Shown here in pieces: positions 1-64,000 of a stretch of 64,000 nt of DNA; within the stretch, counting starts at the first letter, position 1; the number at the start of each line of letters is the position of its first letter. The translations under genes and the position numbers were made by a program. Under the pieces are notes generated by a model, which was given only the letters and a program-made list of their open reading frames with translations, made no database searches and had not been told where the DNA came from. The DNA comes from an uncultured Planctomycetota bacterium (lineage in GTDB: Bacteria > Planctomycetota > Planctomycetia > Isosphaerales > Isosphaeraceae), in NCBI GenBank assembly GCA_963823665.1, contig CAWGMQ010000011.1, forward strand, positions 1 to 64,000, in the 5' to 3' direction.

Positions 1-675
1 GACACAAAGAAGAAGGAATTGCTCGGGGATTTCTACCGCGAGGGCCGGATCGATGCGCAGGCGACGATCGAGACGAACGACCACGACTTCAGCAGCACGG
101 GTTCGGGTGTGGTGATTCCACACGGGGTCTATGACGTAGGCAGGAACCGTGGCTTCTTGCATCTCAACACCAGCCACGACACCAGCGAATTAGCATGCGA
201 CAGCATCGCGGCCTGGTGGGATGAACACGGCCGGTCCGAGTACCCCGGAGCTAAGAAGATCCTGGTGTTGTGCGACGGCGGTGGCAGCAACAGTGCGACG
301 CGGTATGTTTTCAAGGAGGAACTCCAGAAGTTGGCCCTCCGACTTGGGGTCGAGATCCGAGTGGCGCACTATCCTCCTACTGCTCAAAGTACAACCCGAT
401 AGAACACCGGCTGTTCCCGCACGTGACGCGTGCCTGCCGCGGCGTGATATTTCGAACGCTGGAAACAGCACGTTACTACATGGCGATGGCAAGCACGCAA
501 GCCGGCTTGACCGTGACGGTGACGATGCTCGAGAAGGTCTACGAGACGGGCCGCAAGTGCGCGGAGGGATTCAAGGAGTCAATGACGATCGCCTTCGACA
601 AGGTGTTGCCAAAATGGAACTACCGCGCGATCCCCAGCAAATCATGAAACCGGGAAGTTATTCCCGGCCGGTTCC
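1..675 (+). mobile_element. 3' part of an ISAzo13-family insertion sequence (transposase to 647, frameshift near 375-400) with its right end
   Basis: DTKKKELLG, NDHDF, IPHGVYD, DGGGSN, HYPP/YCSKYNPIEHRLF and KWNY motifs of ISAzo13 transposases; end GGAAGTTATTCCCGGCCGGTTCC followed by TAA. Confidence 0.85.
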
Positions 676-854
676 TAAGGAAGTGAAGGGTGATCCAGAG
701 ACCAGAGTTACCAGACAGCGAAACTCTCGAGGCGCCTGCGCGATTCGAATCCCAGCTCTACTCGCGACGACACGGAACCGACACGAATCCGCGAGAACTG
801 TGTAGATCTGTTCCATACAGCGCCTGATTGATTACACGGCCGGAGTATTGAGCG

Positions 855-1319
855 ATGCGGATCAGCTTTCCCCTTGTTCCAATCGAGTTTGAGATCAACG
901 CACGGAGGCGGACCGAGCCGTTTCGGTTCCGTGTTCGGACACTCATGATCACTGTGGCAGTAACTGCGCTCACCGTCTACCGGCTTTTGCCGCTGTCGGC
1001 TGCCGATCAACGGTTAATGGCCATCTACGAACAGTTGGGCAACACCGACCCGAAGCCCGGCCTGACCAAGGCGGAAGTAATTCGTCGAATCGGCCCGCCA
1101 TCAAGTTGCAACATTCCCACAACACCAAGAACTTGTACCGATTACACTTGGGTGGCGCGATTGAAGAGGCCCTTGAGTTATCAAGAATTTGAGCTGAATC
1201 TCGCGATCGACCCTGATACAGACTTGGTGGCGGCATGGGGTCTCAACAAGAAACAATACGAAGGGATCGATCTAATCCTTTTCAGGATCGGCCAGTTGAT
1301 GCGTCGAATCGGATTGTGA
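855..1319 (+). CDS. Membrane-anchored hypothetical protein with BamE/SmpA-like motif (copy 1)
   Basis: 154-aa ORF; FRFRVRTLM plus hydrophobic segment; GLTKAEVIRRIGPP; 144/154 identical to 14450-14914. Confidence 0.75.
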   Translation: MRISFPLVPIEFEINARRRTEPFRFRVRTLMITVAVTALTVYRLLPLSAADQRLMAIYEQLGNTDPKPGLTKAEVIRRIGPPSSCNIPTTPRTCTDYTWVARLKRPLSYQEFELNLAIDPDTDLVAAWGLNKKQYEGIDLILFRIGQLMRRIGL

Positions 1320-1456
1320 CAGCGTTCTCGATGGACGATCGTCACCCAGCAAAGTGAAATTGGAATTGAAGGCATTCCGTATCGTTCCGAGCGCTGCTGT
1401 CTGCGCCATCAATTCCTGGCCCTTCGCAGTCATCTAATCGGCCTGTAATTGAACGA

Positions 1457-2031
1457 TCATGCCTCGGCCGTTTCCTCGTAGACGCGCTGACTCGTAGGCG
1501 ACCAGTAGCGGTAGGCGGTACACGACCATTTCGTCATGTGCCGCCGAAAACCGTAGAACTGCATCACCTCTACCCGAGGAAGGGGCGGTGCGCCGGGCTT
1601 CCAAACGGTATGGGCTGCCGCTTGTCGGTGTCGACGCGTCCGTGAGGGAACAGCCACACGAAAGACCAGGTCCCCGGACGATACTCGGCCATCTGTGACC
1701 ATCCAGCTTTGTGACCCTGGAAACAGGCCCACTGCCTAAACCAGTCGAACTCCGGAAGGCCCGTGAAACGGAAACCGATGCCCCCGTATCCGGATGGCCA
1801 GGCAAAACTGCCGTCCGCCGTCCATCGGGCTTTATTCGGCGCCATCCAGTGAGAGCACCGACCAATCTGTGTGAGGACGCGGTAGGAGCCAGTCACCAGC
1901 CGCGCCAACGCTTCGGCATCCGAATAGATGGTGTCGAGCGCGACCGGCCACAGCGTGGGATCATCCTCTTCCCCAAGCAGCGGCGCGATCACTCGCTCGA
2001 ACATTGGCCAGAGATCGAGATGCTCTGCCAT
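1457..2031 (-). CDS. Hypothetical protein, frameshifted near 1680
   Basis: GGAGG RBS before MAEHLDLW; continues plausibly in the 1457-1732 frame. Confidence 0.5.
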
Positions 2032-2221
2032 GTAGCCTCCCCTGCGAAGGGCCCCAACCGACACGCGCTAGCCATCACGTGTGCTAATCCCCAACTCGAA
2101 TTCAAAGCTTACACCGGACCCGCTTCGCAAACCATTCTACCGGCAGGCTCTCCATCGCTGAATTCGACTCATTCGTTACAGTGCCCGCCGAAGCTCTCCG
2201 CGTGTTGCTTCTCTTGATTTC

Positions 2222-2297
2222 TTGAATCTCCCAAACCGCAGCTCCAATGCTCCGCCCACGATCCGACCTAGCTACCAGCCGCTTGCCGGCATTCTTC
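2222..2297 (+). pseudogene. 5' remnant of a gene, paralogous to 15131-15206
   Basis: About 80% DNA identity by eye; several synonymous differences in frame LNLP(N/H)R(S/G)S.APPTIRP..Q.LAG. Confidence 0.5.
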
Positions 2298-2795
2298 TGG
2301 CCTTTGCGTCTCTCGGTCCACGCAGCGACCGATGCTCGATCATCAGTAGTCTCGCTAACGGCAGTACGCCCCGGCCGACGACGCTTTAACGACAGATTCG
2401 AGAGTGGTGCAACGAGCCGGCGGCGCGGTATGCTCGAAGACGTTGCGCTCCGCACTCTTGAAGCTCGGAGGAGAACCTTCGAACTTGACAGGCAGCGATA
2501 TTAGACCAGAGTCGACGCGTTGCATCGCCTCTACGGTCTCTCACACCTCTACGACGTAGGCCCCTTCGGCGACGACTCGCTATTCGCCAAGATCCTCGTG
2601 ACGGTCAATTAGGACGCGAAGGTTAGCCCATAGTCAGCATGGCCGGCCGGGAGCGGCGTGACGGCCAGACTTAGAATTCGTCTTCTGTTTGCCCCTTCCC
2701 TCGCACGTCAGCCGTACCCCGGGGAGCCGAGCAAAAAACCTGAAACCGGTGAACCAGAGATGAATCTATTCAATCACGCGATCAAGGCACGGGAC

Positions 2796-3795
2796 ATGAC
2801 ATCTCCCCGGGTGAAGTTCTCAATGCGACAGATGATGGCCCTCGTGGCGGGCTCGGCGGTCCTGATTTGGGTTGCGATGCTCATTCCGGTTTTCTTCGCG
2901 TTCCTGATCAATCGCACCTTCTGCGCCTACGGGGCCACAAAGAAAATCACCAAGAAGTGGGACGCCGGGCCGGCTCCGAAAGTCAGTGTCGATGTATTCG
3001 CTGGTCACATCAACGTGATCCAGTCCGCAGACGGTCAGGTGTCAGCCGTCGTGACCACGTCCACGACGTTCAAGATCTCGCAAGCCGGCGCCGACGCTGA
3101 GGTCAATGGCATTGCGATCTCGGCAGTCCATGAGGAAGACAAGATCAGCATTCGTGCGACAGACCCGCTGAATACACGCGCGGCCGGGGTGAGAACTGAT
3201 GTTGAGCTGCGCGTTCCCCCGGGAGCCAGCATTGAGCTCGTGACCGGCCATGGATATGTCCACGTTGGGCAGCGATTGGGAGGTCCCAATGGAAAAGATT
3301 GGACGAGCTCGCCAGTTGCGCTGAAATCCGTAAAGGCCCGAGATTTAGGCAATGTATACACCGGGATGGAAGCCGAAATCCTGACAAATACCTCATCCGC
3401 GGCGACGATCCTCGATCTCGAAAGCCGATGCGGATCCATCAGGATCAAGGGCGATGATCTCCTCGTCAAAGCGAAGGCCGACGCCGGAGGAATCGAGTAC
3501 ATCGGCCGGCTCCTCCCCGGCTTGCACTCGTTCGAGACCGGCCCGTTTGCACCTCACCTGGACGCCAATTGGCGGCTACCGCGCGGGATCAGACTCGTTG
3601 TGCCTCCGGAGATGACGTTCGAGGTCGATGCGGTCGCGTTGCGCAAACATCCTGAGCGAGCTCTCTCTCACGTCAGCCGAACCCGGGGAGCCGAGCATTC
3701 TGCGCAGAACGGTTGGCGCGGACCCCAAAGTGAAATTGGAGCTGAAGTCCGTTGACGGGCCCATCGAGATCCGTCGCGACGCGGCCGATACGTTG
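2796..3795 (+). CDS. DUF4097/adhesin-like beta-strand repeat membrane protein (copy 1), frameshift near 3640, native stop missing
   Basis: N-terminal TM, VELRVP and LELKSVDGPIEI motifs; close paralog of 8081-9100. Confidence 0.65.
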
Positions 3796-4275
3796 CTACC
3801 CGCACGAGGGTCCGGGCGGCTTGAGCGCGGCCATTCGTTCCATCATCTGTTCGCCGGTCAGGTCTTCAAGATGTTCCGCCAGCGACCAGTGGTGCCCGAA
3901 TGGATCGACCAGCTTGCCGTAACGGTCGCCCCAGAACATGTCGGAAAGTGGCATGACAACCGTTGCGCCCGCCTCCACCGCCCGTGCGAACGAAGCATCA
4001 GCATCGGTGACATAGAGGTGGATTGTCACGGGAGAGCTCTTGCCTGGGCCAATGCCGCCGTACTCAGGGAACTCCTCAGCCAGAAACAATCTCGAATCGC
4101 CAATCTGTAATGCCGCGTGCCCGATCCTCATCTGGCCGTCCGGACCGGGCATGGGCATCCGGGCCAATTCTTTGGCCCCGAAGGCCCGCTTGTAAAACTC
4201 GATGGCCTCTGCCGCGCCTTTGATGATCAAGTGCGGAGTGATCGTGTGATGACCGTCCGGAATCGGGTGCGCCAT
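3796..4275 (-). CDS. VOC/glyoxalase family protein (PhnB-like)
   Basis: PIPDGHHTITPHL, AIEFYKRAFGA, DMFWGDRYGKLVDPFGHHWS. Confidence 0.92.
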   Translation of the reverse strand: MAHPIPDGHHTITPHLIIKGAAEAIEFYKRAFGAKELARMPMPGPDGQMRIGHAALQIGDSRLFLAEEFPEYGGIGPGKSSPVTIHLYVTDADASFARAVEAGATVVMPLSDMFWGDRYGKLVDPFGHHWSLAEHLEDLTGEQMMERMAALKPPGPSCG

Positions 4276-4590
4276 GGGTCTGTCTCCAGTGGAACGTAGG
4301 GTCGACTCACGCTTTCGCTCGAAGAGCGATAAAGCCAAAAAGCTAGTTCATCAAACTTATCGGCTAGTTGTCAACATCCGTACAGTATTTTTCGGCATGG
4401 TTGACGACCGCGCGCCTCCGATCGATTCGGTCAGCGGCTTGCAACTCCGATCCGCGCTCTTCCGGTCTTCTTGGCGGCTCTCCGCATCACCTGTACTAAA
4501 ATTGGCGCGGACAGCGGCAACCGGGACGATCGGGGACATGAAAAGCGTGCATCAGAAATCAAACCTTCAGACAACGAAGAGGGAACGGCC

Positions 4591-5652
4591 ATGCCACAAC
4601 CGACAATTCTGGGGGTGACCGTGATGGCCTGCGCGCTCGGCCTGGGCGATATGGGGCTTCTAACCTACCGATTCCATGCCTTCGACGCAGCCCACACCGA
4701 GCCGACCTCGACCGCTCGTCAGGCCGCTGCGGGACCAGACCACTCCCTGCCCGAAAGATTCATGGTCACGTACCAAGGCTGTTCACTCCTTGGGCCAGAC
4801 GGGGCGGAGAAGGAGCGCCTGGAGTCGATCACGAACGGGGCGGGGGCGATCTCGCCGGACGGACGCTGGGCGGCCTTCAGCAAATCCGAACCGAATCCGC
4901 CACCGGGCAAGCAGCAAGGTCAGCTCGTCATCCAATCCAGGGCACATCCGGAGGATCAGACCACTGTTCCACTGATCTGGGGGACCACGGGCTCGAGCTT
5001 CCTTCCCCTCTGGTCGTCCGACAGCCAACGAATCCTGATCTGTGAGCAAGGATTCAACGAGGATCGGTCTCGGGGATCGGCGTACCGGGTGTACGACCTG
5101 AAGTCGAAGAGATTGACGACACTGAAGCTGCCAGACGAGTGGTGGCCGAGCGATTGGTCGGCGGACGGCAAGCGCCTCTTGACGAGTCTTCGTGCGAAAG
5201 ATGAAAGCGTCCGGATCGCGTGGGTCCGCATCGACGGGACCGGCAAGCCCGAATTTCTGACTTCGGATCGGGAGGTGGCCTACGGCGCCCGGCTGTCGCC
5301 CGATAACCGGCGAATCCTGTGCATGGTCCGTCCCCAAGCGAACCAGGAGGAGGGGCGGCGCGCGAGGCTGTGCGTGATCGACCTGACCACGGGGAAACGA
5401 GCCGTGATTGACAAGCCCGGCCATACCCACGGCTACTGTTGGTCGTCCGACGGGTTGAAGGTGGCCTATACATGGCAGATGCCCCTTCGGCAGCCGGATC
5501 AGGCGGCGGAAAGGAAGACATACTTGATCACGTGCGATTCCGACGGGAGCAACCAGAAGACGGTCACGATGCGGCGATACGAGGTTCCGCCGAATAGCTC
5601 GGGCCGGGGCAGCGTGAGCTACTTCTTCGAGGTCATAGCCTGGTGGAGGTGA
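4591..5652 (+). CDS. Exported TolB-like/PD40 beta-propeller protein
   Basis: Hydrophobic N-terminus; ISPDGRW, WSSDSQ, WSADGK, LSPDNR and WSSDGL repeats. Confidence 0.8.
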   Translation: MPQPTILGVTVMACALGLGDMGLLTYRFHAFDAAHTEPTSTARQAAAGPDHSLPERFMVTYQGCSLLGPDGAEKERLESITNGAGAISPDGRWAAFSKSEPNPPPGKQQGQLVIQSRAHPEDQTTVPLIWGTTGSSFLPLWSSDSQRILICEQGFNEDRSRGSAYRVYDLKSKRLTTLKLPDEWWPSDWSADGKRLLTSLRAKDESVRIAWVRIDGTGKPEFLTSDREVAYGARLSPDNRRILCMVRPQANQEEGRRARLCVIDLTTGKRAVIDKPGHTHGYCWSSDGLKVAYTWQMPLRQPDQAAERKTYLITCDSDGSNQKTVTMRRYEVPPNSSGRGSVSYFFEVIAWWR

Positions 5653-5654
5653 GG

Positions 5655-6011
5655 AAGGCCGTCGCGCGTGGGGCTGCGCAGGCGCTAGCAAAGGCGTCTG
5701 CCAAGCTCGACATCCGTTCGAACGGCCATCTCTATCACGCAGCCTTGGCTGCTGCCCTGTGCCTGCCCACGGACGGAGTGCCGCTCCGCACCCGCGCTCA
5801 TGACCCATCCATTCCCGAAGCGTTCAATTGCGCCATGTTCGTGGCCGTCAACTGTGCCTACGCCGCTGCCATCCAAAGGGTGCATCCAATCCATTCCATC
5901 GCCCAAAAGCATGCTCAGCTTGCTGTCGAGACGGACGCCGAGCATGCCGAACAATGCCACCTGCTTCGTGGCATCTTCGGCTACCCCCGGACGGGTGACG
6001 GCCGCGTGTAA
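5655..6011 (+). pseudogene. Fragment of the planctomycete E..Q..LLRDIFGNP protein family
   Basis: EHAEQCHLLRGIFGYP motif after an Ala-rich helix; no convincing start, C-terminus missing. Confidence 0.4.
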
Positions 6012-6123
6012 CGAGTGAAGTATTGTTGAGAGTTTGCACGTCGGGCAACCATCCGCGACAATCAGTGTTCCGAGCGGGTAGCGCCATGGAGCGACCGCAG
6101 AATCTCTGACGGCCCACCAATAG

Positions 6124-6534
6124 GAGTCCCAGACACCGCCGCTCGCCGACGCCGGGGACCACGAGATCCAGGGCGTCGTGGGCGAGTTCATCATCTCGGG
6201 CCTGCACCGCTCCGAAGGCTGGGACGGCATCGACGAGGCAACAGCACGGGCCGATCTGGATCAGGCCGGCCGTTTCCTCCAGGCCGCATCCGACGCGGGC
6301 ATCGGCCCGGCGTCGTTCAACCTGGCGACCCTCTTTATCATGGGGTACGGCGGCGGGCCGTGGGAGGAGCGTCGGGCACGCGCGGCCGAGTTGTACGCCC
6401 GCGCCCACGCCCAAGGGTTCACGGCGTTCGAGCGGCTGATGCAAGGCGAGGGACCGGGCGAGCCATACCTCAGTATGTTGGAGAGCTATGCCAGTTCCGC
6501 GGGGTGTCCGCGCCCCGGTTGGAAAGAGTGCTGA
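6124..6534 (+). pseudogene. 5'-truncated Sel1-like repeat protein
   Basis: PLADAGDHEIQ..G and AASDAGIGPASFNLATLF..GYG Sel1-like motifs; in-frame TAG at 6121 and no ATG. Confidence 0.5.
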
Positions 6535-6566
6535 TCTGGGGCGATAGCTGGCGGGGCGCGGGTCGC

Positions 6567-6773
6567 ATGGGCATTCGCGAAAAAGACGCGGCTGAGTCTT
6601 GGGCCGTCCATCGCCAAGATGACAACGGCAATCATTTCGTCGTCCGCGCCGGACTCGACCGGGAAGAGGCGATACGCTTGGCCTCCGAGCTTGAGGCGAG
6701 GGGGCACAAACAACTCTACTGGATCGAGGTCGACCGTGAGCCCGAACTGGACCCGGCCCGTCCCGAGAGTTGA
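6567..6773 (+). CDS. Small conserved protein (often annotated SPOR-domain), RQDDNGN...GHKQLYW family
   Basis: WAVHRQDDNGNHFVV...EARGHKQLYWIE. Confidence 0.75.
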   Translation: MGIREKDAAESWAVHRQDDNGNHFVVRAGLDREEAIRLASELEARGHKQLYWIEVDREPELDPARPES

Positions 6774-6801
6774 TGCCCCCTGAGAGCTGCCGAGGAACTG
6801 C

Positions 6802-7062
6802 GTGTACCCTCCCGAACTTGAAACCCTTGACCAATTGTGCGGCGGCCCCATGCCATTGGCGGTCATTCGGCAGTTATTCGAGGGAGATGACCGCGCGTAT
6901 CGGGCCATCCTCGCGATGCTGCACGACCGAGAAGTGCTGCTGTTTCGAGGGGATGACTTTGAGGTCCCAGACTGGGAGCGGGATCAACTATTGAGCGATC
7001 CGAGGCGATGGGAGGGATATCGTCTTTCGATCACTGACGCCGGGGCCAGGCGGCTCACTTGA
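6802..7062 (+). CDS. Hypothetical protein
   Basis: 86-aa ORF with protein-like composition, co-oriented with neighbours. Confidence 0.5.
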   Translation: MYPPELETLDQLCGGPMPLAVIRQLFEGDDRAYRAILAMLHDREVLLFRGDDFEVPDWERDQLLSDPRRWEGYRLSITDAGARRLT

Positions 7063-7199
7063 CACCTTGGAGCTCGTTCCGCTGTTCAGGCTGGCAGCGG
7101 CGAATCGTGGGACATCTGGACATCTTGTCAGTTACAATTGGGCGAAGACGACGACCAGCGCGGTGAGGGTCGGCAGCTCCGCTTGGTGAGGTTAACCTT

Positions 7200-8084
7200 A
7201 TGCCGGATCACAAAAGGCTCCAGATTCTGGCGGTAGCCCACCTGGCTCTCGGGCTGCTCACGGCCGTCCTGGCACCCGTCGAGCTACGCACGCTGTTCAC
7301 GTTCAAGCACATCCTTAGTGTGCCATTCTTTGCCTCGGCTCTCTGCCAGTCGTTCCTGCTCTCCCTCTGGGTGACGGCTTCCAAGGCGATCCTGTGGAAG
7401 CGGCTTGCCGGGCTAGTCGCTGGGATACTCTATCTGGAGGCGCTAGCCCCCAGAGACTTCAGAAGGGAGTTCCCGGCCATCTGGACCATCGCGATTACCG
7501 TGACCCTGGGGTCCTTGCTGGTGCTGCGGCGATTTGGGGTCGCAGTCAAACGACCGGGCGACCTCGGTCAGCCTGCCCGGCCCGAGGCCGAGGGACCGAG
7601 GTTCTCGATTCGGGGCATGATGATCTTCACCGGCGCCGTCGCCCTTCTCTGCACTGGGGCGACAGCCCTGCAAGCAACTACGCAAGTTTGGCTCCTGATG
7701 ACCGTCGTCTTGCTAATTTGTTTCGTTGCCGTGGCGCTGGTCTCCCTCTGGGCGGCGCTCGGGAATGCCCGCCCACTGCAGCGGTGTTCGGCGGTGTTCG
7801 TCGTCTCGCTTACACTCGGCGCCTACCTGGCCCTACCCGCCACCGCGGCCGGGCGGGTCTACATCCTCCTGATCATGGTGCTGTACCCGACGGCTCTGAT
7901 GGGGTCGCTGCTCATTGTGCGGTCGTGCGGCTACCGCCTGGTACGGCGGGCTTCCGCCGAATGGATAGGCGTGCTCGTCTCAGCTCCAGCTCGGCAAGAG
8001 GGATCGCCCCTCCTCCCGCCTTCACCCTCGCGCCGAGTCGCTCGTCCAGGCTCTTCAATCACGCGATCAAGGCACGGGACATGA
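7200..8084 (+). CDS. Polytopic membrane protein
   Basis: About 8 hydrophobic segments; internal PRFSIRGMM motif; GAGG RBS. Confidence 0.75.
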   Translation: MPDHKRLQILAVAHLALGLLTAVLAPVELRTLFTFKHILSVPFFASALCQSFLLSLWVTASKAILWKRLAGLVAGILYLEALAPRDFRREFPAIWTIAITVTLGSLLVLRRFGVAVKRPGDLGQPARPEAEGPRFSIRGMMIFTGAVALLCTGATALQATTQVWLLMTVVLLICFVAVALVSLWAALGNARPLQRCSAVFVVSLTLGAYLALPATAAGRVYILLIMVLYPTALMGSLLIVRSCGYRLVRRASAEWIGVLVSAPARQEGSPLLPPSPSRRVARPGSSITRSRHGT

Positions 8085-9100
8085 GATCTCCCCGCGTGCA
8101 GTTCACAATGCGACAGATGATGGCCGTCGTGGCGGGCTCGGCGGTCCTGATTTGGGTCGCGATGTTCACTCCGTTCTTTTTGGCGTTCGTGCTCGATGAC
8201 AGCTTCTACGCAGCCGAAAAGAAAATCACAAAGAACTGGGATGCCGGGCCGGCTCCGAGAGTCAGCGTCGATGTGTTCGCTGGTTACATCGACGTGGTAC
8301 AGAGCACCGACGGTCAAGTGTCGGCCGTCATCACCACCTCGGCAATCTTCAAGAACTCCCGGGACGGCGCTGACGCCGCGGTGAACGGCATCGCCATCTC
8401 AGCAGCCCACGAGGAAGACAAGATCCGCATCCGTGCGACAAACCCTTCGAAGACGCGCGCGACCGCACTCAGAACGGATGTGGAGCTGCGCGTTCCCCCG
8501 GGGGCCAGCCTCGACCTGTTGACGGGCGAAGGATATGTCCACATCGGACAGCACCTCGGAGGCCCCAATGGAAACGAGTGGGTTAGCGCGCCGGTCGCGC
8601 TGAAGTCTGTGAAGGCCAGGGATTTGGGCCGCATGTTCATCGGCATGGAGGCCGAAATCCTGTCAACTCCCTCGTCCCCTCCGACGCTCCTCGATCTCGA
8701 GAGCCGCTGCGGCTCCATCAGGATCAAGGGCGATGATCTCCTCGTCAAAGCGAAGGCCGACGGCGGAGGGATCGAGTACACAGGCCGGCTCGCTCCGGGC
8801 TTGCACTCGTTCGAGACCGGGCCGTTCGCACCTCACGCGGACGGCAATTGGCGGCTGCCAAGCGGGATCAGACTCGTTGTGCCTCCGGAAATGCCCTTCG
8901 AGGTCGATGCGGTCGCGACGCGCGGAAACATCCTTAGCGAGCTCCCTCTCACGTCAGCCGAACCCGGGGAGCCGTGCATTCTGCGAAGAACAGTTGGCGC
9001 GGACCCCAAAGTGAAACTGGAGCTGAAGTCCGTTGACGGGCCCATCGAAATCCGTCGCGACGCGACCGAGATGTCAACACCAGGGGCAGGCGCTCGCTGA
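8081..9100 (+). CDS. DUF4097/adhesin-like membrane protein (copy 2, intact)
   Basis: MRSPRVQFTMRQMM start, TM; colinear with 2796-3795. Confidence 0.75.
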   Translation: MRSPRVQFTMRQMMAVVAGSAVLIWVAMFTPFFLAFVLDDSFYAAEKKITKNWDAGPAPRVSVDVFAGYIDVVQSTDGQVSAVITTSAIFKNSRDGADAAVNGIAISAAHEEDKIRIRATNPSKTRATALRTDVELRVPPGASLDLLTGEGYVHIGQHLGGPNGNEWVSAPVALKSVKARDLGRMFIGMEAEILSTPSSPPTLLDLESRCGSIRIKGDDLLVKAKADGGGIEYTGRLAPGLHSFETGPFAPHADGNWRLPSGIRLVVPPEMPFEVDAVATRGNILSELPLTSAEPGEPCILRRTVGADPKVKLELKSVDGPIEIRRDATEMSTPGAGAR

Positions 9101-9349
9101 TGCGCGCATTGGGCGAGCGGTTGTTGAAGCGCGACGATTTGTCGGTGTCGAAATGAGCAAGTGTGACGGGTCGACTGAAGATCACAGCTTCCAGCGCCAG
9201 AAACCGAGATAGACAACTTTCGGGGTCACAGGTAGCGTCATCGCATCCTGATCGCGTCCGCTGCGCTCTCACGTGAGGAACCGATGGACATCGAAAGCGC
9301 GGAATCCCGCCTTACACGTCGAAGATCCAGACAACCCGGGAGCCTTATA

Positions 9350-9800
9350 ATGACCAGGCGCACCACCATAAGTATCACATCGATCGCAGCCGTTGCGACG
9401 CTGATCGGTGTGTCGCATTGCTTCGGGGCGATCGAACATGGAAATGTTGCGTTCGACATCTCGCCGGACGGGAAACAGATCGTCTTCTCGGCTGCCGATG
9501 GCGACCTCTACTTATTCAACCTCGAGACGCGGGACGTGCGCCGGTTGACCAGCACCAAAGATGAACCGTGATGGGTCGGCGGCAAGACCGCTTGGAATGA
9601 CACGCATCAGCAAGCACAATAAATCGCCCGTTTTCTTGCCTGACGGTAAGGCGATCCTGTTCCTCGCGAGCACGGAATGGAATGCTTTCACAAGACCGAT
9701 CTTCAGCCTCTGGCAGGTCGAAGTGGATGGGAAGAATGCCCATCGCATCGCCGACAGCGGGCTGTTTACCAATCCGCAGCGCTGGAAGCCGAATCCGTGA
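9350..9800 (+). pseudogene. TolB-like/PD40 protein, internally deleted and frameshifted
   Basis: ISPDGKQIVFS in one frame and PVFLPDGKAILF in another; too short for a full propeller. Confidence 0.6.
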
Positions 9801-10107
9801 CGACGCAGTCGCGCGATCCGGACTCTACTGGAGACGTTCGCGGTGGCGGATCGAAAGGGATCGACGTGGCCAAGCTCAGGCCAGACAGGTCGGTCAACCT
9901 GTGGTTATCGTCGGTGGCGCGGCTGTGGGTTCATTGGATGGCTCACGTAAAGTCTGGGTATAGCCCCGTCGAGAAACACACCAGCCTCCCGCACGCGCAT
10001 TGAACCGCGTCGTCCGTTCGCCTAAACTCTTAGTATTCTTGCGTAAGCGATCGGCTCCTGGTGGCCCCGCACGCAGCGTGGGCCTCCCATCAGGCAGGAG
10101 AACTATC

Positions 10108-10926
10108 GTGGGCGCGGACCAACCCCTCGGGTCGTCGCGACCCTCGCGCCGGCGTCGGCCCCGGATCACGCTGGCCGTGAGCATGGCCCTGGTCGCCTGT
10201 ATGGCCGTGCCCATGGCCTGGGTGGCGAATCACGCCCGCACCCAGGGGCTCGCCCTTTCCGCGATCCGCCAGGCCGGTGGCTTCGTCATCTATGGCTTCC
10301 AGCGCTCCCCGGATGGGATGATCCTGGTCGAGAGCACCCCAGATCCCGCCCCGAGCTGGCTCCGCCGCTATGTCCCGGAGCATTACTACCGTGATTTCAA
10401 CGTCGTCTCCCTCCGGGGCCCGCAGGTGAACGATGCCACACTCGGGCCGATCGAGGGGCTCGCACAGGTGGAAGAACTCTACCTCAACAACAGCGGAATC
10501 ACGGATGCCGGGCTGGCCCGGCTGCGCGGGCTAAAGCACCTCAAATTCCTGGATCTCTCCGGGACGCGAGTCACGGATGCCGGCCTGGCCCATCTGGCGA
10601 GCCTGCGCGAACTGAATTACACGCGGCTGTCGGAGACGCAGGTCACGGACTTCGGCCTGATCCATCTCGCGGGCTTGGGCGAACTGCGAAGCCTCATCCT
10701 CGATGGAACTCGCGTCACCGACGCCGGCCTGGCCCATCTCGCCGAACAGGACCAGCTCATCAAGCTCTCGCTCGACCGGACCCAGGTCGGCGACGGCGGG
10801 TTGGATCACTTGAAGGCGAACGAGCGGCTGATCTCGGTGAGCCTTTCCGGCACACGCGTCAGCCCCGACGGGATCGCGAAGCTGAAAAGCAGCATGCCGA
10901 AGCTGCAATACGTCCAGTATCCCTGA
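10108..10926 (+). CDS. Membrane-anchored leucine-rich repeat protein
   Basis: 24-aa LxxLxLxxTxVTDAGLxxL repeats; N-terminal TM; AGGAG before GTG at 10108. Confidence 0.88.
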   Translation: MGADQPLGSSRPSRRRRPRITLAVSMALVACMAVPMAWVANHARTQGLALSAIRQAGGFVIYGFQRSPDGMILVESTPDPAPSWLRRYVPEHYYRDFNVVSLRGPQVNDATLGPIEGLAQVEELYLNNSGITDAGLARLRGLKHLKFLDLSGTRVTDAGLAHLASLRELNYTRLSETQVTDFGLIHLAGLGELRSLILDGTRVTDAGLAHLAEQDQLIKLSLDRTQVGDGGLDHLKANERLISVSLSGTRVSPDGIAKLKSSMPKLQYVQYP

Positions 10927-10997
10927 GTGCGACACCGGCGGATGAGATTCCAGTTCCAGAGGGCGAAGTGGGTTCGAAAGTCGCCGAGGTTTCGTCT

Positions 10998-11793
10998 ATG
11001 CCTTTCACGCTGACCCACATCGCAGCCATCCTGCCCGTTGCAGCCGCCGCGCCGCGGGCGTTCCCGTTCTCCGCCCTGGTTGTCGGTAGCATGATCCCCG
11101 ACATCCCGCTGTTTGTACCGCTCCCGATAACTTACGCCACAACGCATTCGATCACCGGCATCTTCCTTGCCTGCGTGCCGCTTGGAATGGCGTGCCTTGT
11201 GACCTTCCAGTGCCTAATGAAACTCCCCCTGTTGGCATTGCTGCCCGAATTGATCCGTAGCCGTTGCGCTTCACTTTCAATCTCCCATGTCGAGCCGACT
11301 TTCAAGTTCTTCTCCTCGGCCGCGCTGGCGATACTGATCGGAGCGACAACACACGTTTTCTGGGACTCGTTCACACACCAAGGGCGATGGGGCAGCAGCC
11401 TCTTTCCCCAGCTAAACGACAACGTTTTGACGATCTGGGGTTATCACATGCCGGGCTACAAGGCCCTCCAGTACGGCAGCTCGCTGGTTCTTTGTCCCGT
11501 GTATTGCGCTACTGGTCGTTTATTGGCTCTCAAGACAAAGACCGGTTCCGCTCGGTGCACTTCCAACTCTTCCGAAGTTCTGGAGGGTTTCCGTTTGCCT
11601 CATCGGGCTCTTGATCCCAGCGTTCGTCACACTCGTCGTCTGGACGTGGGATCGCCGGACGCCATACATGAAGATCGGGCAATCCATCACTGCGTCGGGG
11701 TTGGCTCTGGGAATTGCCTCGCTGACCTACTGCGTCTGCTTTCAAGTGGCTTTCGGGCATGCGTTCGCGCGGGCCGGGCGAGTACAGCAGTAG
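10998..11793 (+). CDS. DUF4184 family membrane protein, frameshift near 11500
   Basis: MPFTLTHIAAILP, GSMIPD, THVFWDSFTH, LQYGSS. Confidence 0.8.
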
Positions 11794-11939
11794 ACGGCCA
11801 TTCACATTGGTTAATGGCCGTAGTGGCGGGCCTGGCGGTCCGAGAGCTCCAGGCAAGGTACAACTCCTGAAGCGCCTATTCCAAGACGCGCGTCGCTGCG
11901 TTACATTAAGAATGGGATTGTTGCGAGGAGGATCCAACG

Positions 11940-12269
11940 ATGGCAAGTTTGAGCAAACTCGAAGTCAATGAGGAAGCTGGCGACGTGACGAAGTCAAAGA
12001 AGTGCAACGGCACACCGGGCCACCAGACAGAGGTCGATGACGCTCCGTTGAAGGAAATCGCCGATCGCCTTACGACGGCCCTGACGGGGCTCGACCGTGG
12101 ACGCGCACTTTTTATCGTCGTGTCGGCGCTAATTGGCAATAATCCCGATCAGGAAGTGGCAGTGATCGATCCTGATACCGGGCGGGTGCTCGCTTACCTC
12201 GTGCCGCCCGCGCAGCGGCATGCCGCTGTCGCAGCCGCGCGGCGGCTCGAACGCGCTGCGGCGGAGTAA
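11940..12269 (+). CDS. Hypothetical protein, probably 3'-truncated by an IS66 end
   Basis: GAGGAG RBS; its TAA stop lies inside GTAAGCGTCC at 12266. Confidence 0.55.
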   Translation: MASLSKLEVNEEAGDVTKSKKCNGTPGHQTEVDDAPLKEIADRLTTALTGLDRGRALFIVVSALIGNNPDQEVAVIDPDTGRVLAYLVPPAQRHAAVAAARRLERAAAE

Positions 12270-12405
12270 GCGTCCCAGATTGCCAGCCGTGCGGGGTCTG
12301 ATAGCCTGCGAAGCGGATTAACACGTCCCTTCACAGGAGCCTGCCCCATGTCGAGAACACCCGACCTCGAGCGCCACGCGATCTGGCGCAGGCATCGGAA
12401 AGCTG
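12266..12405 (+). mobile_element. Left-end remnant of a second IS66-family element
   Basis: Starts GTAAGCGTCC; AGGAG plus ATG at 12348 gives MSRTPDLERHAIWRR, like a TnpA N-terminus. Confidence 0.6.
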
Positions 12406-12416
12406 ATGCCTTTCTC

Positions 12417-13463
12417 TTAGATATTAGGTTTGAAATTGCCCTCCTCATCGAAATTCGCAGAGCGCGGCAATCCGGCGGCATTCCAAACTAAATCGAAACT
12501 CGGTCGCAGCAGAGATGCCGCGTTCACATCGAGGTCGTTTATTACGGCCTTGGGAAGCTGAAGTATATCCCGGTCTATCGAAAAATAATTTACATTAGAA
12601 TATCTTCCCTGATGGATTTTCGCTCCCTTCACATCAATAAGCGAGATGAAAGCCCAAATTGGCGGGGTGATCCCAACACCCTTCATACCGTTTACAAACC
12701 GCTCCACCCCTTCAACAATATGCTGCTCATATATCCAGGCGGATAAGTACCGCTTTCCCCCAGAGTCGTTCTCGATCGAATCAACGGCGGCCTCGACAAT
12801 TCCATTCCGATAGATTTGGACGTAATTGCTCACTTGCATAGTCTCCGGCATTGCCTGCCAGAATATAAACGCACCAACGAAATTGTGCCGAGGGGACCAG
12901 CCGCCGCCGAGTTGATGGGCGAGCGGCTTAAAGCTCGCCGAATACCATTGAAGATTGGAGAAGTCGAGCGTGAACCGCGACCTGAAGCTCTCCAGCGGGA
13001 TTAAATGCAGCACAATCTTTGCGCCATCCTTCAAAGGAATCGGGGTATCCTTATTGAGGAAGCGCGAGATACGGAGTTCGCGGAACTGCCGAACACGCTC
13101 GTAAATCGACTCCGACAGATTGAATGCTCTCCTCAGTTCCGTGGTATCCATTGAGTAGGTTCCTGCTGAATTTCTCGCCCAAAACTCTCCGAATTTTCCT
13201 TGAAATATGACCAGGTGAGGAATAATCCAGCTCTTCTGAATTCGGATTACGAACACTGTCTTGCCTTCCCCCAAGCACACGGTGTGAATTCCGAAATCAA
13301 TCCTCGGATCAATGCCTCGCCTTATGATCTCTTCGAGTCTTAGTTTCTCGGCATCGACGTCGCTGATCGCCGTTCCAAGAACAGTCTTGGGAGCGCCTAG
13401 ATCTTCCTCGATTCCGATAATCAGATCGCCGCCCTCTGTATTGGCGAATGATGACACGTCCTT
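12417..13463 (-). pseudogene. AlbA_2/Schlafen-like domain protein, 5'-truncated
   Basis: KDVSSFANTEGGDLIIGIEE with TAA directly upstream; LLRPSFDLVWNAAG C-terminus; visibly AT-richer. Confidence 0.8.
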
Positions 13464-13714
13464 TTACTTCAAGATGTCCAGGAAGAGCGGCTACAGCCAA
13501 TCCGAACTGCCCGAGCCTATCCGCCCGAAGATAACACCAGAAGACCTGGAATAGTAACGCCTCGCTGTAGTTGGTCTGGACAGGTGCTCGTGATACGATG
13601 GGTGAACATGGAACGGGTAGCTTGGTGAGCAGGCTTCCCACGTTCTCCTGAGCTCGGTTCGTTGCGAGAGACGGAAACTTTACATCAAGTCCACTAGGGC
13701 TCGAGAACCCAACC

Positions 13715-14215
13715 ATGCAGCACTCCCGCGTTCGATTTCCGCTCTGGCGGTTGATGGTCGCAGTCGCCAGTGTCGCATGCTTCGCCGCTGCGATTGTTAT
13801 TATCTTGGACGCGCGCGCCTCCGGCGAATGTCTCCTCTTCGCGTGGGTGACTCTCTACGTAGCACCTCTGGCCCTGATGGTCGCAAGGGGAGTCGCCCTC
13901 GGCCGGGCTGCCAAGATCGCCGGAACGATCGTCCTGTGCGGACTGCCGCTCGTGGCATGCGTTGGCTTTTTCAATTTGCTCATGGGTCCGCTTGCAGCGC
14001 TCGTGATCCTGTGGATAGCGCTCCTGGCGGTCGCTCTTTTCTACAACACGCTCGGAAACCTTATTGACAAGATGTATGCGCCTCCACCGATTCGTGTCGG
14101 TGAACCAGAACTACCTCCCCTGGTCTATGATCGCGACTGGGCACGACCTAACACAACCGGGCCGAAGGATTCTGGAACGGCTAGTGGACTGGGCTCCAGC
14201 TTGCGTAAGCTGTGA
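13715..14215 (+). CDS. Membrane protein (about 4 TM)
   Basis: RVRFPLWRLMVAVA start and hydrophobic helices. Confidence 0.7.
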   Translation: MQHSRVRFPLWRLMVAVASVACFAAAIVIILDARASGECLLFAWVTLYVAPLALMVARGVALGRAAKIAGTIVLCGLPLVACVGFFNLLMGPLAALVILWIALLAVALFYNTLGNLIDKMYAPPPIRVGEPELPPLVYDRDWARPNTTGPKDSGTASGLGSSLRKL

Positions 14216-14449
14216 ACTGCAGTTGCCGCGCATGCTCAATCGCGGCACGACCTGACGTAAGGAAGCGTGAAGAATATTCCAGAGATCAGAGTTACCAGAC
14301 CGAGAACCTCTCGATGTCATATCGAGGCACCTGCGCAAACCGTATACCAGCTCTACTTGCGATGGCACGGAACCGACACGAATCCGCGAGGGCTGAGTAG
14401 ATCTGTTCCATATAGCGCCTGATTGATTACACGGCTGGAGCGTTGAGCG

Positions 14450-14914
14450 ATGCGGATCAGCTTTCCCCTTTTTCCAATCGAGTTTGAGATCAAGGCACGG
14501 AGGCGGACCGAGCCGTTTCGGTTCCGTGTTCGGACGCTCATGATCACCGTGGGAGTAACGGCGCTTTTGGTCTACCTGCTTTTGCCGCCGTCGGCTGCCG
14601 ATCAACGGTTAATGGCCATCTACGAGCAGTTGGGCAACACCGACCCGAAGCCCGGCTTGACCAAGGCGGAAGTAATTCGTCGAATCGGCTCGCCTTCGAG
14701 TTGCAACATTCCCACAACACCAAGAACTTGTACCGATTACACTTGGGTGGCGCGATTCAAGAGGCCCTTGAGTTATCAAGAATTTGAGCTGAATCTCGCG
14801 ATCGACCCTGATACGGACTTGGTGGCGGCATGGGGTCTGAGCAAGAGACAATACGAAGGGATCGATCTGATCCTTTTCAGGATCGGCCAGTTGATGCGTC
14901 GAATCGGATTGTGA
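14450..14914 (+). CDS. Membrane-anchored hypothetical protein with BamE/SmpA-like motif (copy 2)
   Basis: Paralog of 855-1319; homology extends about 190 bp upstream. Confidence 0.75.
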   Translation: MRISFPLFPIEFEIKARRRTEPFRFRVRTLMITVGVTALLVYLLLPPSAADQRLMAIYEQLGNTDPKPGLTKAEVIRRIGSPSSCNIPTTPRTCTDYTWVARFKRPLSYQEFELNLAIDPDTDLVAAWGLSKRQYEGIDLILFRIGQLMRRIGL

Positions 14915-15065
14915 CAGCGTTCTCGAAGGACGACGGTCCGACGATTGCGCCGGGCACCACTGCCATCCAGGCGGTCAATCGCGTGGTTTGAGCGCCCGGC
15001 AACTGTTGAAACGCACTCCCAATCGCCTGCAATCACCCTCCAGCACGACATAACGCATTCTTGTT

Positions 15066-15100
15066 TTATCCGTATTCGATCCGTATTTCATCCGTGGCTA
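15066..15100. repeat. Short ATCCGT-periodic intergenic element
   Basis: ATCCGTATTCG ATCCGTATTTC ATCCGTGGCT. Confidence 0.45.
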
Positions 15101-15419
15101 GACTTTCCGTCTGTCTTGTCCTTTGGTTCCTTGAATCTCCCACACCGTGGCTCGAGTGCACCGCCCACGATCCGACCCAGATTCCAGCGGCTCGCCGGCG
15201 TTCTTCACCTGCTGGAAGCTGCCACGCTGCTAGAAGAAGCCTGCTCTCTCTTCCCGGACGGCCGCCTGGGCGAAGGTGCGCGGTCGGTGAGCTGAGGCTC
15301 CGTATACTCCAAAATCAATCGGCACATCGCGGAAAAAAACATGTCGCCCTTCCGGCTGGTGGCAAAGAATAATAGGGAAGCGGAGAACACCACGGGCCAG
15401 AAGTAAAGGGCGTCATTGG

Positions 15420-17740
15420 ATGAGCATGCTCGGCGAACATCGCGGTGCGTTGGCTCGAGATCTGGAGCAGGTCTTCGGCCAGGGTACAGCCACGGCCCTG
15501 CCTGAGGGGCAGTTACTTCGACGCTTCCTGGCCGAGCGGGATGAGTCCGCATTCTCGGCCCTGGTTTCCCTACACGGGCCGATGGTCCTGGGTGTCTGTC
15601 GTCGGGTCCTGGGCGCACGTCCGGACGCGGAGGACGCCTTCCAGGCGACGTTTCTTGTGCTCCTGCGCCGGGCGAGCGCGCTGCAGGATGCCGATTCGCT
15701 CGGGCCGTGGCTCTACGGCGTGGCCTGGCGCGTGGCGTCGCGGGCCCGAGCGGGCAACGCGCGGCGGCGACTGGAGGAAGAGAACGCCGCCGCTAGCCGG
15801 CCGGAGCAAACCGAGACCGACTGTTCGGCGGTTCGGCGCGAGCTTCACGCGATCATCGACGAAGAAATCAACCGGCTGCCCGAGAAGTATCGCCGCCCGC
15901 TCGTGCTCTGCTACCTGGAGGGGCTCACCCAGGAGGCCGCCGCCCGGCAGCTTCGATGGAAGGCCGGCGTGCTCCGCGGCCGGCTTGACCGGGCCCGGCT
16001 TCGGCTCCGCGGCCGGCTGGCCCGTCGCGGGCTCGCACCCGCCGCGATTCTGGCCATCGCTGACTGGCTGGACTCGTCCGCGCAGGCCGCTGTGGCCCAG
16101 GATCTCGTGGACGCGACGGTGCAGACCGCATGCCGCGACCTTACAGTGGGCAAAGTCTCCGCTGCCGTCGCCGCCACAAGCGCGGCGACGCTGGCCGGCG
16201 ATGTTCTGCGCAAGCAGCTCTTGGGCCGAGCAGTCCTCATTGCAGCCGTGCTCGCAAGCGGCACCTTTGCCCTCGCCGCTCTCAGGACTCCCGGAGCGGT
16301 CCAGGATCCGAGCTCCTCCGCCCAGGCGCCCGCGACGGCCGCTTCCCCGAGGCTCGGTAGCGTCTCGCCCGCCGGTCGGACGATCGACCTTCGCGTCGTG
16401 GACCGGAGCCTCGGCAAGCCGCTCCCGGGCGTGCTGCTGACCGTGGTCGTAGGGACCGTACCGACGGCCGAGAGGACGTCCGACGACAATGGCACCATCA
16501 CCTTCGATTATCCTTCGCTCGGGCCGAATCGCGTGTTCGTCGACGCGCAAAAGAGGGCTTCTTGCCGATGAGGGTCTGGGTCTGGCACCCAGGCGAAGAG
16601 GAGGAGTTCCCCCCGACCTTCACGCTGAAGATGGTCCCAGCCGCCAGGATTGGCGGCCTCGTAAAGGACGAAGAGGGGCGACCGGTCTTCGGGGCGAAGG
16701 TGTGGCTCGGGATTAGCGGACCCTGGGACAAGCCCCAGAACCGGGCGGGAATCCGCCTGGAGGATGCTCTGACCGACGCCGAAGGACGCTGGCAATGCCC
16801 GAGCATTCCTCCCGGATACCATGAGGCACAACTCAGCACGATTCGAATCCGCCACCCGGACTTCCAGACTTGCGAAATTCACAGTGATGAGCTGACCGAC
16901 GCGATCGGCCCCAACGGCACAGTGGTGCTTTGTCGAGGGATCGTGGTCACGGGCCGGGTCGTCGATCGCGAGGGACACCCTGTTCGCGGTGCACGAGTCG
17001 GCACCGGAAGTGACTGGTTCGGCTCGGATCCGCCGATCGTTGAGACGGATGGAGACGGCCGGTTTCGCCTGGGACACTTGCGGCCCCGCGAGACAGCGAT
17101 CTCCGTCCAGGCTAAAGGGCACGGCCCCGAACGGATCGAGCTCGATGCGCGTCCAGGACTCGCCCCGGTGGAGCTCAAGCTCGGCACACCGCGGACGATC
17201 CAGGGACGTGTGGTCGATCACGACGGTCGACCGCTTCCCGGCATTCAGGTGACGGTCGCTTACTGGCGTCGCCTCCACACGCTCGACTGGAACGCCGTGA
17301 CCGGGACCGACGGCCGATTCCGCTGGGAGAACGCCCCGCGCGAAGACGTCTGGTTGAGCGCCTTCGGAAATGGCTTCATCGGCGTGCAGAACCGTGTCGT
17401 GCCGGCCAGGGAGACCGAGACGGTTATCAAGATGGCCAGGACGCTGAGGGTCACCGGCACGGTCGTCGATTACCGGACGCGAAAGCCGATCGAGTCGTTC
17501 ATGCTGACGCCGGGGACTGAATCGGAGGATGGGTCCCATACCTACTGGGATAAGTCCAGATCAAAGCGACAGGAGGCCGGTCGTTACGAGTGCCGATTCA
17601 AGGAGCCTGCAGGGAACGGGCACCTTGTGAGGATCGAGGCCCAGGGGTACTTCCTGGGTATCTCCCGCCGGATCGTCGACGCCGAGGGTGACGCCAGGAT
17701 CGATATCGAGCTGGTCCCTGCAGCTCAATCACGGAGGTAG
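15420..17740 (+). CDS. ECF sigma-70 factor with TM and C-terminal carboxypeptidase-regulatory-like domains, frameshift near 16555
   Basis: HGPMVLGVCRRVL, DAEDAFQATFLVL, LPEKYRRPLVLCYLEG; then GRVVD..G.PV.GA.V and TD.DGRF repeats. Confidence 0.85.
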
Positions 17741-17842
17741 CCCGGCTACCCGGACGCGGACTGACGTAGGATTAGCCTTTTGTTAAAACGTTACGCTCGG
17801 GCATCGGTCCCGCAGACTCGCCCAGCAAGGACTCTCGCGGGC

Positions 17843-18766
17843 TCAAGGTCGTTTCGCGGTGTCCTCTGCGATTCCGAAAGCGCTCAAGGTGAAGTCCTGG
17901 TCGGGAACATCGGCAAATCGGAGATCAACGAATTCAATAAAGGTTGTTTTGATGACGTCGCGCTCAGGCAGCCTGAGAGTTTGCCAGATCGCCCGCTTGG
18001 GAATCGGGTGGCCTTCGCGCGTGCCCGCGTATTCGACAGTGCCGGTAAAGGCAGACTGTCCCGGCCCCTTTTTCTCCCGGCACTCGAATTCGTAAAGCAC
18101 CCATTTCTCGTCGGGACATACGACGAAGAAACCCTCGAAACCCCCGAAATCCCTGGCAAACTTGGGCACCTCGCGGCCTTCGGTATTGGGTCGATCGAAT
18201 TCGACTCGGAGCAGATTCTTGCCGTTCTTCACCAGTTGCAACATCGATCGGACCTCGAAGCGAGGATGGGACATCATCGCCTGGTTCGGGATGGTGGTGG
18301 CATACGGGGCCGCAAGAAGCTGAGAGAGCGATCGCATGGGCGTGCGCTGAAGACCGCCCGCAGGAGCCGGCTTGGCGTCAGCGGCCTTTTTCAGAGAACC
18401 AACGACAAACGGCTGATCCTCACGCGTTTTCGTCGCAGTGAACCAGTATTTCGCATTCATGACCTCGACGCTGTGCGAAGACCTGCCGCCGCCGGCTGAT
18501 GTGATCTCCAGGCTCGCCATGGCTGGTAGCTTGCATTTGAACGAAAAAATGGCGTCCCGGTGCGGCGCGTTTTTCCGCTCGTTGTCGTCCGTGGCGATCT
18601 TGATCGATCCAACGGCATTCGAGCAGCGATTCTCCCAGGCCGCGCAGGCCGCGAGGTACTCGGAGCGAAATCGCTTCTCCGCTGGCTCGTCGCCAGTCTG
18701 CCCGCACGTTGCCGCACCGGCGGCGACAACCAGCAACAGCGACACGAGGCATGCGCCAGTCTTCAT
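17843..18766 (-). CDS. Exported hypothetical protein
   Basis: Signal peptide MKTGACLVSLLLVVAAGA; GGAGG RBS; C-terminal FTLSAFGI. Confidence 0.75.
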   Translation of the reverse strand: MKTGACLVSLLLVVAAGAATCGQTGDEPAEKRFRSEYLAACAAWENRCSNAVGSIKIATDDNERKNAPHRDAIFSFKCKLPAMASLEITSAGGGRSSHSVEVMNAKYWFTATKTREDQPFVVGSLKKAADAKPAPAGGLQRTPMRSLSQLLAAPYATTIPNQAMMSHPRFEVRSMLQLVKNGKNLLRVEFDRPNTEGREVPKFARDFGGFEGFFVVCPDEKWVLYEFECREKKGPGQSAFTGTVEYAGTREGHPIPKRAIWQTLRLPERDVIKTTFIEFVDLRFADVPDQDFTLSAFGIAEDTAKRP

Positions 18767-19013
18767 CGCAAACGCCTCCGTTGCGAGCCGGGTGGCCTCG
18801 ATTCACGGCTGAATCTTATGAGGCCGCCGAATTTTATAATCGATTTTCCAGCGTGATTCCACAAAATCACCCGTCAATCGAAGATTGACGGATCACTAAT
18901 TAGAGACCAGAGTATACGTAAGGCTGGCGATTCGTTTTTACGTATCCACAGTCGGCGCGTCTCCAGGCTTTGATTCCTGGCAAGTAACACCGCTGTTGAC
19001 TATTGGGGGCGTC

Positions 19014-19175
19014 ATGTTTGTCATCGAAGATGAGCGACACGCTGAGCCCCAAGGCAAATTTGTCAATCTCGAGGATGCGGTCGTGGAATTGCGACGAAGG
19101 TCGCGCATACCCTGGAACGAAGAACCGAACCAAGCACCGTGTATGAGCTGGCGAACTTGTGGTCGTGCGTACGAG
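19014..19175 (+). pseudogene. 5' fragment of a conserved hypothetical protein
   Basis: MFVIEDERHAEPQG...PWNEEPNQAPCMSWRTCGRAYE, then sequence becomes non-protein-like. Confidence 0.45.
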
Positions 19176-19227
19176 CGGACAGGCCCACGCGGGACATTGC
19201 GGGACACGATTAGGATAGCGAGGCCTC

Positions 19228-19473
19228 ATGAAGAAACTCACCGGCAGACTGTACAACCCTGCGGCAGCGGACGGGCCGTTCGAGTGCGCGGAGGTTGTCC
19301 TCGATCTCGACCACGGGCGTTCGATCACGATCCGGCGCGAGACGGTCGGTGGAGTGGACGGAATCGCGTTGCACTGCGGGATTGACCGTACCGAGCGGAC
19401 AGCGAACGCCCGGTTTGTCATTCGCGCGCCCAATTTCGGTGTTCTGCACTTGAGCGTCGAGCAGGCGAAGTGA
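19228..19473 (+). CDS. Hypothetical protein
   Basis: GAGG RBS; 81-aa ORF. Confidence 0.5.
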   Translation: MKKLTGRLYNPAAADGPFECAEVVLDLDHGRSITIRRETVGGVDGIALHCGIDRTERTANARFVIRAPNFGVLHLSVEQAK

Positions 19474-20470
19474 AGAGAACGCCGTACTGACAGGTCTGTA
19501 ACTTTCTCCCCCTGCCATGCGTTCCTGGCGCATCGTCCTGATTCGAGGTTCGATCAAAAGGCTTTTCATTAAATGAACGCGTCATATGCATTATTAACAT
19601 CACTGTCCATTTTATCTGTGTCTTCTGCGGCTCCTGGCAACCAAGATGCTCTTCCAAGCGTCGATGACCTCGTATCTGGCTTTCGAGCGAACTACCGCTC
19701 CTTTCCTACCTTACGCATTCTTTGGACGCGCAAAGAAGAGAAGGCGGACGCTTCGTTCAAACGATCCGAGATGCTGGCAGAGAAGTACCGAAAGGAATCA
19801 AACGATGCGTCGAAAACCCCGCGGGATCGGGCCGTGTCTCTCCGGTTGCATGAAAATGCGAAACGCGCATTGACTGATCCACTACTTCGCAAGCCATTCG
19901 TTATAGTCCAGGAATATCGCACAGATAGGAGCAGTTATCAGCTCCGCCGATTCAATGGATCGGATGAATCCGATCTGCCGCGTGGTTATTCTTTCGCGAA
20001 GCGGTTACCCGCAGATGCCCTGAATCTCCAAACCATTTTTGCGCAGACACGCATCTCGGCATATCAGCGCGCAACATCTACGTTCAAGTTGTGGATTGGG
20101 CGAAGGGAAGGCAGTGATTACTACCGGGCGGAGATAAGACGATCGGACAACCGTGACAGCCAGGCGTTTGTCCCACCCCTCGGCCTTGATTCAGACGCAC
20201 ACGGCGGCGTTTTGAACGAGATCGACGCTTTTTTCGCTCTTCCCAAATCTCAGATGAACGTGGTCCGCGCGGAAACTGACAGTGGAGTTGAAACGTATGT
20301 CCTCGAACATCGAGAGGAGCGCAAGCTCGCGCCTGACTTTCTCTCCAAGGAGCTGCCCAAGGGACTGTTCGCGAGATTTCCGGGGAGTAACCGTCCGGTG
20401 AAGTGCATCTTTATCCGGGCGGGGGTTGGTGTCAGGATAAGCCGGTGCCCTCACGCACCGGAGTCCACGC

Positions 20471-20867
20471 ATGTCCCGCGCTATTCCCAAATGCGATTGG
20501 TCAGCCATACTGGCTGACTTCCACCGCTCTGGTTTGACCCAAACTGAGTTTTGTCGCCGCCGTCATATCTCCGTCAGCTCCTTCCGCAGTTGGCTATACG
20601 GTCTCCGTGGCGGATTTCCTACCGCCGGCCCCTCGGAAAGCCGTCGCCCGGCGCCGGTCTCTGCCCCGGCGAGCTCCCGCGCTCCCCGCCTTCCTTCCTG
20701 TGCTTGTCCGTCCCCAATCGAGGGTTTCTACGGCCGACCCCCACGTCTCCCATCCACCCGCCTCGCTCGAGCTCGTCGTGAGTGAACGACACTTCGTCCG
20801 CATTCCACCCGGCTTTGATCCGGCGACCCTTCATCAACTCCTCGACGTCCTGGAAGATCGGCCGTGA
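20471..20867 (+). CDS. tnpA: IS66 accessory protein TnpA, split over two frames
   Basis: SGLTQTEFCRR..ISVSSFRSW, then PAFLPV...VRIPPGFDPATL. Confidence 0.8.
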
Positions 20868-21244
20868 TCAACTTCCCACCCACAGTCCGCATTTTCTTGG
20901 CCGTTGGGCCAGCGGATCTCCGGAAGGGATTCGACGGCCTCGCTGCCCTCACCTCTTCGACCATCGGCTTGGATCCCCTCTGCGGCCATCTCTTCGTCTT
21001 TCGCAATCGGCGGGGCGATCGCCTCAAGATCCTCTACTGGGACCGCGATGGCTACGCGCTCTGGTACAAGCGGCTCGAGCGAGGCGTCTTCCGCTTCCCT
21101 CAACCCACGGCGAACCGCATCGAAGTCTCGCCGGCCGAGATGGCTGCCATCCTCGCCGGCATCGATTTACGCACCGCGGGCCGCCAGCGACGCTACACTT
21201 TGCCGGCGCCCATCCCCATCTCGCAGGCAGATGCACTCGTATAA
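20864..21244 (+). CDS. tnpB: IS66 accessory protein TnpB
   Basis: DLRKGFDGL, LFVFRNRRGDRLKILYWDRDG, KRLERGVF. Confidence 0.95.
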   Translation: MINFPPTVRIFLAVGPADLRKGFDGLAALTSSTIGLDPLCGHLFVFRNRRGDRLKILYWDRDGYALWYKRLERGVFRFPQPTANRIEVSPAEMAAILAGIDLRTAGRQRRYTLPAPIPISQADALV

Positions 21245-21294
21245 TCTTCTGAGAATCTCTTGTCACATTGACGGCGGTCGACCGTAATAACGGT

Positions 21295-22857
21295 ATGACG
21301 ACGGCGGCCGATTCACTCCCCACCGATCTGGAAACCGCCCATCAGCTCATCCGCGAGCTCTTGGAGACGCTGCGCCAGCAGACCGTCCTGAACGAGCACC
21401 TCCAGCATCAGCTCGAAAAGCTCCTGCGGCGGATCTACGGCCCCAGGACCGAAAAGCTCGACCCCAACCAACTCCTCCTTTTCGCCCGCGAGATCTTGGA
21501 AGCAACCGGAGTCGACCCCGCTGCGGCCCCACCGGCTGCCGACGCGAAGACAACCGAGTCGGTTGACCAAGCGGAACCAACCAAGAAGAACGGGCACGGT
21601 CGTAAGCCGCTGCCCAGGAGCCTCGAGCGCCGGCGCAAGGTCCACGACGTTCTCCCCGAACTACTCCCGTGCCCCGACTGCGGCGTCATCCGCACCGGCA
21701 TTGGCGAGGAGGTTCGCGAGCAGCTTGAATTTGTTCAGGCCAGCTTGATTGTGGTCGAGCATGTGCGGCCCAAGTACGCGTGCAAGGCATGCCAGGCCAA
21801 CGTGATCATTGCCGAACGACTTCCTGAGCCGATCGAGAAAGGTTTGCCTGGCCCAGGGCTCATGGCCCAGGTGATCGTCAGCAAGTACGCCGACCATTTG
21901 CCGCTTTATCGGCAGGAAGGAATCTTCCGCCGTCACGGCGTGGAGCTGTCTCGTCAGACGATGTGCGATTGGATGGCGGTCTCTGCCGAATTGTTGGAAC
22001 CGATCGTCGCGGAGATGCACTGCGAGATCCTCAAATCGCGGGTCATTCAGACTGACGACACGCCAGTACCCGTTCTGGACCGGAGTTTGGGGAAGACGCG
22101 GACAGGCCGGCTCTGGGACTACCTGGGGGATCGCGATCATCCCCACGTGGTGTACGACTACACGCCGGATCGCAGCGGCGAGGGACCGCAGCGGATGCTC
22201 GATGGTTATGAAGGCTACCTTCAAGCCGACGCGTATTCGGCCTACGACGCGATCTACGCCGGGAAGAAGATCATCGAAGTGGGGTGCTGGGCGCATGCGC
22301 GGCGGAAGTTCCACGAGTCCAAGTCGAGCGACGCGGTAAGGGCGCACGTGGCGATGGCCATGATTCAGCAGTTGTACAAGGTGGAGAAGGACACCAAGGA
22401 TCAGGACGACGCGGTGCGCGGGGCATTGCGCCAGGAGCGTTCGAAGCCGATCTTGAATGAGATCCACGCTTGGTTGTTACAGGAAAAGAGTCGCGTATTG
22501 CCCAAGAGTCCGATCGGCGAAGCGATCGGGTATGCCTTGAATCACTGGCAGGCGCTCGAGAGATTCACCGAGGCGGGTTGGCTGTCGATCGACAATAACG
22601 CCAGCGAGCGCGGGATGAAGCCGGTGGCACTCGGTCGAAAGAATTGGTTATTCGCCGGGAGTGACGCCGGCGGCAAGACGGCGGCGACGCTGATGAGCTT
22701 GTGCATGACGTGCAAGAACGTGGGGGTGGATGCGTTTGCCTATCTGCGTGACGTGCTGGAGCGGATCAGCACGCACCCCGCGCGGCGAATCAGAGAGTTG
22801 CTGCCGGATCAGTGGAAGAAAGAACGGGTGGCAGCGGAGACGAAGCCGGTGGAGTGA
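21295..22857 (+). CDS. tnpC: IS66 DDE transposase TnpC
   Basis: KYADHLPLYRQ, QTDDTPV, LQADAYSAY, GCWAHARRKF, IDNNASER. Confidence 0.96.
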   Translation: MTTAADSLPTDLETAHQLIRELLETLRQQTVLNEHLQHQLEKLLRRIYGPRTEKLDPNQLLLFAREILEATGVDPAAAPPAADAKTTESVDQAEPTKKNGHGRKPLPRSLERRRKVHDVLPELLPCPDCGVIRTGIGEEVREQLEFVQASLIVVEHVRPKYACKACQANVIIAERLPEPIEKGLPGPGLMAQVIVSKYADHLPLYRQEGIFRRHGVELSRQTMCDWMAVSAELLEPIVAEMHCEILKSRVIQTDDTPVPVLDRSLGKTRTGRLWDYLGDRDHPHVVYDYTPDRSGEGPQRMLDGYEGYLQADAYSAYDAIYAGKKIIEVGCWAHARRKFHESKSSDAVRAHVAMAMIQQLYKVEKDTKDQDDAVRGALRQERSKPILNEIHAWLLQEKSRVLPKSPIGEAIGYALNHWQALERFTEAGWLSIDNNASERGMKPVALGRKNWLFAGSDAGGKTAATLMSLCMTCKNVGVDAFAYLRDVLERISTHPARRIRELLPDQWKKERVAAETKPVE

Positions 22858-23599
22858 CCGCGCTGGTCACGAGCAGAGAGCTTGCGCGCGTGCTGGTGCG
22901 GCCGGCGGTCGAGCGGGCCTGGATGCCCTCGGTGATCGGCCCCGAGCTCCCAGGCGCGCGAAGCAAGTCGCGCGCCGGCCGCGCGCATTTAGCCGCGTGT
23001 ACTCCACCGGACGGTTACTCCGGGGAAACTCCAGCTCTTTGCCATCACGACAGCGTGGATCGACTTGAAGAGAGGCTGTATTCCCGTACGGATTGAGAAA
23101 GCCGGGGCATTTTTATACGAGGGTCGGCGGCTCGGCCCGGTACCCCAGCTAGTGGAATTGACCAAGGTTTTCAAAATAGAAAAGGTTGATGGAGCGCGTG
23201 GTATCCGACGAAAGGGCGCGTCTACAGATTCGATCAAGATCCCGAGTGGACGGGAGGACAAAATAATATGGAAATGTTGCTGACTGAACGATTCCACGAT
23301 ATTCCGCACGTCATTGTGAACACGATATCTTGGGATATACACAATATCGAAACGGTACCAGACACCAAGGATTTCTTCAAATTCGACTTTCCCACTGACA
23401 CTGAGTATTATGATGAAGCATCCAAGAAGTTTTTATTCATAGGTGATCAAGAAACGTACAGGGACAAGGTGTTGCGTCATAAAAATGTGCAGGAGCGATG
23501 AGTCCACACTGGAGTCGAAAGTCGCCGAGGTTTCGTCTAAACTGCATTGCACGATCTTGCGACTCAGGTGCGTGGCACTGGCTTCGCCGGTGGTCCGCT

Positions 23600-23628
23600 G
23601 TAGCAGGCACACTCCGTGTGCCGTCCGC
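23600..23628 (+). repeat. REP-like palindrome (second copy at 63833-63861)
   Basis: GTAG-CA-GGCACAC-TCC-GTGTGCC-GTCCGC. Confidence 0.75.
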
Positions 23629-23871
23629 CGAAGTTCCCGTTGCTCGTTCGGCTTCTACGCCGAAGAGTAAAGGCACTGGCATCGAATCGGATCGGGTATG
23701 ATGCTTGCCCAACCTTCGCGGCGCCCGGCGGCCTGATCGCTCGCCGGTTCTCTTCCGCCGAGACTTCGATCGACAAATCCTTCCGCCCGCAACGCGAGTC
23801 ACGCTGATATTGCCATCACAGCCCCCTGTGCCAACTGGTGCGGCCGTTTTTCGGCCACTCGTACCGGAATT

Positions 23872-24620
23872 TCAGGATTTTCTGTCCTTGCCTGTGGGCC
23901 CCTGCCCTCGACGGCGCCGGCACCAGAGCAGACCGCCACAGGCGCCGGAGATCGCCATCAGCGTCAGAGATGACGGCTCCCGCACGGAGGAGACCATAAC
24001 CAGACCGCCGCCCATCGCGCTGCTGTACATCAAGGGGTTGCCGTTTTGATCATCGAAGTACGTGAAATTGGGGTCCCTGACCAGAGAGACCTGAAACTGA
24101 TCCCCCGCCATCGCGCCCGCCGGCGCCAGGAATTGCACCGAGGCCAGATACGATAGCGAGCCGTCGGAAGCAGGCGGGGTCGGAAGCGATACGTAGCCCA
24201 GGGCGCATCCGACATATCACCACCGGTGATGGTGTCCGACGGATAATGGGTTTCCCCGGGACTTGACCAGAACGGAATACCGTTGTCCGAGCCGAAGCTA
24301 CCGCTATTGAACACATAATTCGCATTGCCGTAGGGATCGGGCTGACTCGATGTGAACTGCAGCAGCGAGGAGTGAGTTCCGACGGGCGTGATGAGCAGCT
24401 CCAGGCCAAAGGCCGACAGCGTGTCGCTATTGTTGGAGGTGACTGTAAAGTTCATCGTTCCGATCGATCCCGTGGTCACCGTGGCGTTGCTCAGGGAAAT
24501 CGTCAGATCCGCGTGCACACGAGCTGTCGCAAAACCGATCACCAGCAGTGTGAGAGCGAAGGACTTGATGAAGCAGCGCAAGTGAATCGATCCTTTCTCG
24601 TAGAGGCTAATGTCAGTCAT
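23872..24620 (-). CDS. PEP-CTERM-type anchored protein with possible cohesin-like domain, frameshifted near 24180-24210
   Basis: Signal peptide ending VHA-D; C-terminal V(R)EPSS + TM + RRRR. Confidence 0.7.
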
Positions 24621-27600
24621 CCCTGCTTCCCCTGCTCGGTCTCGATCAACTTCGGTCTGAGCACGGTCGACTGGCCCTGACGACGGGCATTCTTGCTGAA
24701 TATCGAAGATACCGGCCCACGGGGATGGGCAACTGTTGCAAAGGACGCGTTACGGGTCTGTCGCACAGGCGCAAGCCCCGAGGCCGAGACCGAAGTCAGC
24801 GTGATTGCCGGTGAGCGGTCAATCGCGATCGCGCCGAGGGCCGTGACGTCCAGCGGCGCGCCGCAGCAAGGACCTGAAATTGCGGGAAATTCGCTGGGGC
24901 CGTCGTCCCGACCGAGTGGCCGATGGCCGCGACTGTGTAGTCGAAGTCCTTGATGTTCACCGCCCCGCTGCCGTCAATGTCGGCATTCAAAAGCGGTCCC
25001 GATTCGCCTTCAGCGTGATAGACGGTGTAGGCATCCGTCCCCGCCGCCGTGTAAGGCCCGGTGACGACAGTGCTGCCACTGGTATCCCCCAGCAAGCGGA
25101 AGAACGGCAGCCAGAAGACCTGGCCATTACTTGGATTGCCAGTGGCGTCGATTCCCAGCGCGTACCAGCCATCGCCAAAGCTCTTGGTCGCCGGACTGGC
25201 CGGGGCACCGGCGAGCAAGCTGGTGATGCCGTTCGGGCCAAAGTTGATCGAGAGATCGTTGCCGGTCAGGCTCACCGAAGCGGTCGTACCGGTGCCGAAC
25301 AGGTTGACGCTCCCTTCGGGTGTGCTGCTGGCGCTCAAGTTCTCGCCGTACCACATGAGTTCCACATACGCGCCCGCGTTTCCGCCGGTGAGCCCACTCG
25401 AGAGGCTCTCGAGCGCCGCGCTGGGCGGGCTCGTCGACAAACTCTGGTTGAAATCAACATCGAGGTACTGGATGAACGACCGTTCCGCGATGTTCTTCTC
25501 GACCACGAAGCTCTGAACCGCAAGCGGAGCGGTGTACGTGATATTGCTGAAGGTGACGTCCGGCGACGCCGGCCCGGCAGCGGGAGTATACTGCACCTTG
25601 TGCTGATCGTCGACGCCGACGCTGTAGAAGCTGTAAGTGTGCGCCAGGCCATCGCCCAGGGCATTGTACGTGATTGATCCGCTATAGACGCCGATCAAAC
25701 TGGGTGTGCCGGCGCCTGGCTGTGCGATCAACACGGGCGTGCCGCCATCGACAACGACATAGATGTTCACAATAGAAATCGAGCCGGCCGGGATGCCGGT
25801 GTTTGCATCAGGATCAGCCCCGGCCCAGTTGATTGTGAACACGCCATTCGAATAAGACGACGGCGCCAGCGTGCTGAAGTTGCCCGAGGGGAACGGATTC
25901 CACGAGTAGGACGGGCTGGACGAGAGGATGTGAGTCACCGGCGGGTTCAGGTCGGGCACACTCGTGCTGGCTTCGATTTCATTGGCGGCCGTCGGCTCCG
26001 TGTTGCCGGCCGAGTCGTGGGCAACGCTGTGGAAAGCGTAAAGATTCCGATCCTGCCCATTGAACATGAAAGTGGTCGTGCCCGAGGCCGTGGGCGTGAA
26101 TGTGTTGGTCTGGTACAGCATGAACGCGCCGTTGTTGACCGAGTAGTACAGGTCGACCGACGAGACACCGCCGGCCGCCCCACCCACACCGCCGGCCGGC
26201 TCGCTGAACGTGACCGAGACCGGGAAGCTGTCGCTTGTCTGGCTTGTACCGAGCGACTTGACGACATCACTGGCGGGCACCAGCGGCGAGAGCGTGATGG
26301 CGACGGAGTTGGCATTGGACCCGGCCAGATAAGTGAGTCGGGCGATCATGTCGCTGCCGAGAAAGTTCGTGCTGAGGATGGCTCCTTCGTTCAGGGTGGC
26401 CCCGGGAGCGAAGGCATCGACGCCGGTGCCGGCCACGAAATTGCCGCTGACGGCACCGGTGCTCTCGTTATTGATGAGGATGTACTGATCCCCGCTCTGC
26501 GGCTTGAAAGCGGGAAACGAGCCCAGGTTCAGCGTGGCGCCGCCCAGGCTCACGGTGCCCATCACGCTTTCCTCGCCGTACTCGCCAGGGGCCGGACTCA
26601 ACAACCCGGAATTAAAATCCGCGCCGGCATCGAGCGTGAGGTTGCCGGTTGTGAGGTCGCCGATGTCAAAGCCGGGCGACAGGATCCCGCCGCTGCTGAC
26701 GGTCACTGAGCCGTGCAACGTCCCGATCCCCAGCAGCTCACCGCCCTGGCCAATGGTGAGCAAAGGTTCGGTCAGGCTGCCGTTCACCTCAAGCAGACCC
26801 TGGATATTCGTCAGGCTGCCCTCGACGGTCGCCGTCGCCCGGGGTGACACGCTGAATGTGCTTCCGGCATCGATCAGCACAGTCCCCTCTGCGGAAACTG
26901 GCTTTGTCGTGGCCGCAGCCACATCCATGCTCCCGTTGATTTCGACGTTCTGCATGTCGCTCATCGTGGCGCCGCTCTGAATCTCAAGGCGGCTGCCAGT
27001 ATCGATCTCGAGAGATCCGTCAATCGTTGCGCCGGCATCATCCTCGAGCGTCAGAGAAGACGCCTGACCCTCCACCTTGAATTCGCCCGCCGGCGCCGCC
27101 GGTTCGCCGCCGACCGTCAGGTTGCCCAACTGCCCGGTTACCGCGAAATTGCCGCCATCGCTGACGAAGCCGCCCGACTCCACGGTGAAGCTGGCGCTGA
27201 TCGTGGCCTTGCCTCCATCGGGCATCAAGAAGTTGCCTTGAACGTTCACTTCGGCGTACTCCCCGGCCTCTTCTTCAAACATGCCGGTGCCTTCCAGGGA
27301 GAACGTTCCTGCGCCCATGCTGGAGGCGTTGACATCCATCTCACCTTCGTTGGTGATGTCGACGGTTCCACTCACGTCCATGGATCCACCGCTCGCCAAG
27401 ACCAACACAGCGTCCACCGTGAGTTTACCGGAGATGTCGGCACTGGCTCCTTGAATCACCGAGAGAGTGTCGTCATCAGTGAAGCTGCTCGTGGCATCCA
27501 CCGTGAGCTCGCCGGTCGTCTCGCCGACCGTGACCACGAATGGGCCGCCGTCGGAGACCGCGCCACCGTCCATGACCGCGATGGTTCCCGTATCCATCAG

Positions 27601-30600
27601 GGTCACACCCGACTCGACCGTGAGCTGGCCGGCGTCATCGATCACCCCGGGAGCGGCGCCGGCCGGAGAGTCGCCATTAAACTCGATCGTGCCGAAATCA
27701 TCCAGCGTGCCAGGCGCGAACAGTGGCGTCCCGGATTGCGAAACGGCGGGGTTCTGGAGCAGCGCCAGCGTGCCATCGACATCCAGCGAGCCGACAGGGT
27801 ACACGGTAGCCATGTTCCCGTCGTCAAGCAGACCGCCGCTGTCCACGGTGATCGGGCCGTTATCGTTGAGAGTGCCGCCTGGCAGATCAATCACCCCTGC
27901 AGGAGGCCCCACATTGATCTGGATGGGCATCTCAACGTTGAGTGTGCCGTCGACTTCCAGGCTGCCGCCAATGGCGCCGCCAATCGATACCACGCCGTAA
28001 TCATCGAGGCTGGCTCCACTGACGTTGAGCGACTGCCCCGGCGCATTCGGCAGCGAAAACTCCACGATCATTGTCCCCAGGTCGTTCAAGAGCCCGGAAA
28101 ACCCAACGTTCACCGTGCCGAAAATGTCAAACGAGCCGCCGGGCAGAGAGGTGTTATTCGGCCCGAAGGATGACTCCGCGATCATCAGCGTGCCATCGTC
28201 CGTCAACGTTGAGTCGCTGTCGGAATACGAGCCCAACGTCAATGTCCCGGCGTCTGTCAGCGTTGAATCGGAACCCAACTCGAGATAACCGCTGACGTCC
28301 AGAATGCCGGCTGGTACAGAGTTCCCGTTCGAGTCGGTGTAGCCTGCCAGGACGTTGATCTCGCCCGATGCATCCAGTGTTCCCTCGACGGTGACGGCAG
28401 GGGCGCCGGCGTCCACATTGAGCACCCCACCGGAATTGATGCTCAGGCTGCCTGAGGCAGGCACATCCAGATTGCCTTGTACCGTCAACGAGCCCTCGAA
28501 GTTCGCCATGCCGGCGATAGCGACAACTCCCTGAGCTCCAATAGTGACGGCGGCCGCGGCCACGTCCATCGGTGCGGAGATCGTGATGTTGCCACTGACA
28601 TTCACTCTTGCGCCGGCCGCCACCTCCAGTTCACCCGGCACGGCCCCCTCGCCCGCTCCATTGGAAATCTCCAGGTTCGCGCCCGGCCCGCTGATGGTAA
28701 AGGTGTCAAACAGCCCGGAGCCCCCAATGGAAAGCGGGCTGACCAGGCCGATTGTCTGAGTGGTGCCGAATAGGGTGGGGTCGAACGAAATCGACACGGG
28801 TGCGAACGGCGTTTGCAGGTCCGCCAGGTCCACCGCACCGCGGAACGACAGTTGGCCTGGAAGAGCGCTCAGCTCGCCATCGCCAGCAGCGGTGACCGTG
28901 AAAGGACTGTAGAGCTGAGAGGTTGGGTAGGCTTGAAACGCGCCTACGTCGACGGCCTGCCCTGGCGCTCGAGCGAAGCCACGCTGGTCGCCGGGCAGGG
29001 AAACCCCCGCGCCTGCGGAGTACGTGCCGAAGATCCCGTTGATTCCCCGTGTCACACTGAGCGTGGCGGTTCCGTCGACGTTGAGCTGTAAGCCCGTCAC
29101 TGCCATCTGCTCTTCGCCGATCTGAATCGTGAAGTAAGAACCTGCAGCAAGGTTCGGCAACGACGAGGCTGCCAGAACCCCATCATTAATGATGGTGATC
29201 GACGTGGCTGCCTTGCTCGTGACAGCGTCAGCCAGCGTGGAGACGGCGCCGCCATTGCCGAAAGCGCCGAGTGCGTAGCTGCCAGGCACCAGGGCCAAAG
29301 TCGGAGTAGGACCGCCGTAGTCGTTCAATGGGGCCAGGCCGGTCTGTGCCACAGTAACGCCCACCTGGTTGCCTCTGGTGCCGGTTTTGAGACTGTTGGT
29401 CGAGTCTGCGCCAACCAGGTTATAGCTCGATCGAACCTGGAGGGGGATGCCGCCGACGTCATCAGGCGTCTCTGCGGACGAAGGTCCCGCGACGTTGCCG
29501 ACCACGATGTCTCCCGTCAGGTTTGCCTCGCCATCTTCGCTTTCGATTGCGCCTCCCGTTCCGGACGAGTTGAACACGACAGTGCTCGCGCTCATCGCCA
29601 GGCCGCCAAAGTTCTCGATGGCGCCGCCTATGGTGCCGGCCGAGTTGTTGACGAACGTGCTGTTGAGCACCGTCAACGATCCGAGGACGTCGTTGTAGAT
29701 CGCGCCGGCATCCATCGAAGATTGATTCGCCGAAAAGGTGCTGTCAACAACGAGCATTGTTCCGTAGTTCAAGATGCCTGCCCCGGTGAATGGGGAGGAA
29801 TTGTCTGCCAGCAGACAATTGCTCAAACTCATCGTGCCGTAATTCGCGATGGCGGTGTTGTCGTAATGATCCAGCTCGCTATCAGTCAAAGACAGCGTAC
29901 CCTCGTTATCAATGCCATTAACGTCCGGCCCGAGCTCCGATCCCGTGATATCGACCCCCTGGACAGTCGCGCTGACATTCGGAGGAATGCTCAGAATCCA
30001 TCCACCCGCATCCTGGCTGCTCAAAGTGATTTGAATCTGATTCGGGCTGACGCCTTGCGCATTCATGATGTGCACGTCGCCCGCCACGTACAGACCGTTT
30101 TGAAGCACATAATCGCCCGCTGGAACAACAATCGTGTCCGTCACCGGTATCGTGGCGTTGGCGTCCTCGCCTGCGGCCTCGAGGGCCGAGCGGAGCGAGA
30201 TGTTGTGGTTGCTGTCGTAGGGACTGTCTTGCGCGGCACTGTCGGTGTCGGCGGTGGTGTTGACCATGAACAAACCCGCGCTCGGGTTCTGAACATCAAT
30301 GTCAAACCCGGCGCTGAACGGGGCGCCGCTCGAATCGGTCCCGGCGATCGTGAAAGGGAAGTTGCCCAGAGCCGAGGGTGTGCCGCTGATGTCGATGGTG
30401 CTTGAGGAAACGTTCGCCGTCAGACCGGCCGGCAACCCCGAAATGGGCGAATTCAGCATGAATGGGCCACTGCCGCCGTTGATCGGGATCGTCGCGGTGA
30501 GGGCCCTGCCGAGGGTCCAGTCCGACTGCGATAGACCTCCCAGGGTGGGCACAGGATTGATCGTCAACGTGAACTGCTGCTTTTGGGTCTCTGGCGTTGG

Positions 30601-31650
30601 CGTGGTGGAATCCGTGACTTCCAGGGTGAATTCGCTGGTGCCAGTGGTGGTCGGTGTGCCTGTGATCGCTCCGCTGGAGGTGAGTTTAAGCCCGCTCGGA
30701 AGCGTGCCGCTGACCAGGCTGAACGAGTATGGCCCCGTGCCTTCGTCCGCCGCGATCTGCTGGCTATAGGAACGGTTCACGGTCCATGAGGGCAAGCTCG
30801 GCCCGGTCCCAAACGCGACCGGGGGCTCGTAAGTGATCGTGAGCTGCGGCACGGGCGATTCTGTTGTCGGCGGCACCGCTGAATCGGTCGTGTCATTGAA
30901 CATCGAATTGAAATGCAGCGTATTGCCGGTGCCGTCAGGCGCGGGGGACAGGCTTTCGTCGCCGATCAAGATCCAGCCGTAATTCGAGCTCGGATTGTTG
31001 AGCCAGTTCTGTACGTCGGAAGTCAAGCCGGTCCAGCAAAAGGTGCCCGCTGTGCCGGAAACCATCGCGGTTGCACTGGGCATCGACGCGAAAGGTAGAT
31101 GTGGATCGGAACCAGTGATGGGAATGGGCGGCATCGACCAGGGCACGGCTTGCCCGGCGTCGGTGTTATAGATCTCATCTTGCCAGGTGGAGTCGCCATC
31201 CATCGCCGCGAAGCCGCCGCCTTCAAAACCGTCCGGCGTCGCGCTGTCCCCTGATCCGTGGGACCAAGCCTCGGTCATGGCATACAGAGCGACGGGCTGT
31301 GGCGTTGTGCTTTCCGCGTAATGCACGTACATCGACAAGGTTGCGCTGATAATCGTCGAACCAGCGGGAATCCCCGATAGATCGAATTCGACCAGTCCGC
31401 GGTCGCTGTTGGCCTTGCCCCGGGTCGTCCCATTCTGACCAACGGTAATGTACTGCCCAAGCGGATCGTCCAGCGCGCCCGCCTTGTAAAGGGTGTTGTC
31501 CTGCGAGGCCGTGATCGTGACGTTCGCCGACAGGGTGACGCGGTTCTCAAGGGCTTCAAAGTGCGGCACGATCAGTCGGCGCGAGGACTTGCGCCGACCG
31601 TTTTGGTTCCCGTTTTCGACCCGGCTGCGCTGAGAATACTCGTTTTTCAA
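24617..31650 (-). CDS. Giant secreted multidomain protein (DNRLRE, Ig-like, choice-of-anchor Q, beta-helix, dockerin-like C-terminus); probable frameshift near 24860
   Basis: PHFEALENRVTLS signal; RGLVEFDLSGIP; LPSGLKLTSSGAITGTP; YGGPTPTLAL..GS and DQRG; NADIDGSGAVNIKDF; the alternative frame ends in an ATGA overlap at 24617-24620. Confidence 0.85.
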
Positions 31651-32094
31651 CAGGATGGTCCCGAAGGTTGAATCCAGTGGCAGGCGAAAGCTTGTCAAGA
31701 CCGTCAGGTGACCATCCCGCCCGCACGAGCGGCCGGCCGGATCCGGGTCACTTGTGAGGTTGTACCGGCCCACCGCGCCGGATCTGACTCGGCTTGCCGA
31801 AGTTTTTTTCCGGGGGGGGAAGCGGGATAGGTTCGGCATTGGGGCAACGGGGATATTGGGGGAACGGGGGCAGGTCCGATGTTGGCAACTTGAACTGAAG
31901 GTCGCGAGGCCCGTGCTGGTCCAGGTGTCCGGGCCATTCACGGTTGCCTGGGCTCGTGATCCCAGCTACCGTGGTTCGAGTATTGACCGATTCCCTGGCC
32001 AGCCCAGATATGGCAAGATTGCTCCTGGCCTGGTGGCCGCACATTCGGATCGGGATTTTCAACTCGTCCGGGACGATTCAAGCGGAGACGCAAC

Positions 32095-32535
32095 ATGACG
32101 CTCGCGAAAACGCTCTTGCTGGTCTGTTTGCTCGCCACCGTCGCTGCTGACGACCCCCCAAAAAAAGACGATGCCGAGTCGTTCAAGGGCACCTGGAAGG
32201 CTCTATCCATGAAGCAAGGGGGCCAGAACGTCCCGGAGGATTTCGTGAAGTCAATGACATTCAACTTCGACGGCAAGAAGTACATCCAGAAGGTCCAGGA
32301 TGAGAGCGAGGAGGGGAACTATTCCATCGACGCATCCCAGAGCCCCAAGACAATCGACCTGGACATCAAGACGGGCAACGACCAGGGGAAGAAGCAGATC
32401 GGCATCTACAAGTTTGAAGACGGCAAGCTGACCTTCATCGTCGCAAAGGCCGGTTCCACGGATCGGCCGAAATCGTTCAAACCCGAGAAGGATGCTGACG
32501 TCATCGAATTCGTGCTCGAGCGCGAGAAATCCTGA
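32095..32535 (+). CDS. TIGR03067 domain protein (exported)
   Basis: Signal peptide; FKGTW, PKTIDL, GIYKFEDGKL, RPKSF. Confidence 0.88.
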   Translation: MTLAKTLLLVCLLATVAADDPPKKDDAESFKGTWKALSMKQGGQNVPEDFVKSMTFNFDGKKYIQKVQDESEEGNYSIDASQSPKTIDLDIKTGNDQGKKQIGIYKFEDGKLTFIVAKAGSTDRPKSFKPEKDADVIEFVLEREKS

Positions 32536-33599
32536 GGTGCTGTGCGCTCGCGCCGGATACGACCCAGAGGAATCGTTACGAGCTGTTCTTCCCGGAAGCT
32601 CGCAACCCGGAAATCGGCTTCGAAGCGCTCATCAAGAGTCTCGCGTAGCAACAAACGTCTTCCGCGTCGCCTGCCACCGCGGGGCCCGCGCCACGCCCCT
32701 GAACGCGAATGATCCCAACCGGAGTGCAGAGAATTGCGACGAGTCCAACGAGGATCCGGGCGACGTTTGACTTCTTCATTCCTCGGTCCGCCAGCTTTCG
32801 TTCAGTGTCCCTCCGCGCACCTTCGCCGCCAGATCGGCGTCCTCGCGGTCGCGGCGGCGCTGGCGACGGTCCGTGCGCCACGCCTCGAACAGGAGAACCG
32901 CGAACCAGACGGCGCCGCCGACAATAACGAACGCGTCAAGGTCCGTTTGCCCGGGCGCACAACTCCTTGCGCAATCACACCCGCGATCGCCACAACGAAC
33001 CAGAGCAGCAAGAATGGCAGGAAACGATCCGTGTCCGAAGTAATCATCGATGATAGTTTCTTCGCGATCATCCCCTCGGCCGGCGTGATGGCGCGCATCA
33101 GCGCCCACGCCGCCAGCGGAAACAACGGCGCGGCCAGGAAGCCGGGCTGGCCCAGGATTCTCCACGCGACAATTCCCCCGAGAGCCGCCACCACGAGCGA
33201 TGGCACGAGATAGCGGTCCCATCTCTGCCGTCGGAAAAGGATCTCGCTCGGCCCCGGCTTCATGCGAACCGATCGCGGCTCGAGCAGCGCCGTCTTGTAT
33301 GCAAACAGATTCCAGCCGGTCTGGACCGCGAGTGAAAGCGTAGCTCGCAAATGCTCGACGATGATCGCGCGCTCTTCGATCTCATAGTTCTCAAAGTAGA
33401 TCGCGATTCGCGCCGACCCGTCGAGCAGCACGATACGACGTAACCGTCCGGTGGAGTACACGCGGCTAAATGCGCGCGGCCGCGCGCGACTTGCTTCGCG
33501 CGCCTGGGAGCTCGGGGCCGATCACCGAGGGCATCCAGGCCCGCTCGACCGCCGGCCGCACCAGCACGCGCGCAAGCTCTCTGCTCGTGACCAGCGCGG

Positions 33600-35161
33600 T
33601 CACTCCACCGGCTTCGTCTCCGCTGCCACCCGTTCTTTCTTCCACTGATCCGGCAGCAACTCTCTGATTCGCCGCGCGGGGTGCGTGCTGATCCGCTCCA
33701 GCACGTCACGCAGATAGGCAAACGCATCCACCCCCACGTTCTTGCACGTCATGCACAAGCTCATCAGCGTCGCCGCCGTCTTGCCGCCGGCGTCACTCCC
33801 GGCGAATAACCAATTCTTTCGACCGAGTGCCACCGGCTTCATCCCGCGCTCGCTGGCGTTATTGTCGATCGACAGCCAACCCGCCTCGGTGAATCTCTCG
33901 AGCGCCTGCCAGTGATTCAAGGCATACCCGATCGCTTCGCCGATCGGACTCTTGGGCAATACGCGACTCTTTTCCTGTAACAACCAAGCGTGGATCTCAT
34001 TCAAGATCGGCTTCGAACGCTCCTGGCGCAATGCCCCGCGCACCGCGTCGTCCTGATCCTTGGTGTCCTTCTCCACCTTGTACAACTGCTGAATCATGGC
34101 CATCGCCACGTGCGCCCTTACCGCGTCGCTCGACTTGGACTCGTGGAACTTCCGCCGCGCATGCGCCCAGCACCCCACTTCGATGATCTTCTTCCCGGCG
34201 TAGATCGCGTCGTAGGCCGAATACGCGTCGGCTTGAAGGTAGCCTTCATAACCATCGAGCATCCGCTGCGGTCCCTCGCCGCTGCGATCCGGCGTGTAGT
34301 CGTACACCACGTGGGGATGATCGCGATCCCCCAGGTAGTCCCAGAGCCGGCCTGTCCGCGTCTTCCCCAAACTCCGGTCCAGAACGGGTACTGGCGTGTC
34401 GTCAGTCTGAATGACCCGCGATTTGAGGATCTCGCAGTGCATCTCCGCGACGATCGGTTCCAACAATTCGGCAGAGACCGCCATCCAATCGCACATCGTC
34501 TGACGAGACAGCTCCACGCCGTGACGGCGGAAGATTCCTTCCTGCCGATAAAGCGGCAAATGGTCGGCGTACTTGCTGACGATCACCTGGGCCATGAGCC
34601 CTGGGCCAGGCAAACCTTTCTCGATCGGCTCAGGAAGTCGTTCGGCAATGATCACGTTGGCCTGGCATGCCTTGCACGCGTACTTGGGCCGCACATGCTC
34701 GACCACAATCAAGCTGGCCTGAACAAATTCAAGCTGCTCGCGAACCTCCTCGCCAATGCCGGTGCGGATGACGCCGCAGTCGGGGCACGGGAGTAGTTCG
34801 GGGAGAACGTCGTGGACCTTGCGCCGCGCTCGAGGCTCCTGGGCAGCGGCTTACGACCGTGCCCGTTCTTCTTGGTTGGTTCCGCTTGGCCAACCGACTC
34901 GGTTGTCTTCGCGTCGGCAGCCGGTGGGGCCGCAGCGGGGTCGACTCCGGTTGCTTCCAAGATCTCGCGGGCGAAAAGGAGGAGTTGGTTGGGGTCGAGC
35001 TTTTCGGTCCTGGGGCCGTAGATCCGCCGCAGGAGCTTTTCGAGCTGATGCTGGAGGTGCTCGTTCAGGACGGTCTGCTGGCGCAGCGTCTCCAAGAGCT
35101 CGCGGATGAGCTGATGGGCGGTTTCCAGATCGGTGGGGAGTGAATCGGCCGCCGTCGTCAT
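33600..35161 (-). CDS. tnpC: IS66 transposase TnpC with 1-bp deletion near 34825
   Basis: Matches 21295-22857 except GCGCGGCG versus GCGCCGGCG and rare substitutions. Confidence 0.9.
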
Positions 35162-35211
35162 ACCGTTATTACGGTCGACCGCCGTCAATGTGACGAGAGA
35201 TTCTCAGAAGA

Positions 35212-35592
35212 TTATACGAGTGCATCTGCCTGCGAGATGGGGATGGGCGCCGGCAAAGTGTAGCGTCGCTGGCGGCCCGCGGTGCGTAAATCGATGCCGG
35301 CGAGGATGGCAGCCATCTCGGCCGGCGAGACTTCGATGCGGTTCGCCGTGGGTTGAGGGAAGCGGAAGACGCCTCGCTCGAGCCGCTTGTACCAGAGCGC
35401 GTAGCCATCGCGGTCCCAGTAGAGGATCTTGAGGCGATCGCCCCGCCGATTGCGAAAGACGAAGAGATGGCCGCAGAGGGGATCCAAGCCGATGGTCGAA
35501 GAGGTGAGGGCAGCGAGGCCGTCGAATCCCTTCCGGAGATCCGCTGGCCCAACGGCCAAGAAAATGCGGACTGTGGGTGGGAAGTTGATCAC
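35212..35592 (-). CDS. tnpB: IS66 TnpB
   Basis: Protein identical to 20864-21244. Confidence 0.95.
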   Translation of the reverse strand: MINFPPTVRIFLAVGPADLRKGFDGLAALTSSTIGLDPLCGHLFVFRNRRGDRLKILYWDRDGYALWYKRLERGVFRFPQPTANRIEVSPAEMAAILAGIDLRTAGRQRRYTLPAPIPISQADALV

Positions 35593-35985
35593 GGCCGATC
35601 TTCCAGGACGTCGAGGAGTTGATGAAGGGTCGCCGGATCAAAGCCGGGTGGAATGCGGACGAAGTGTCGTTCACTCACGACGAGCTCGAGCGAGGCGGGT
35701 GGATGGGAGACGTGGGGGTCGGCCGTAGAAACCCTCGATTGGGGACGGACAAGCACAGGAAGGAAGGCGGGGAGCGCGGGAGCTCGCCGGGGCAGAGACC
35801 GGCGCCGGGCGACGGCTTTCCGAGGGGCCGGCGGTAGGAAATCCGCCACGGAGACCGTATAGCCAACTGCGGAAGGAGCTGACGGAGATATGACGGCGGC
35901 GACAAAACTCAGTTTGGGTCAAACCAGAGCGGTGGAAGTCAGCCAGTATGGCTGACCAATCGCATTTGGGAATAGCGCGGGACAT
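35589..35985 (-). CDS. tnpA: IS66 TnpA, split over two frames
   Basis: Identical to copy 1, including the frame split. Confidence 0.8.
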
Positions 35986-36715
35986 GCGTGGACTCCGGTG
36001 CGTGAGGGCACCGGCTTATCCTGACACCAACCCCCGCCCGGATAAAGATGCACTTCACCGGACGGTTACATACGACCGCCGTCGCGCCCTCCCGGCCGCC
36101 ATCGCGCGTCGGTCACCTGCGTGAGGTCGATCTCCCGAGTCCGGATTACCCCTCGACTGATGATCCGTGTACCCCGGATCGTCAACGTTTCTCGCAGATA
36201 TGCCAGCAGGAGCCACACCGAAACGCCGGTCATGAACACCGGCACTCCCACCAAGAGCGCCGCGGCCGCAACTCGATCCACAATCTTGGTGTCGGTAGCA
36301 ACCACGATTGCGTCGATGACAGCCCACGCCGCGTAGCCGATCACGCCGCCCAGACCGAGGTTGCGATACCAGCGCCGAAGTCGAAAACTTGCGTCCAATG
36401 GCGCCTCGGAGCCCATAACCGCTCAAACTGATGTTTCGTCGCCACACCCCTCCATCCAATCTTAATCCCCGGCATCAGGATTGCTCAATTCATCGTCGAG
36501 GCGGCTTCGCTCGGAATCAACGGCAGTTCTCGATCCGCCATGATCGATTAACGGCTCCATACCCCCAACCCGCCGCCTGCTCTGGAATTCTCCGATCCAT
36601 AGGCTTATTCTCAATGGCATCTCAAGTCGAACCCCACCGATCCTTTCGCGTCAAAAGCGTGCGAGTCTGCATGTAATCTCGGATGAATCGCGGAGTGGAG
36701 CGGAGTGATCGCCCC

Positions 36716-38245
36716 ATGATTGAAGACTCGAAGACCGCGAAAAGACGTCTCTCCACACCGGAGTTCCTCGCCGCGCTCGAACGGTCCGGAATCCTGCCCG
36801 ATGCGACCTGCCGGGAAGTGCAGTGCCGATTCGCACGCCGGGCGCAAAAGCTGGATTCGCTCGCGCTGGCCCATGAACTCATGGCCGAAGGTACGATCAC
36901 GGAGTTCCAGGCCCGCCGGCTTCTGTGGGGGAAGAAACTGCTTTCGTTCGGCCGCTATGCCTTGCTCGACAGCATCGGCAAGGGGGGCCGCGGCCGGGTA
37001 TTCAAGGCTCGACACCGCTTGATGGATCGCGTGGTCGCCCTGAAGGTCATGTTGCCCGAGACCGCGCTCAATGAGGGCGCGGTCTCCCGTTTCTTCCGCG
37101 AAATGAAAATCGTCGCCCTCCTGGAAAATCCACACGTGGTTCGCGCCATCGATGCCGACGTGCATGAGGGCTGCCCATACATCGTGATGGAGTATCTCGA
37201 CGGCGATGACCTGGAACGCGTCCTGTCGCGCCGCGCGCCTCTGCCGCCGAGTGATGTGATTGGATACGCCGCGCAAGCCGCGCGCGGGCTCGCACACGCG
37301 CACTCAAAGGGCGTGATTCACCGCGATGTCAAGCCGACGAATCTGTTCCTCGCCAAGACGGGGGTTGTGAAGATACTCGACCTGGGATGCGGCGAGCTGG
37401 TCGGAATGGCGGGCCAGCCCGCAAACGTCTTTGACACCGACGAAGGCGTTGTCGTGGGGACGACCGATTTCATGTCGCCCGAGCAGGTCAGGGATAAGCC
37501 GATCGATGCCCGGACCGACCTCTTCAGTCTCGGCTGCACGATGTACCGTCTGTTGACAGGGGAATACGCGTTCCCCGGAACGACCAGGGAAGAGCGGCTC
37601 GTTAAACGGATCCGCGATCCGCATCACCCGATCGGGAAAGTTCGGCCGGGCCTCTCCGACGGCCTGGTCACCGTCGTTGACCGACTGCTCGCCCTCCGCC
37701 CGGACGATCGCTTCGCATCGGCGACCGAAGTCGCGGAGGCCCTCGAGGCACTGGGCAGGCCCGCCGGCTGGTCCGAGTGCGCGCCGACAAGGGCGCCGGA
37801 GCCAACGCCGTCCGGCGACGCCTTGCCCGCTCTTTCGTCCGAGCCCGAAGAAGAACTGGACTGGTCGCTGATCGAATCGGCACTCAGTCCCAAGAGTCAG
37901 CACGCCCGCGACAGCTCGCGCCTTGTGGAACGCAGTGAGCCCAGGCGGCGATCCACCAAGGATCTCTCTTCCCATCGACAGGTCCTCGAGCAACAGGGCG
38001 TCGAGACCGGCCGAGACGTGCACGCAAAATATCGTCAAGAGTTGATTCAAATGAAGAAGACGATGACCGCGCTCGGCGAAATGGACGCGAATGACCCAGC
38101 TCCCTCCGCGGTACAGACCTGGTTTGAGCGAATCGGCGAAAAGATCGGCGATTTCCTGGCCGAGCCCAGCGCGGGCCAGATCGTCATCTGCATCCTCCTG
38201 GTCCTCCTCGTATTTGTGGCGGCCTTTGCGTTCCTGGTCGGATAG
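36716..38245 (+). CDS. Ser/Thr protein kinase with C-terminal TM anchor
   Basis: IGKGGRGRV, VALKV, HRDVKPTN, DLG, GTTDFMSPE. Confidence 0.92.
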   Translation: MIEDSKTAKRRLSTPEFLAALERSGILPDATCREVQCRFARRAQKLDSLALAHELMAEGTITEFQARRLLWGKKLLSFGRYALLDSIGKGGRGRVFKARHRLMDRVVALKVMLPETALNEGAVSRFFREMKIVALLENPHVVRAIDADVHEGCPYIVMEYLDGDDLERVLSRRAPLPPSDVIGYAAQAARGLAHAHSKGVIHRDVKPTNLFLAKTGVVKILDLGCGELVGMAGQPANVFDTDEGVVVGTTDFMSPEQVRDKPIDARTDLFSLGCTMYRLLTGEYAFPGTTREERLVKRIRDPHHPIGKVRPGLSDGLVTVVDRLLALRPDDRFASATEVAEALEALGRPAGWSECAPTRAPEPTPSGDALPALSSEPEEELDWSLIESALSPKSQHARDSSRLVERSEPRRRSTKDLSSHRQVLEQQGVETGRDVHAKYRQELIQMKKTMTALGEMDANDPAPSAVQTWFERIGEKIGDFLAEPSAGQIVICILLVLLVFVAAFAFLVG

Positions 38246-38590
38246 TGGGTGCCATTCACATCCCACCAAGCCATGGCGCTCCTTGCCCGCCACTCGCCAT
38301 TTTTTGACGTCACTTCCACGCGCGTGTTCTAGGTTAGCAACAAGAGGATTGCGAGCGCGTGGCGAGCGGCAGAGTGCCGCACCATCCCGCCCGGCCGAAG
38401 CACTGCGAGAATCGGTGCTTGCGAGGCCATTTTCGTCGCGTTGGATCTGAAGACGTCAAGTTTGCGGGTCGGCCGTCCCCGCGGCTCCGATCGCGTTCGC
38501 GCTCTCACGAGCGGCGCTCGCCGCGGCGCCGCCGGAAGCCGGCCCGCGCCCTGGCTCACGCTTTTTTCACTCGCTCTGGAGTTGCCGCTC

Positions 38591-41500
38591 ATGTCGTCTT
38601 TGAATCGTCCCGGCAGTCGGATCGCCAGTTCGCGCCGCGGCCAGACCCCTATCGCCCGGCGGCGCTTCGCGTGCAGCCGCCGCAATTCATCGCCCCGCCT
38701 CGAGTTCCTGGAAGAACGCACGCTGCTCTCCATCGACATGGTATCGAACAGCAACGACAGCGGCCCGGGATCGCTGCGCAACGCAATCGCGACTGCCGGC
38801 GCCGGCGACATGATCGAATTCAACATGACGCCCGGTCATGTCACCAGCCCGATCACGCTCACGACCGGGGAGCTCACGATTGCCCAGAACCTGAAGATCG
38901 TGGGGCCCGGCGCGTCGCATTTGACGATCAGCGGGAACGGAGCCAGCACGGTCGTCGCCGTTTCGACGGGAACAAACGTCGCGATTTCCGGAGTGACGAT
39001 TGCCGACGGAGTCAACGGCGGAACCGGCGGCGGCGTTGCCAACAAGGGAGACCTGAAGCTGTTGGACGACGTGCTCAGCGATAATTCGGCGCAATCCGGC
39101 GGGGCAATCTACAACAGCACCGGCAGCCTTTCCGTGACGGGGTGCACGATCGAGTCGAATCACGCGAGCAACTCCGGATTCGGCGGGGGGATTTTCGTCA
39201 CCGCAGGCTTCGTGACGATCGAAGACTCCACGTTCCAGGGAAACTCCGCGGAGGGCGGCGGCGCACTCGTCAACGGGGGAGGCACGGTCTCGCTCATCAA
39301 CTCGACGCTCACGTCCAACAGCGCGACGGACTGTGGCGCGATCGACAACGCGAGCAATGCGGAGCTGATCAATTGCACCGTCGCGGGCAACACGAGCACG
39401 GGTATCGCCGGCGGTATTTTCAATGGCGTGGTCGCCTCCCTCACAATCGGAAACACGATCATCGCCGGCAACTCAGCCGGCGGCGCTGCCTCCGATTTTG
39501 ACGGCGCTGTAACGACCGACCTGGGAAATAACCTGATCGGTGATACCTCCGGCAGCTCCGGCTTTACCGGGCCCTCGGACCTGCTCGGCGTCGCCTCCGG
39601 CCTTGCGCCCCTCGAGAACAACGGCGGGCCCACCCAGACGATGGGTTTGACGCCCGGCAGTCCGGCGATTGACGCCGGTAATAATGCGCTCATCCCCGCC
39701 GGCGTTGGCACCGATCAGCGCGGTTTTTCCCGCATCGTGAACGGCACAGTCGATGTCGGTGCGTTCGAGGTCCAGTTGTACGTCGTCGACAACACGAACG
39801 ATCAGGGCCCCGGCTCGCTGCGCGCGGCGGTGACGAACGCCGACCAGGCCGGCGGCAGCTCCATCCTCTTCGCCACCACCGGAGTGATCACGCTGCAAAG
39901 CGCCCTTCCGGCGATCAGCGCTGACGTCAACATGGTTGGCCCCGGCGCAAACACCTTGAGCGTGAGCGGCAATGCAGCGTTTCAGGTCTTCGACGTGGAG
40001 ACGGGTGTCACGGCGGGCATCTCGGGCCTGACCATCACCGACGGCTCCTCCGGCGGGAATGGAGGCGGCATCGAGAATGATGGAACACTGACTCTGACCA
40101 GTTGCACGGTATCGGACAGCAGCTCCGGGAACGATGGCGGCGGAATTTTCAACTCGGGCACTTTGACCGTGATCGCCAGCACCGTTTCGGGAAATACGTC
40201 ATCGAATGATGCCGGCGGCATAGAGAACAGCGGCACCGTCGCTGTGGTCAACAGCACGGTCGCGGATAATTCGGCGAACAGCGGCCAAGGGGGCGGAATC
40301 AATAACGCCGGCACGCTCGATCTGGTGAACAGCACCATCGCCGACAACTCCGCATTTAACGGCGGCGGCATCCAGGCCGGCGGTGCGGTGACCATGGCAA
40401 ACACGATCGTCGGTTACAACACCTTGACCGGTGGCACCGGGGCCGACTTCGACGGCAGCATTTCCACCGATTCTGGCTATAACCTGATCGCCGACTCATC
40501 CGGTAGCAGCGGCTTCACGCAGCCGTCCGATATCCTCGACGTCGATCCACTCCTGAGCGCGCTGGGAAACTATGGCGGCCCGACCCAGACAATCTCACTT
40601 CTGCCCGGCAGCCCCGCCATCGACGCAGGCAGCAACGCACTGGCCGCCTTCGACAGCAGTCCCCTCACCACGGACCAGCGCGGAGATCCCCGGATCAACG
40701 ACGGCATCGTCGATATCGGAGCGCTCGAAACCCATCTATTCACGATCACAATCCTGTTCGGCGACAACCAGTCCACTGCCGTGAAGACCGATTTCAACGT
40801 CTTGCTCACGGTGGTACTCACAACCTTCTATGGCGAGCCAGTCGAGGGTGGCATCGTCACCTTCACAGCCCCCGGCAGCGGCGCCTCGGCAACATTCCCC
40901 GCAGGCAGAACCATCATCACCAGTCCGGCCGGCACTGCCAGCGCTCTGGCGGAAGCAAACACCATCACCGGCAGCTATCAGGTCGCCGCCTCTTCTGGGG
41001 GCGCCGGCACCAAGCACTTCAACCTCACGAATACCCCCGGCGCAGCCACGCAACTCGCCATCCAAACTCAACCTTCGGCAACGGCGTCCGCCGGCCTGCC
41101 GTTCGGCACGCAGCCGGTGATCGATATCGAAGACCAGTACGGCAACCTGGAAACCGGCGACAACAGCACCCAGGTCACGGCGGCGCTCGCCACCGGCTCG
41201 GGAACGCTGGAAGGCACTACGACCGTCACCGCTTCGGCCGGCGTCGCCACGTTCACAAACCTTGCATTCAGCATTCCCGATACCATCACGCTCAAATTCA
41301 CCAGCTCGCCCGCTCTCACCTCGGTGACCTCGAACGCCATCGTCGTCACGGCTCCGCCCACTCAGTTAGTGATCGAAACAGAGCCTTCCGCCACGGCCAC
41401 GGCCGGCGTGTCGTTCGCAACCCAGCCGGTTGTCTACGTCGAAGATCAATACGGCGACCTCGAGACCAATGACAACACCACGCAGGTGACCGCCTCGCTC

Positions 41501-44500
41501 GCGAGCGGAGCTGGGCCGCTAAACGGCACCGTCACCGTGACGGTCACCGGCGGCATCGCCACATTTACGAACTTGTCGGACAACACGGCCGAGACCATCT
41601 CGCTCCGGTTCACCAGCGTGCCGGTCCTGACAGCGGCCACATCCAGCGACATCGTGATCAGCCCGGCGGCGGCAAGCAAGCTGGCCGTGAGCACACAGCC
41701 TTCGCCGACCGCGACCGCCGGCGTCGCTTTCAGCACGCAGCCCGTGGTCGACGTTGAAGACCAGTACGGCAATCTCGAGGCAAGCGACAACACGACCCAG
41801 GTGACCGCCACGCTTCATACGGGAAGCGGGCCGCTGCTAGGCACGACGACCGTGACGGTCTCTGGCGGCATCGCCACGTTCACCGATCTGTCGGACGATA
41901 CGGCCGAAACGATCTCGCTCCAGTTCACCAGCGTTCCAGCCCTGACGTCTGCGACATCCAATAACATCGACGTCAGTTCGGCGGCGGCTACCCAGCTCGT
42001 TGTGCAGACGCAACCCTCCGCCACGGCGACAGCCGGCGTGGCCTTTGCCACGCAGCCGGTCATCTGGCTCGAAGATCAGTATGGTAACCTCGTAAAGGGC
42101 AACAGTGCGGCACAGGTCACGGCTTCAGCGCTACCCGCCGGCTCCGGTCCGCTCCAGGGGTTCACAACGATCACAGCCTCCAATGGCGTCGTGGACTTCT
42201 CCGGTCTTGCGTACGATACAGCCGCGACCATTTACCTGCACTTTACGAGCGTGCCGGCGCTCACCGTGGCCAACTCGAGCAACATCGTGGTCAGCCCCGC
42301 AGCCGCCAGTCAGCTCGCCATCATCACGCAGCCCTCGCCGACAGCGACGGCAGGCGTCGCCTTCAGCACCCAGCCTGTCGTCTACGTTGAAGACCAGTAC
42401 GGAAACCTCGAGACTGGCGACAACACAACCCAGGTGAGTGCCTCGCTCAACACGGGAAGCGGGCCGCTCCAGGGAACCACGACCGAAACAGTCTCCGGCG
42501 GTATCGCCACATTCACCAACCTTTCCGACAACAAGGCCGAGACGATCTCGCTCCAGTTCACCAGCGTTCCCGCCGTGACCGCCGCAACATCGAACAACAT
42601 CGTCGTCAGTCCTGCGGCCGCCACGCAGTTGGTTTTGATCACGCAGCCATCCGCCACGGCGACAGCCGGCGTCGCGTTCGCGACCCAGCCGGTCGTCTAC
42701 ATCGAAGACCAGTACGGCAACGTCGAGACCGGCGACAACACGACAGAGGTCACTGCCGCGCTCAACACCGGCTCCGGGCCACTGCAAGGAACGACGATCG
42801 AGACGGCCTCCAGTGGCATCGCGACATTCACCAATCTCGCGGATGACAAGGCCGAAACGATTTCGCTCCAGTTCACCAGCGTCCCGGCCCTGGCCGTGGC
42901 GACATCGAACAACATCGTGATCAGCCCCGCGGCCGCCAGTCAGTTGGCGGTGATCACCGAACCCTCGCCCACGGCGACGGCAGGCGTCGCCTTCGGCACG
43001 CAGCCCGTCGTCTACGTCGAAGACCAGTACGGCAACCTCGAGACCGGCGACAACGCGACCCAGGTGACGGCCACCTCCTTGCCGAATGGCTCCGGTCCGC
43101 TGCAAGGAACCACCACGGAGACCGTTTCCGGCGGCATCGCGACATTCACCAATCTTGCGGACGACCGGGCCGAGACCATCACGCTTCAGTTTTCGAGCGT
43201 CCCTTCGCTCGCCGTCGCGACTTCAAGCACAATCGTCATCAGCCCGGCCGCAGCGACTCAGTTGGCGCTCGTCACCGAGCCGTCCGCGACAGCAACAGCA
43301 GGCGTGCCATTCAGCACGCAGCCGGTGATCTGGGTCGAAGACCAGTACGGCAACATCGAGACGGGCGACAACACGACGCAGGTGACAGCCGCTTTGAACA
43401 CCGGCTCCGGACCGTTGCTGGGAACCACGACCGAGACAGTCTCCGGCGGCATCGCCACGTTCACCAACCTTTCCGACGACACGGCTGAAACGATTTCGCT
43501 GCAGTTCACCAGCGTTCCTGCCCTGACTGCCGCGACATCGAACAACATCGTCGTCAGTCCTGCGGCCGCCACTCAGTTGGTGTTGATCACGCAGCCTTCC
43601 TCCACGGCGACGGCCGGCGTCGCCTTCGCGACACAGCCGGTCGTCTACATCGAAGACCAGTACGGCAATCTCGAGACCGGAGACAACACGACCCAGGTGA
43701 CAGCCGCCTCCTTGCCGATCGGCTCCGGTCCGTTGCAAGGCACCACGACGGTGACGGCCTCGGGTGGCATCGTCACGTTTACCGATCTCGCCGACGACAC
43801 GGCCGAGACCATTTCGCTGCATTTCACGAGCAGCCCTCCTCTCACCGTGCTGAATTCCAACAACATCGTGGTCAGCCCAGCCGCGGCCAGTCTGCTCGCG
43901 ATCAGCACACAGCCCTCGCCCACGGCGATGGCCGGCGTCGCCTTCGGCACCCAGCCGGTCATCTGGGTCGAAGACCAGTATGGCAACCTCGAGACCAGCG
44001 ACAACACAACTGAGGTGACCGCGGCGCTGGACCTGGGCAGTGGTCCGCTGCAAGGCACCACGACGGTGATGGTCTCCGGCGGCATCGCCACATTCACCAA
44101 CCTTTCCGACAACCAGGCCGAGACGATTTCGCTCCAGTTCACGAGCGTTCCTGCCCTGACCGCCGCGACGTCGAACAACATCGTCGTCAGTCCGGCGGCC
44201 GCCACGCAACTGGTTTTGATCACGCAGCCATCCGCCACGGCGACAGCCGGCGCCACGTTCGCGACCCAGCCGGTCGTCTACATCGAAGACCAGTACGGCA
44301 ACCTAGAGACCGGCGACAACTCGACAGTAGTGACTGCCGCGCTCAACACCGGCTCCGGTCCCCTGCAAGGAACCACGCTGCAGACGGCCGCGAACGGCAT
44401 TGTGACCTTCACGAATCTCGCGGACGACAAAGCCGAAACGATTTCCCTCCAGTTCACCAGCGTCCCGGCCCTGGCCGCGGCGACATCGAACAACATCGTG

Positions 44501-47500
44501 ATCAGCCCCGCGGCCGCCAGTCAGTTGGCCGTCATCACCCAACCCTCGCTCACGGCGACCGCGGGCGTCGCCTTCGGCACGCAGCCGGTGGTCTACGTCG
44601 AAGACCCGTACGGCAACCTCGAGACCGGCGACAACGCGACCCAGGTTACGGTTACGTCGCTGCCGCTCGGCTCCGGTCCGCTGCTGGGGACGACGACGGT
44701 CACGGTTTCTGGCGGCATCGCGACGTTCACGAATCTTCAGGACAATACGGCCGAAACCATCTCCCTCAGTTTTTCGAGCGTCCCGGACCTCACTCCTGCG
44801 ACGTCAAATGACATCGTCATCAGCCCGGCCGCAGCGACGCAGTTGGCGCTTGTCACCGAGCCCTCAGCGACGGCAACAGCAGGCGTGCCGTTCAGCACGC
44901 AGCCGGTGATCTGGGTCGAAGACCAGTACGGCAACGTCGAGACGGGCGACAACACGACGCAGGTGACAGCCGCTTTGAACACCGGCTCCGGACCATTGCT
45001 CGGAACCACCGTTCTCACCGTCTCCGGCGGCGTCGCCACGTTCACCAACCTCGCCGACGACACGGCGGAAACGATTTCGCTAACCTTCACCAGCGTTCCT
45101 GCCCTGACTGCCCCGACATCGAGCAACATCGTCGTCAGTCCCGCAGCCGCCACGCAGTTGGTTCTGATCACGCAGCCATCCGCCGCGGCGACAGCCGGCG
45201 TCGCCTTCGCGACGCAGCCCGTCGTCTACATCGAGGACCAGTACGGCAACATCGAGACCGGCGACAACGCGACACAAGTCACGGCCTCGGCGCTGCCTCT
45301 CGGCTCCGGCCCGCTCCAAGGAACGACTACGGTGACGGCCTCGGCCGGCATCGTGACCTTCACCAATCTCACGGAAGATGAGGCCGGGACGATCTCCCTG
45401 CAGTTCACGAGCTCTCCAGCGCTCGCCGTGACGAATTCCAATAACATCGTGGTCAGCCCGGCAGCCGCCAGTCAGCTCGCCATCAACACGCAGCCCTCGC
45501 CGGCAGCGACGGCAGGCGTCGCCTTCAGCACGCAGCCGGTCGTCTACATTGAAGACCAGTATGGCAACCTCGAGACCAGCGACAACACAACTGAGGTGAC
45601 CGCGGCGCTGGACCTGGGCAGTGGTCCGCTGCAAGGCACCACGACGGTGATGGTCTCCGGCGGCATCGCCACATTCACCAACCTTTCCGACAACCAGGCC
45701 GAGACGATTTCGCTCCAGTTCACCAGCGTTCCTGCCCTGACCGCCGCGACGTCGAACAACATCGTCGTCAGTCCGGCGGCCGCCACGCAACTGGTTTTGA
45801 GCACGCAGCCATCCGCCACGGCGACAGCCGGCGCCACGTTCGCGACCCAGCCGGTCGTCTACATCGAAGACCAGTACGGCAACGTCGAGACCGGCGACAA
45901 CACGACAGAGGTCACTGCCGCGCTCAACACCGGCTCCGGGCCACTGCAAGGAACGACGATCGAGACGGCCTCCAGTGGCATCGCGACATTCACCAATCTC
46001 GCGGATGACAAGGCCGAAACGATTTCGCTCCAGTTCACCAGCGTCCCGGCCCTGGCCGTGGCGACATCGAACAACATCGTGATCAGCCCCGCGGCCGCCA
46101 GTCAGTTGGCGCTGATCACCGAACCTTCCTCCACGGCGACGGCGGGCGTCGCTTTCGGCACGCAGCCCGTCGTCTACGTCGAAGACCAGTACGGCAACCT
46201 CGAGACTGGCGACAACGCGACCCAGGTGACGGCCACCGCCTTGCCGAATGGCTCCGGTCCGCTGCAAGGAACCACCACGGAGACCGTTTCCGGCGGCATC
46301 GCGACATTCACCAATCTTGCGGACGACCGGGCCGAGACCATCACGCTTCAGTTTTCGAGCGTCCCTTCGCTCGCCGTCGCGACTTCAAGCACAATCGTCA
46401 TCAGCCCGGCCGCAGCCACGCAGTTGGCGCTCGTCACCGAGCCTTCAGCGACGGCAACAGCAGGCGTGCCGTTCAGCACGCAGCCGGTGATCTGGGTCGA
46501 AGACCAGTACGGCAACGTCGAGACGGGCGACAACACGACGCAGGTGACAGCCGCTTTGAACACCGGCTCCGGACCATTGCTCGGAACCACCGTTCTCACC
46601 GTCTCCGGCGGCGTCGCCACGTTCACGAACCTTTCCGACGACACGGCGGAAACGATTTCGCTAACCTTCACCAGCGTTCCTGCCCTGACTGCCCCGACAT
46701 CGAGCAACATCGTCGTCAGTCCTGCGGCCGCCACGCAGTTGGTTCTGATCACGCAGCCATCCGCCGCGGCGACAGCCGGCGTCGCCTTCGCGACACAGCC
46801 GGTCGTCTACATCGAGGACCAGTACGGCAACATCGAGACCGGCGACAACACGACCCAGGTCACGGCCGCGGCGTTACCCCTTGGCTCCGGTCCATTGCAA
46901 GGAACGACAACGGTAACAGCGTCGGGTGGCATCGTCACGTTCACGAATCTGGCGGAAAACAAGGCCGGGACCATCTCGCTGCACTTCACGAGTTTCCCAT
47001 CGCTTGCCGTGGCGAATTCCAACAACGTCGTGGTGAGCCCCGCGGCGGCGAGCCAGTTGGCGGTAAGCACACAGCCAGCACCGACGGCGACGGCCGGCGT
47101 GGCCTTCAGCCCGCAGCCGGTCATCTGGGTCGAAGACCAGTATGGCAACCTGGAGACCGGCGACAACGCGACCCAGGTGACCGCCGCGCTTAACACGGGC
47201 ACCGGTCCTCTGCAAGGAACCACCACCGTGACGGTCTCCGGCGGTATCGCCACATTCACCAACCTGTCGGACAACAAGGCCGAGACGATTTCGCTCCAGT
47301 TCACGAGCGTTCCGGCCCTGATCGCAGCCACATCCAACAACATCGTGGTCAGTCCCGCGGCGGCAACCCAGTTGATATTGAACACCCAGCCCTCGCCGAC
47401 CGCAACGGCGGGCGTGCCCTTCAGCACCCAGCCGGTTATCGACATCGAGGACCAGTACGGGAATATCGAAACCGGCGACAATAGCACGCATGTGACGGCC

Positions 47501-49189
47501 TCTGCATTGCCGCAGGGCTCCGGTCCGCTGCTAGGGACGACCACGGTCACGGCCGCGGCGGGCATCGCCACATTCACGAATCTCGCGGAAGACACCGCCG
47601 AGACCATATGGCTGCACTTCACGAGCACTCCCGCGCTCACCGTACTCAACTCGAGCAACATCGTGGTCAGCCCCGGAGCGGCCAGTCAGTTGGCGGTCAG
47701 CACACAGCCCTCACCGACGGCGACGGCGGGCGTGGCTTTTGCTACCCAGCCGGTGGTCTACGTCGAAGACCAGTTTGGCAATCTGGAGACAAACGACAAC
47801 GCGACCCAGGTGACGGCCACATCGTCGCCGCTTGGCTCTGGTCCCCTGCACGGAACCACCACCGTGACGGTCTCCGGCGGTATCGCCACGTTCACGGATC
47901 TATCGGACAACAAGGCCGAGACCATGTCTCTCCGGTTCATCAGTGTTCCTTCGCTCACCGCCGCAACGTCCAGCAGCATCGTGGTCAGCCCCGCGGCGGC
48001 GAGCCAGTTGGGCATTCATACGCAGCCTGGGGCCACGACGACGATCAATGTGCCGTTCAGCCCGCAACCGGTAGTTTACGTCGAGGACCAGTACGGCAAT
48101 CTCGAAACCGGCGACAATAACACGCAGGTGACGGCCTCTCTCAATACCGGCTCGGGTCCTCTGCTCGGTACCACGACGGTGACAGTCTCCGGTGGCGTAG
48201 CCACGTTCACAAACCTTGCCGATCCGACTGTTGAGACCATCACGCTACGGTTTACCAGCAATCCCGAGCTGGCGCAAGCCGTCTCGAACGCAATCGTCGT
48301 GAACCAACAAGTCCCCTATCAACTGGTGCTGCAGACGCAGCCCTCCTCGAGCGCCACGGCCGGTCAGGCATTTTCGCCACAGCCGGTGATCTACGTCGAA
48401 GACCAGGCGGGCGATCTCGTTGTCGGCGACAACACAACCCAGGTGACGGTCTCGTTGCGCACCGGCACCGGCCCGCTTCTGGGAACAACGACGGTCACTG
48501 CGTCGGGCGGCATCGCCACCTTCACCAACCTCACGGATGACAAGGCCGAGTCGATCATCCTGCTGTTCACCGCATCCGGTCTGGTCAAGGCGCAGTCGAA
48601 TCAGATCACGGTGAGCCCCGCCGCAGCCACTTCGCTGAGTATCGTCGCTCCGACGCTCGACACCGCGCGTAAGCCGTTCAGCGCGACCGTGACGGCGTAC
48701 GACCCCTATGGAAACGTCGCAACCGGATATCGCGGGACCGTCCATTTCAGCAGCACCGACCGCGGGGCGGTGCTGCCCGCCAACTACACCTTCACCACTG
48801 GCGACGCCGGTATTCACACATTTGGAAACGGTGTCACGATGAAGACGGTCGGTCAACAGACGATCACCGTTTTCGACATGTCCAACCCGTCGATCACCGG
48901 GAGCATCGTTGTGTACGTGAGCCCGGCCCCGGCGGCCGCCGTGCTCGCTGCTCTCGCGGACAACGGATCATCAGCAGGCCCGGCCGTTGCTGCCGTCTCA
49001 TCGCCAAGCGCCCATCCCATGGCCATGGTCGATAGCGCGCATGTGTCTCACGTAAGAACGGCCCGGGCAGACAGGCGCCGGATGCTTGCTCGAGCGGATC
49101 GAGCTCGCGATCGAGTGCTGGGCGGCTTCATGGGGAGCCTTCATGCTCTTCTGATGGCGGAGCGACTTCTCGATGGTCAGAGCGACTGA
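38591..49189 (+). CDS. Giant surface protein/adhesin: two choice-of-anchor Q/beta-helix modules and 24 Ig-like repeats
   Basis: PRLEFLEERTLLS signal; DSGPGSLRNAI; NGGPTQT...GSPAIDAG...DQRG twice; repeated QPV..EDQYGN. Confidence 0.92.
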   Translation: MSSLNRPGSRIASSRRGQTPIARRRFACSRRNSSPRLEFLEERTLLSIDMVSNSNDSGPGSLRNAIATAGAGDMIEFNMTPGHVTSPITLTTGELTIAQNLKIVGPGASHLTISGNGASTVVAVSTGTNVAISGVTIADGVNGGTGGGVANKGDLKLLDDVLSDNSAQSGGAIYNSTGSLSVTGCTIESNHASNSGFGGGIFVTAGFVTIEDSTFQGNSAEGGGALVNGGGTVSLINSTLTSNSATDCGAIDNASNAELINCTVAGNTSTGIAGGIFNGVVASLTIGNTIIAGNSAGGAASDFDGAVTTDLGNNLIGDTSGSSGFTGPSDLLGVASGLAPLENNGGPTQTMGLTPGSPAIDAGNNALIPAGVGTDQRGFSRIVNGTVDVGAFEVQLYVVDNTNDQGPGSLRAAVTNADQAGGSSILFATTGVITLQSALPAISADVNMVGPGANTLSVSGNAAFQVFDVETGVTAGISGLTITDGSSGGNGGGIENDGTLTLTSCTVSDSSSGNDGGGIFNSGTLTVIASTVSGNTSSNDAGGIENSGTVAVVNSTVADNSANSGQGGGINNAGTLDLVNSTIADNSAFNGGGIQAGGAVTMANTIVGYNTLTGGTGADFDGSISTDSGYNLIADSSGSSGFTQPSDILDVDPLLSALGNYGGPTQTISLLPGSPAIDAGSNALAAFDSSPLTTDQRGDPRINDGIVDIGALETHLFTITILFGDNQSTAVKTDFNVLLTVVLTTFYGEPVEGGIVTFTAPGSGASATFPAGRTIITSPAGTASALAEANTITGSYQVAASSGGAGTKHFNLTNTPGAATQLAIQTQPSATASAGLPFGTQPVIDIEDQYGNLETGDNSTQVTAALATGSGTLEGTTTVTASAGVATFTNLAFSIPDTITLKFTSSPALTSVTSNAIVVTAPPTQLVIETEPSATATAGVSFATQPVVYVEDQYGDLETNDNTTQVTASLASGAGPLNGTVTVTVTGGIATFTNLSDNTAETISLRFTSVPVLTAATSSDIVISPAAASKLAVSTQPSPTATAGVAFSTQPVVDVEDQYGNLEASDNTTQVTATLHTGSGPLLGTTTVTVSGGIATFTDLSDDTAETISLQFTSVPALTSATSNNIDVSSAAATQLVVQTQPSATATAGVAFATQPVIWLEDQYGNLVKGNSAAQVTASALPAGSGPLQGFTTITASNGVVDFSGLAYDTAATIYLHFTSVPALTVANSSNIVVSPAAASQLAIITQPSPTATAGVAFSTQPVVYVEDQYGNLETGDNTTQVSASLNTGSGPLQGTTTETVSGGIATFTNLSDNKAETISLQFTSVPAVTAATSNNIVVSPAAATQLVLITQPSATATAGVAFATQPVVYIEDQYGNVETGDNTTEVTAALNTGSGPLQGTTIETASSGIATFTNLADDKAETISLQFTSVPALAVATSNNIVISPAAASQLAVITEPSPTATAGVAFGTQPVVYVEDQYGNLETGDNATQVTATSLPNGSGPLQGTTTETVSGGIATFTNLADDRAETITLQFSSVPSLAVATSSTIVISPAAATQLALVTEPSATATAGVPFSTQPVIWVEDQYGNIETGDNTTQVTAALNTGSGPLLGTTTETVSGGIATFTNLSDDTAETISLQFTSVPALTAATSNNIVVSPAAATQLVLITQPSSTATAGVAFATQPVVYIEDQYGNLETGDNTTQVTAASLPIGSGPLQGTTTVTASGGIVTFTDLADDTAETISLHFTSSPPLTVLNSNNIVVSPAAASLLAISTQPSPTAMAGVAFGTQPVIWVEDQYGNLETSDNTTEVTAALDLGSGPLQGTTTVMVSGGIATFTNLSDNQAETISLQFTSVPALTAATSNNIVVSPAAATQLVLITQPSATATAGATFATQPVVYIEDQYGNLETGDNSTVVTAALNTGSGPLQGTTLQTAANGIVTFTNLADDKAETISLQFTSVPALAAATSNNIVISPAAASQLAVITQPSLTATAGVAFGTQPVVYVEDPYGNLETGDNATQVTVTSLPLGSGPLLGTTTVTVSGGIATFTNLQDNTAETISLSFSSVPDLTPATSNDIVISPAAATQLALVTEPSATATAGVPFSTQPVIWVEDQYGNVETGDNTTQVTAALNTGSGPLLGTTVLTVSGGVATFTNLADDTAETISLTFTSVPALTAPTSSNIVVSPAAATQLVLITQPSAAATAGVAFATQPVVYIEDQYGNIETGDNATQVTASALPLGSGPLQGTTTVTASAGIVTFTNLTEDEAGTISLQFTSSPALAVTNSNNIVVSPAAASQLAINTQPSPAATAGVAFSTQPVVYIEDQYGNLETSDNTTEVTAALDLGSGPLQGTTTVMVSGGIATFTNLSDNQAETISLQFTSVPALTAATSNNIVVSPAAATQLVLSTQPSATATAGATFATQPVVYIEDQYGNVETGDNTTEVTAALNTGSGPLQGTTIETASSGIATFTNLADDKAETISLQFTSVPALAVATSNNIVISPAAASQLALITEPSSTATAGVAFGTQPVVYVEDQYGNLETGDNATQVTATALPNGSGPLQGTTTETVSGGIATFTNLADDRAETITLQFSSVPSLAVATSSTIVISPAAATQLALVTEPSATATAGVPFSTQPVIWVEDQYGNVETGDNTTQVTAALNTGSGPLLGTTVLTVSGGVATFTNLSDDTAETISLTFTSVPALTAPTSSNIVVSPAAATQLVLITQPSAAATAGVAFATQPVVYIEDQYGNIETGDNTTQVTAAALPLGSGPLQGTTTVTASGGIVTFTNLAENKAGTISLHFTSFPSLAVANSNNVVVSPAAASQLAVSTQPAPTATAGVAFSPQPVIWVEDQYGNLETGDNATQVTAALNTGTGPLQGTTTVTVSGGIATFTNLSDNKAETISLQFTSVPALIAATSNNIVVSPAAATQLILNTQPSPTATAGVPFSTQPVIDIEDQYGNIETGDNSTHVTASALPQGSGPLLGTTTVTAAAGIATFTNLAEDTAETIWLHFTSTPALTVLNSSNIVVSPGAASQLAVSTQPSPTATAGVAFATQPVVYVEDQFGNLETNDNATQVTATSSPLGSGPLHGTTTVTVSGGIATFTDLSDNKAETMSLRFISVPSLTAATSSSIVVSPAAASQLGIHTQPGATTTINVPFSPQPVVYVEDQYGNLETGDNNTQVTASLNTGSGPLLGTTTVTVSGGVATFTNLADPTVETITLRFTSNPELAQAVSNAIVVNQQVPYQLVLQTQPSSSATAGQAFSPQPVIYVEDQAGDLVVGDNTTQVTVSLRTGTGPLLGTTTVTASGGIATFTNLTDDKAESIILLFTASGLVKAQSNQITVSPAAATSLSIVAPTLDTARKPFSATVTAYDPYGNVATGYRGTVHFSSTDRGAVLPANYTFTTGDAGIHTFGNGVTMKTVGQQTITVFDMSNPSITGSIVVYVSPAPAAAVLAALADNGSSAGPAVAAVSSPSAHPMAMVDSAHVSHVRTARADRRRMLARADRARDRVLGGFMGSLHALLMAERLLDGQSD
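41040..48625 (+). repeat. 24 tandem coding repeats, mostly 315 or 318 bp (105-106 aa)
   Basis: EDQYGN-type codons recur at about 41131, 41441, 41756 ... 48083, 48398. Confidence 0.92.
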
Positions 49190-49342
49190 CATCGTCGATA
49201 TTCCCGCCGCCTGAAGAGGCAGCCCCTGACTGGTCACTGATCGGCTCGTCGGGTCGGCCCGCGCTCCCATGCATCTCCGCCAGTGATGCGCGAACGTCGG
49301 CGTTATGCGCCAGCAGGGGAGCCCGACGCCACGACTGATCGC

Positions 49343-49378
49343 TCCCTCTCCCTCCGGGAGAGGGCCGGGGTGAGGGTC
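49343..49378. repeat. Palindromic intergenic repeat
   Basis: CCCTCTCCC-TCC-GGGAGAGGG-CC-GGGGTGAGGG. Confidence 0.65.
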
Positions 49379-49492
49379 CTTCCGCGCGCGACCGCAATTC
49401 GCAGACACGCTCTAATCTCCGACCGATGGCCCGACGCCGGCAATCCGCCCGATCGCTCCACCGCGAACGGGCAACCCCACTCCCGTGACCTC

Positions 49493-49822
49493 CGCGCGCA
49501 TAAGAGATGCTGCCCTGCGTCATCTGCGTCATCTGCGTCATTTTTCAGCCCCAAAACCTCCGCATTGTAGCGATTCTGAGTTTGACGCGTTCTTTGACGC
49601 TGCGCTCGTATCGCTCGACGTCTTGCCCCCGGGGCGAGGCATCGAACGCGCGCCCGACTGCGATCCCCGCGGAACCGGCCCGATGCCCGGCCCCCCCGAC
49701 CGCTCCGTCATGACCGGCCAGTTCTTCCCCCCCGAGTCCCACGCGCATAACAAATGCTGCCCTGCGTCATCTGCGTCATCTGCGTCATTTTTCGGCTCCG
49801 ATTTTCCACATTGGAGCGATCG
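49493..49822 (+). repeat. Two copies, 248 bp apart, of an element containing the tandem 9-mer CTGCGTCAT x3
   Basis: CGCGCATAA...ATGCTGCCCTGCGTCATCTGCGTCATCTGCGTCATTTTTC near 49495 and 49743. Confidence 0.8.
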
Positions 49823-49839
49823 TTCCGTTGATGCTCGAA

Positions 49840-50191
49840 TATCCCAAGCCCCAAGGGGCGACATCGTACAACCTGGCGGCGTGACCCCCCGGTCGGGACC
49901 AAACGCCCGCCATATCCCAAGCCCCAACGGGGCGACATCGTACAGCCTGGTGGCGTGAGCCCCCGGTCGGGACCAAACGCCCGCCATATCCCAAGCCCCA
50001 ACGGGGCGACATCGTACAGCCTGGCGGCGTGAGCCCCAGGTCGGGACCAAACGCCCGCCATATCCCAAGCCCCAACGGGGCGACATCGTACAGCCTGGTG
50101 GCGTGAGCCCCAGGTCGGGACCAAACGCCCGCCATATCCCAAGCCCCAACGGGGCGACATTGTACAGCCTGGCGGCGTGAGCCCCAGGTCG
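49840..50191 (+). repeat. About 4.7 tandem copies of a 74-bp double-hairpin unit
   Basis: CCCAAGCCCC starts at 49843, 49916, 49990, 50064 and 50138. Confidence 0.92.
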
Positions 50192-50429
50192 CGAGTTCGC
50201 CCTCCAATCCAATCGAACTCGAGCGGCTCCGACAGGCCTGTAACGCTCGCGCTCGCCTTTGCATATCTCTCGTGTCCCCCATGCAAGATCGCCGTATCCT
50301 CCTCCACTCTGCGGCAAGGCGCACGACACCCGCATCCCACCTTCCAAATAAGTAGAAGTTGGGCGCGGGTCTCCACACGCCGCCCGTGCCCCGAGCGGAG
50401 GTCTCCATCCGATTTCTTTTCCAGATTTT

Positions 50430-50463
50430 CGATGCAAGGTTTTCGGGGCGCGTGCGTAACAGA
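50430..50463 (+). promoter_or_regulatory. Putative ECF promoter upstream of the sigma gene
   Basis: CGATGCAAG...GCGTGCGTAACAGA; same motif and spacing at 61446-61479. Confidence 0.5.
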
Positions 50464-50678
50464 GGGAAAAGCGATCAGCACCGCCGGTCCATCCCGGCCC
50501 GGCCCGATCCGCGATATGTTGATTTTACTGGCATGAGCGGTCGACCGATGCTTATCCTCTGGAATGAAAAAGACTTGCGGGCCCTTGATCAGCCGCGCTG
50601 CGCGACGGAAGTATTGTCGCCCTTAGCTCCGCGAAGGGATTTTCCGACCATCCGCGCATGCGCGACGGAAAGAAGCTC

Positions 50679-51299
50679 ATGTCCGACACCGACACACGAG
50701 TTTCCCTGATCGTCGGCGTTTGCCAGCGTGATCCCGAGCGATGGCGCGAGTTCGACGCCATGTACCGGCCCATGTTGCTCGCCTTTCTGCGCAAGCAACA
50801 CCTAAACGAGTCGGACGCCAGCGACGTCGTCCAGGACATCTTCGTCAAGCTGCTCGACAAGATTCAGACTTACAAACGTGAAAAATACCGCTTCCGGAGC
50901 TGGCTCTTCGCCGTGGCACACAACACGTTGATCGACAAGGCCCGGCGGCGGGCCGCGCACAAGAAGGCCGTCGACGGATGGGTTGTCAACGTGCTCCGCT
51001 CAACCCCGTCGGATAGCCTGAAGATGGCCGAAGAGTGGGTGCGGCTCCATCGCTCGAAAATCCTCGCTCACGCGCTCGAAACCGTGCGCGGCCGTACGTC
51101 GCCGCGGGTGTGGGCGTGTTTCGAGCAACGGCTGTTGCGAAATCGCCCTGGTGCAGAGATCGCCAAGGAGCTGGGTTATGAGCCACCGACCGTTTACGCG
51201 AATGCCCACCGAGTGCTGAATCAGGTGCGTGCAATCTGCCAAGAATTCGACGAGGACCTGACCAATGATGGCGACTCTGGCCTGCCCCGACGAGACTGA
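50679..51299 (+). CDS. ECF sigma factor, kinase-associated planctomycete type (ECF59-like)
   Basis: TRVSLI, WREF..MYRP, DASDVVQDIF, FRSWLFAVAHN..ID, region-4 HTH; overlaps the kinase start. Confidence 0.88.
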   Translation: MSDTDTRVSLIVGVCQRDPERWREFDAMYRPMLLAFLRKQHLNESDASDVVQDIFVKLLDKIQTYKREKYRFRSWLFAVAHNTLIDKARRRAAHKKAVDGWVVNVLRSTPSDSLKMAEEWVRLHRSKILAHALETVRGRTSPRVWACFEQRLLRNRPGAEIAKELGYEPPTVYANAHRVLNQVRAICQEFDEDLTNDGDSGLPRRD

Positions 51300-53213
51300 G
51301 CTCCTGGTGCTGGCGATGGGCGAGCCCGTGGCTGCCGCACTCACAGCGCACGTGGATGGATGCGCAGCCTGCCGGGCGAACCTCAATCGGCTCCAGGCCG
51401 AGGTGGCAATGTTGCGGCAGAACCACGAACGCGGGACGACGCCCCCCTCGACCGAACGCGACCCCGCACTGGAGCACGACGCCGACGCGGCCGACGCCGG
51501 CGACGACCAAGGAGTGGATTCCGCTCGATCCGGCCGGGGCCCCCGGTCCGGAGGCGGTCGCCGCGGCCCGCGAGCTTGCCGAGGGGCTGAATGCCATGCC
51601 TGACGCGATCGGCCGGTACAAGGTCGTCGGCCAGCTCGGTTCCGGCGGCGAGGCGGATGTCTACCGCGTCGTCCACATCAAGCTGGGCAACGACCTGGTG
51701 CTGAAGCTGAGTCGCCGCCAGGTTGGTCCCGACAACCTTAGTCGGCCTGATCGACGAAGGCCGGCTGCTGATCGATTTGCAGCATCCCAACCTGGTGCGG
51801 ATCTACGACCTCGATTTCCACGATAATCGCCCGTTCCTGGTGATGGAGTACGTGCACGGCCGCAATCTGGAGGATTTTGCACGCGACGAGCCGGTAAGCC
51901 ATCGCCGTGCGGCCGCGCTGGCCGCGAAGCTGGCGGAAGTGATGGCCGTGGCGCATCAGCATGGGATCACCCACTGCGACATCAAGCCCAAGAACATCCT
52001 GATCGACAAGCTAGGCGAGCCGCGGCTGATCGACTTCGGCATGGCAAGGCTGCGGCACGCGTGGTCCGATCGCGTCGATTCGTCCGTGGGTGGGACGGTC
52101 GCGTTCATGGCTCCCGAGCAGGCGCGGCTGGAGCTCGATCGGATTGGACCCCGCAGCGACATCTTCGCGCTCGGCGGCGTGCTCTACTTCCTCCTCACCG
52201 GTTCAGCGCCGTTCCAGGGCCAAACCCACGAAGAAGTGTGGGCCCGCGCCCGCCGCTGCGATTTCGAGCCAGCAGCCCTGCGTGTCGCCAAGGTCCCGCG
52301 CCCCCTCGAGCGAATCTGCCTGAAGGCCATGACCGCCGAGCCGGCCGGCCGGTACGAAACGGCTGACGCCATGCAGCGTGCGCTCAAGCGCTATCTCGCA
52401 TGGCCGAAGGTCCTGGCCACGGCGGCTGGCGTTTGCGGCGTTGCGCTGCTCGGGCTCTTGCTCTACATCTTCGGCCCCCGGCCGGTGAAGGAAACGGCAA
52501 CGCCGCCGCTTGGCGGGTCTCAGGTCGCGCCCGCTGCAGATCGCCGGCCGATCCCCGCCCCGACGCAGCCGCTGAAAGGCCGGATCAATCTTCTGGTCGT
52601 CAAATCGAAGGATGGAACCCGGCGCAGGCTCCGGCTCCAGGATCCCCGGGCCGTGCCGTTGCGCGCCGCGGACGAGTTTCGGATCGAGGCCCGGCTCGAC
52701 CGTCCTGCCTACCTCTATCTCTTCTGGGTCGGCTCGGAGGGGAAGGTGGCTCCCCTGTATCCCTGGAAGGAGAACGACTGGTCGCAGCGGCCGGCCGAGG
52801 AACACAAGGTGTCGGGCGCCGAATTGCCGGGGATCTTCGACGACGTTCTGGAAATGCCGGTTTCGCCGCCGGGCCTGGAGACGCTCGTCCTTCTGGCTCG
52901 CGAAGACTCGCCGCTACCGCAGGAAGACGAGGTCAAGCTGGCCCAGGCTCTGTCGGGAACGCCCGTTCCCTTGCCCGACGATCTGACCAAGGCCATCTGG
53001 ATCGAAGATGGCGAAGAGGTGGTTTTCGAGCGGAGCTCTGGTACCAGGAGAAACCGCGCCGGCGAAGACGACTTGAGCCGCGGCATCCCCAGCCCCAAGA
53101 CCCGGAAGAGCGACGATCCGGTGCTGCGGATCCGGGCGCTCTTGAACGAGAAGGTGAAACCGCTGGGAAGTTACAGCCAGGCCGTGTTGTTTCCCAATCA
53201 GGGGGGTTCTTAG
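51265..53213 (+). CDS. Ser/Thr kinase with N-terminal Zn-finger-like motif, TM and extracytoplasmic DUF4384-like domain; frameshifts near 51450-51510 and 51740
   Basis: CP...HVDGCAAC; LGSGGEADV; HCDIKPKN; DFG; APE; TM; FRIEARLDRPAYLYLFW. Confidence 0.85.
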
Positions 53214-53273
53214 ACCGCTTCGGAAGGCGTCTTGCATCCTGTCTGCCGTCATCTCCAAGTGAGGATTATCCCC

Positions 53274-56200
53274 ATGCGCGATTCCGCTTCAGAACAGAAT
53301 TCACTCCGACCAGTTCTGCTGGCTGCGGCCGCGCTGACCTTATTCCTGGCAGGCTTAGTCTCATCGACGGCCAGCGCCGCGCAGCCCGCCCAGCGGCTGA
53401 CGCTCGAGCAGCGCAAGGATCTGAAGCAACGCGCGATCGAATTAAACAATGCCGGGTTCCAACTCTATCAGGAAGGTGAGATCGCTCGCGCCCTGGAGAA
53501 GATGAAGGAAGCGCTTCAGCTCTGCGAACGGCTTTACCCAAAAAGCGAATATCCAGGCGGTGACCCACACTTGGCCGCAAGCCCGAACAATCTGGGCTCG
53601 ATGCTCCAAGATCAGGGATCCTACGTCGAGGCGCGGGGCTTTTATGACCGGGGGCTGGCGATGTGTCAGGCCCTTTACCCCAAGGAGCGGTATCCGGACG
53701 GTCACCCCGACCTGGCCAACAGCCTGAACAACCTGGGCGACCTGCTCGAGGACCAGGGGGCCTTCGCGGAAGCGCGGGCCTTTCTCTAGCGGGCGCTAGC
53801 GATGCGTCAATCCCTCTACCCCAAGGAGCGTTATCCACACGGTCACCCCGACCTCGCCTCAAGCCTTCACAATCTAGGCCACGTGCTCGAAGACCAAGAG
53901 GCCCACGCCGAGGCGCGGGATTATTATGAGCGAGCGCTGTCGATGAACCAGTCCCTCTACCCCAAGGAGCGTTATCCACAGGGTCACCCCGATCTGGCCA
54001 CGAGCCTGCACAACCTGGGCCACCTGCTCGTCGACCAGGGTGCTTACGCCGAGGCGCGGGGATATTATGAGCGAGCGCTGTCGATGAACCAGTCCCTGTA
54101 CCCCAAGGAGCAGTATCCGGACGGTCACCCCGACCTGGCCACCAGTCTGTACGGCCTGGGCTACGTGCTCGAGGACCAAGGTGCCTACGCCGAAGCGCAG
54201 GCCTATCTCGAGCGAGCGCTGACGATGCGCCAAAGCCTCTACCCCCGAGAGCGTCATCCGCAGGGTCACCCGGACCTGGCCAACAGCCTGAACACCCTGG
54301 GCTCTGCGTTAATCCTCCAGGGGGCCTACCGCGAGGCGCGGGGCTATTACGAGCGGGCGCTGTCGATGAACCAGTCGCTCTACCCCAAGGAGCACTATCC
54401 GGACGGTCACCCTGACTTGGCCGCCAGCCTGAACAACCTGGGCCAACTGCTCAAGGACCAGGGTGCCTACGCCGGGGCGCGGGGGTATTACGAGCGGGCG
54501 CTGGCAATGACCCACGCCCTCTACGCGAAGCAGCAGTATCCGCAAGGACAATCCCACTTGGCCATCGGCCTGAATAACATGGGCGGGTTGCTCCAGGCCC
54601 AGGGTGCCTACGAACAGGCGAGGGACTATTATGAGCGGGCGCTGGCAATATACCAGGTGCGTTACCCGAAAGAGCGGTTCCCGCAGGGTCACGCCGACCT
54701 GGCTAGCAGCCTGAGCCGCATAGGCGCACTACTCGATCTACAGGGAGCCGACGGGAAGGCGCGGGGGTATTACGAACAGGCGCTGGCGATGAACGAAGCC
54801 CTGTACCCCAAGGAGCGTTATCCGCAGGGTCACCCCGACGTGGCCTCGAGCCTGAACAACCTGGGCCAGCTTCTCGAGGACCAGGGGGATTACGCCAAAG
54901 CGCGGGCCTATCTCGAACGGGCGTTGGCGATCCGTCAAAGCCTCTATCCCAAGAAGCGCTATCCGAGGGGACACCGGGAACTGGCCACCAGCCTGAGTAA
55001 CCTCGGCGGCTGGCTTTATGCCCAGGGCCGCTACGGCGAGGCCATGCCCCTCGTCCAGCAAGGAGCAGACATGCAGCAGGGCCTGGCCGACGTCCTGGTG
55101 GCCGCCACGTCAGAGGCCGAGGCGCTGAACTACCTTGCCCAGCTCCCATTGGACCGAGACGCTGTTATTTCCGTCTGCCTCCACGTGCCCGACAGCGACG
55201 AAGCAAGCTACGCCCGCGTCTGGGACGGCAAGGCGGCCGTCGCTCGGATGCTCCGGCGCCGCCGAGCTGAGCTGTCTCGCCAGGCTGCCGCCGACCCCGC
55301 CATCCGTCGGGTCGTCAACACCTGGCGTGACGTCCGCAGCCAACTCGCCCGGATGCTAATGGCCACCGCCGACGGCCGCGATCACCCTGAGCGGCTCACC
55401 AGGCTCCAGCAGCTCACCACAGAAAAGGACCGCATCGAACGGAGACTCGCCGAGGCGATTCCCGACTTCCTTCGTCGTCAGGCCCTGGAAGTTGGACCGC
55501 ATAACAAGCTTGTCGAGATGCTCGCTGATCACACGGTCGTTCTCGACCTCGTGAAGTACATACGCATCGAGCGGGCACCGCCGATCGACGGTGATAAAGG
55601 ATGGAGCCTGACACAGAGCTACATCGGCTACGTTCTCGCCAAGGGCCGGCCGGTGCGCGCGGTGGATCTGGGCCCGGCCACACCGATCGACGAGGCGGTT
55701 AAGACGTGGCGGGAAGCTATCAAAAAGCGCCAAATCAGTCCTTCCGGCAAGACGCTCCGCCGCTTGGTGTGGGAGCCCCTTGCGCGGCAGTTCGCGCCCG
55801 CCACGACGACCGTGGTTCTCGCTCTCGACGGCCTCTTGAACTCAGTCCCCTGGGCCGCGCTGCCGGGAGACAACCCCGACAGTGTCCTCCTGGAGCAGTA
55901 CGCCTTGGCCACCGTGCCCCATGCCCCGTTCCTACTCGACCGGCTCACCACACCGGTACCCCCGACTGACCACCCCGGCACCCTCCTTGCTGTCGGTGGC
56001 GTAGCTTACGACCAGCCTCCCAAGCCCGTCGGGGACGAGAAGATCAAGATCGAGGTGCTGGCGTCGCGCCAGCCCGAGACCGCCCGCGGCCGGGACGACG
56101 GCTGGAAGGAGCTGCCCGGCACGCTCGCCGAGCTAAACGCCGTCGCGCGGCTCGCTGGCACACGCACTGTGATCCGCCTTGAGGGCGCCGGCGCCGGCAC

Positions 56201-56888
56201 CGGTCAGCTCCTCCGCGATCTGCCCCGCGCCCGCTGGGCACACATCGCCACCCACGGCTTCTTCGCCAATCCCAGCATCCCCTCGGTCCTGCGGCCTGAT
56301 CCCCAGCACTTCTCTTTCATCGGCACCGAAAGCGTCGGCGCAGGCCTGCGCAATCCGCTGGTCCTCTCGGGTCTGGTCCTGGCCGGCGCCAATCTTCCCA
56401 GCACCGCAGTCGACCCCACAACGCATGACGACCTGGGCATTCTCACCGCCGAGGCGATCGCCGGCCTCCCCTTGCAAGACCTGGAGCTCGTCGTCCTCTC
56501 GGCCTGCGAAACCGGCCTGGGCTTGGTCGGCGGCGGCGAGGGCGTCTTCGGCCTCCAGCGTGCCTTCCACCTGGCCGGCGCCCACAACGTCGTCGCCAGT
56601 CTCTGGCAGGTCGACGACCAAGCAACGGCCGCTCTGATGGCAATCTTCTACGACCAGCTCTGGCGCGAGCACAAGCCGCCGATCGAGGCGCTGCGGACTG
56701 CCCAGTTGAGGCTTTACCACCATCCTGAGTGTATCGGCCAGCTCGCCAAGCTCCGCGGTACGCCCGACTTCGACAAATACGTCCAGCGCCCGGAGCCCGT
56801 CACTACCAATGGCCAGCCAGCCGGGACGCAACAACACGCCCCGATCGAGAAATGGGCCGCGTTTGTGCTCTCGGGGTGGGGGAAATGA
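53274..56888 (+). CDS. Exported TPR-CHAT (caspase-like) protease 1, with in-frame TAG at 53787-53789
   Basis: Signal peptide ending ASA-AQP; eleven 47-aa TPR units; HIATHGFF and LSACETG catalytic motifs. Confidence 0.88.
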
Positions 56889-56896
56889 GGAGGCAA

Positions 56897-59800
56897 ATGA
56901 TGAATCGACGCGACCGCCACTGGAAAGTCTGCAAGCTGGTGCTTACGACGGTACTGGCGGCCCCCGGGGTCGTATTGTTGGTAGCCGCGGTCGCACCATT
57001 CTTCATCGGCTTGATTTCACCAGCAGCCCGCCTCGCAGATTCTTCGGAGCGGCTGACGCCGGAGAAACGCGAGGAGTTGAAGCATGAGGCGATCGAATTG
57101 CTCGAGTCCGCATCCCAACTCCGTCAGCGCGGGGAGATCGTTTTCGCCCTGGAGAAGACGAAGCAGGCCGTGCAGATCTGCGAACGGCTATATCCCAAGA
57201 GCGAGTATCCGGCTGGTCACGCCGCCCGGGCCGGCTGCCTGAACGAGATGGGCAGCCTACTCCAAGACCAGGGGGCCTACGCCGAGGCGCGGGAGTATTT
57301 CGAGCGGGCACTCGCGATGAACCAGGCCCTTTACCCGAAAGAGATGTGTCCGCATGGCGACCCCGACCTTGCCAGAAGCCTGAACAACCTGGGCGCCGCG
57401 CTTTGGGCCGACGGCGCCTACGTCGAGGCACGGGGTTATTACGAACGGGCGTTGGCAATGAAGGAGGCCCTCTACCCCAAGGAGCATTTTCCGCAGGGCC
57501 ACCCTGGTCTGGCCACCAGCTTGAACAACCTGGGCGCGCTGCTCGGGCACCAGGGAGCGTACAGCGAATCACGCGGGTATGTCGAGCGGGCGCTGGCGAT
57601 GTGCCAGGCACTCTACCCCAAAGAGCATTTTCCGCAAGGACACCCCGAACTGGCCAAAAGTCTGACCCTCCTGGGCGTCGTGCTCCAGCACCAGGGGGCC
57701 TACGTCGAAGCGCGCGGCTATTTCGAGCGGGCGCTGGCGATGTACCAGGCCGTCTATCCCAAAGAGAGGTATCCCCGCGGAAACCCCGACGTGGCTCAAT
57801 GCCTGGACAACCTGGGCGCAGTGCTCCAGGCGCAAGGGTCCTACGGCGGGGCGCGGGGCTATTGCGAGCGGGCGTTTTCGATGTACCAGGCCCTCTACCC
57901 CGAGCAGCGGTATCCGCACGGTCACCCCCGCCTGGCCGAAAGCCTGACCTCTCTGGGCTTCCTGGTTGACGCCCAGGGAGCGCACGCTGAGGCGCAGGGG
58001 TATTTCGAGCGGTCGCTGGCGATGTACTCGACCCTCTACCCCGAGGAGCAGTATCCGCACGGACACCCCGAGCTCGCCCGAAGCCTGCGCAACATGGCCA
58101 CCGTGCTCAAGACCCAAGGGACCCATGCCGAAGCACAGGAGTATAGCGAGCGGGCGCTAGCGATCTACCAGGCCATCTACCCCAAGGAGCGGTATCCGCA
58201 CGGACATCCGGACTTGGCCGCGAGCCTGATCAACATGGGCGTCCTGCTCCAGGTCCAAGGTGCCGACGGCGAAGCGAGAGGCTATTTCCAGCGGGCCCTG
58301 GCGATGTATCAGACCCTCTACCCCAAGGAGCAATACCCGCGCGGGCATCCCGCCCTCTCCCCAAGCCTGAACAAACTGGGCGAATTGCTTTATGCCGAGG
58401 GGAACTATCGCGAAGCGCGAGGGTACTTCGAGCGGGTGCTAGCGATGAATCAGGGCCTCTACCCCAAGGAGCTTTATCCGCAGGGGCACGACGACCTGGC
58501 CACCAGTCTCAGCAACGTTGGATCGGTACTGTACAGCCAAGGGGTCTACGGCGAGGCCAGGCCTTTTCTACAGCAATGCGTGGACATGCAGCAGCGTCTG
58601 GCCGAGATCCTGCTGGCCGCAACCTCCGAGGCCGAGGCGCTGAATCACATGGCCCAGCTCGCATTAACCCGAGACGGTTTCATCTCGGTCTGCCTCCATG
58701 TGCCCGGGAGTGACGAGGCATTGTATGACCGGCTCTGGCGCGGCAAGGCAGCCGTCGCTCGCATGCTGCAGCGCCGCCAGGCCGAGCTATTTCGCCAGGC
58801 TGCTGTCGCCCCTGGCGCCGCTCGCGACATCGAGACCTGGCGCGAAATCCGCGATGAGCTCGCCCGGTTGCTGTTGGCGACGGCGGACGGCCGCGACCAC
58901 CCTGAGCGGCTCGCACGGCTTCAGCATCTCACGGCAGATAAAGAGCGAATCGAGCGCCAATTGGCTGCGACGATTCGCGAGTTCGCCCGTCATCAGGACA
59001 TGGAGCGTAGCCGCTATACCAGGCTCGTGGAAGCGCTCCCAGAGCACATGGTCATCCTCGATATCACAAGCTACACACGCTCCGAACAGGACCCGCAGAT
59101 CAAAGGGGAGAAGGGGTGGCGCGCGACACCCAGCTACATCGGCTTCGTGCTGGCCAAGCGCCGGCCGGTGCGCGCGGTGGATCTGGGTCCAGCCGCGCCG
59201 ATCGATGAGGCGGTTGAAACCTGGCGCGAGGCCATCAAGGGGCGGCGGGCGAGTCCTGCTGCCGCGGTGCTCCGCCGCCTGGTCTGGGAACCCTTTGCGC
59301 GGCGGTTCGCGCCCGAGACGACGACCGTGGTTCTCGCTCTCGATGGCTGGTTGACCGCGGTCCCTTGGGCCGCGCTGCCGGGCGACAAGCCGGGCACCGT
59401 GCTCCTGGAGCAGTACACTTTAACCACCGTGCCCCACGCCCCGTTCCTCCTCGACCGGCTCACGGCGCCGGCGCGCCCGGCCAACGCCCGGGGTATTCTT
59501 CTGGCTGTTGGTGGCGTCGCCTACGACCAGGCCCCCAAGCCCGTCGAGGACGAGAAGACCAAACCCGAAGTATTAGCCCTGCGCCAGCCTGAGACCGGCC
59601 GCGGCCGCGGCGACGGCTGGAAGCAGCTACCCGGCACGCTCAACGAGCTGAACGCCGTGACGCGGCTCGCCGACCCTCGCACTGTGTTTCGCCTCGAGGG
59701 AGCCGAGGCCGGCACCGCGCAGCTCGTCCGCGAGCTGCCCCGCGCCCGCTGGGCACACATCGCCACGCACGGCTTTTTCGCAGATCCGAACATCCCCTCG

Positions 59801-60403
59801 GTCCTGCGGCCGGATCCCAAGCTCTTCGGCTTCGTCGGCAACGAAAATGTCGGCGTCGGCATGCGCAATCCGCTCGTCCTTTCGGGCCTGGTCCTGGCCG
59901 GCGGCAATCGGCCGAGCGCCGATGCGGACAACTCACCGCATGATGACATGGGCATCCTTACCGCCGAGGCGATCGCCGGACTTCCCTTGCAAGACCTCGA
60001 GCTAGTCGTCCTTTCCGCCTGCGAGACCGGCCTGGGATTAGTCGGCGGCGGCGAGGGGGTCTTCGGCCTCCAGCGCGCCTTCCACCTGGCCGGTGCCCAC
60101 AACGTCGTCGCCAGTCTCTGGCAGGTCGACGACCAAGCAACAGCCGCTCTGATGGCGATCTTCTACGACCAGCTCTGGCGGGAGCACAAGCCGCCGATCG
60201 AGGCGCTGCGGACCGCCCAACTCGCGATTTACCGCAATCCCGGTCTGGCGGGCCAGCTCGCCAAGCTCCGTGGCACGCCCGACTTCGACAAGCTCGTCCA
60301 CCGCCCCGAGCCGGTCCCCGGGGCCGGCCACGACCAAGAGCCGAAAAACCGCGCCCCAGTCAATCATTGGGCTGCCTTCGTTCTCTCGGGATGGGGCAAG
60401 TGA
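56897..60403 (+). CDS. Exported/membrane-anchored TPR-CHAT protease 2
   Basis: GAGGAGG RBS; hydrophobic N-terminus; ten 47-aa TPR units; HIATHGFF, LSACETG, WAAFVLSG. Confidence 0.92.
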   Translation: MMNRRDRHWKVCKLVLTTVLAAPGVVLLVAAVAPFFIGLISPAARLADSSERLTPEKREELKHEAIELLESASQLRQRGEIVFALEKTKQAVQICERLYPKSEYPAGHAARAGCLNEMGSLLQDQGAYAEAREYFERALAMNQALYPKEMCPHGDPDLARSLNNLGAALWADGAYVEARGYYERALAMKEALYPKEHFPQGHPGLATSLNNLGALLGHQGAYSESRGYVERALAMCQALYPKEHFPQGHPELAKSLTLLGVVLQHQGAYVEARGYFERALAMYQAVYPKERYPRGNPDVAQCLDNLGAVLQAQGSYGGARGYCERAFSMYQALYPEQRYPHGHPRLAESLTSLGFLVDAQGAHAEAQGYFERSLAMYSTLYPEEQYPHGHPELARSLRNMATVLKTQGTHAEAQEYSERALAIYQAIYPKERYPHGHPDLAASLINMGVLLQVQGADGEARGYFQRALAMYQTLYPKEQYPRGHPALSPSLNKLGELLYAEGNYREARGYFERVLAMNQGLYPKELYPQGHDDLATSLSNVGSVLYSQGVYGEARPFLQQCVDMQQRLAEILLAATSEAEALNHMAQLALTRDGFISVCLHVPGSDEALYDRLWRGKAAVARMLQRRQAELFRQAAVAPGAARDIETWREIRDELARLLLATADGRDHPERLARLQHLTADKERIERQLAATIREFARHQDMERSRYTRLVEALPEHMVILDITSYTRSEQDPQIKGEKGWRATPSYIGFVLAKRRPVRAVDLGPAAPIDEAVETWREAIKGRRASPAAAVLRRLVWEPFARRFAPETTTVVLALDGWLTAVPWAALPGDKPGTVLLEQYTLTTVPHAPFLLDRLTAPARPANARGILLAVGGVAYDQAPKPVEDEKTKPEVLALRQPETGRGRGDGWKQLPGTLNELNAVTRLADPRTVFRLEGAEAGTAQLVRELPRARWAHIATHGFFADPNIPSVLRPDPKLFGFVGNENVGVGMRNPLVLSGLVLAGGNRPSADADNSPHDDMGILTAEAIAGLPLQDLELVVLSACETGLGLVGGGEGVFGLQRAFHLAGAHNVVASLWQVDDQATAALMAIFYDQLWREHKPPIEALRTAQLAIYRNPGLAGQLAKLRGTPDFDKLVHRPEPVPGAGHDQEPKNRAPVNHWAAFVLSGWGK

Positions 60404-60411
60404 GGAATCGC

Positions 60412-61179
60412 ATGACAAATCGACGTGAACTCCGTGAACTCCGTGGACTGCGTTGGAAGTTGGCATTTATCCCGGTCCTGGTGACCGCCGCGTGCGGGGC
60501 TGGCGAAACGCAGGCACCGGCACCAAAGCAAGCCGACCCCGAGCCGCTGAAAGCCGTTCTCCATCTCCGAATCGGCGACCCGGCCGACGTGGGCCGCCGC
60601 AATCTTCGGCTCGACCAGCCCAACGTGCTCCCTGTCAAGGCGGGCGACTGTTTCCACATCGAAGCGCGGCTAAACCGCCGCGCCTACGTGTATCTTTTCT
60701 GGGTCGGCTCCGACGCCAAGGTCTCCCCGATGTACCCATGGATGCCCGGCCACTGGGACAAAAGGCCCGAGCGGGAGGAGAAGAGAGATCGCCTCGACCT
60801 TCCGGACCAGGCTGACAAGGCGTGGACGATCCCGACCGGAAGCCCGGGAAACGAGACGCTGCTCCTGCTCATCCGCGAAAAAAGCCCATTGCCGCGGCGG
60901 GACGAGGAGAAGCTCGCGAGGCTCTTCGCCGACGCCCAGGTGTCCAGCTCGGTCCTGATCAAAGAGGCCGTCTGGCTTGAGAACGGCCGCGAGATCACGC
61001 TCGACAAGCAAGACCGCGCGTCGCCCAGCCCGAAGACCCGCAAGAGCGATGACCCCGTGCTGCGCATCCGCAAGCTATTGAGCGACAAGGTCCAGCCGCT
61101 GGGCGACTTCTGGCAGGCCGTGGTCTTTCCGAACGAGGGGGGCAAGGAAAAGGCGAGTTCCCATCAACAAGAGAAGTAA
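60412..61179 (+). CDS. Stand-alone DUF4384-like protein, probable lipoprotein
   Basis: LAFIPVLVTAA-C lipobox-like; colinear with the kinase C-terminal domain. Confidence 0.8.
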   Translation: MTNRRELRELRGLRWKLAFIPVLVTAACGAGETQAPAPKQADPEPLKAVLHLRIGDPADVGRRNLRLDQPNVLPVKAGDCFHIEARLNRRAYVYLFWVGSDAKVSPMYPWMPGHWDKRPEREEKRDRLDLPDQADKAWTIPTGSPGNETLLLLIREKSPLPRRDEEKLARLFADAQVSSSVLIKEAVWLENGREITLDKQDRASPSPKTRKSDDPVLRIRKLLSDKVQPLGDFWQAVVFPNEGGKEKASSHQQEK

Positions 61180-61254
61180 ACGACGCATCGAATCGCGATT
61201 CTGACGGAGAGCACCGCGGACACCCGCACGGATCTTTTCCCATTCGCTGTTCGG

Positions 61255-61419
61255 CGCAGGTCTGCAACCCCGCCCAATGTCGCCCTTCGCTCCGCGAAGG
61301 GATCTCCCGGTTGGCCGCAGGTCTGCAACCCCGTCCAATGTCGCCCTTCGCTCCGCGAAGGGACCTCCTCGTTCGGCGCGGGTCTCCTGACCCCGCCGGG
61401 GCCGCGACCGGAGGTCTCC
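61255..61419 (+). repeat. Composite REP-like cluster with 61-bp period
   Basis: CGCAGGTCTGCAACCCCG.CCAATGTCGCCCTTCGCTCCGCGAAGGGA at 61255 and 61316; GGCGCGGGTCTCC...GGAGGTCTCC at 61375. Confidence 0.8.
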
Positions 61420-61445
61420 CGGCGTTTCATACGCCAATCCCAAAT

Positions 61446-61479
61446 CGATGAAAGATTTCCAGCGGGCGTGCGTAACAGA
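61446..61479 (+). promoter_or_regulatory. Putative ECF promoter, second copy
   Basis: CGATGAAAG...GCGTGCGTAACAGA. Confidence 0.5.
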
Positions 61480-61529
61480 AGGTGATAGATGAATTGGGAA
61501 GGTGCATCCTGTACAAGAAAGGGCACGCC

Positions 61530-62132
61530 ATGGCCGTCTTCATCGCCACCACTGTGCAATGGGTCATTCTCCCACTCATCATGTGCGCGATCTTCGCGTT
61601 CGCCTGGATCATCGCCAGCTCGGCAAAGACCGCCGAATTGCGCGTTTCGTCTTGGGCGGGTTTCTGGGCCGGGCTGCTCACCTTCGTTGTCTACGTCGTG
61701 AGCCAGCTCGGCCAGATCCAGGAACCAAAGCTCCAGTTCGAGAAATTGCCGGGCGTGCAATTTCTCGAGCTGGGCTGGGGACTGACCACCGGCTTTGTGT
61801 TTCTCTCGGTTGTCCGGCACGCCGTGCCCACACGCCTGGTCGGGCTGCTCACGCTCATGCTCGCCGGCTCGAGCACATCGGCACTCTTCACTTATGTCTT
61901 TATCAACCCTTCGAGGGTCTCGGTCTTGTACTGGACGCTCGGCACCGCCCTGGGGATTCTCTTGCACATCGTTCTCTTCCCCACGTCCATCGCTCACATT
62001 TTCCCCCTGGCCGATAAAAAGGATCGCTTTCTCATCGACGCACCGCGGAGGCCGGCGGCATCGACCTCTGGCGCTGCGGGAACAGGCGAGTCATCGCTCA
62101 ATGCCCAGCCGCTTCAACCCGCAGCCGCTTGA
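61530..62132 (+). CDS. Polytopic membrane protein (5-6 TM)
   Basis: Multiple hydrophobic helices. Confidence 0.75.
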   Translation: MAVFIATTVQWVILPLIMCAIFAFAWIIASSAKTAELRVSSWAGFWAGLLTFVVYVVSQLGQIQEPKLQFEKLPGVQFLELGWGLTTGFVFLSVVRHAVPTRLVGLLTLMLAGSSTSALFTYVFINPSRVSVLYWTLGTALGILLHIVLFPTSIAHIFPLADKKDRFLIDAPRRPAASTSGAAGTGESSLNAQPLQPAAA

Positions 62133-62238
62133 GCGCTGGGTCTCTCAGATCATGTTGGCAAGATTCTGACTCTCCGTAAGTCCGTGTACTGACTACGAGT
62201 GACTTTCAAGGTCCGATCGACGAGAGGAAACACCGATC

Positions 62239-63729
62239 ATGAAAAGCATCGTCCAATGGCTCACGGCAACATTGACCCTTGCCGTGCCGTTACTGGGCGC
62301 CCAGGCCCACGCCGGCGGCTCGGCCGATTCGGTCGTCAAGGTGTTCACCCAGATGCGGCTGCCCAACCCGGTGCGGCCGTGGATCAAGCAGAATCCCGTC
62401 GAGGTGATGGGCAGCGGCGTGGTCATCGAGCGGAAAACGGATCCTCACCAACGCCCATCTGGTCCTCTACGCGGATGAGGTCTTCGTTCAAGGCGGCCGA
62501 GGGGGCGACCGGGTCGAGGCCAAAGTGGCCGCGATCGGGCCGGGTATCGACCTGGCCGTGCTGACACTCGACGACGAGACGTTCTTCGCCAAGCGGCCCC
62601 CGATCGTCCGCGCGTCGAAGCTTCCCGAGATCACGTCGCGGGTCGCGGTTCAGGGCTTTCCGGTCGGCGGCACCAGCCTCTCGACCACCCAGGGAACGGT
62701 GGCGCGCATCGAGTACGACTTCTACGAGACCGGCGCGGCGGGCTTGCGAATCCAGGTCGACGCCGCGATCAACCCGGCAACAGCGGTGGGCCAGCCGTGA
62801 TCGACGGCAAGATGATCGGTGTGATCTCGGGCCATGCCGAGAACATCGGTTACATCATCCCCAACCAGGAGATCGACGACTTTCTGACCGATGTCGCCGA
62901 CGGTCGTTACGAGGGCAAGCCTTACATCTTCGACCAGTTGCAGACGATGGAAAACGAGGCGCTGCGCGGCAAGCTCGGCGCTGGCGAAGGACGTGCACGG
63001 GCTGATGGTCCGCGAGCCGAAGCACCGCGATCCGTCTTACCCGCTCAAGGAGTTCGACATCCTGACGCGAATCGGCACGCACGAGATCGACAACGAGGGG
63101 ATGATCCAGGCGGAGGACAATCTTCCGACTTTCGTTCATGTCGCAGGTCCCGAAGCTCGTCCGCAATGGGACGGTGCCGGTGACCGTGCTGCGTGCCGGC
63201 AAGACGATCGAGGTGGCCCTGCCGGTCAGTCGCGAGCCTGACCAGTTGCTCCGCGGCTATGACGGCGCGCTACCCGTCTTACTTCGTTTGCGGCCCGCTG
63301 GTCTTCTCGCCGGTGGTCTCCAACGCGGTCCGTTACTACTTCCAGTACAACCCTGGTCTCGGCGGTCGCAACAGCCCGCTGTCGACCCGGCGCTCCGACC
63401 GGGCGCACTTCCCGGGCGAAGAGCTCGTCGTGGTCACGGCACCGCTGCTTCGGACCCGGATGACCAAGGGCTACGCAGACCCATTCGGACAGGTCCTGAG
63501 CGAGGTAAACGGGACCAAGGTCAAGAACCTCGCGCACCTGGTCGAGCTGATCCGGTCAAGCAAGGACGAATACCTCACCTTCCGGTTCGCCGAGGACTAC
63601 AGCGAGACGCTGGTCTTCCGCCGCAAGGCGATGCTCGACGCGACCGAGTCGCTCATGAGCGAGAACGGCATTCCCCGCCGGGGAAGCGACGATGTGCTGG
63701 CGGTCTGGAACGGCAAGGTCGGGAAATGA
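62239..63729 (+). CDS. Exported Deg/HtrA-like trypsin protease with PDZ domains, about 5 frameshifts
   Basis: Signal peptide AQAHA; GSGVVI, ILTNAH, DLAVL and DAAINPGNSGGP across frames; YPSYFVCGPLVF...VNGTKVKNL. Confidence 0.85.
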
Positions 63730-63832
63730 ATTGAACGAGAGCGGAATTCGCTTTCTCGCGCGGGTGGTGAAGCCAGCCTGGCCTGGCCCCACCCGCAAGC
63801 TTCACGACCAGAGCGCGAGACCGAGTATTGTT

Positions 63833-63861
63833 GTCGCAGGCACACTCCGTGTGCCGTCCGC
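63833..63861 (+). repeat. REP-like palindrome, copy of 23600-23628
   Basis: GCAGGCACACTCCGTGTGCCGTCCGC identical. Confidence 0.75.
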
Positions 63862-64000
63862 TTTGACGTCGGCGCACCCGCTCTCACGGCTCGTTTTTGG
63901 CGAACACATCGGGCACGCGGACGACGAACCCTCGCAACACGGTGCCGCCATCGAGCGATTGGTTCTCGTCGAGAAGAATCGACCGATCAAGCGCCGTGCA

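Follow-up and report, generated by a model that had tools for sequence, protein, structure and literature searches.

The window, a 64,000-nucleotide stretch of planctomycete DNA, carries a string of genes between positions 50679 and 63729, all on the forward strand. As the preliminary description reported, they are tightly packed and co-oriented, but the window's copy of the cluster is not intact: the genes for the receptor kinase, the first TPR-CHAT protease (CHAT1) and the Deg-like protease are interrupted in the assembly. The features are listed with the evidence for each.

50679..51299, +, ECF sigma factor (Pfam Sigma70_r2, E 7.8e-15)
51265..53213, +, receptor gene: putative ZAS anti-sigma domain, Hanks kinase, transmembrane helix and DUF4384-like ectodomain (open reading frames, three frames)
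51283..51372, +, putative zinc-finger anti-sigma motif Cys7...His29-x3-Cys33-x2-Cys36 (motif coordinates)
51638..52121, +, kinase catalytic core with GSGGEA, VLK, HCDIKPKN, DFG and APE (motifs; Pfam Pkinase)
52410..52475, +, single transmembrane helix (hydrophobic 22-mer VLATAAGVCGVALLGLLLYIFG)
52521..53210, +, DUF4384-like ectodomain of the receptor (Pfam DUF4384 23.5 bits, cut-off 27)
53274..56888, +, TPR-CHAT protease 1, CHAT1 (CHAT 200.3 bits)
56885..60403, +, TPR-CHAT protease 2, CHAT2, intact (CHAT 203.5 bits)
60412..61179, +, stand-alone DUF4384-like protein (51% identity to the receptor ectodomain, E 1.2e-55)
61530..62132, +, multi-pass membrane ORF of no known family (three family searches)
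62239..63729, +, Deg/HtrA-like serine protease with PDZ_3 and a signal peptide (PDZ_3 81.2 bits)
53285..63831, no strand assigned, 10.5-kb block from CHAT1 to Deg, absent from the same-genus genome G001 (blastn synteny)

Proteins encoded by the cluster

The original assignment of an ECF sigma factor is confirmed by its Pfam match and by NCBIfam sigma70-ECF TIGR02937 (residues 29-191, 64.7 bits, cut-off 42.9). We place its start at 50679, at the conserved MSDTDTRV; a longer open reading frame begins at 50658. The receptor gene overlaps it by 35 nucleotides from its own start at 51265. The zinc-finger, kinase, transmembrane and DUF4384-like parts first described for this gene are all present, as is the overlap, but the gene lies in three frames and its DUF4384 match falls below the cut-off. 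The receptor N-terminus follows the pattern C-x21-H-x3-C-x2-C. The window's zinc finger reaches 17.3 bits against zf-HC2, under the cut-off of 22.2, and 18 of 20 orthologues match that family at E <= 0.1 (best 5e-8). Profile matches include RslA (3hug_B, 4.8e-6), DdvA (8rlz, 7.3e-3), RsiW and ChrR, and by these matches we identify the zinc finger as an anti-sigma domain of the ZAS type, joined in one protein to a Hanks kinase (Pkinase 121.6 bits). There is indeed no separate anti-sigma gene, as noted earlier, but an anti-sigma is thus predicted to be present as a kinase fusion.

The receptor ectodomain and the stand-alone protein, correctly described as its paralogue, score 23.5 and 23.9 bits against DUF4384, both under the Pfam gathering score of 27, which ectodomains of relatives exceed (29.7-34.3 bits). 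An alignment of 35 ectodomain sequences was used. A conserved loop, SRGIPSPKTRKSDDPVL, lies at 53076-53126 of the receptor, and its counterpart in the stand-alone protein, DRASPSPKTRKSDDPVL, at 61012-61062. The stand-alone protein has a lipoprotein-like signal (LVTAAC, 60478-60495) and a model with pLDDT 89.6. The ectodomain is modelled as an Ig/macroglobulin-like beta-sandwich, and its model neighbours (VIA, Z 7.0, the best; an alpha-2-macroglobulin MG domain, Z 6.7; a Bacillus proteinase inhibitor, Z 5.0) all have scores in the generic range.

Both CHAT genes contain HIATHGFF and LSACETG and are 79% identical across the CHAT domain. In CHAT1, a signal peptide at 53310-53378 ends in ...TASA/AQ, and the His site, Cys site and tail motif RGTPDFDK lie at 56241-56264, 56496-56516 and 56754-56777. 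The ATG of CHAT2 overlaps the CHAT1 stop. The CHAT2 N-terminus is basic and is followed by a 27-residue hydrophobic anchor (56936-57016), with the His site at 59756-59779, the Cys site at 60011-60031 and the tail motif at 60269-60292. All 14 aligned CHAT sequences have both His375 and Cys459. In Foldseek, the CHAT model of CHAT2 matched Craspase Csx29 best (7xsr_C, 3e-11; Csx29 matches 3e-11 to 1e-9), followed by DdvA (8rot_A, 3.5e-9) and separase (9hm7, 6.7e-9), so that the CHAT part is predicted to have a Csx29/DdvA/separase-like fold; the tail motif sits in a low-confidence, disordered loop (model residues 544-566). The two sets of motifs and export segments initially described stand, with the qualification that CHAT1 carries an in-frame TAG. 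Signal-like N-termini were recognized by eye and by hydrophobicity on the TPR-CHAT gene of at least 20 of 29 related loci. These export-type segments support the earlier expectation that the CHATs are extracytoplasmic, and would bring them into the compartment that holds the receptor ectodomain.

The membrane ORF matched no entry in Pfam, NCBIfam or PADLOC and is kept only in the G021 cluster, at 67% identity. The Deg-like protease has the trypsin-like motifs TNAH (62447), DLAV (62549) and GNSGGP (62776), and its orthologues come after the lipoprotein gene in three related loci (L036, L042 and L043). Both genes are present as first proposed, the Deg-like gene with about five frame breaks.

Conservation of the module and the interrupted copy

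We gathered 38 loci through an ectodomain profile and one ectodomain peptide pattern; because the loci come from one such pattern and many are kin, the counts that follow overstate independence. The ectodomain is fused to a kinase in 36 of the 38, and a TPR-CHAT gene follows on the same strand in 29, or in 22 of the 25 loci having at least 6 kb of downstream sequence. Co-conservation therefore extends to the kinase-DUF4384 protein and the TPR-CHAT, but less so to the ECF gene (18/38) and the zinc finger (21/36), which occur together in 17 loci. CHAT also occurs where both the ECF gene and the zinc finger are lacking (11 loci), and an ECF gene is missing directly upstream of four zinc-finger kinases. 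In ten loci, a free paralogue with the ectodomain fold is encoded next to the protease. In one database protein, P0117, kinase, transmembrane helix, ectodomain and TPR-CHAT form a single chain, with loops APKSFDVRRIDD and GPKNYEINRIED. The cluster is rare and its hosts are soil planctomycetes; of 300 further genomes drawn from across the phylum, 2 had an ectodomain match at E <= 1e-10.

Co-conservation fails in the nearest relative, G001. There, window positions 50511-53284 and 63832-64630 sit about 45 bp apart (blastn), the ECF-kinase pair is intact, and no CHAT orthologue is found anywhere in the genome (best match 41% identical). The pair can thus persist without the protease.

The receptor is read in three frames (51265-51603, 51356-51826 and 51723-53213), with two +1 breaks. 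Compared with the intact 649-residue G001 orthologue, it has an extra base near 51501 and another near 51738-51750, and the second break splits the kinase catalytic core. In CHAT1, a TAG at 53787-53789, where the repeat consensus is Glu, is a base substitution with no indel and cuts the signal peptide and first TPRs (53274-53786) off from the catalytic part. A three-frame reading of the Deg-like gene shows about five frame changes across 62239-63729, and the L042 orthologue is a single open frame of 525 codons. These breaks and the TAG could be real mutations in a decaying, non-functional locus, a reading that would concern this genome only and that we consider doubtful. It draws on the eight interruptions inside 13 kb, the loss of the whole CHAT block from G001 and the origin of the TAG by substitution rather than indel. 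However, four other conserved genes are frame-split within 84 kb compared with G001 (splits in this assembly lie near 24203, 67415, 69035, 72.8 kb and 83.57 kb), G001 is itself broken in different genes, and the loci of relatives, in similar assemblies, are broken at different places. Moreover, soil short-read contigs about 95% identical to the window differ from it by one base exactly at four of the Deg breaks. Since further conserved genes nearby are also broken, assembly error is as likely as decay to account for the interruptions.

Proposed protease-ectodomain contact and control of the sigma factor

From locus to locus, a short ectodomain loop containing RG varies together with a loop of the C-terminal tail of CHAT. 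Best-matching 10-mers score on average 17.7 when loop and tail come from one locus and 12.1 when they come from different loci (p = 0.0006 by permutation over 11 lineages), and in 5 of the 11 rows the highest score falls to the lineage's own partner. This co-variation fits a direct contact between protease and ectodomain, as judged from the sequences. Loop and tail match weakly in the clade that includes the window (RGIPSP and RGTPDF, ranked 6th of 11).

We propose, giving the proposal an even chance of being correct, that the exported TPR-CHATs directly target the DUF4384-like ectodomain of the receptor and thereby free the neighboring ECF sigma factor. As a pseudo-substrate, the CHAT tail would fill the active site for as long as the TPR array has no signal bound, and the freed protease would then cut or clamp the matching receptor loop. 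Further trimming of the damaged ectodomain, for which the Deg-like protease of the cluster is a possible agent, would then make the cytoplasmic anti-sigma domain let the sigma go. Phosphorylation by the kinase could be a second output, and the sole one in relatives that lack the sigma, while the free DUF4384 lipoprotein may act as a decoy or buffer substrate.

Several observations count against this mechanism: the G001 pair without CHAT, the zinc-finger kinases without ECF, the weak own-clade match, the rarity of the module and the broken receptor. The proposed cut would also fall near the C-terminal end of the ectodomain, distant from the membrane and unlike classical site-1 cuts, which likewise counts against it.

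Target genes are often carried within ECF operons. The CHATs, lipoprotein and Deg-like protease could accordingly be cargo, either the regulon of the sigma or mere neighbors, with no action on the receptor, and the ECF and kinase of G001 without the 10.5-kb block are in keeping with this. We regard it as quite improbable, given the CHAT genes that follow a kinase-DUF4384 gene in the loci without ECF or zinc finger, the loop/tail co-variation and the free ectodomain paralogues beside the protease. Contact could also occur without cutting, with DUF4384 domains as ligands or inhibitors of the CHAT cleft and the TPR-CHAT as a co-receptor that sets kinase activity, the protease cutting something else. 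All that follows from the shared loop is that a single site may recognize both partners, and the beta-sandwich model of the ectodomain, with its generic Z scores, is compatible with such a role; but the catalytic dyad is strictly conserved and known TPR-CHAT systems cleave, as described for Csx29 acting on Csx30, and we find this reading unlikely.

In the preliminary description, the kinase was thought to phosphorylate and switch on the sigma, as in ECF43 (EcfP/PknT, EcfK/PknS); the zinc finger would then be a mere tether. A complete Hanks catalytic core is conserved among all relatives, kinase-linked ECF groups are known (ECF43, 59-62, 217, 267 and 283, as outlined in PMC7826278), and region 2.2 of the window's sigma, DASD, has Ser in third place. 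That Ser is not kept among orthologues, however, which read D-A-x-D (DAND, DAGD, DADD, DAHD, DAAD) or DVED, whereas in the phospho-activated ECF43, according to the supplement of PMC7826278, S/T replaces the DAED motif. The match of the N-terminal domain to solved anti-sigma domains also points to sequestration, and activation in the ECF43 manner seems improbable to us. Because the sigma keeps D-A-x-D, and not the S/T of ECF43, its release from the predicted anti-sigma domain is more likely than its activation by phosphorylation.

Relation to known systems

In the RseA-DegS-RseP pathway of sigma E, a periplasmic PDZ protease starts the destruction of a single-pass anti-sigma. The window's cluster also encodes a Deg-like PDZ protease, but its candidate for the initial cut is a caspase-like CHAT, and the cluster shows no gene for a site-2 protease.

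Among the ECF groups described in PMC7826278, planctomycete ECF62 comes close, with an ECF gene whose +1 neighbor encodes a kinase that has one TM helix and, at its N-terminus, a zinc finger; the window's sigma was compared with this group by description only. The ECF62 kinases are described there with WD40 repeats outside, and that description mentions no CHAT neighbor. The ECF43 pairs EcfP-PknT and EcfK-PknS share an ECF gene adjoining a transmembrane Hanks kinase, but are presented as lacking an anti-sigma, whereas the window retains D-A-x-D and has a predicted anti-sigma domain. ECF25 anti-sigmas cross the membrane once, with a zinc-binding domain on the inner side and DUF4384 on the outer; their description has no inserted kinase and names no CHAT partner (PMC7826278).

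The type III-E CRISPR Craspase (Csx29, Csx30, Csx31, RpoE) uses a TPR-CHAT to cut a protein that holds an ECF sigma. As reported in bioRxiv 10.1101/2022.08.17.504292, RpoE is bound by Csx30, the substrate that Csx29 cleaves, and in one group of Csx30 proteins the C-terminal domain is DUF4384. In fold, the window's CHAT model matches Csx29 best. Craspase, in the same account, is cytoplasmic and switched on by Cas7-11 and target RNA; the window's cluster instead has export signals on its proteases, a membrane kinase as partner and no cas gene by Pfam search.

DdvA of Myxococcus xanthus joins a ZAS anti-sigma to a periplasmic TPR-CHAT that its authors propose to be the site-1 protease, and DdvA-like proteins are reported there only from Myxococcota and one Comamonas (PMC11506125). 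In DdvA-DdvS, as this source presents it, a zinc-bound CHCC/ZAS domain holds the ECF sigma, followed by a single transmembrane helix and a separase/craspase-type TPR-CHAT, in line with the matches of the window's CHAT model to 8rot_A and of its zinc finger to 8rlz. In that account, all parts of DdvA lie in one polypeptide with an incomplete active site, no kinase and no DUF4384. In the window, by contrast, the TPR-CHAT is a separate protein, predicted to be secreted, whose His/Cys dyad is complete; the protein with the predicted anti-sigma domain also bears a Hanks kinase and a DUF4384-like ectodomain. The preliminary description knew of no characterized system of this kind and missed these precedents; the combination is a variant on DdvA-DdvS, on the Craspase Csx29-Csx30-RpoE system and on ECF62.

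Composition of the cluster and its interruptions

The window opens contig 11 of a 16.46-Mb genome assembled in 12 contigs (about 64% G+C, at least 159 Hanks-kinase matches), and from 50.6 to 63.7 kb it carries a dense run of plus-strand genes:

50679-51299, + strand: ECF sigma factor (Sigma70_r2, E 7.8e-15; NCBIfam sigma70-ECF TIGR02937, 64.7 bits against a cut-off of 42.9)
51265-53213, + strand: receptor gene, its start overlapping the 3' end of the sigma gene; zinc finger, Pkinase (121.6 bits), hydrophobic helix at 52410-52475, C-terminal DUF4384-like domain
53274-56888, + strand: first TPR-CHAT gene, CHAT1 (CHAT, 200.3 bits)
56885-60403, + strand: second TPR-CHAT gene, CHAT2 (CHAT, 203.5 bits)
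60412-61179, + strand: free ectodomain paralogue, 255 codons, 51% identical to the receptor C-terminal domain
after the paralogue, + strand: multi-pass membrane ORF with no family match
last of the cluster, + strand: trypsin-like (Deg-like) gene with PDZ_3 at its end (81.2 bits)

All members of the string named in the preliminary description, from the ECF sigma through the zinc-finger kinase and TPR-CHAT genes to the Deg protease, are present and co-oriented, but the receptor, CHAT1 and Deg-like genes are interrupted. PADLOC returned generic kinase and TPR matches alone on the cluster, so no known defence system is recognised. A simple scan gave no sigma-70-like promoter, such a scan being uninformative for an ECF-driven operon.

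Several features of the surroundings are recorded here. A giant intact ORF of 3582 codons (38441-49189, + strand), which has internal repeats and whose syntenic counterpart in the same-genus relative G001 is an Ig-like-repeat protein, is separated from the ECF gene by a 74-bp tandem repeat (49839-50191, 4.8 copies, 96% matches), near which lie two triplets of the 9-bp unit CTGCGTCAT (49515-49541 and 49762-49788). Long minus-strand ORFs at the tandem repeat are shadows of it. A second giant intact ORF, of 2381 codons, occupies 24796-31941 on the minus strand. Soil-metagenome contigs (run X1) are heaped at 61328-61774, where the summed depth is 21 (0-5 over the rest of the cluster), and at 63563-64000 (11.9); these heaps may represent a repeat or a segment common to other organisms.

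Alignment with the intact 649-codon G001 orthologue spreads the receptor gene over three frames and shows two additional bases, near 51501 within a variable acidic linker and near 51738-51750 in the kinase N-lobe. CHAT1 carries a TAG at 53787-53789, which occupies a Glu codon position, because the neighbouring repeats read ...ERALAM..., and which therefore separates the catalytic part from its own signal peptide. About five frame changes run through the Deg-like gene, whose orthologue at the related locus L042 is one 525-codon frame. That these breaks and the TAG mark real decay, leaving this copy dead, is a reading we think unlikely, though not to be dismissed lightly; we consider assembly error at least as likely. 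When G001 ORFs were compared with 84 kb of the source contig, four further conserved genes proved to be frame-split in this assembly (near 24203, 67415, 69035, 72.8 kb and 83.57 kb of contig 11), each a single long ORF in G001 and two or three frames here, which suggests a sporadic genome-wide indel problem. The reverse also occurs, as the two giant genes intact in the window are frame-split in G001, and the breaks in related loci fall at different positions again. At 62430, 62772/62775, 63121/63122 and 63270, the Deg break points, soil contigs of about 95% identity show one-base differences from the window; these contigs are short-read, short and thin, and none is shown spanning 51501, 51745 or 53787. 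Eight gene interruptions in 13 kb, not yet separable from assembly error, call for caution with this genome.

Domains of the sigma factor, receptor and proteases

The sigma factor is of the ECF (group 4) sigma-70 type, matching TIGR02937 at residues 29-191. At the receptor N-terminus stands a Cys...His-x3-Cys-x2-Cys zinc finger; an alignment of 20 N-termini shows no variation at His29, Cys33 and Cys36 and next to none at Cys7. Eighteen of the 20 match zf-HC2 of Pfam at E <= 0.1 (best 5e-8), the window copy reaching 17.3 bits, under the cut-off of 22.2, and the zinc-finger profile finds the solved anti-sigmas RslA (4.8e-6), RsiW (8.4e-4), ChrR (2.5e-3) and DdvA (7.3e-3). Across the family, both the motif and the family match of ZAS class I (zf-HC2) are found. 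The motif, the zf-HC2 matches and the solved anti-sigmas together identify the receptor N-terminus, residues 1 to about 60, at the level of sequence as a ZAS anti-sigma domain, so that a predicted anti-sigma is present and fused to the kinase. The preliminary description had noted no separate anti-sigma gene; none is separate, but the matches place an anti-sigma domain on the kinase itself.

The same description had an exported CHAT cleave the kinase ectodomain, after which the kinase would activate the sigma. The receptor does carry a Hanks-type kinase, with GSGGEA, VLK, HCD, DFG and APE all located in an open frame broken twice, yet phosphorylation of the sigma as the switch appears improbable to us. 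In phospho-activated ECF43, according to the passages cited here (PMC7826278), DAED is replaced by S/T, whereas D-A-x-D is kept in region 2.2 of 16 aligned sigmas; a Ser of the window sigma in this region is not conserved among orthologues.

The DUF4384 (PF14326) scores of the window, 23.5 and 23.9 bits, fall under the cut-off of 27; orthologues score 29.7-34.3 bits, and many database relatives carry PF14326. The ectodomain is modelled as a beta-sandwich with two helices (pLDDT 89.6, pTM 0.86). Foldseek returned nothing for this model at E <= 0.001, VIA-align gave generic Ig/macroglobulin-like beta-sandwich matches alone (best Z 7.0), and a PDB sequence search with the ectodomain profile (E <= 1) had no match. 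The N-terminus of the free paralogue, a basic and then a hydrophobic stretch leading to LVTAAC, looks lipoprotein-like by eye. A TIR domain stands in for the kinase in P0057, a metagenome protein that combines it with a single TM helix and this same DUF4384-like ectodomain, its loop reading HSRGALFFDPQRIDEPVL; the ectodomain therefore also serves an output other than a kinase.

Both TPR-CHAT genes exceed the CHAT (PF12770) cut-off of 24 bits and carry the His/Cys dyad, whose two residues are kept in all 14 aligned CHAT parts. CHAT1 opens with a classical signal (...TASA/AQ) and CHAT2 with a basic stretch followed by a 27-residue hydrophobic anchor. Intact His/Cys motifs and export signals, as originally described, are thus borne out, the latter as predictions. 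A model of the C-terminal 585 residues of CHAT2 (pLDDT 76) matches the folds of Craspase Csx29 (3e-11), DdvA (3.5e-9) and separase (6.7e-9); a PDB sequence search with the CHAT profile (E <= 0.01) had no match. In the Deg-like gene, TNAH, DLAV and GNSGGP lie in differing frames and the protease fragments score 21-35 bits on NCBIfam models, far under their cut-offs. A trypsin-like HMM (TRYP) built from genome G008 has no match to it; the families differ.

Conserved core and co-varying loops

The ectodomain query matched eight of 41 close-relative genomes, the window's own included. A pattern scan, limited to one genome per species, yielded 38 loci, nearly all from MAGs labelled Planctomycetota, whose six-frame translations were scanned with HMMs from the window and its relatives. 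The ectodomain is fused to a kinase in 36 of the 38, and CHAT follows downstream on the same strand in 29. Where at least 6 kb is available downstream, CHAT is present in 22 of 25 loci, in agreement with the expectation that the components would be co-conserved; the three exceptions are the G001 locus, a locus matched via a free paralogue after the CHAT gene, and a contig-start case. Upstream ECF genes occur at 18 loci, 21 of 36 kinases carry the zinc finger, and 17 loci have both; four zinc-finger kinases have other genes upstream. CHAT persists in 11 loci that lack the ECF gene as well as the zinc finger. What stays constant is therefore kinase-TM-DUF4384 together with TPR-CHAT, the anti-sigma/sigma output being an addition made in one branch. 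In at least 20 of 29 loci, the first residues of the ORF that opens TPR-CHAT form a signal-like hydrophobic segment; L070 is a clear exception. In 10 loci, those of the closest relatives, CHAT is followed by a further, free-standing ectodomain gene, and in three of the related loci (L036, L042 and L043) a Deg-like gene of the window's type comes after it. The module is rare, with two matches (E <= 1e-10) in 300 other genomes, each at least 80% complete, sampled evenly from the phylum.

In G001 both flanks are syntenic, and about 45 bp stand where the window has its 10.5-kb stretch from CHAT1 through the Deg-like gene; no CHAT orthologue lies elsewhere in that genome, where the best match is 41% identical. 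Loss of the CHAT block in G001 is the simpler reading, because more distant relatives carry the full set. This locus, which keeps the ECF and kinase genes, speaks for the reading that CHAT is mere cargo; the 11 loci with CHAT but no ECF or zinc finger, the 10 with a free paralogue beside the protease and the loop co-variation described below speak against it, and we regard it as improbable.

Other genes accompany some of these loci. A gene for an Rce1-like/CPBP intramembrane protease lies upstream of an ECF-less zinc-finger kinase in L062 (7761-8123) and L069 (7333-7917), and a toxin-antitoxin-like nucleotidyltransferase/HEPN pair directly upstream of a zinc-finger kinase in L039 (7195-7966). 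Between the kinase and CHAT genes, L036 (10872-12373), L039 (10726-12234) and L046 (10708-12399) have a Trypsin_2-type protease that shows no HMM-level relationship to the Deg-like gene of the window.

Between the last strands of the ectodomain and its final helix runs a conserved loop, which reads SRGIPSPKTRKSDDPVL at 53076-53126 in the window receptor and DRASPSPKTRKSDDPVL at 61012-61062 in the lipoprotein. About 45 residues from its C-terminus CHAT has a tail loop, RGTPDFDK in the window, which the model places with low confidence (residues 544-566). The two loops vary in step from lineage to lineage.

Loop pairs in related loci found with the ectodomain profile
L048: ectodomain loop DRGPNFSGPQ; CHAT tail loop SRGPAFDQPA
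L053: ectodomain loop DRGPKFFNPQ; CHAT tail loop SRGPKFEETV
L058: ectodomain loop ERGLDFAAGQ; CHAT tail loop ERGLKFEPTR
L064: ectodomain loop HRDLNLDEPQ; CHAT tail loop KRDLELERPG
L066: ectodomain loop TRSLDFEKVK; CHAT tail loop NRGLDFDKQG
L060: ectodomain loop IKLGKGGDIS; CHAT tail loop LNIAKGGKLP

We scored the best 10-mer by BLOSUM62 in 11 representative lineages and permuted the pairing 100,000 times. Mean scores were 17.7 within loci against 12.1 between them, and 0.06% of permuted pairings reached the observed sum, in a set of few and partly related lineages in which L048 and L053 have a motif in common. The own partner ranked first in its row for five of 11 lineages, and the window's own clade scored poorly (10, rank 6). 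In P0117, a 1545-residue metagenome protein, kinase, TM, ectodomain and TPR-CHAT form one chain with closely matching loops, APKSFDVRRIDD and GPKNYEINRIED; a 13-residue duplication indicates that it may be an assembly artefact. Two further database proteins listed as CHAT+DUF4384 fusions, P0001 and P0033, were not counted as evidence; the first was rejected as a CHAT gene read through into the lipoprotein gene, with the signal peptide retained.

Candidate mechanism and comparison with known systems

Taking together the observed composition, gene order, export-type N-termini, intact dyad, fold and loop co-variation, we see about an even chance that the DUF4384 ectodomain is a direct target of CHAT and that CHAT thereby controls a sigma held by the fused anti-sigma domain. 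The CHAT tail loop would sit in the active site as a pseudo-substrate until a ligand at the TPR array frees it, whereupon CHAT could cut or clamp the matching receptor loop. The weakened ectodomain might then be broken down further, perhaps by the Deg-like PDZ protease, and the cytoplasmic ZAS domain would let go of the sigma; the kinase could be a parallel or modulating output and the free lipoprotein a competing decoy. Actual cleavage at the loop we rate somewhat below an even chance. Matching loops would also suit docking or inhibition at the CHAT cleft without cutting, which, with the His/Cys dyad invariant, we judge improbable. More broadly, and as a conjecture we think rather unlikely to hold in full, direct action on the ectodomain may belong to a periplasmic caspase-like switch. 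In it, a secreted TPR-CHAT shut by a pseudo-substrate tail and opened by a TPR ligand would cut matching loops on DUF4384 receptors whose cytoplasmic heads are anti-sigma-kinase, plain kinase or even TIR: a family of protease-activated receptors with exchangeable outputs, evolved apart from CRISPR.

Hanks kinases are hugely expanded in planctomycetes, and the module would link them to extracellular proteolytic input. The co-varying loop offers a concrete site for mutagenesis. The weight of these points is tempered by the broken copy, the rarity of the module and the weak motif match in the window's clade.

A full-text search of a limited literature collection found no paper on an arrangement of kinase-DUF4384 with a secreted TPR-CHAT, and its parts have precedents in the passages of the sources cited here. 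ECF62 pairs a planctomycete ECF with a one-TM kinase that has an N-terminal zinc finger and usually WD40 repeats (PMC7826278); the +1 gene here likewise encodes a kinase that combines a single TM helix with a zinc finger at its N-terminus, a likeness by gene context. The same classification describes ECF25 anti-sigmas with a zinc domain and DUF4384, and CHAT with TPR in the context of ECF54 (PMC7826278). Control of ECF sigmas by TPR-CHAT is described in two settings, intracellular Craspase (bioRxiv 10.1101/2022.08.17.504292) and periplasmic DdvA (PMC11506125). In Craspase, TPR-CHAT cuts a sigma-binding protein, and the C-terminal domains of Csx30 include a DUF4384 group (bioRxiv 10.1101/2022.08.17.504292). 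Type III-E Craspase comprises Cas7-11/gRAMP and a cytoplasmic Csx29, whereas the cluster ORFs include no cas family and its CHATs have export-type N-termini.

DdvA-DdvS follows the same logic within one polypeptide; as described in the passages cited, DdvA has an incomplete active site and neither kinase nor DUF4384, DdvA-like proteins occur in Myxococcota and one Comamonas only, and a CHAT-based cut would, in its authors' word, be "unprecedented" if true (PMC11506125). In the cluster, by contrast, ZAS and TPR-CHAT are encoded by separate genes (51265-53213 and 53274-60403), so that protease and receptor are separate proteins; the active site is complete, and the presumed target domain also exists as a free paralogue. 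This split design would make the protease-substrate step testable in vitro with two soluble proteins. The module thus offers, in split form, a tractable candidate for sigma signalling under CHAT control.
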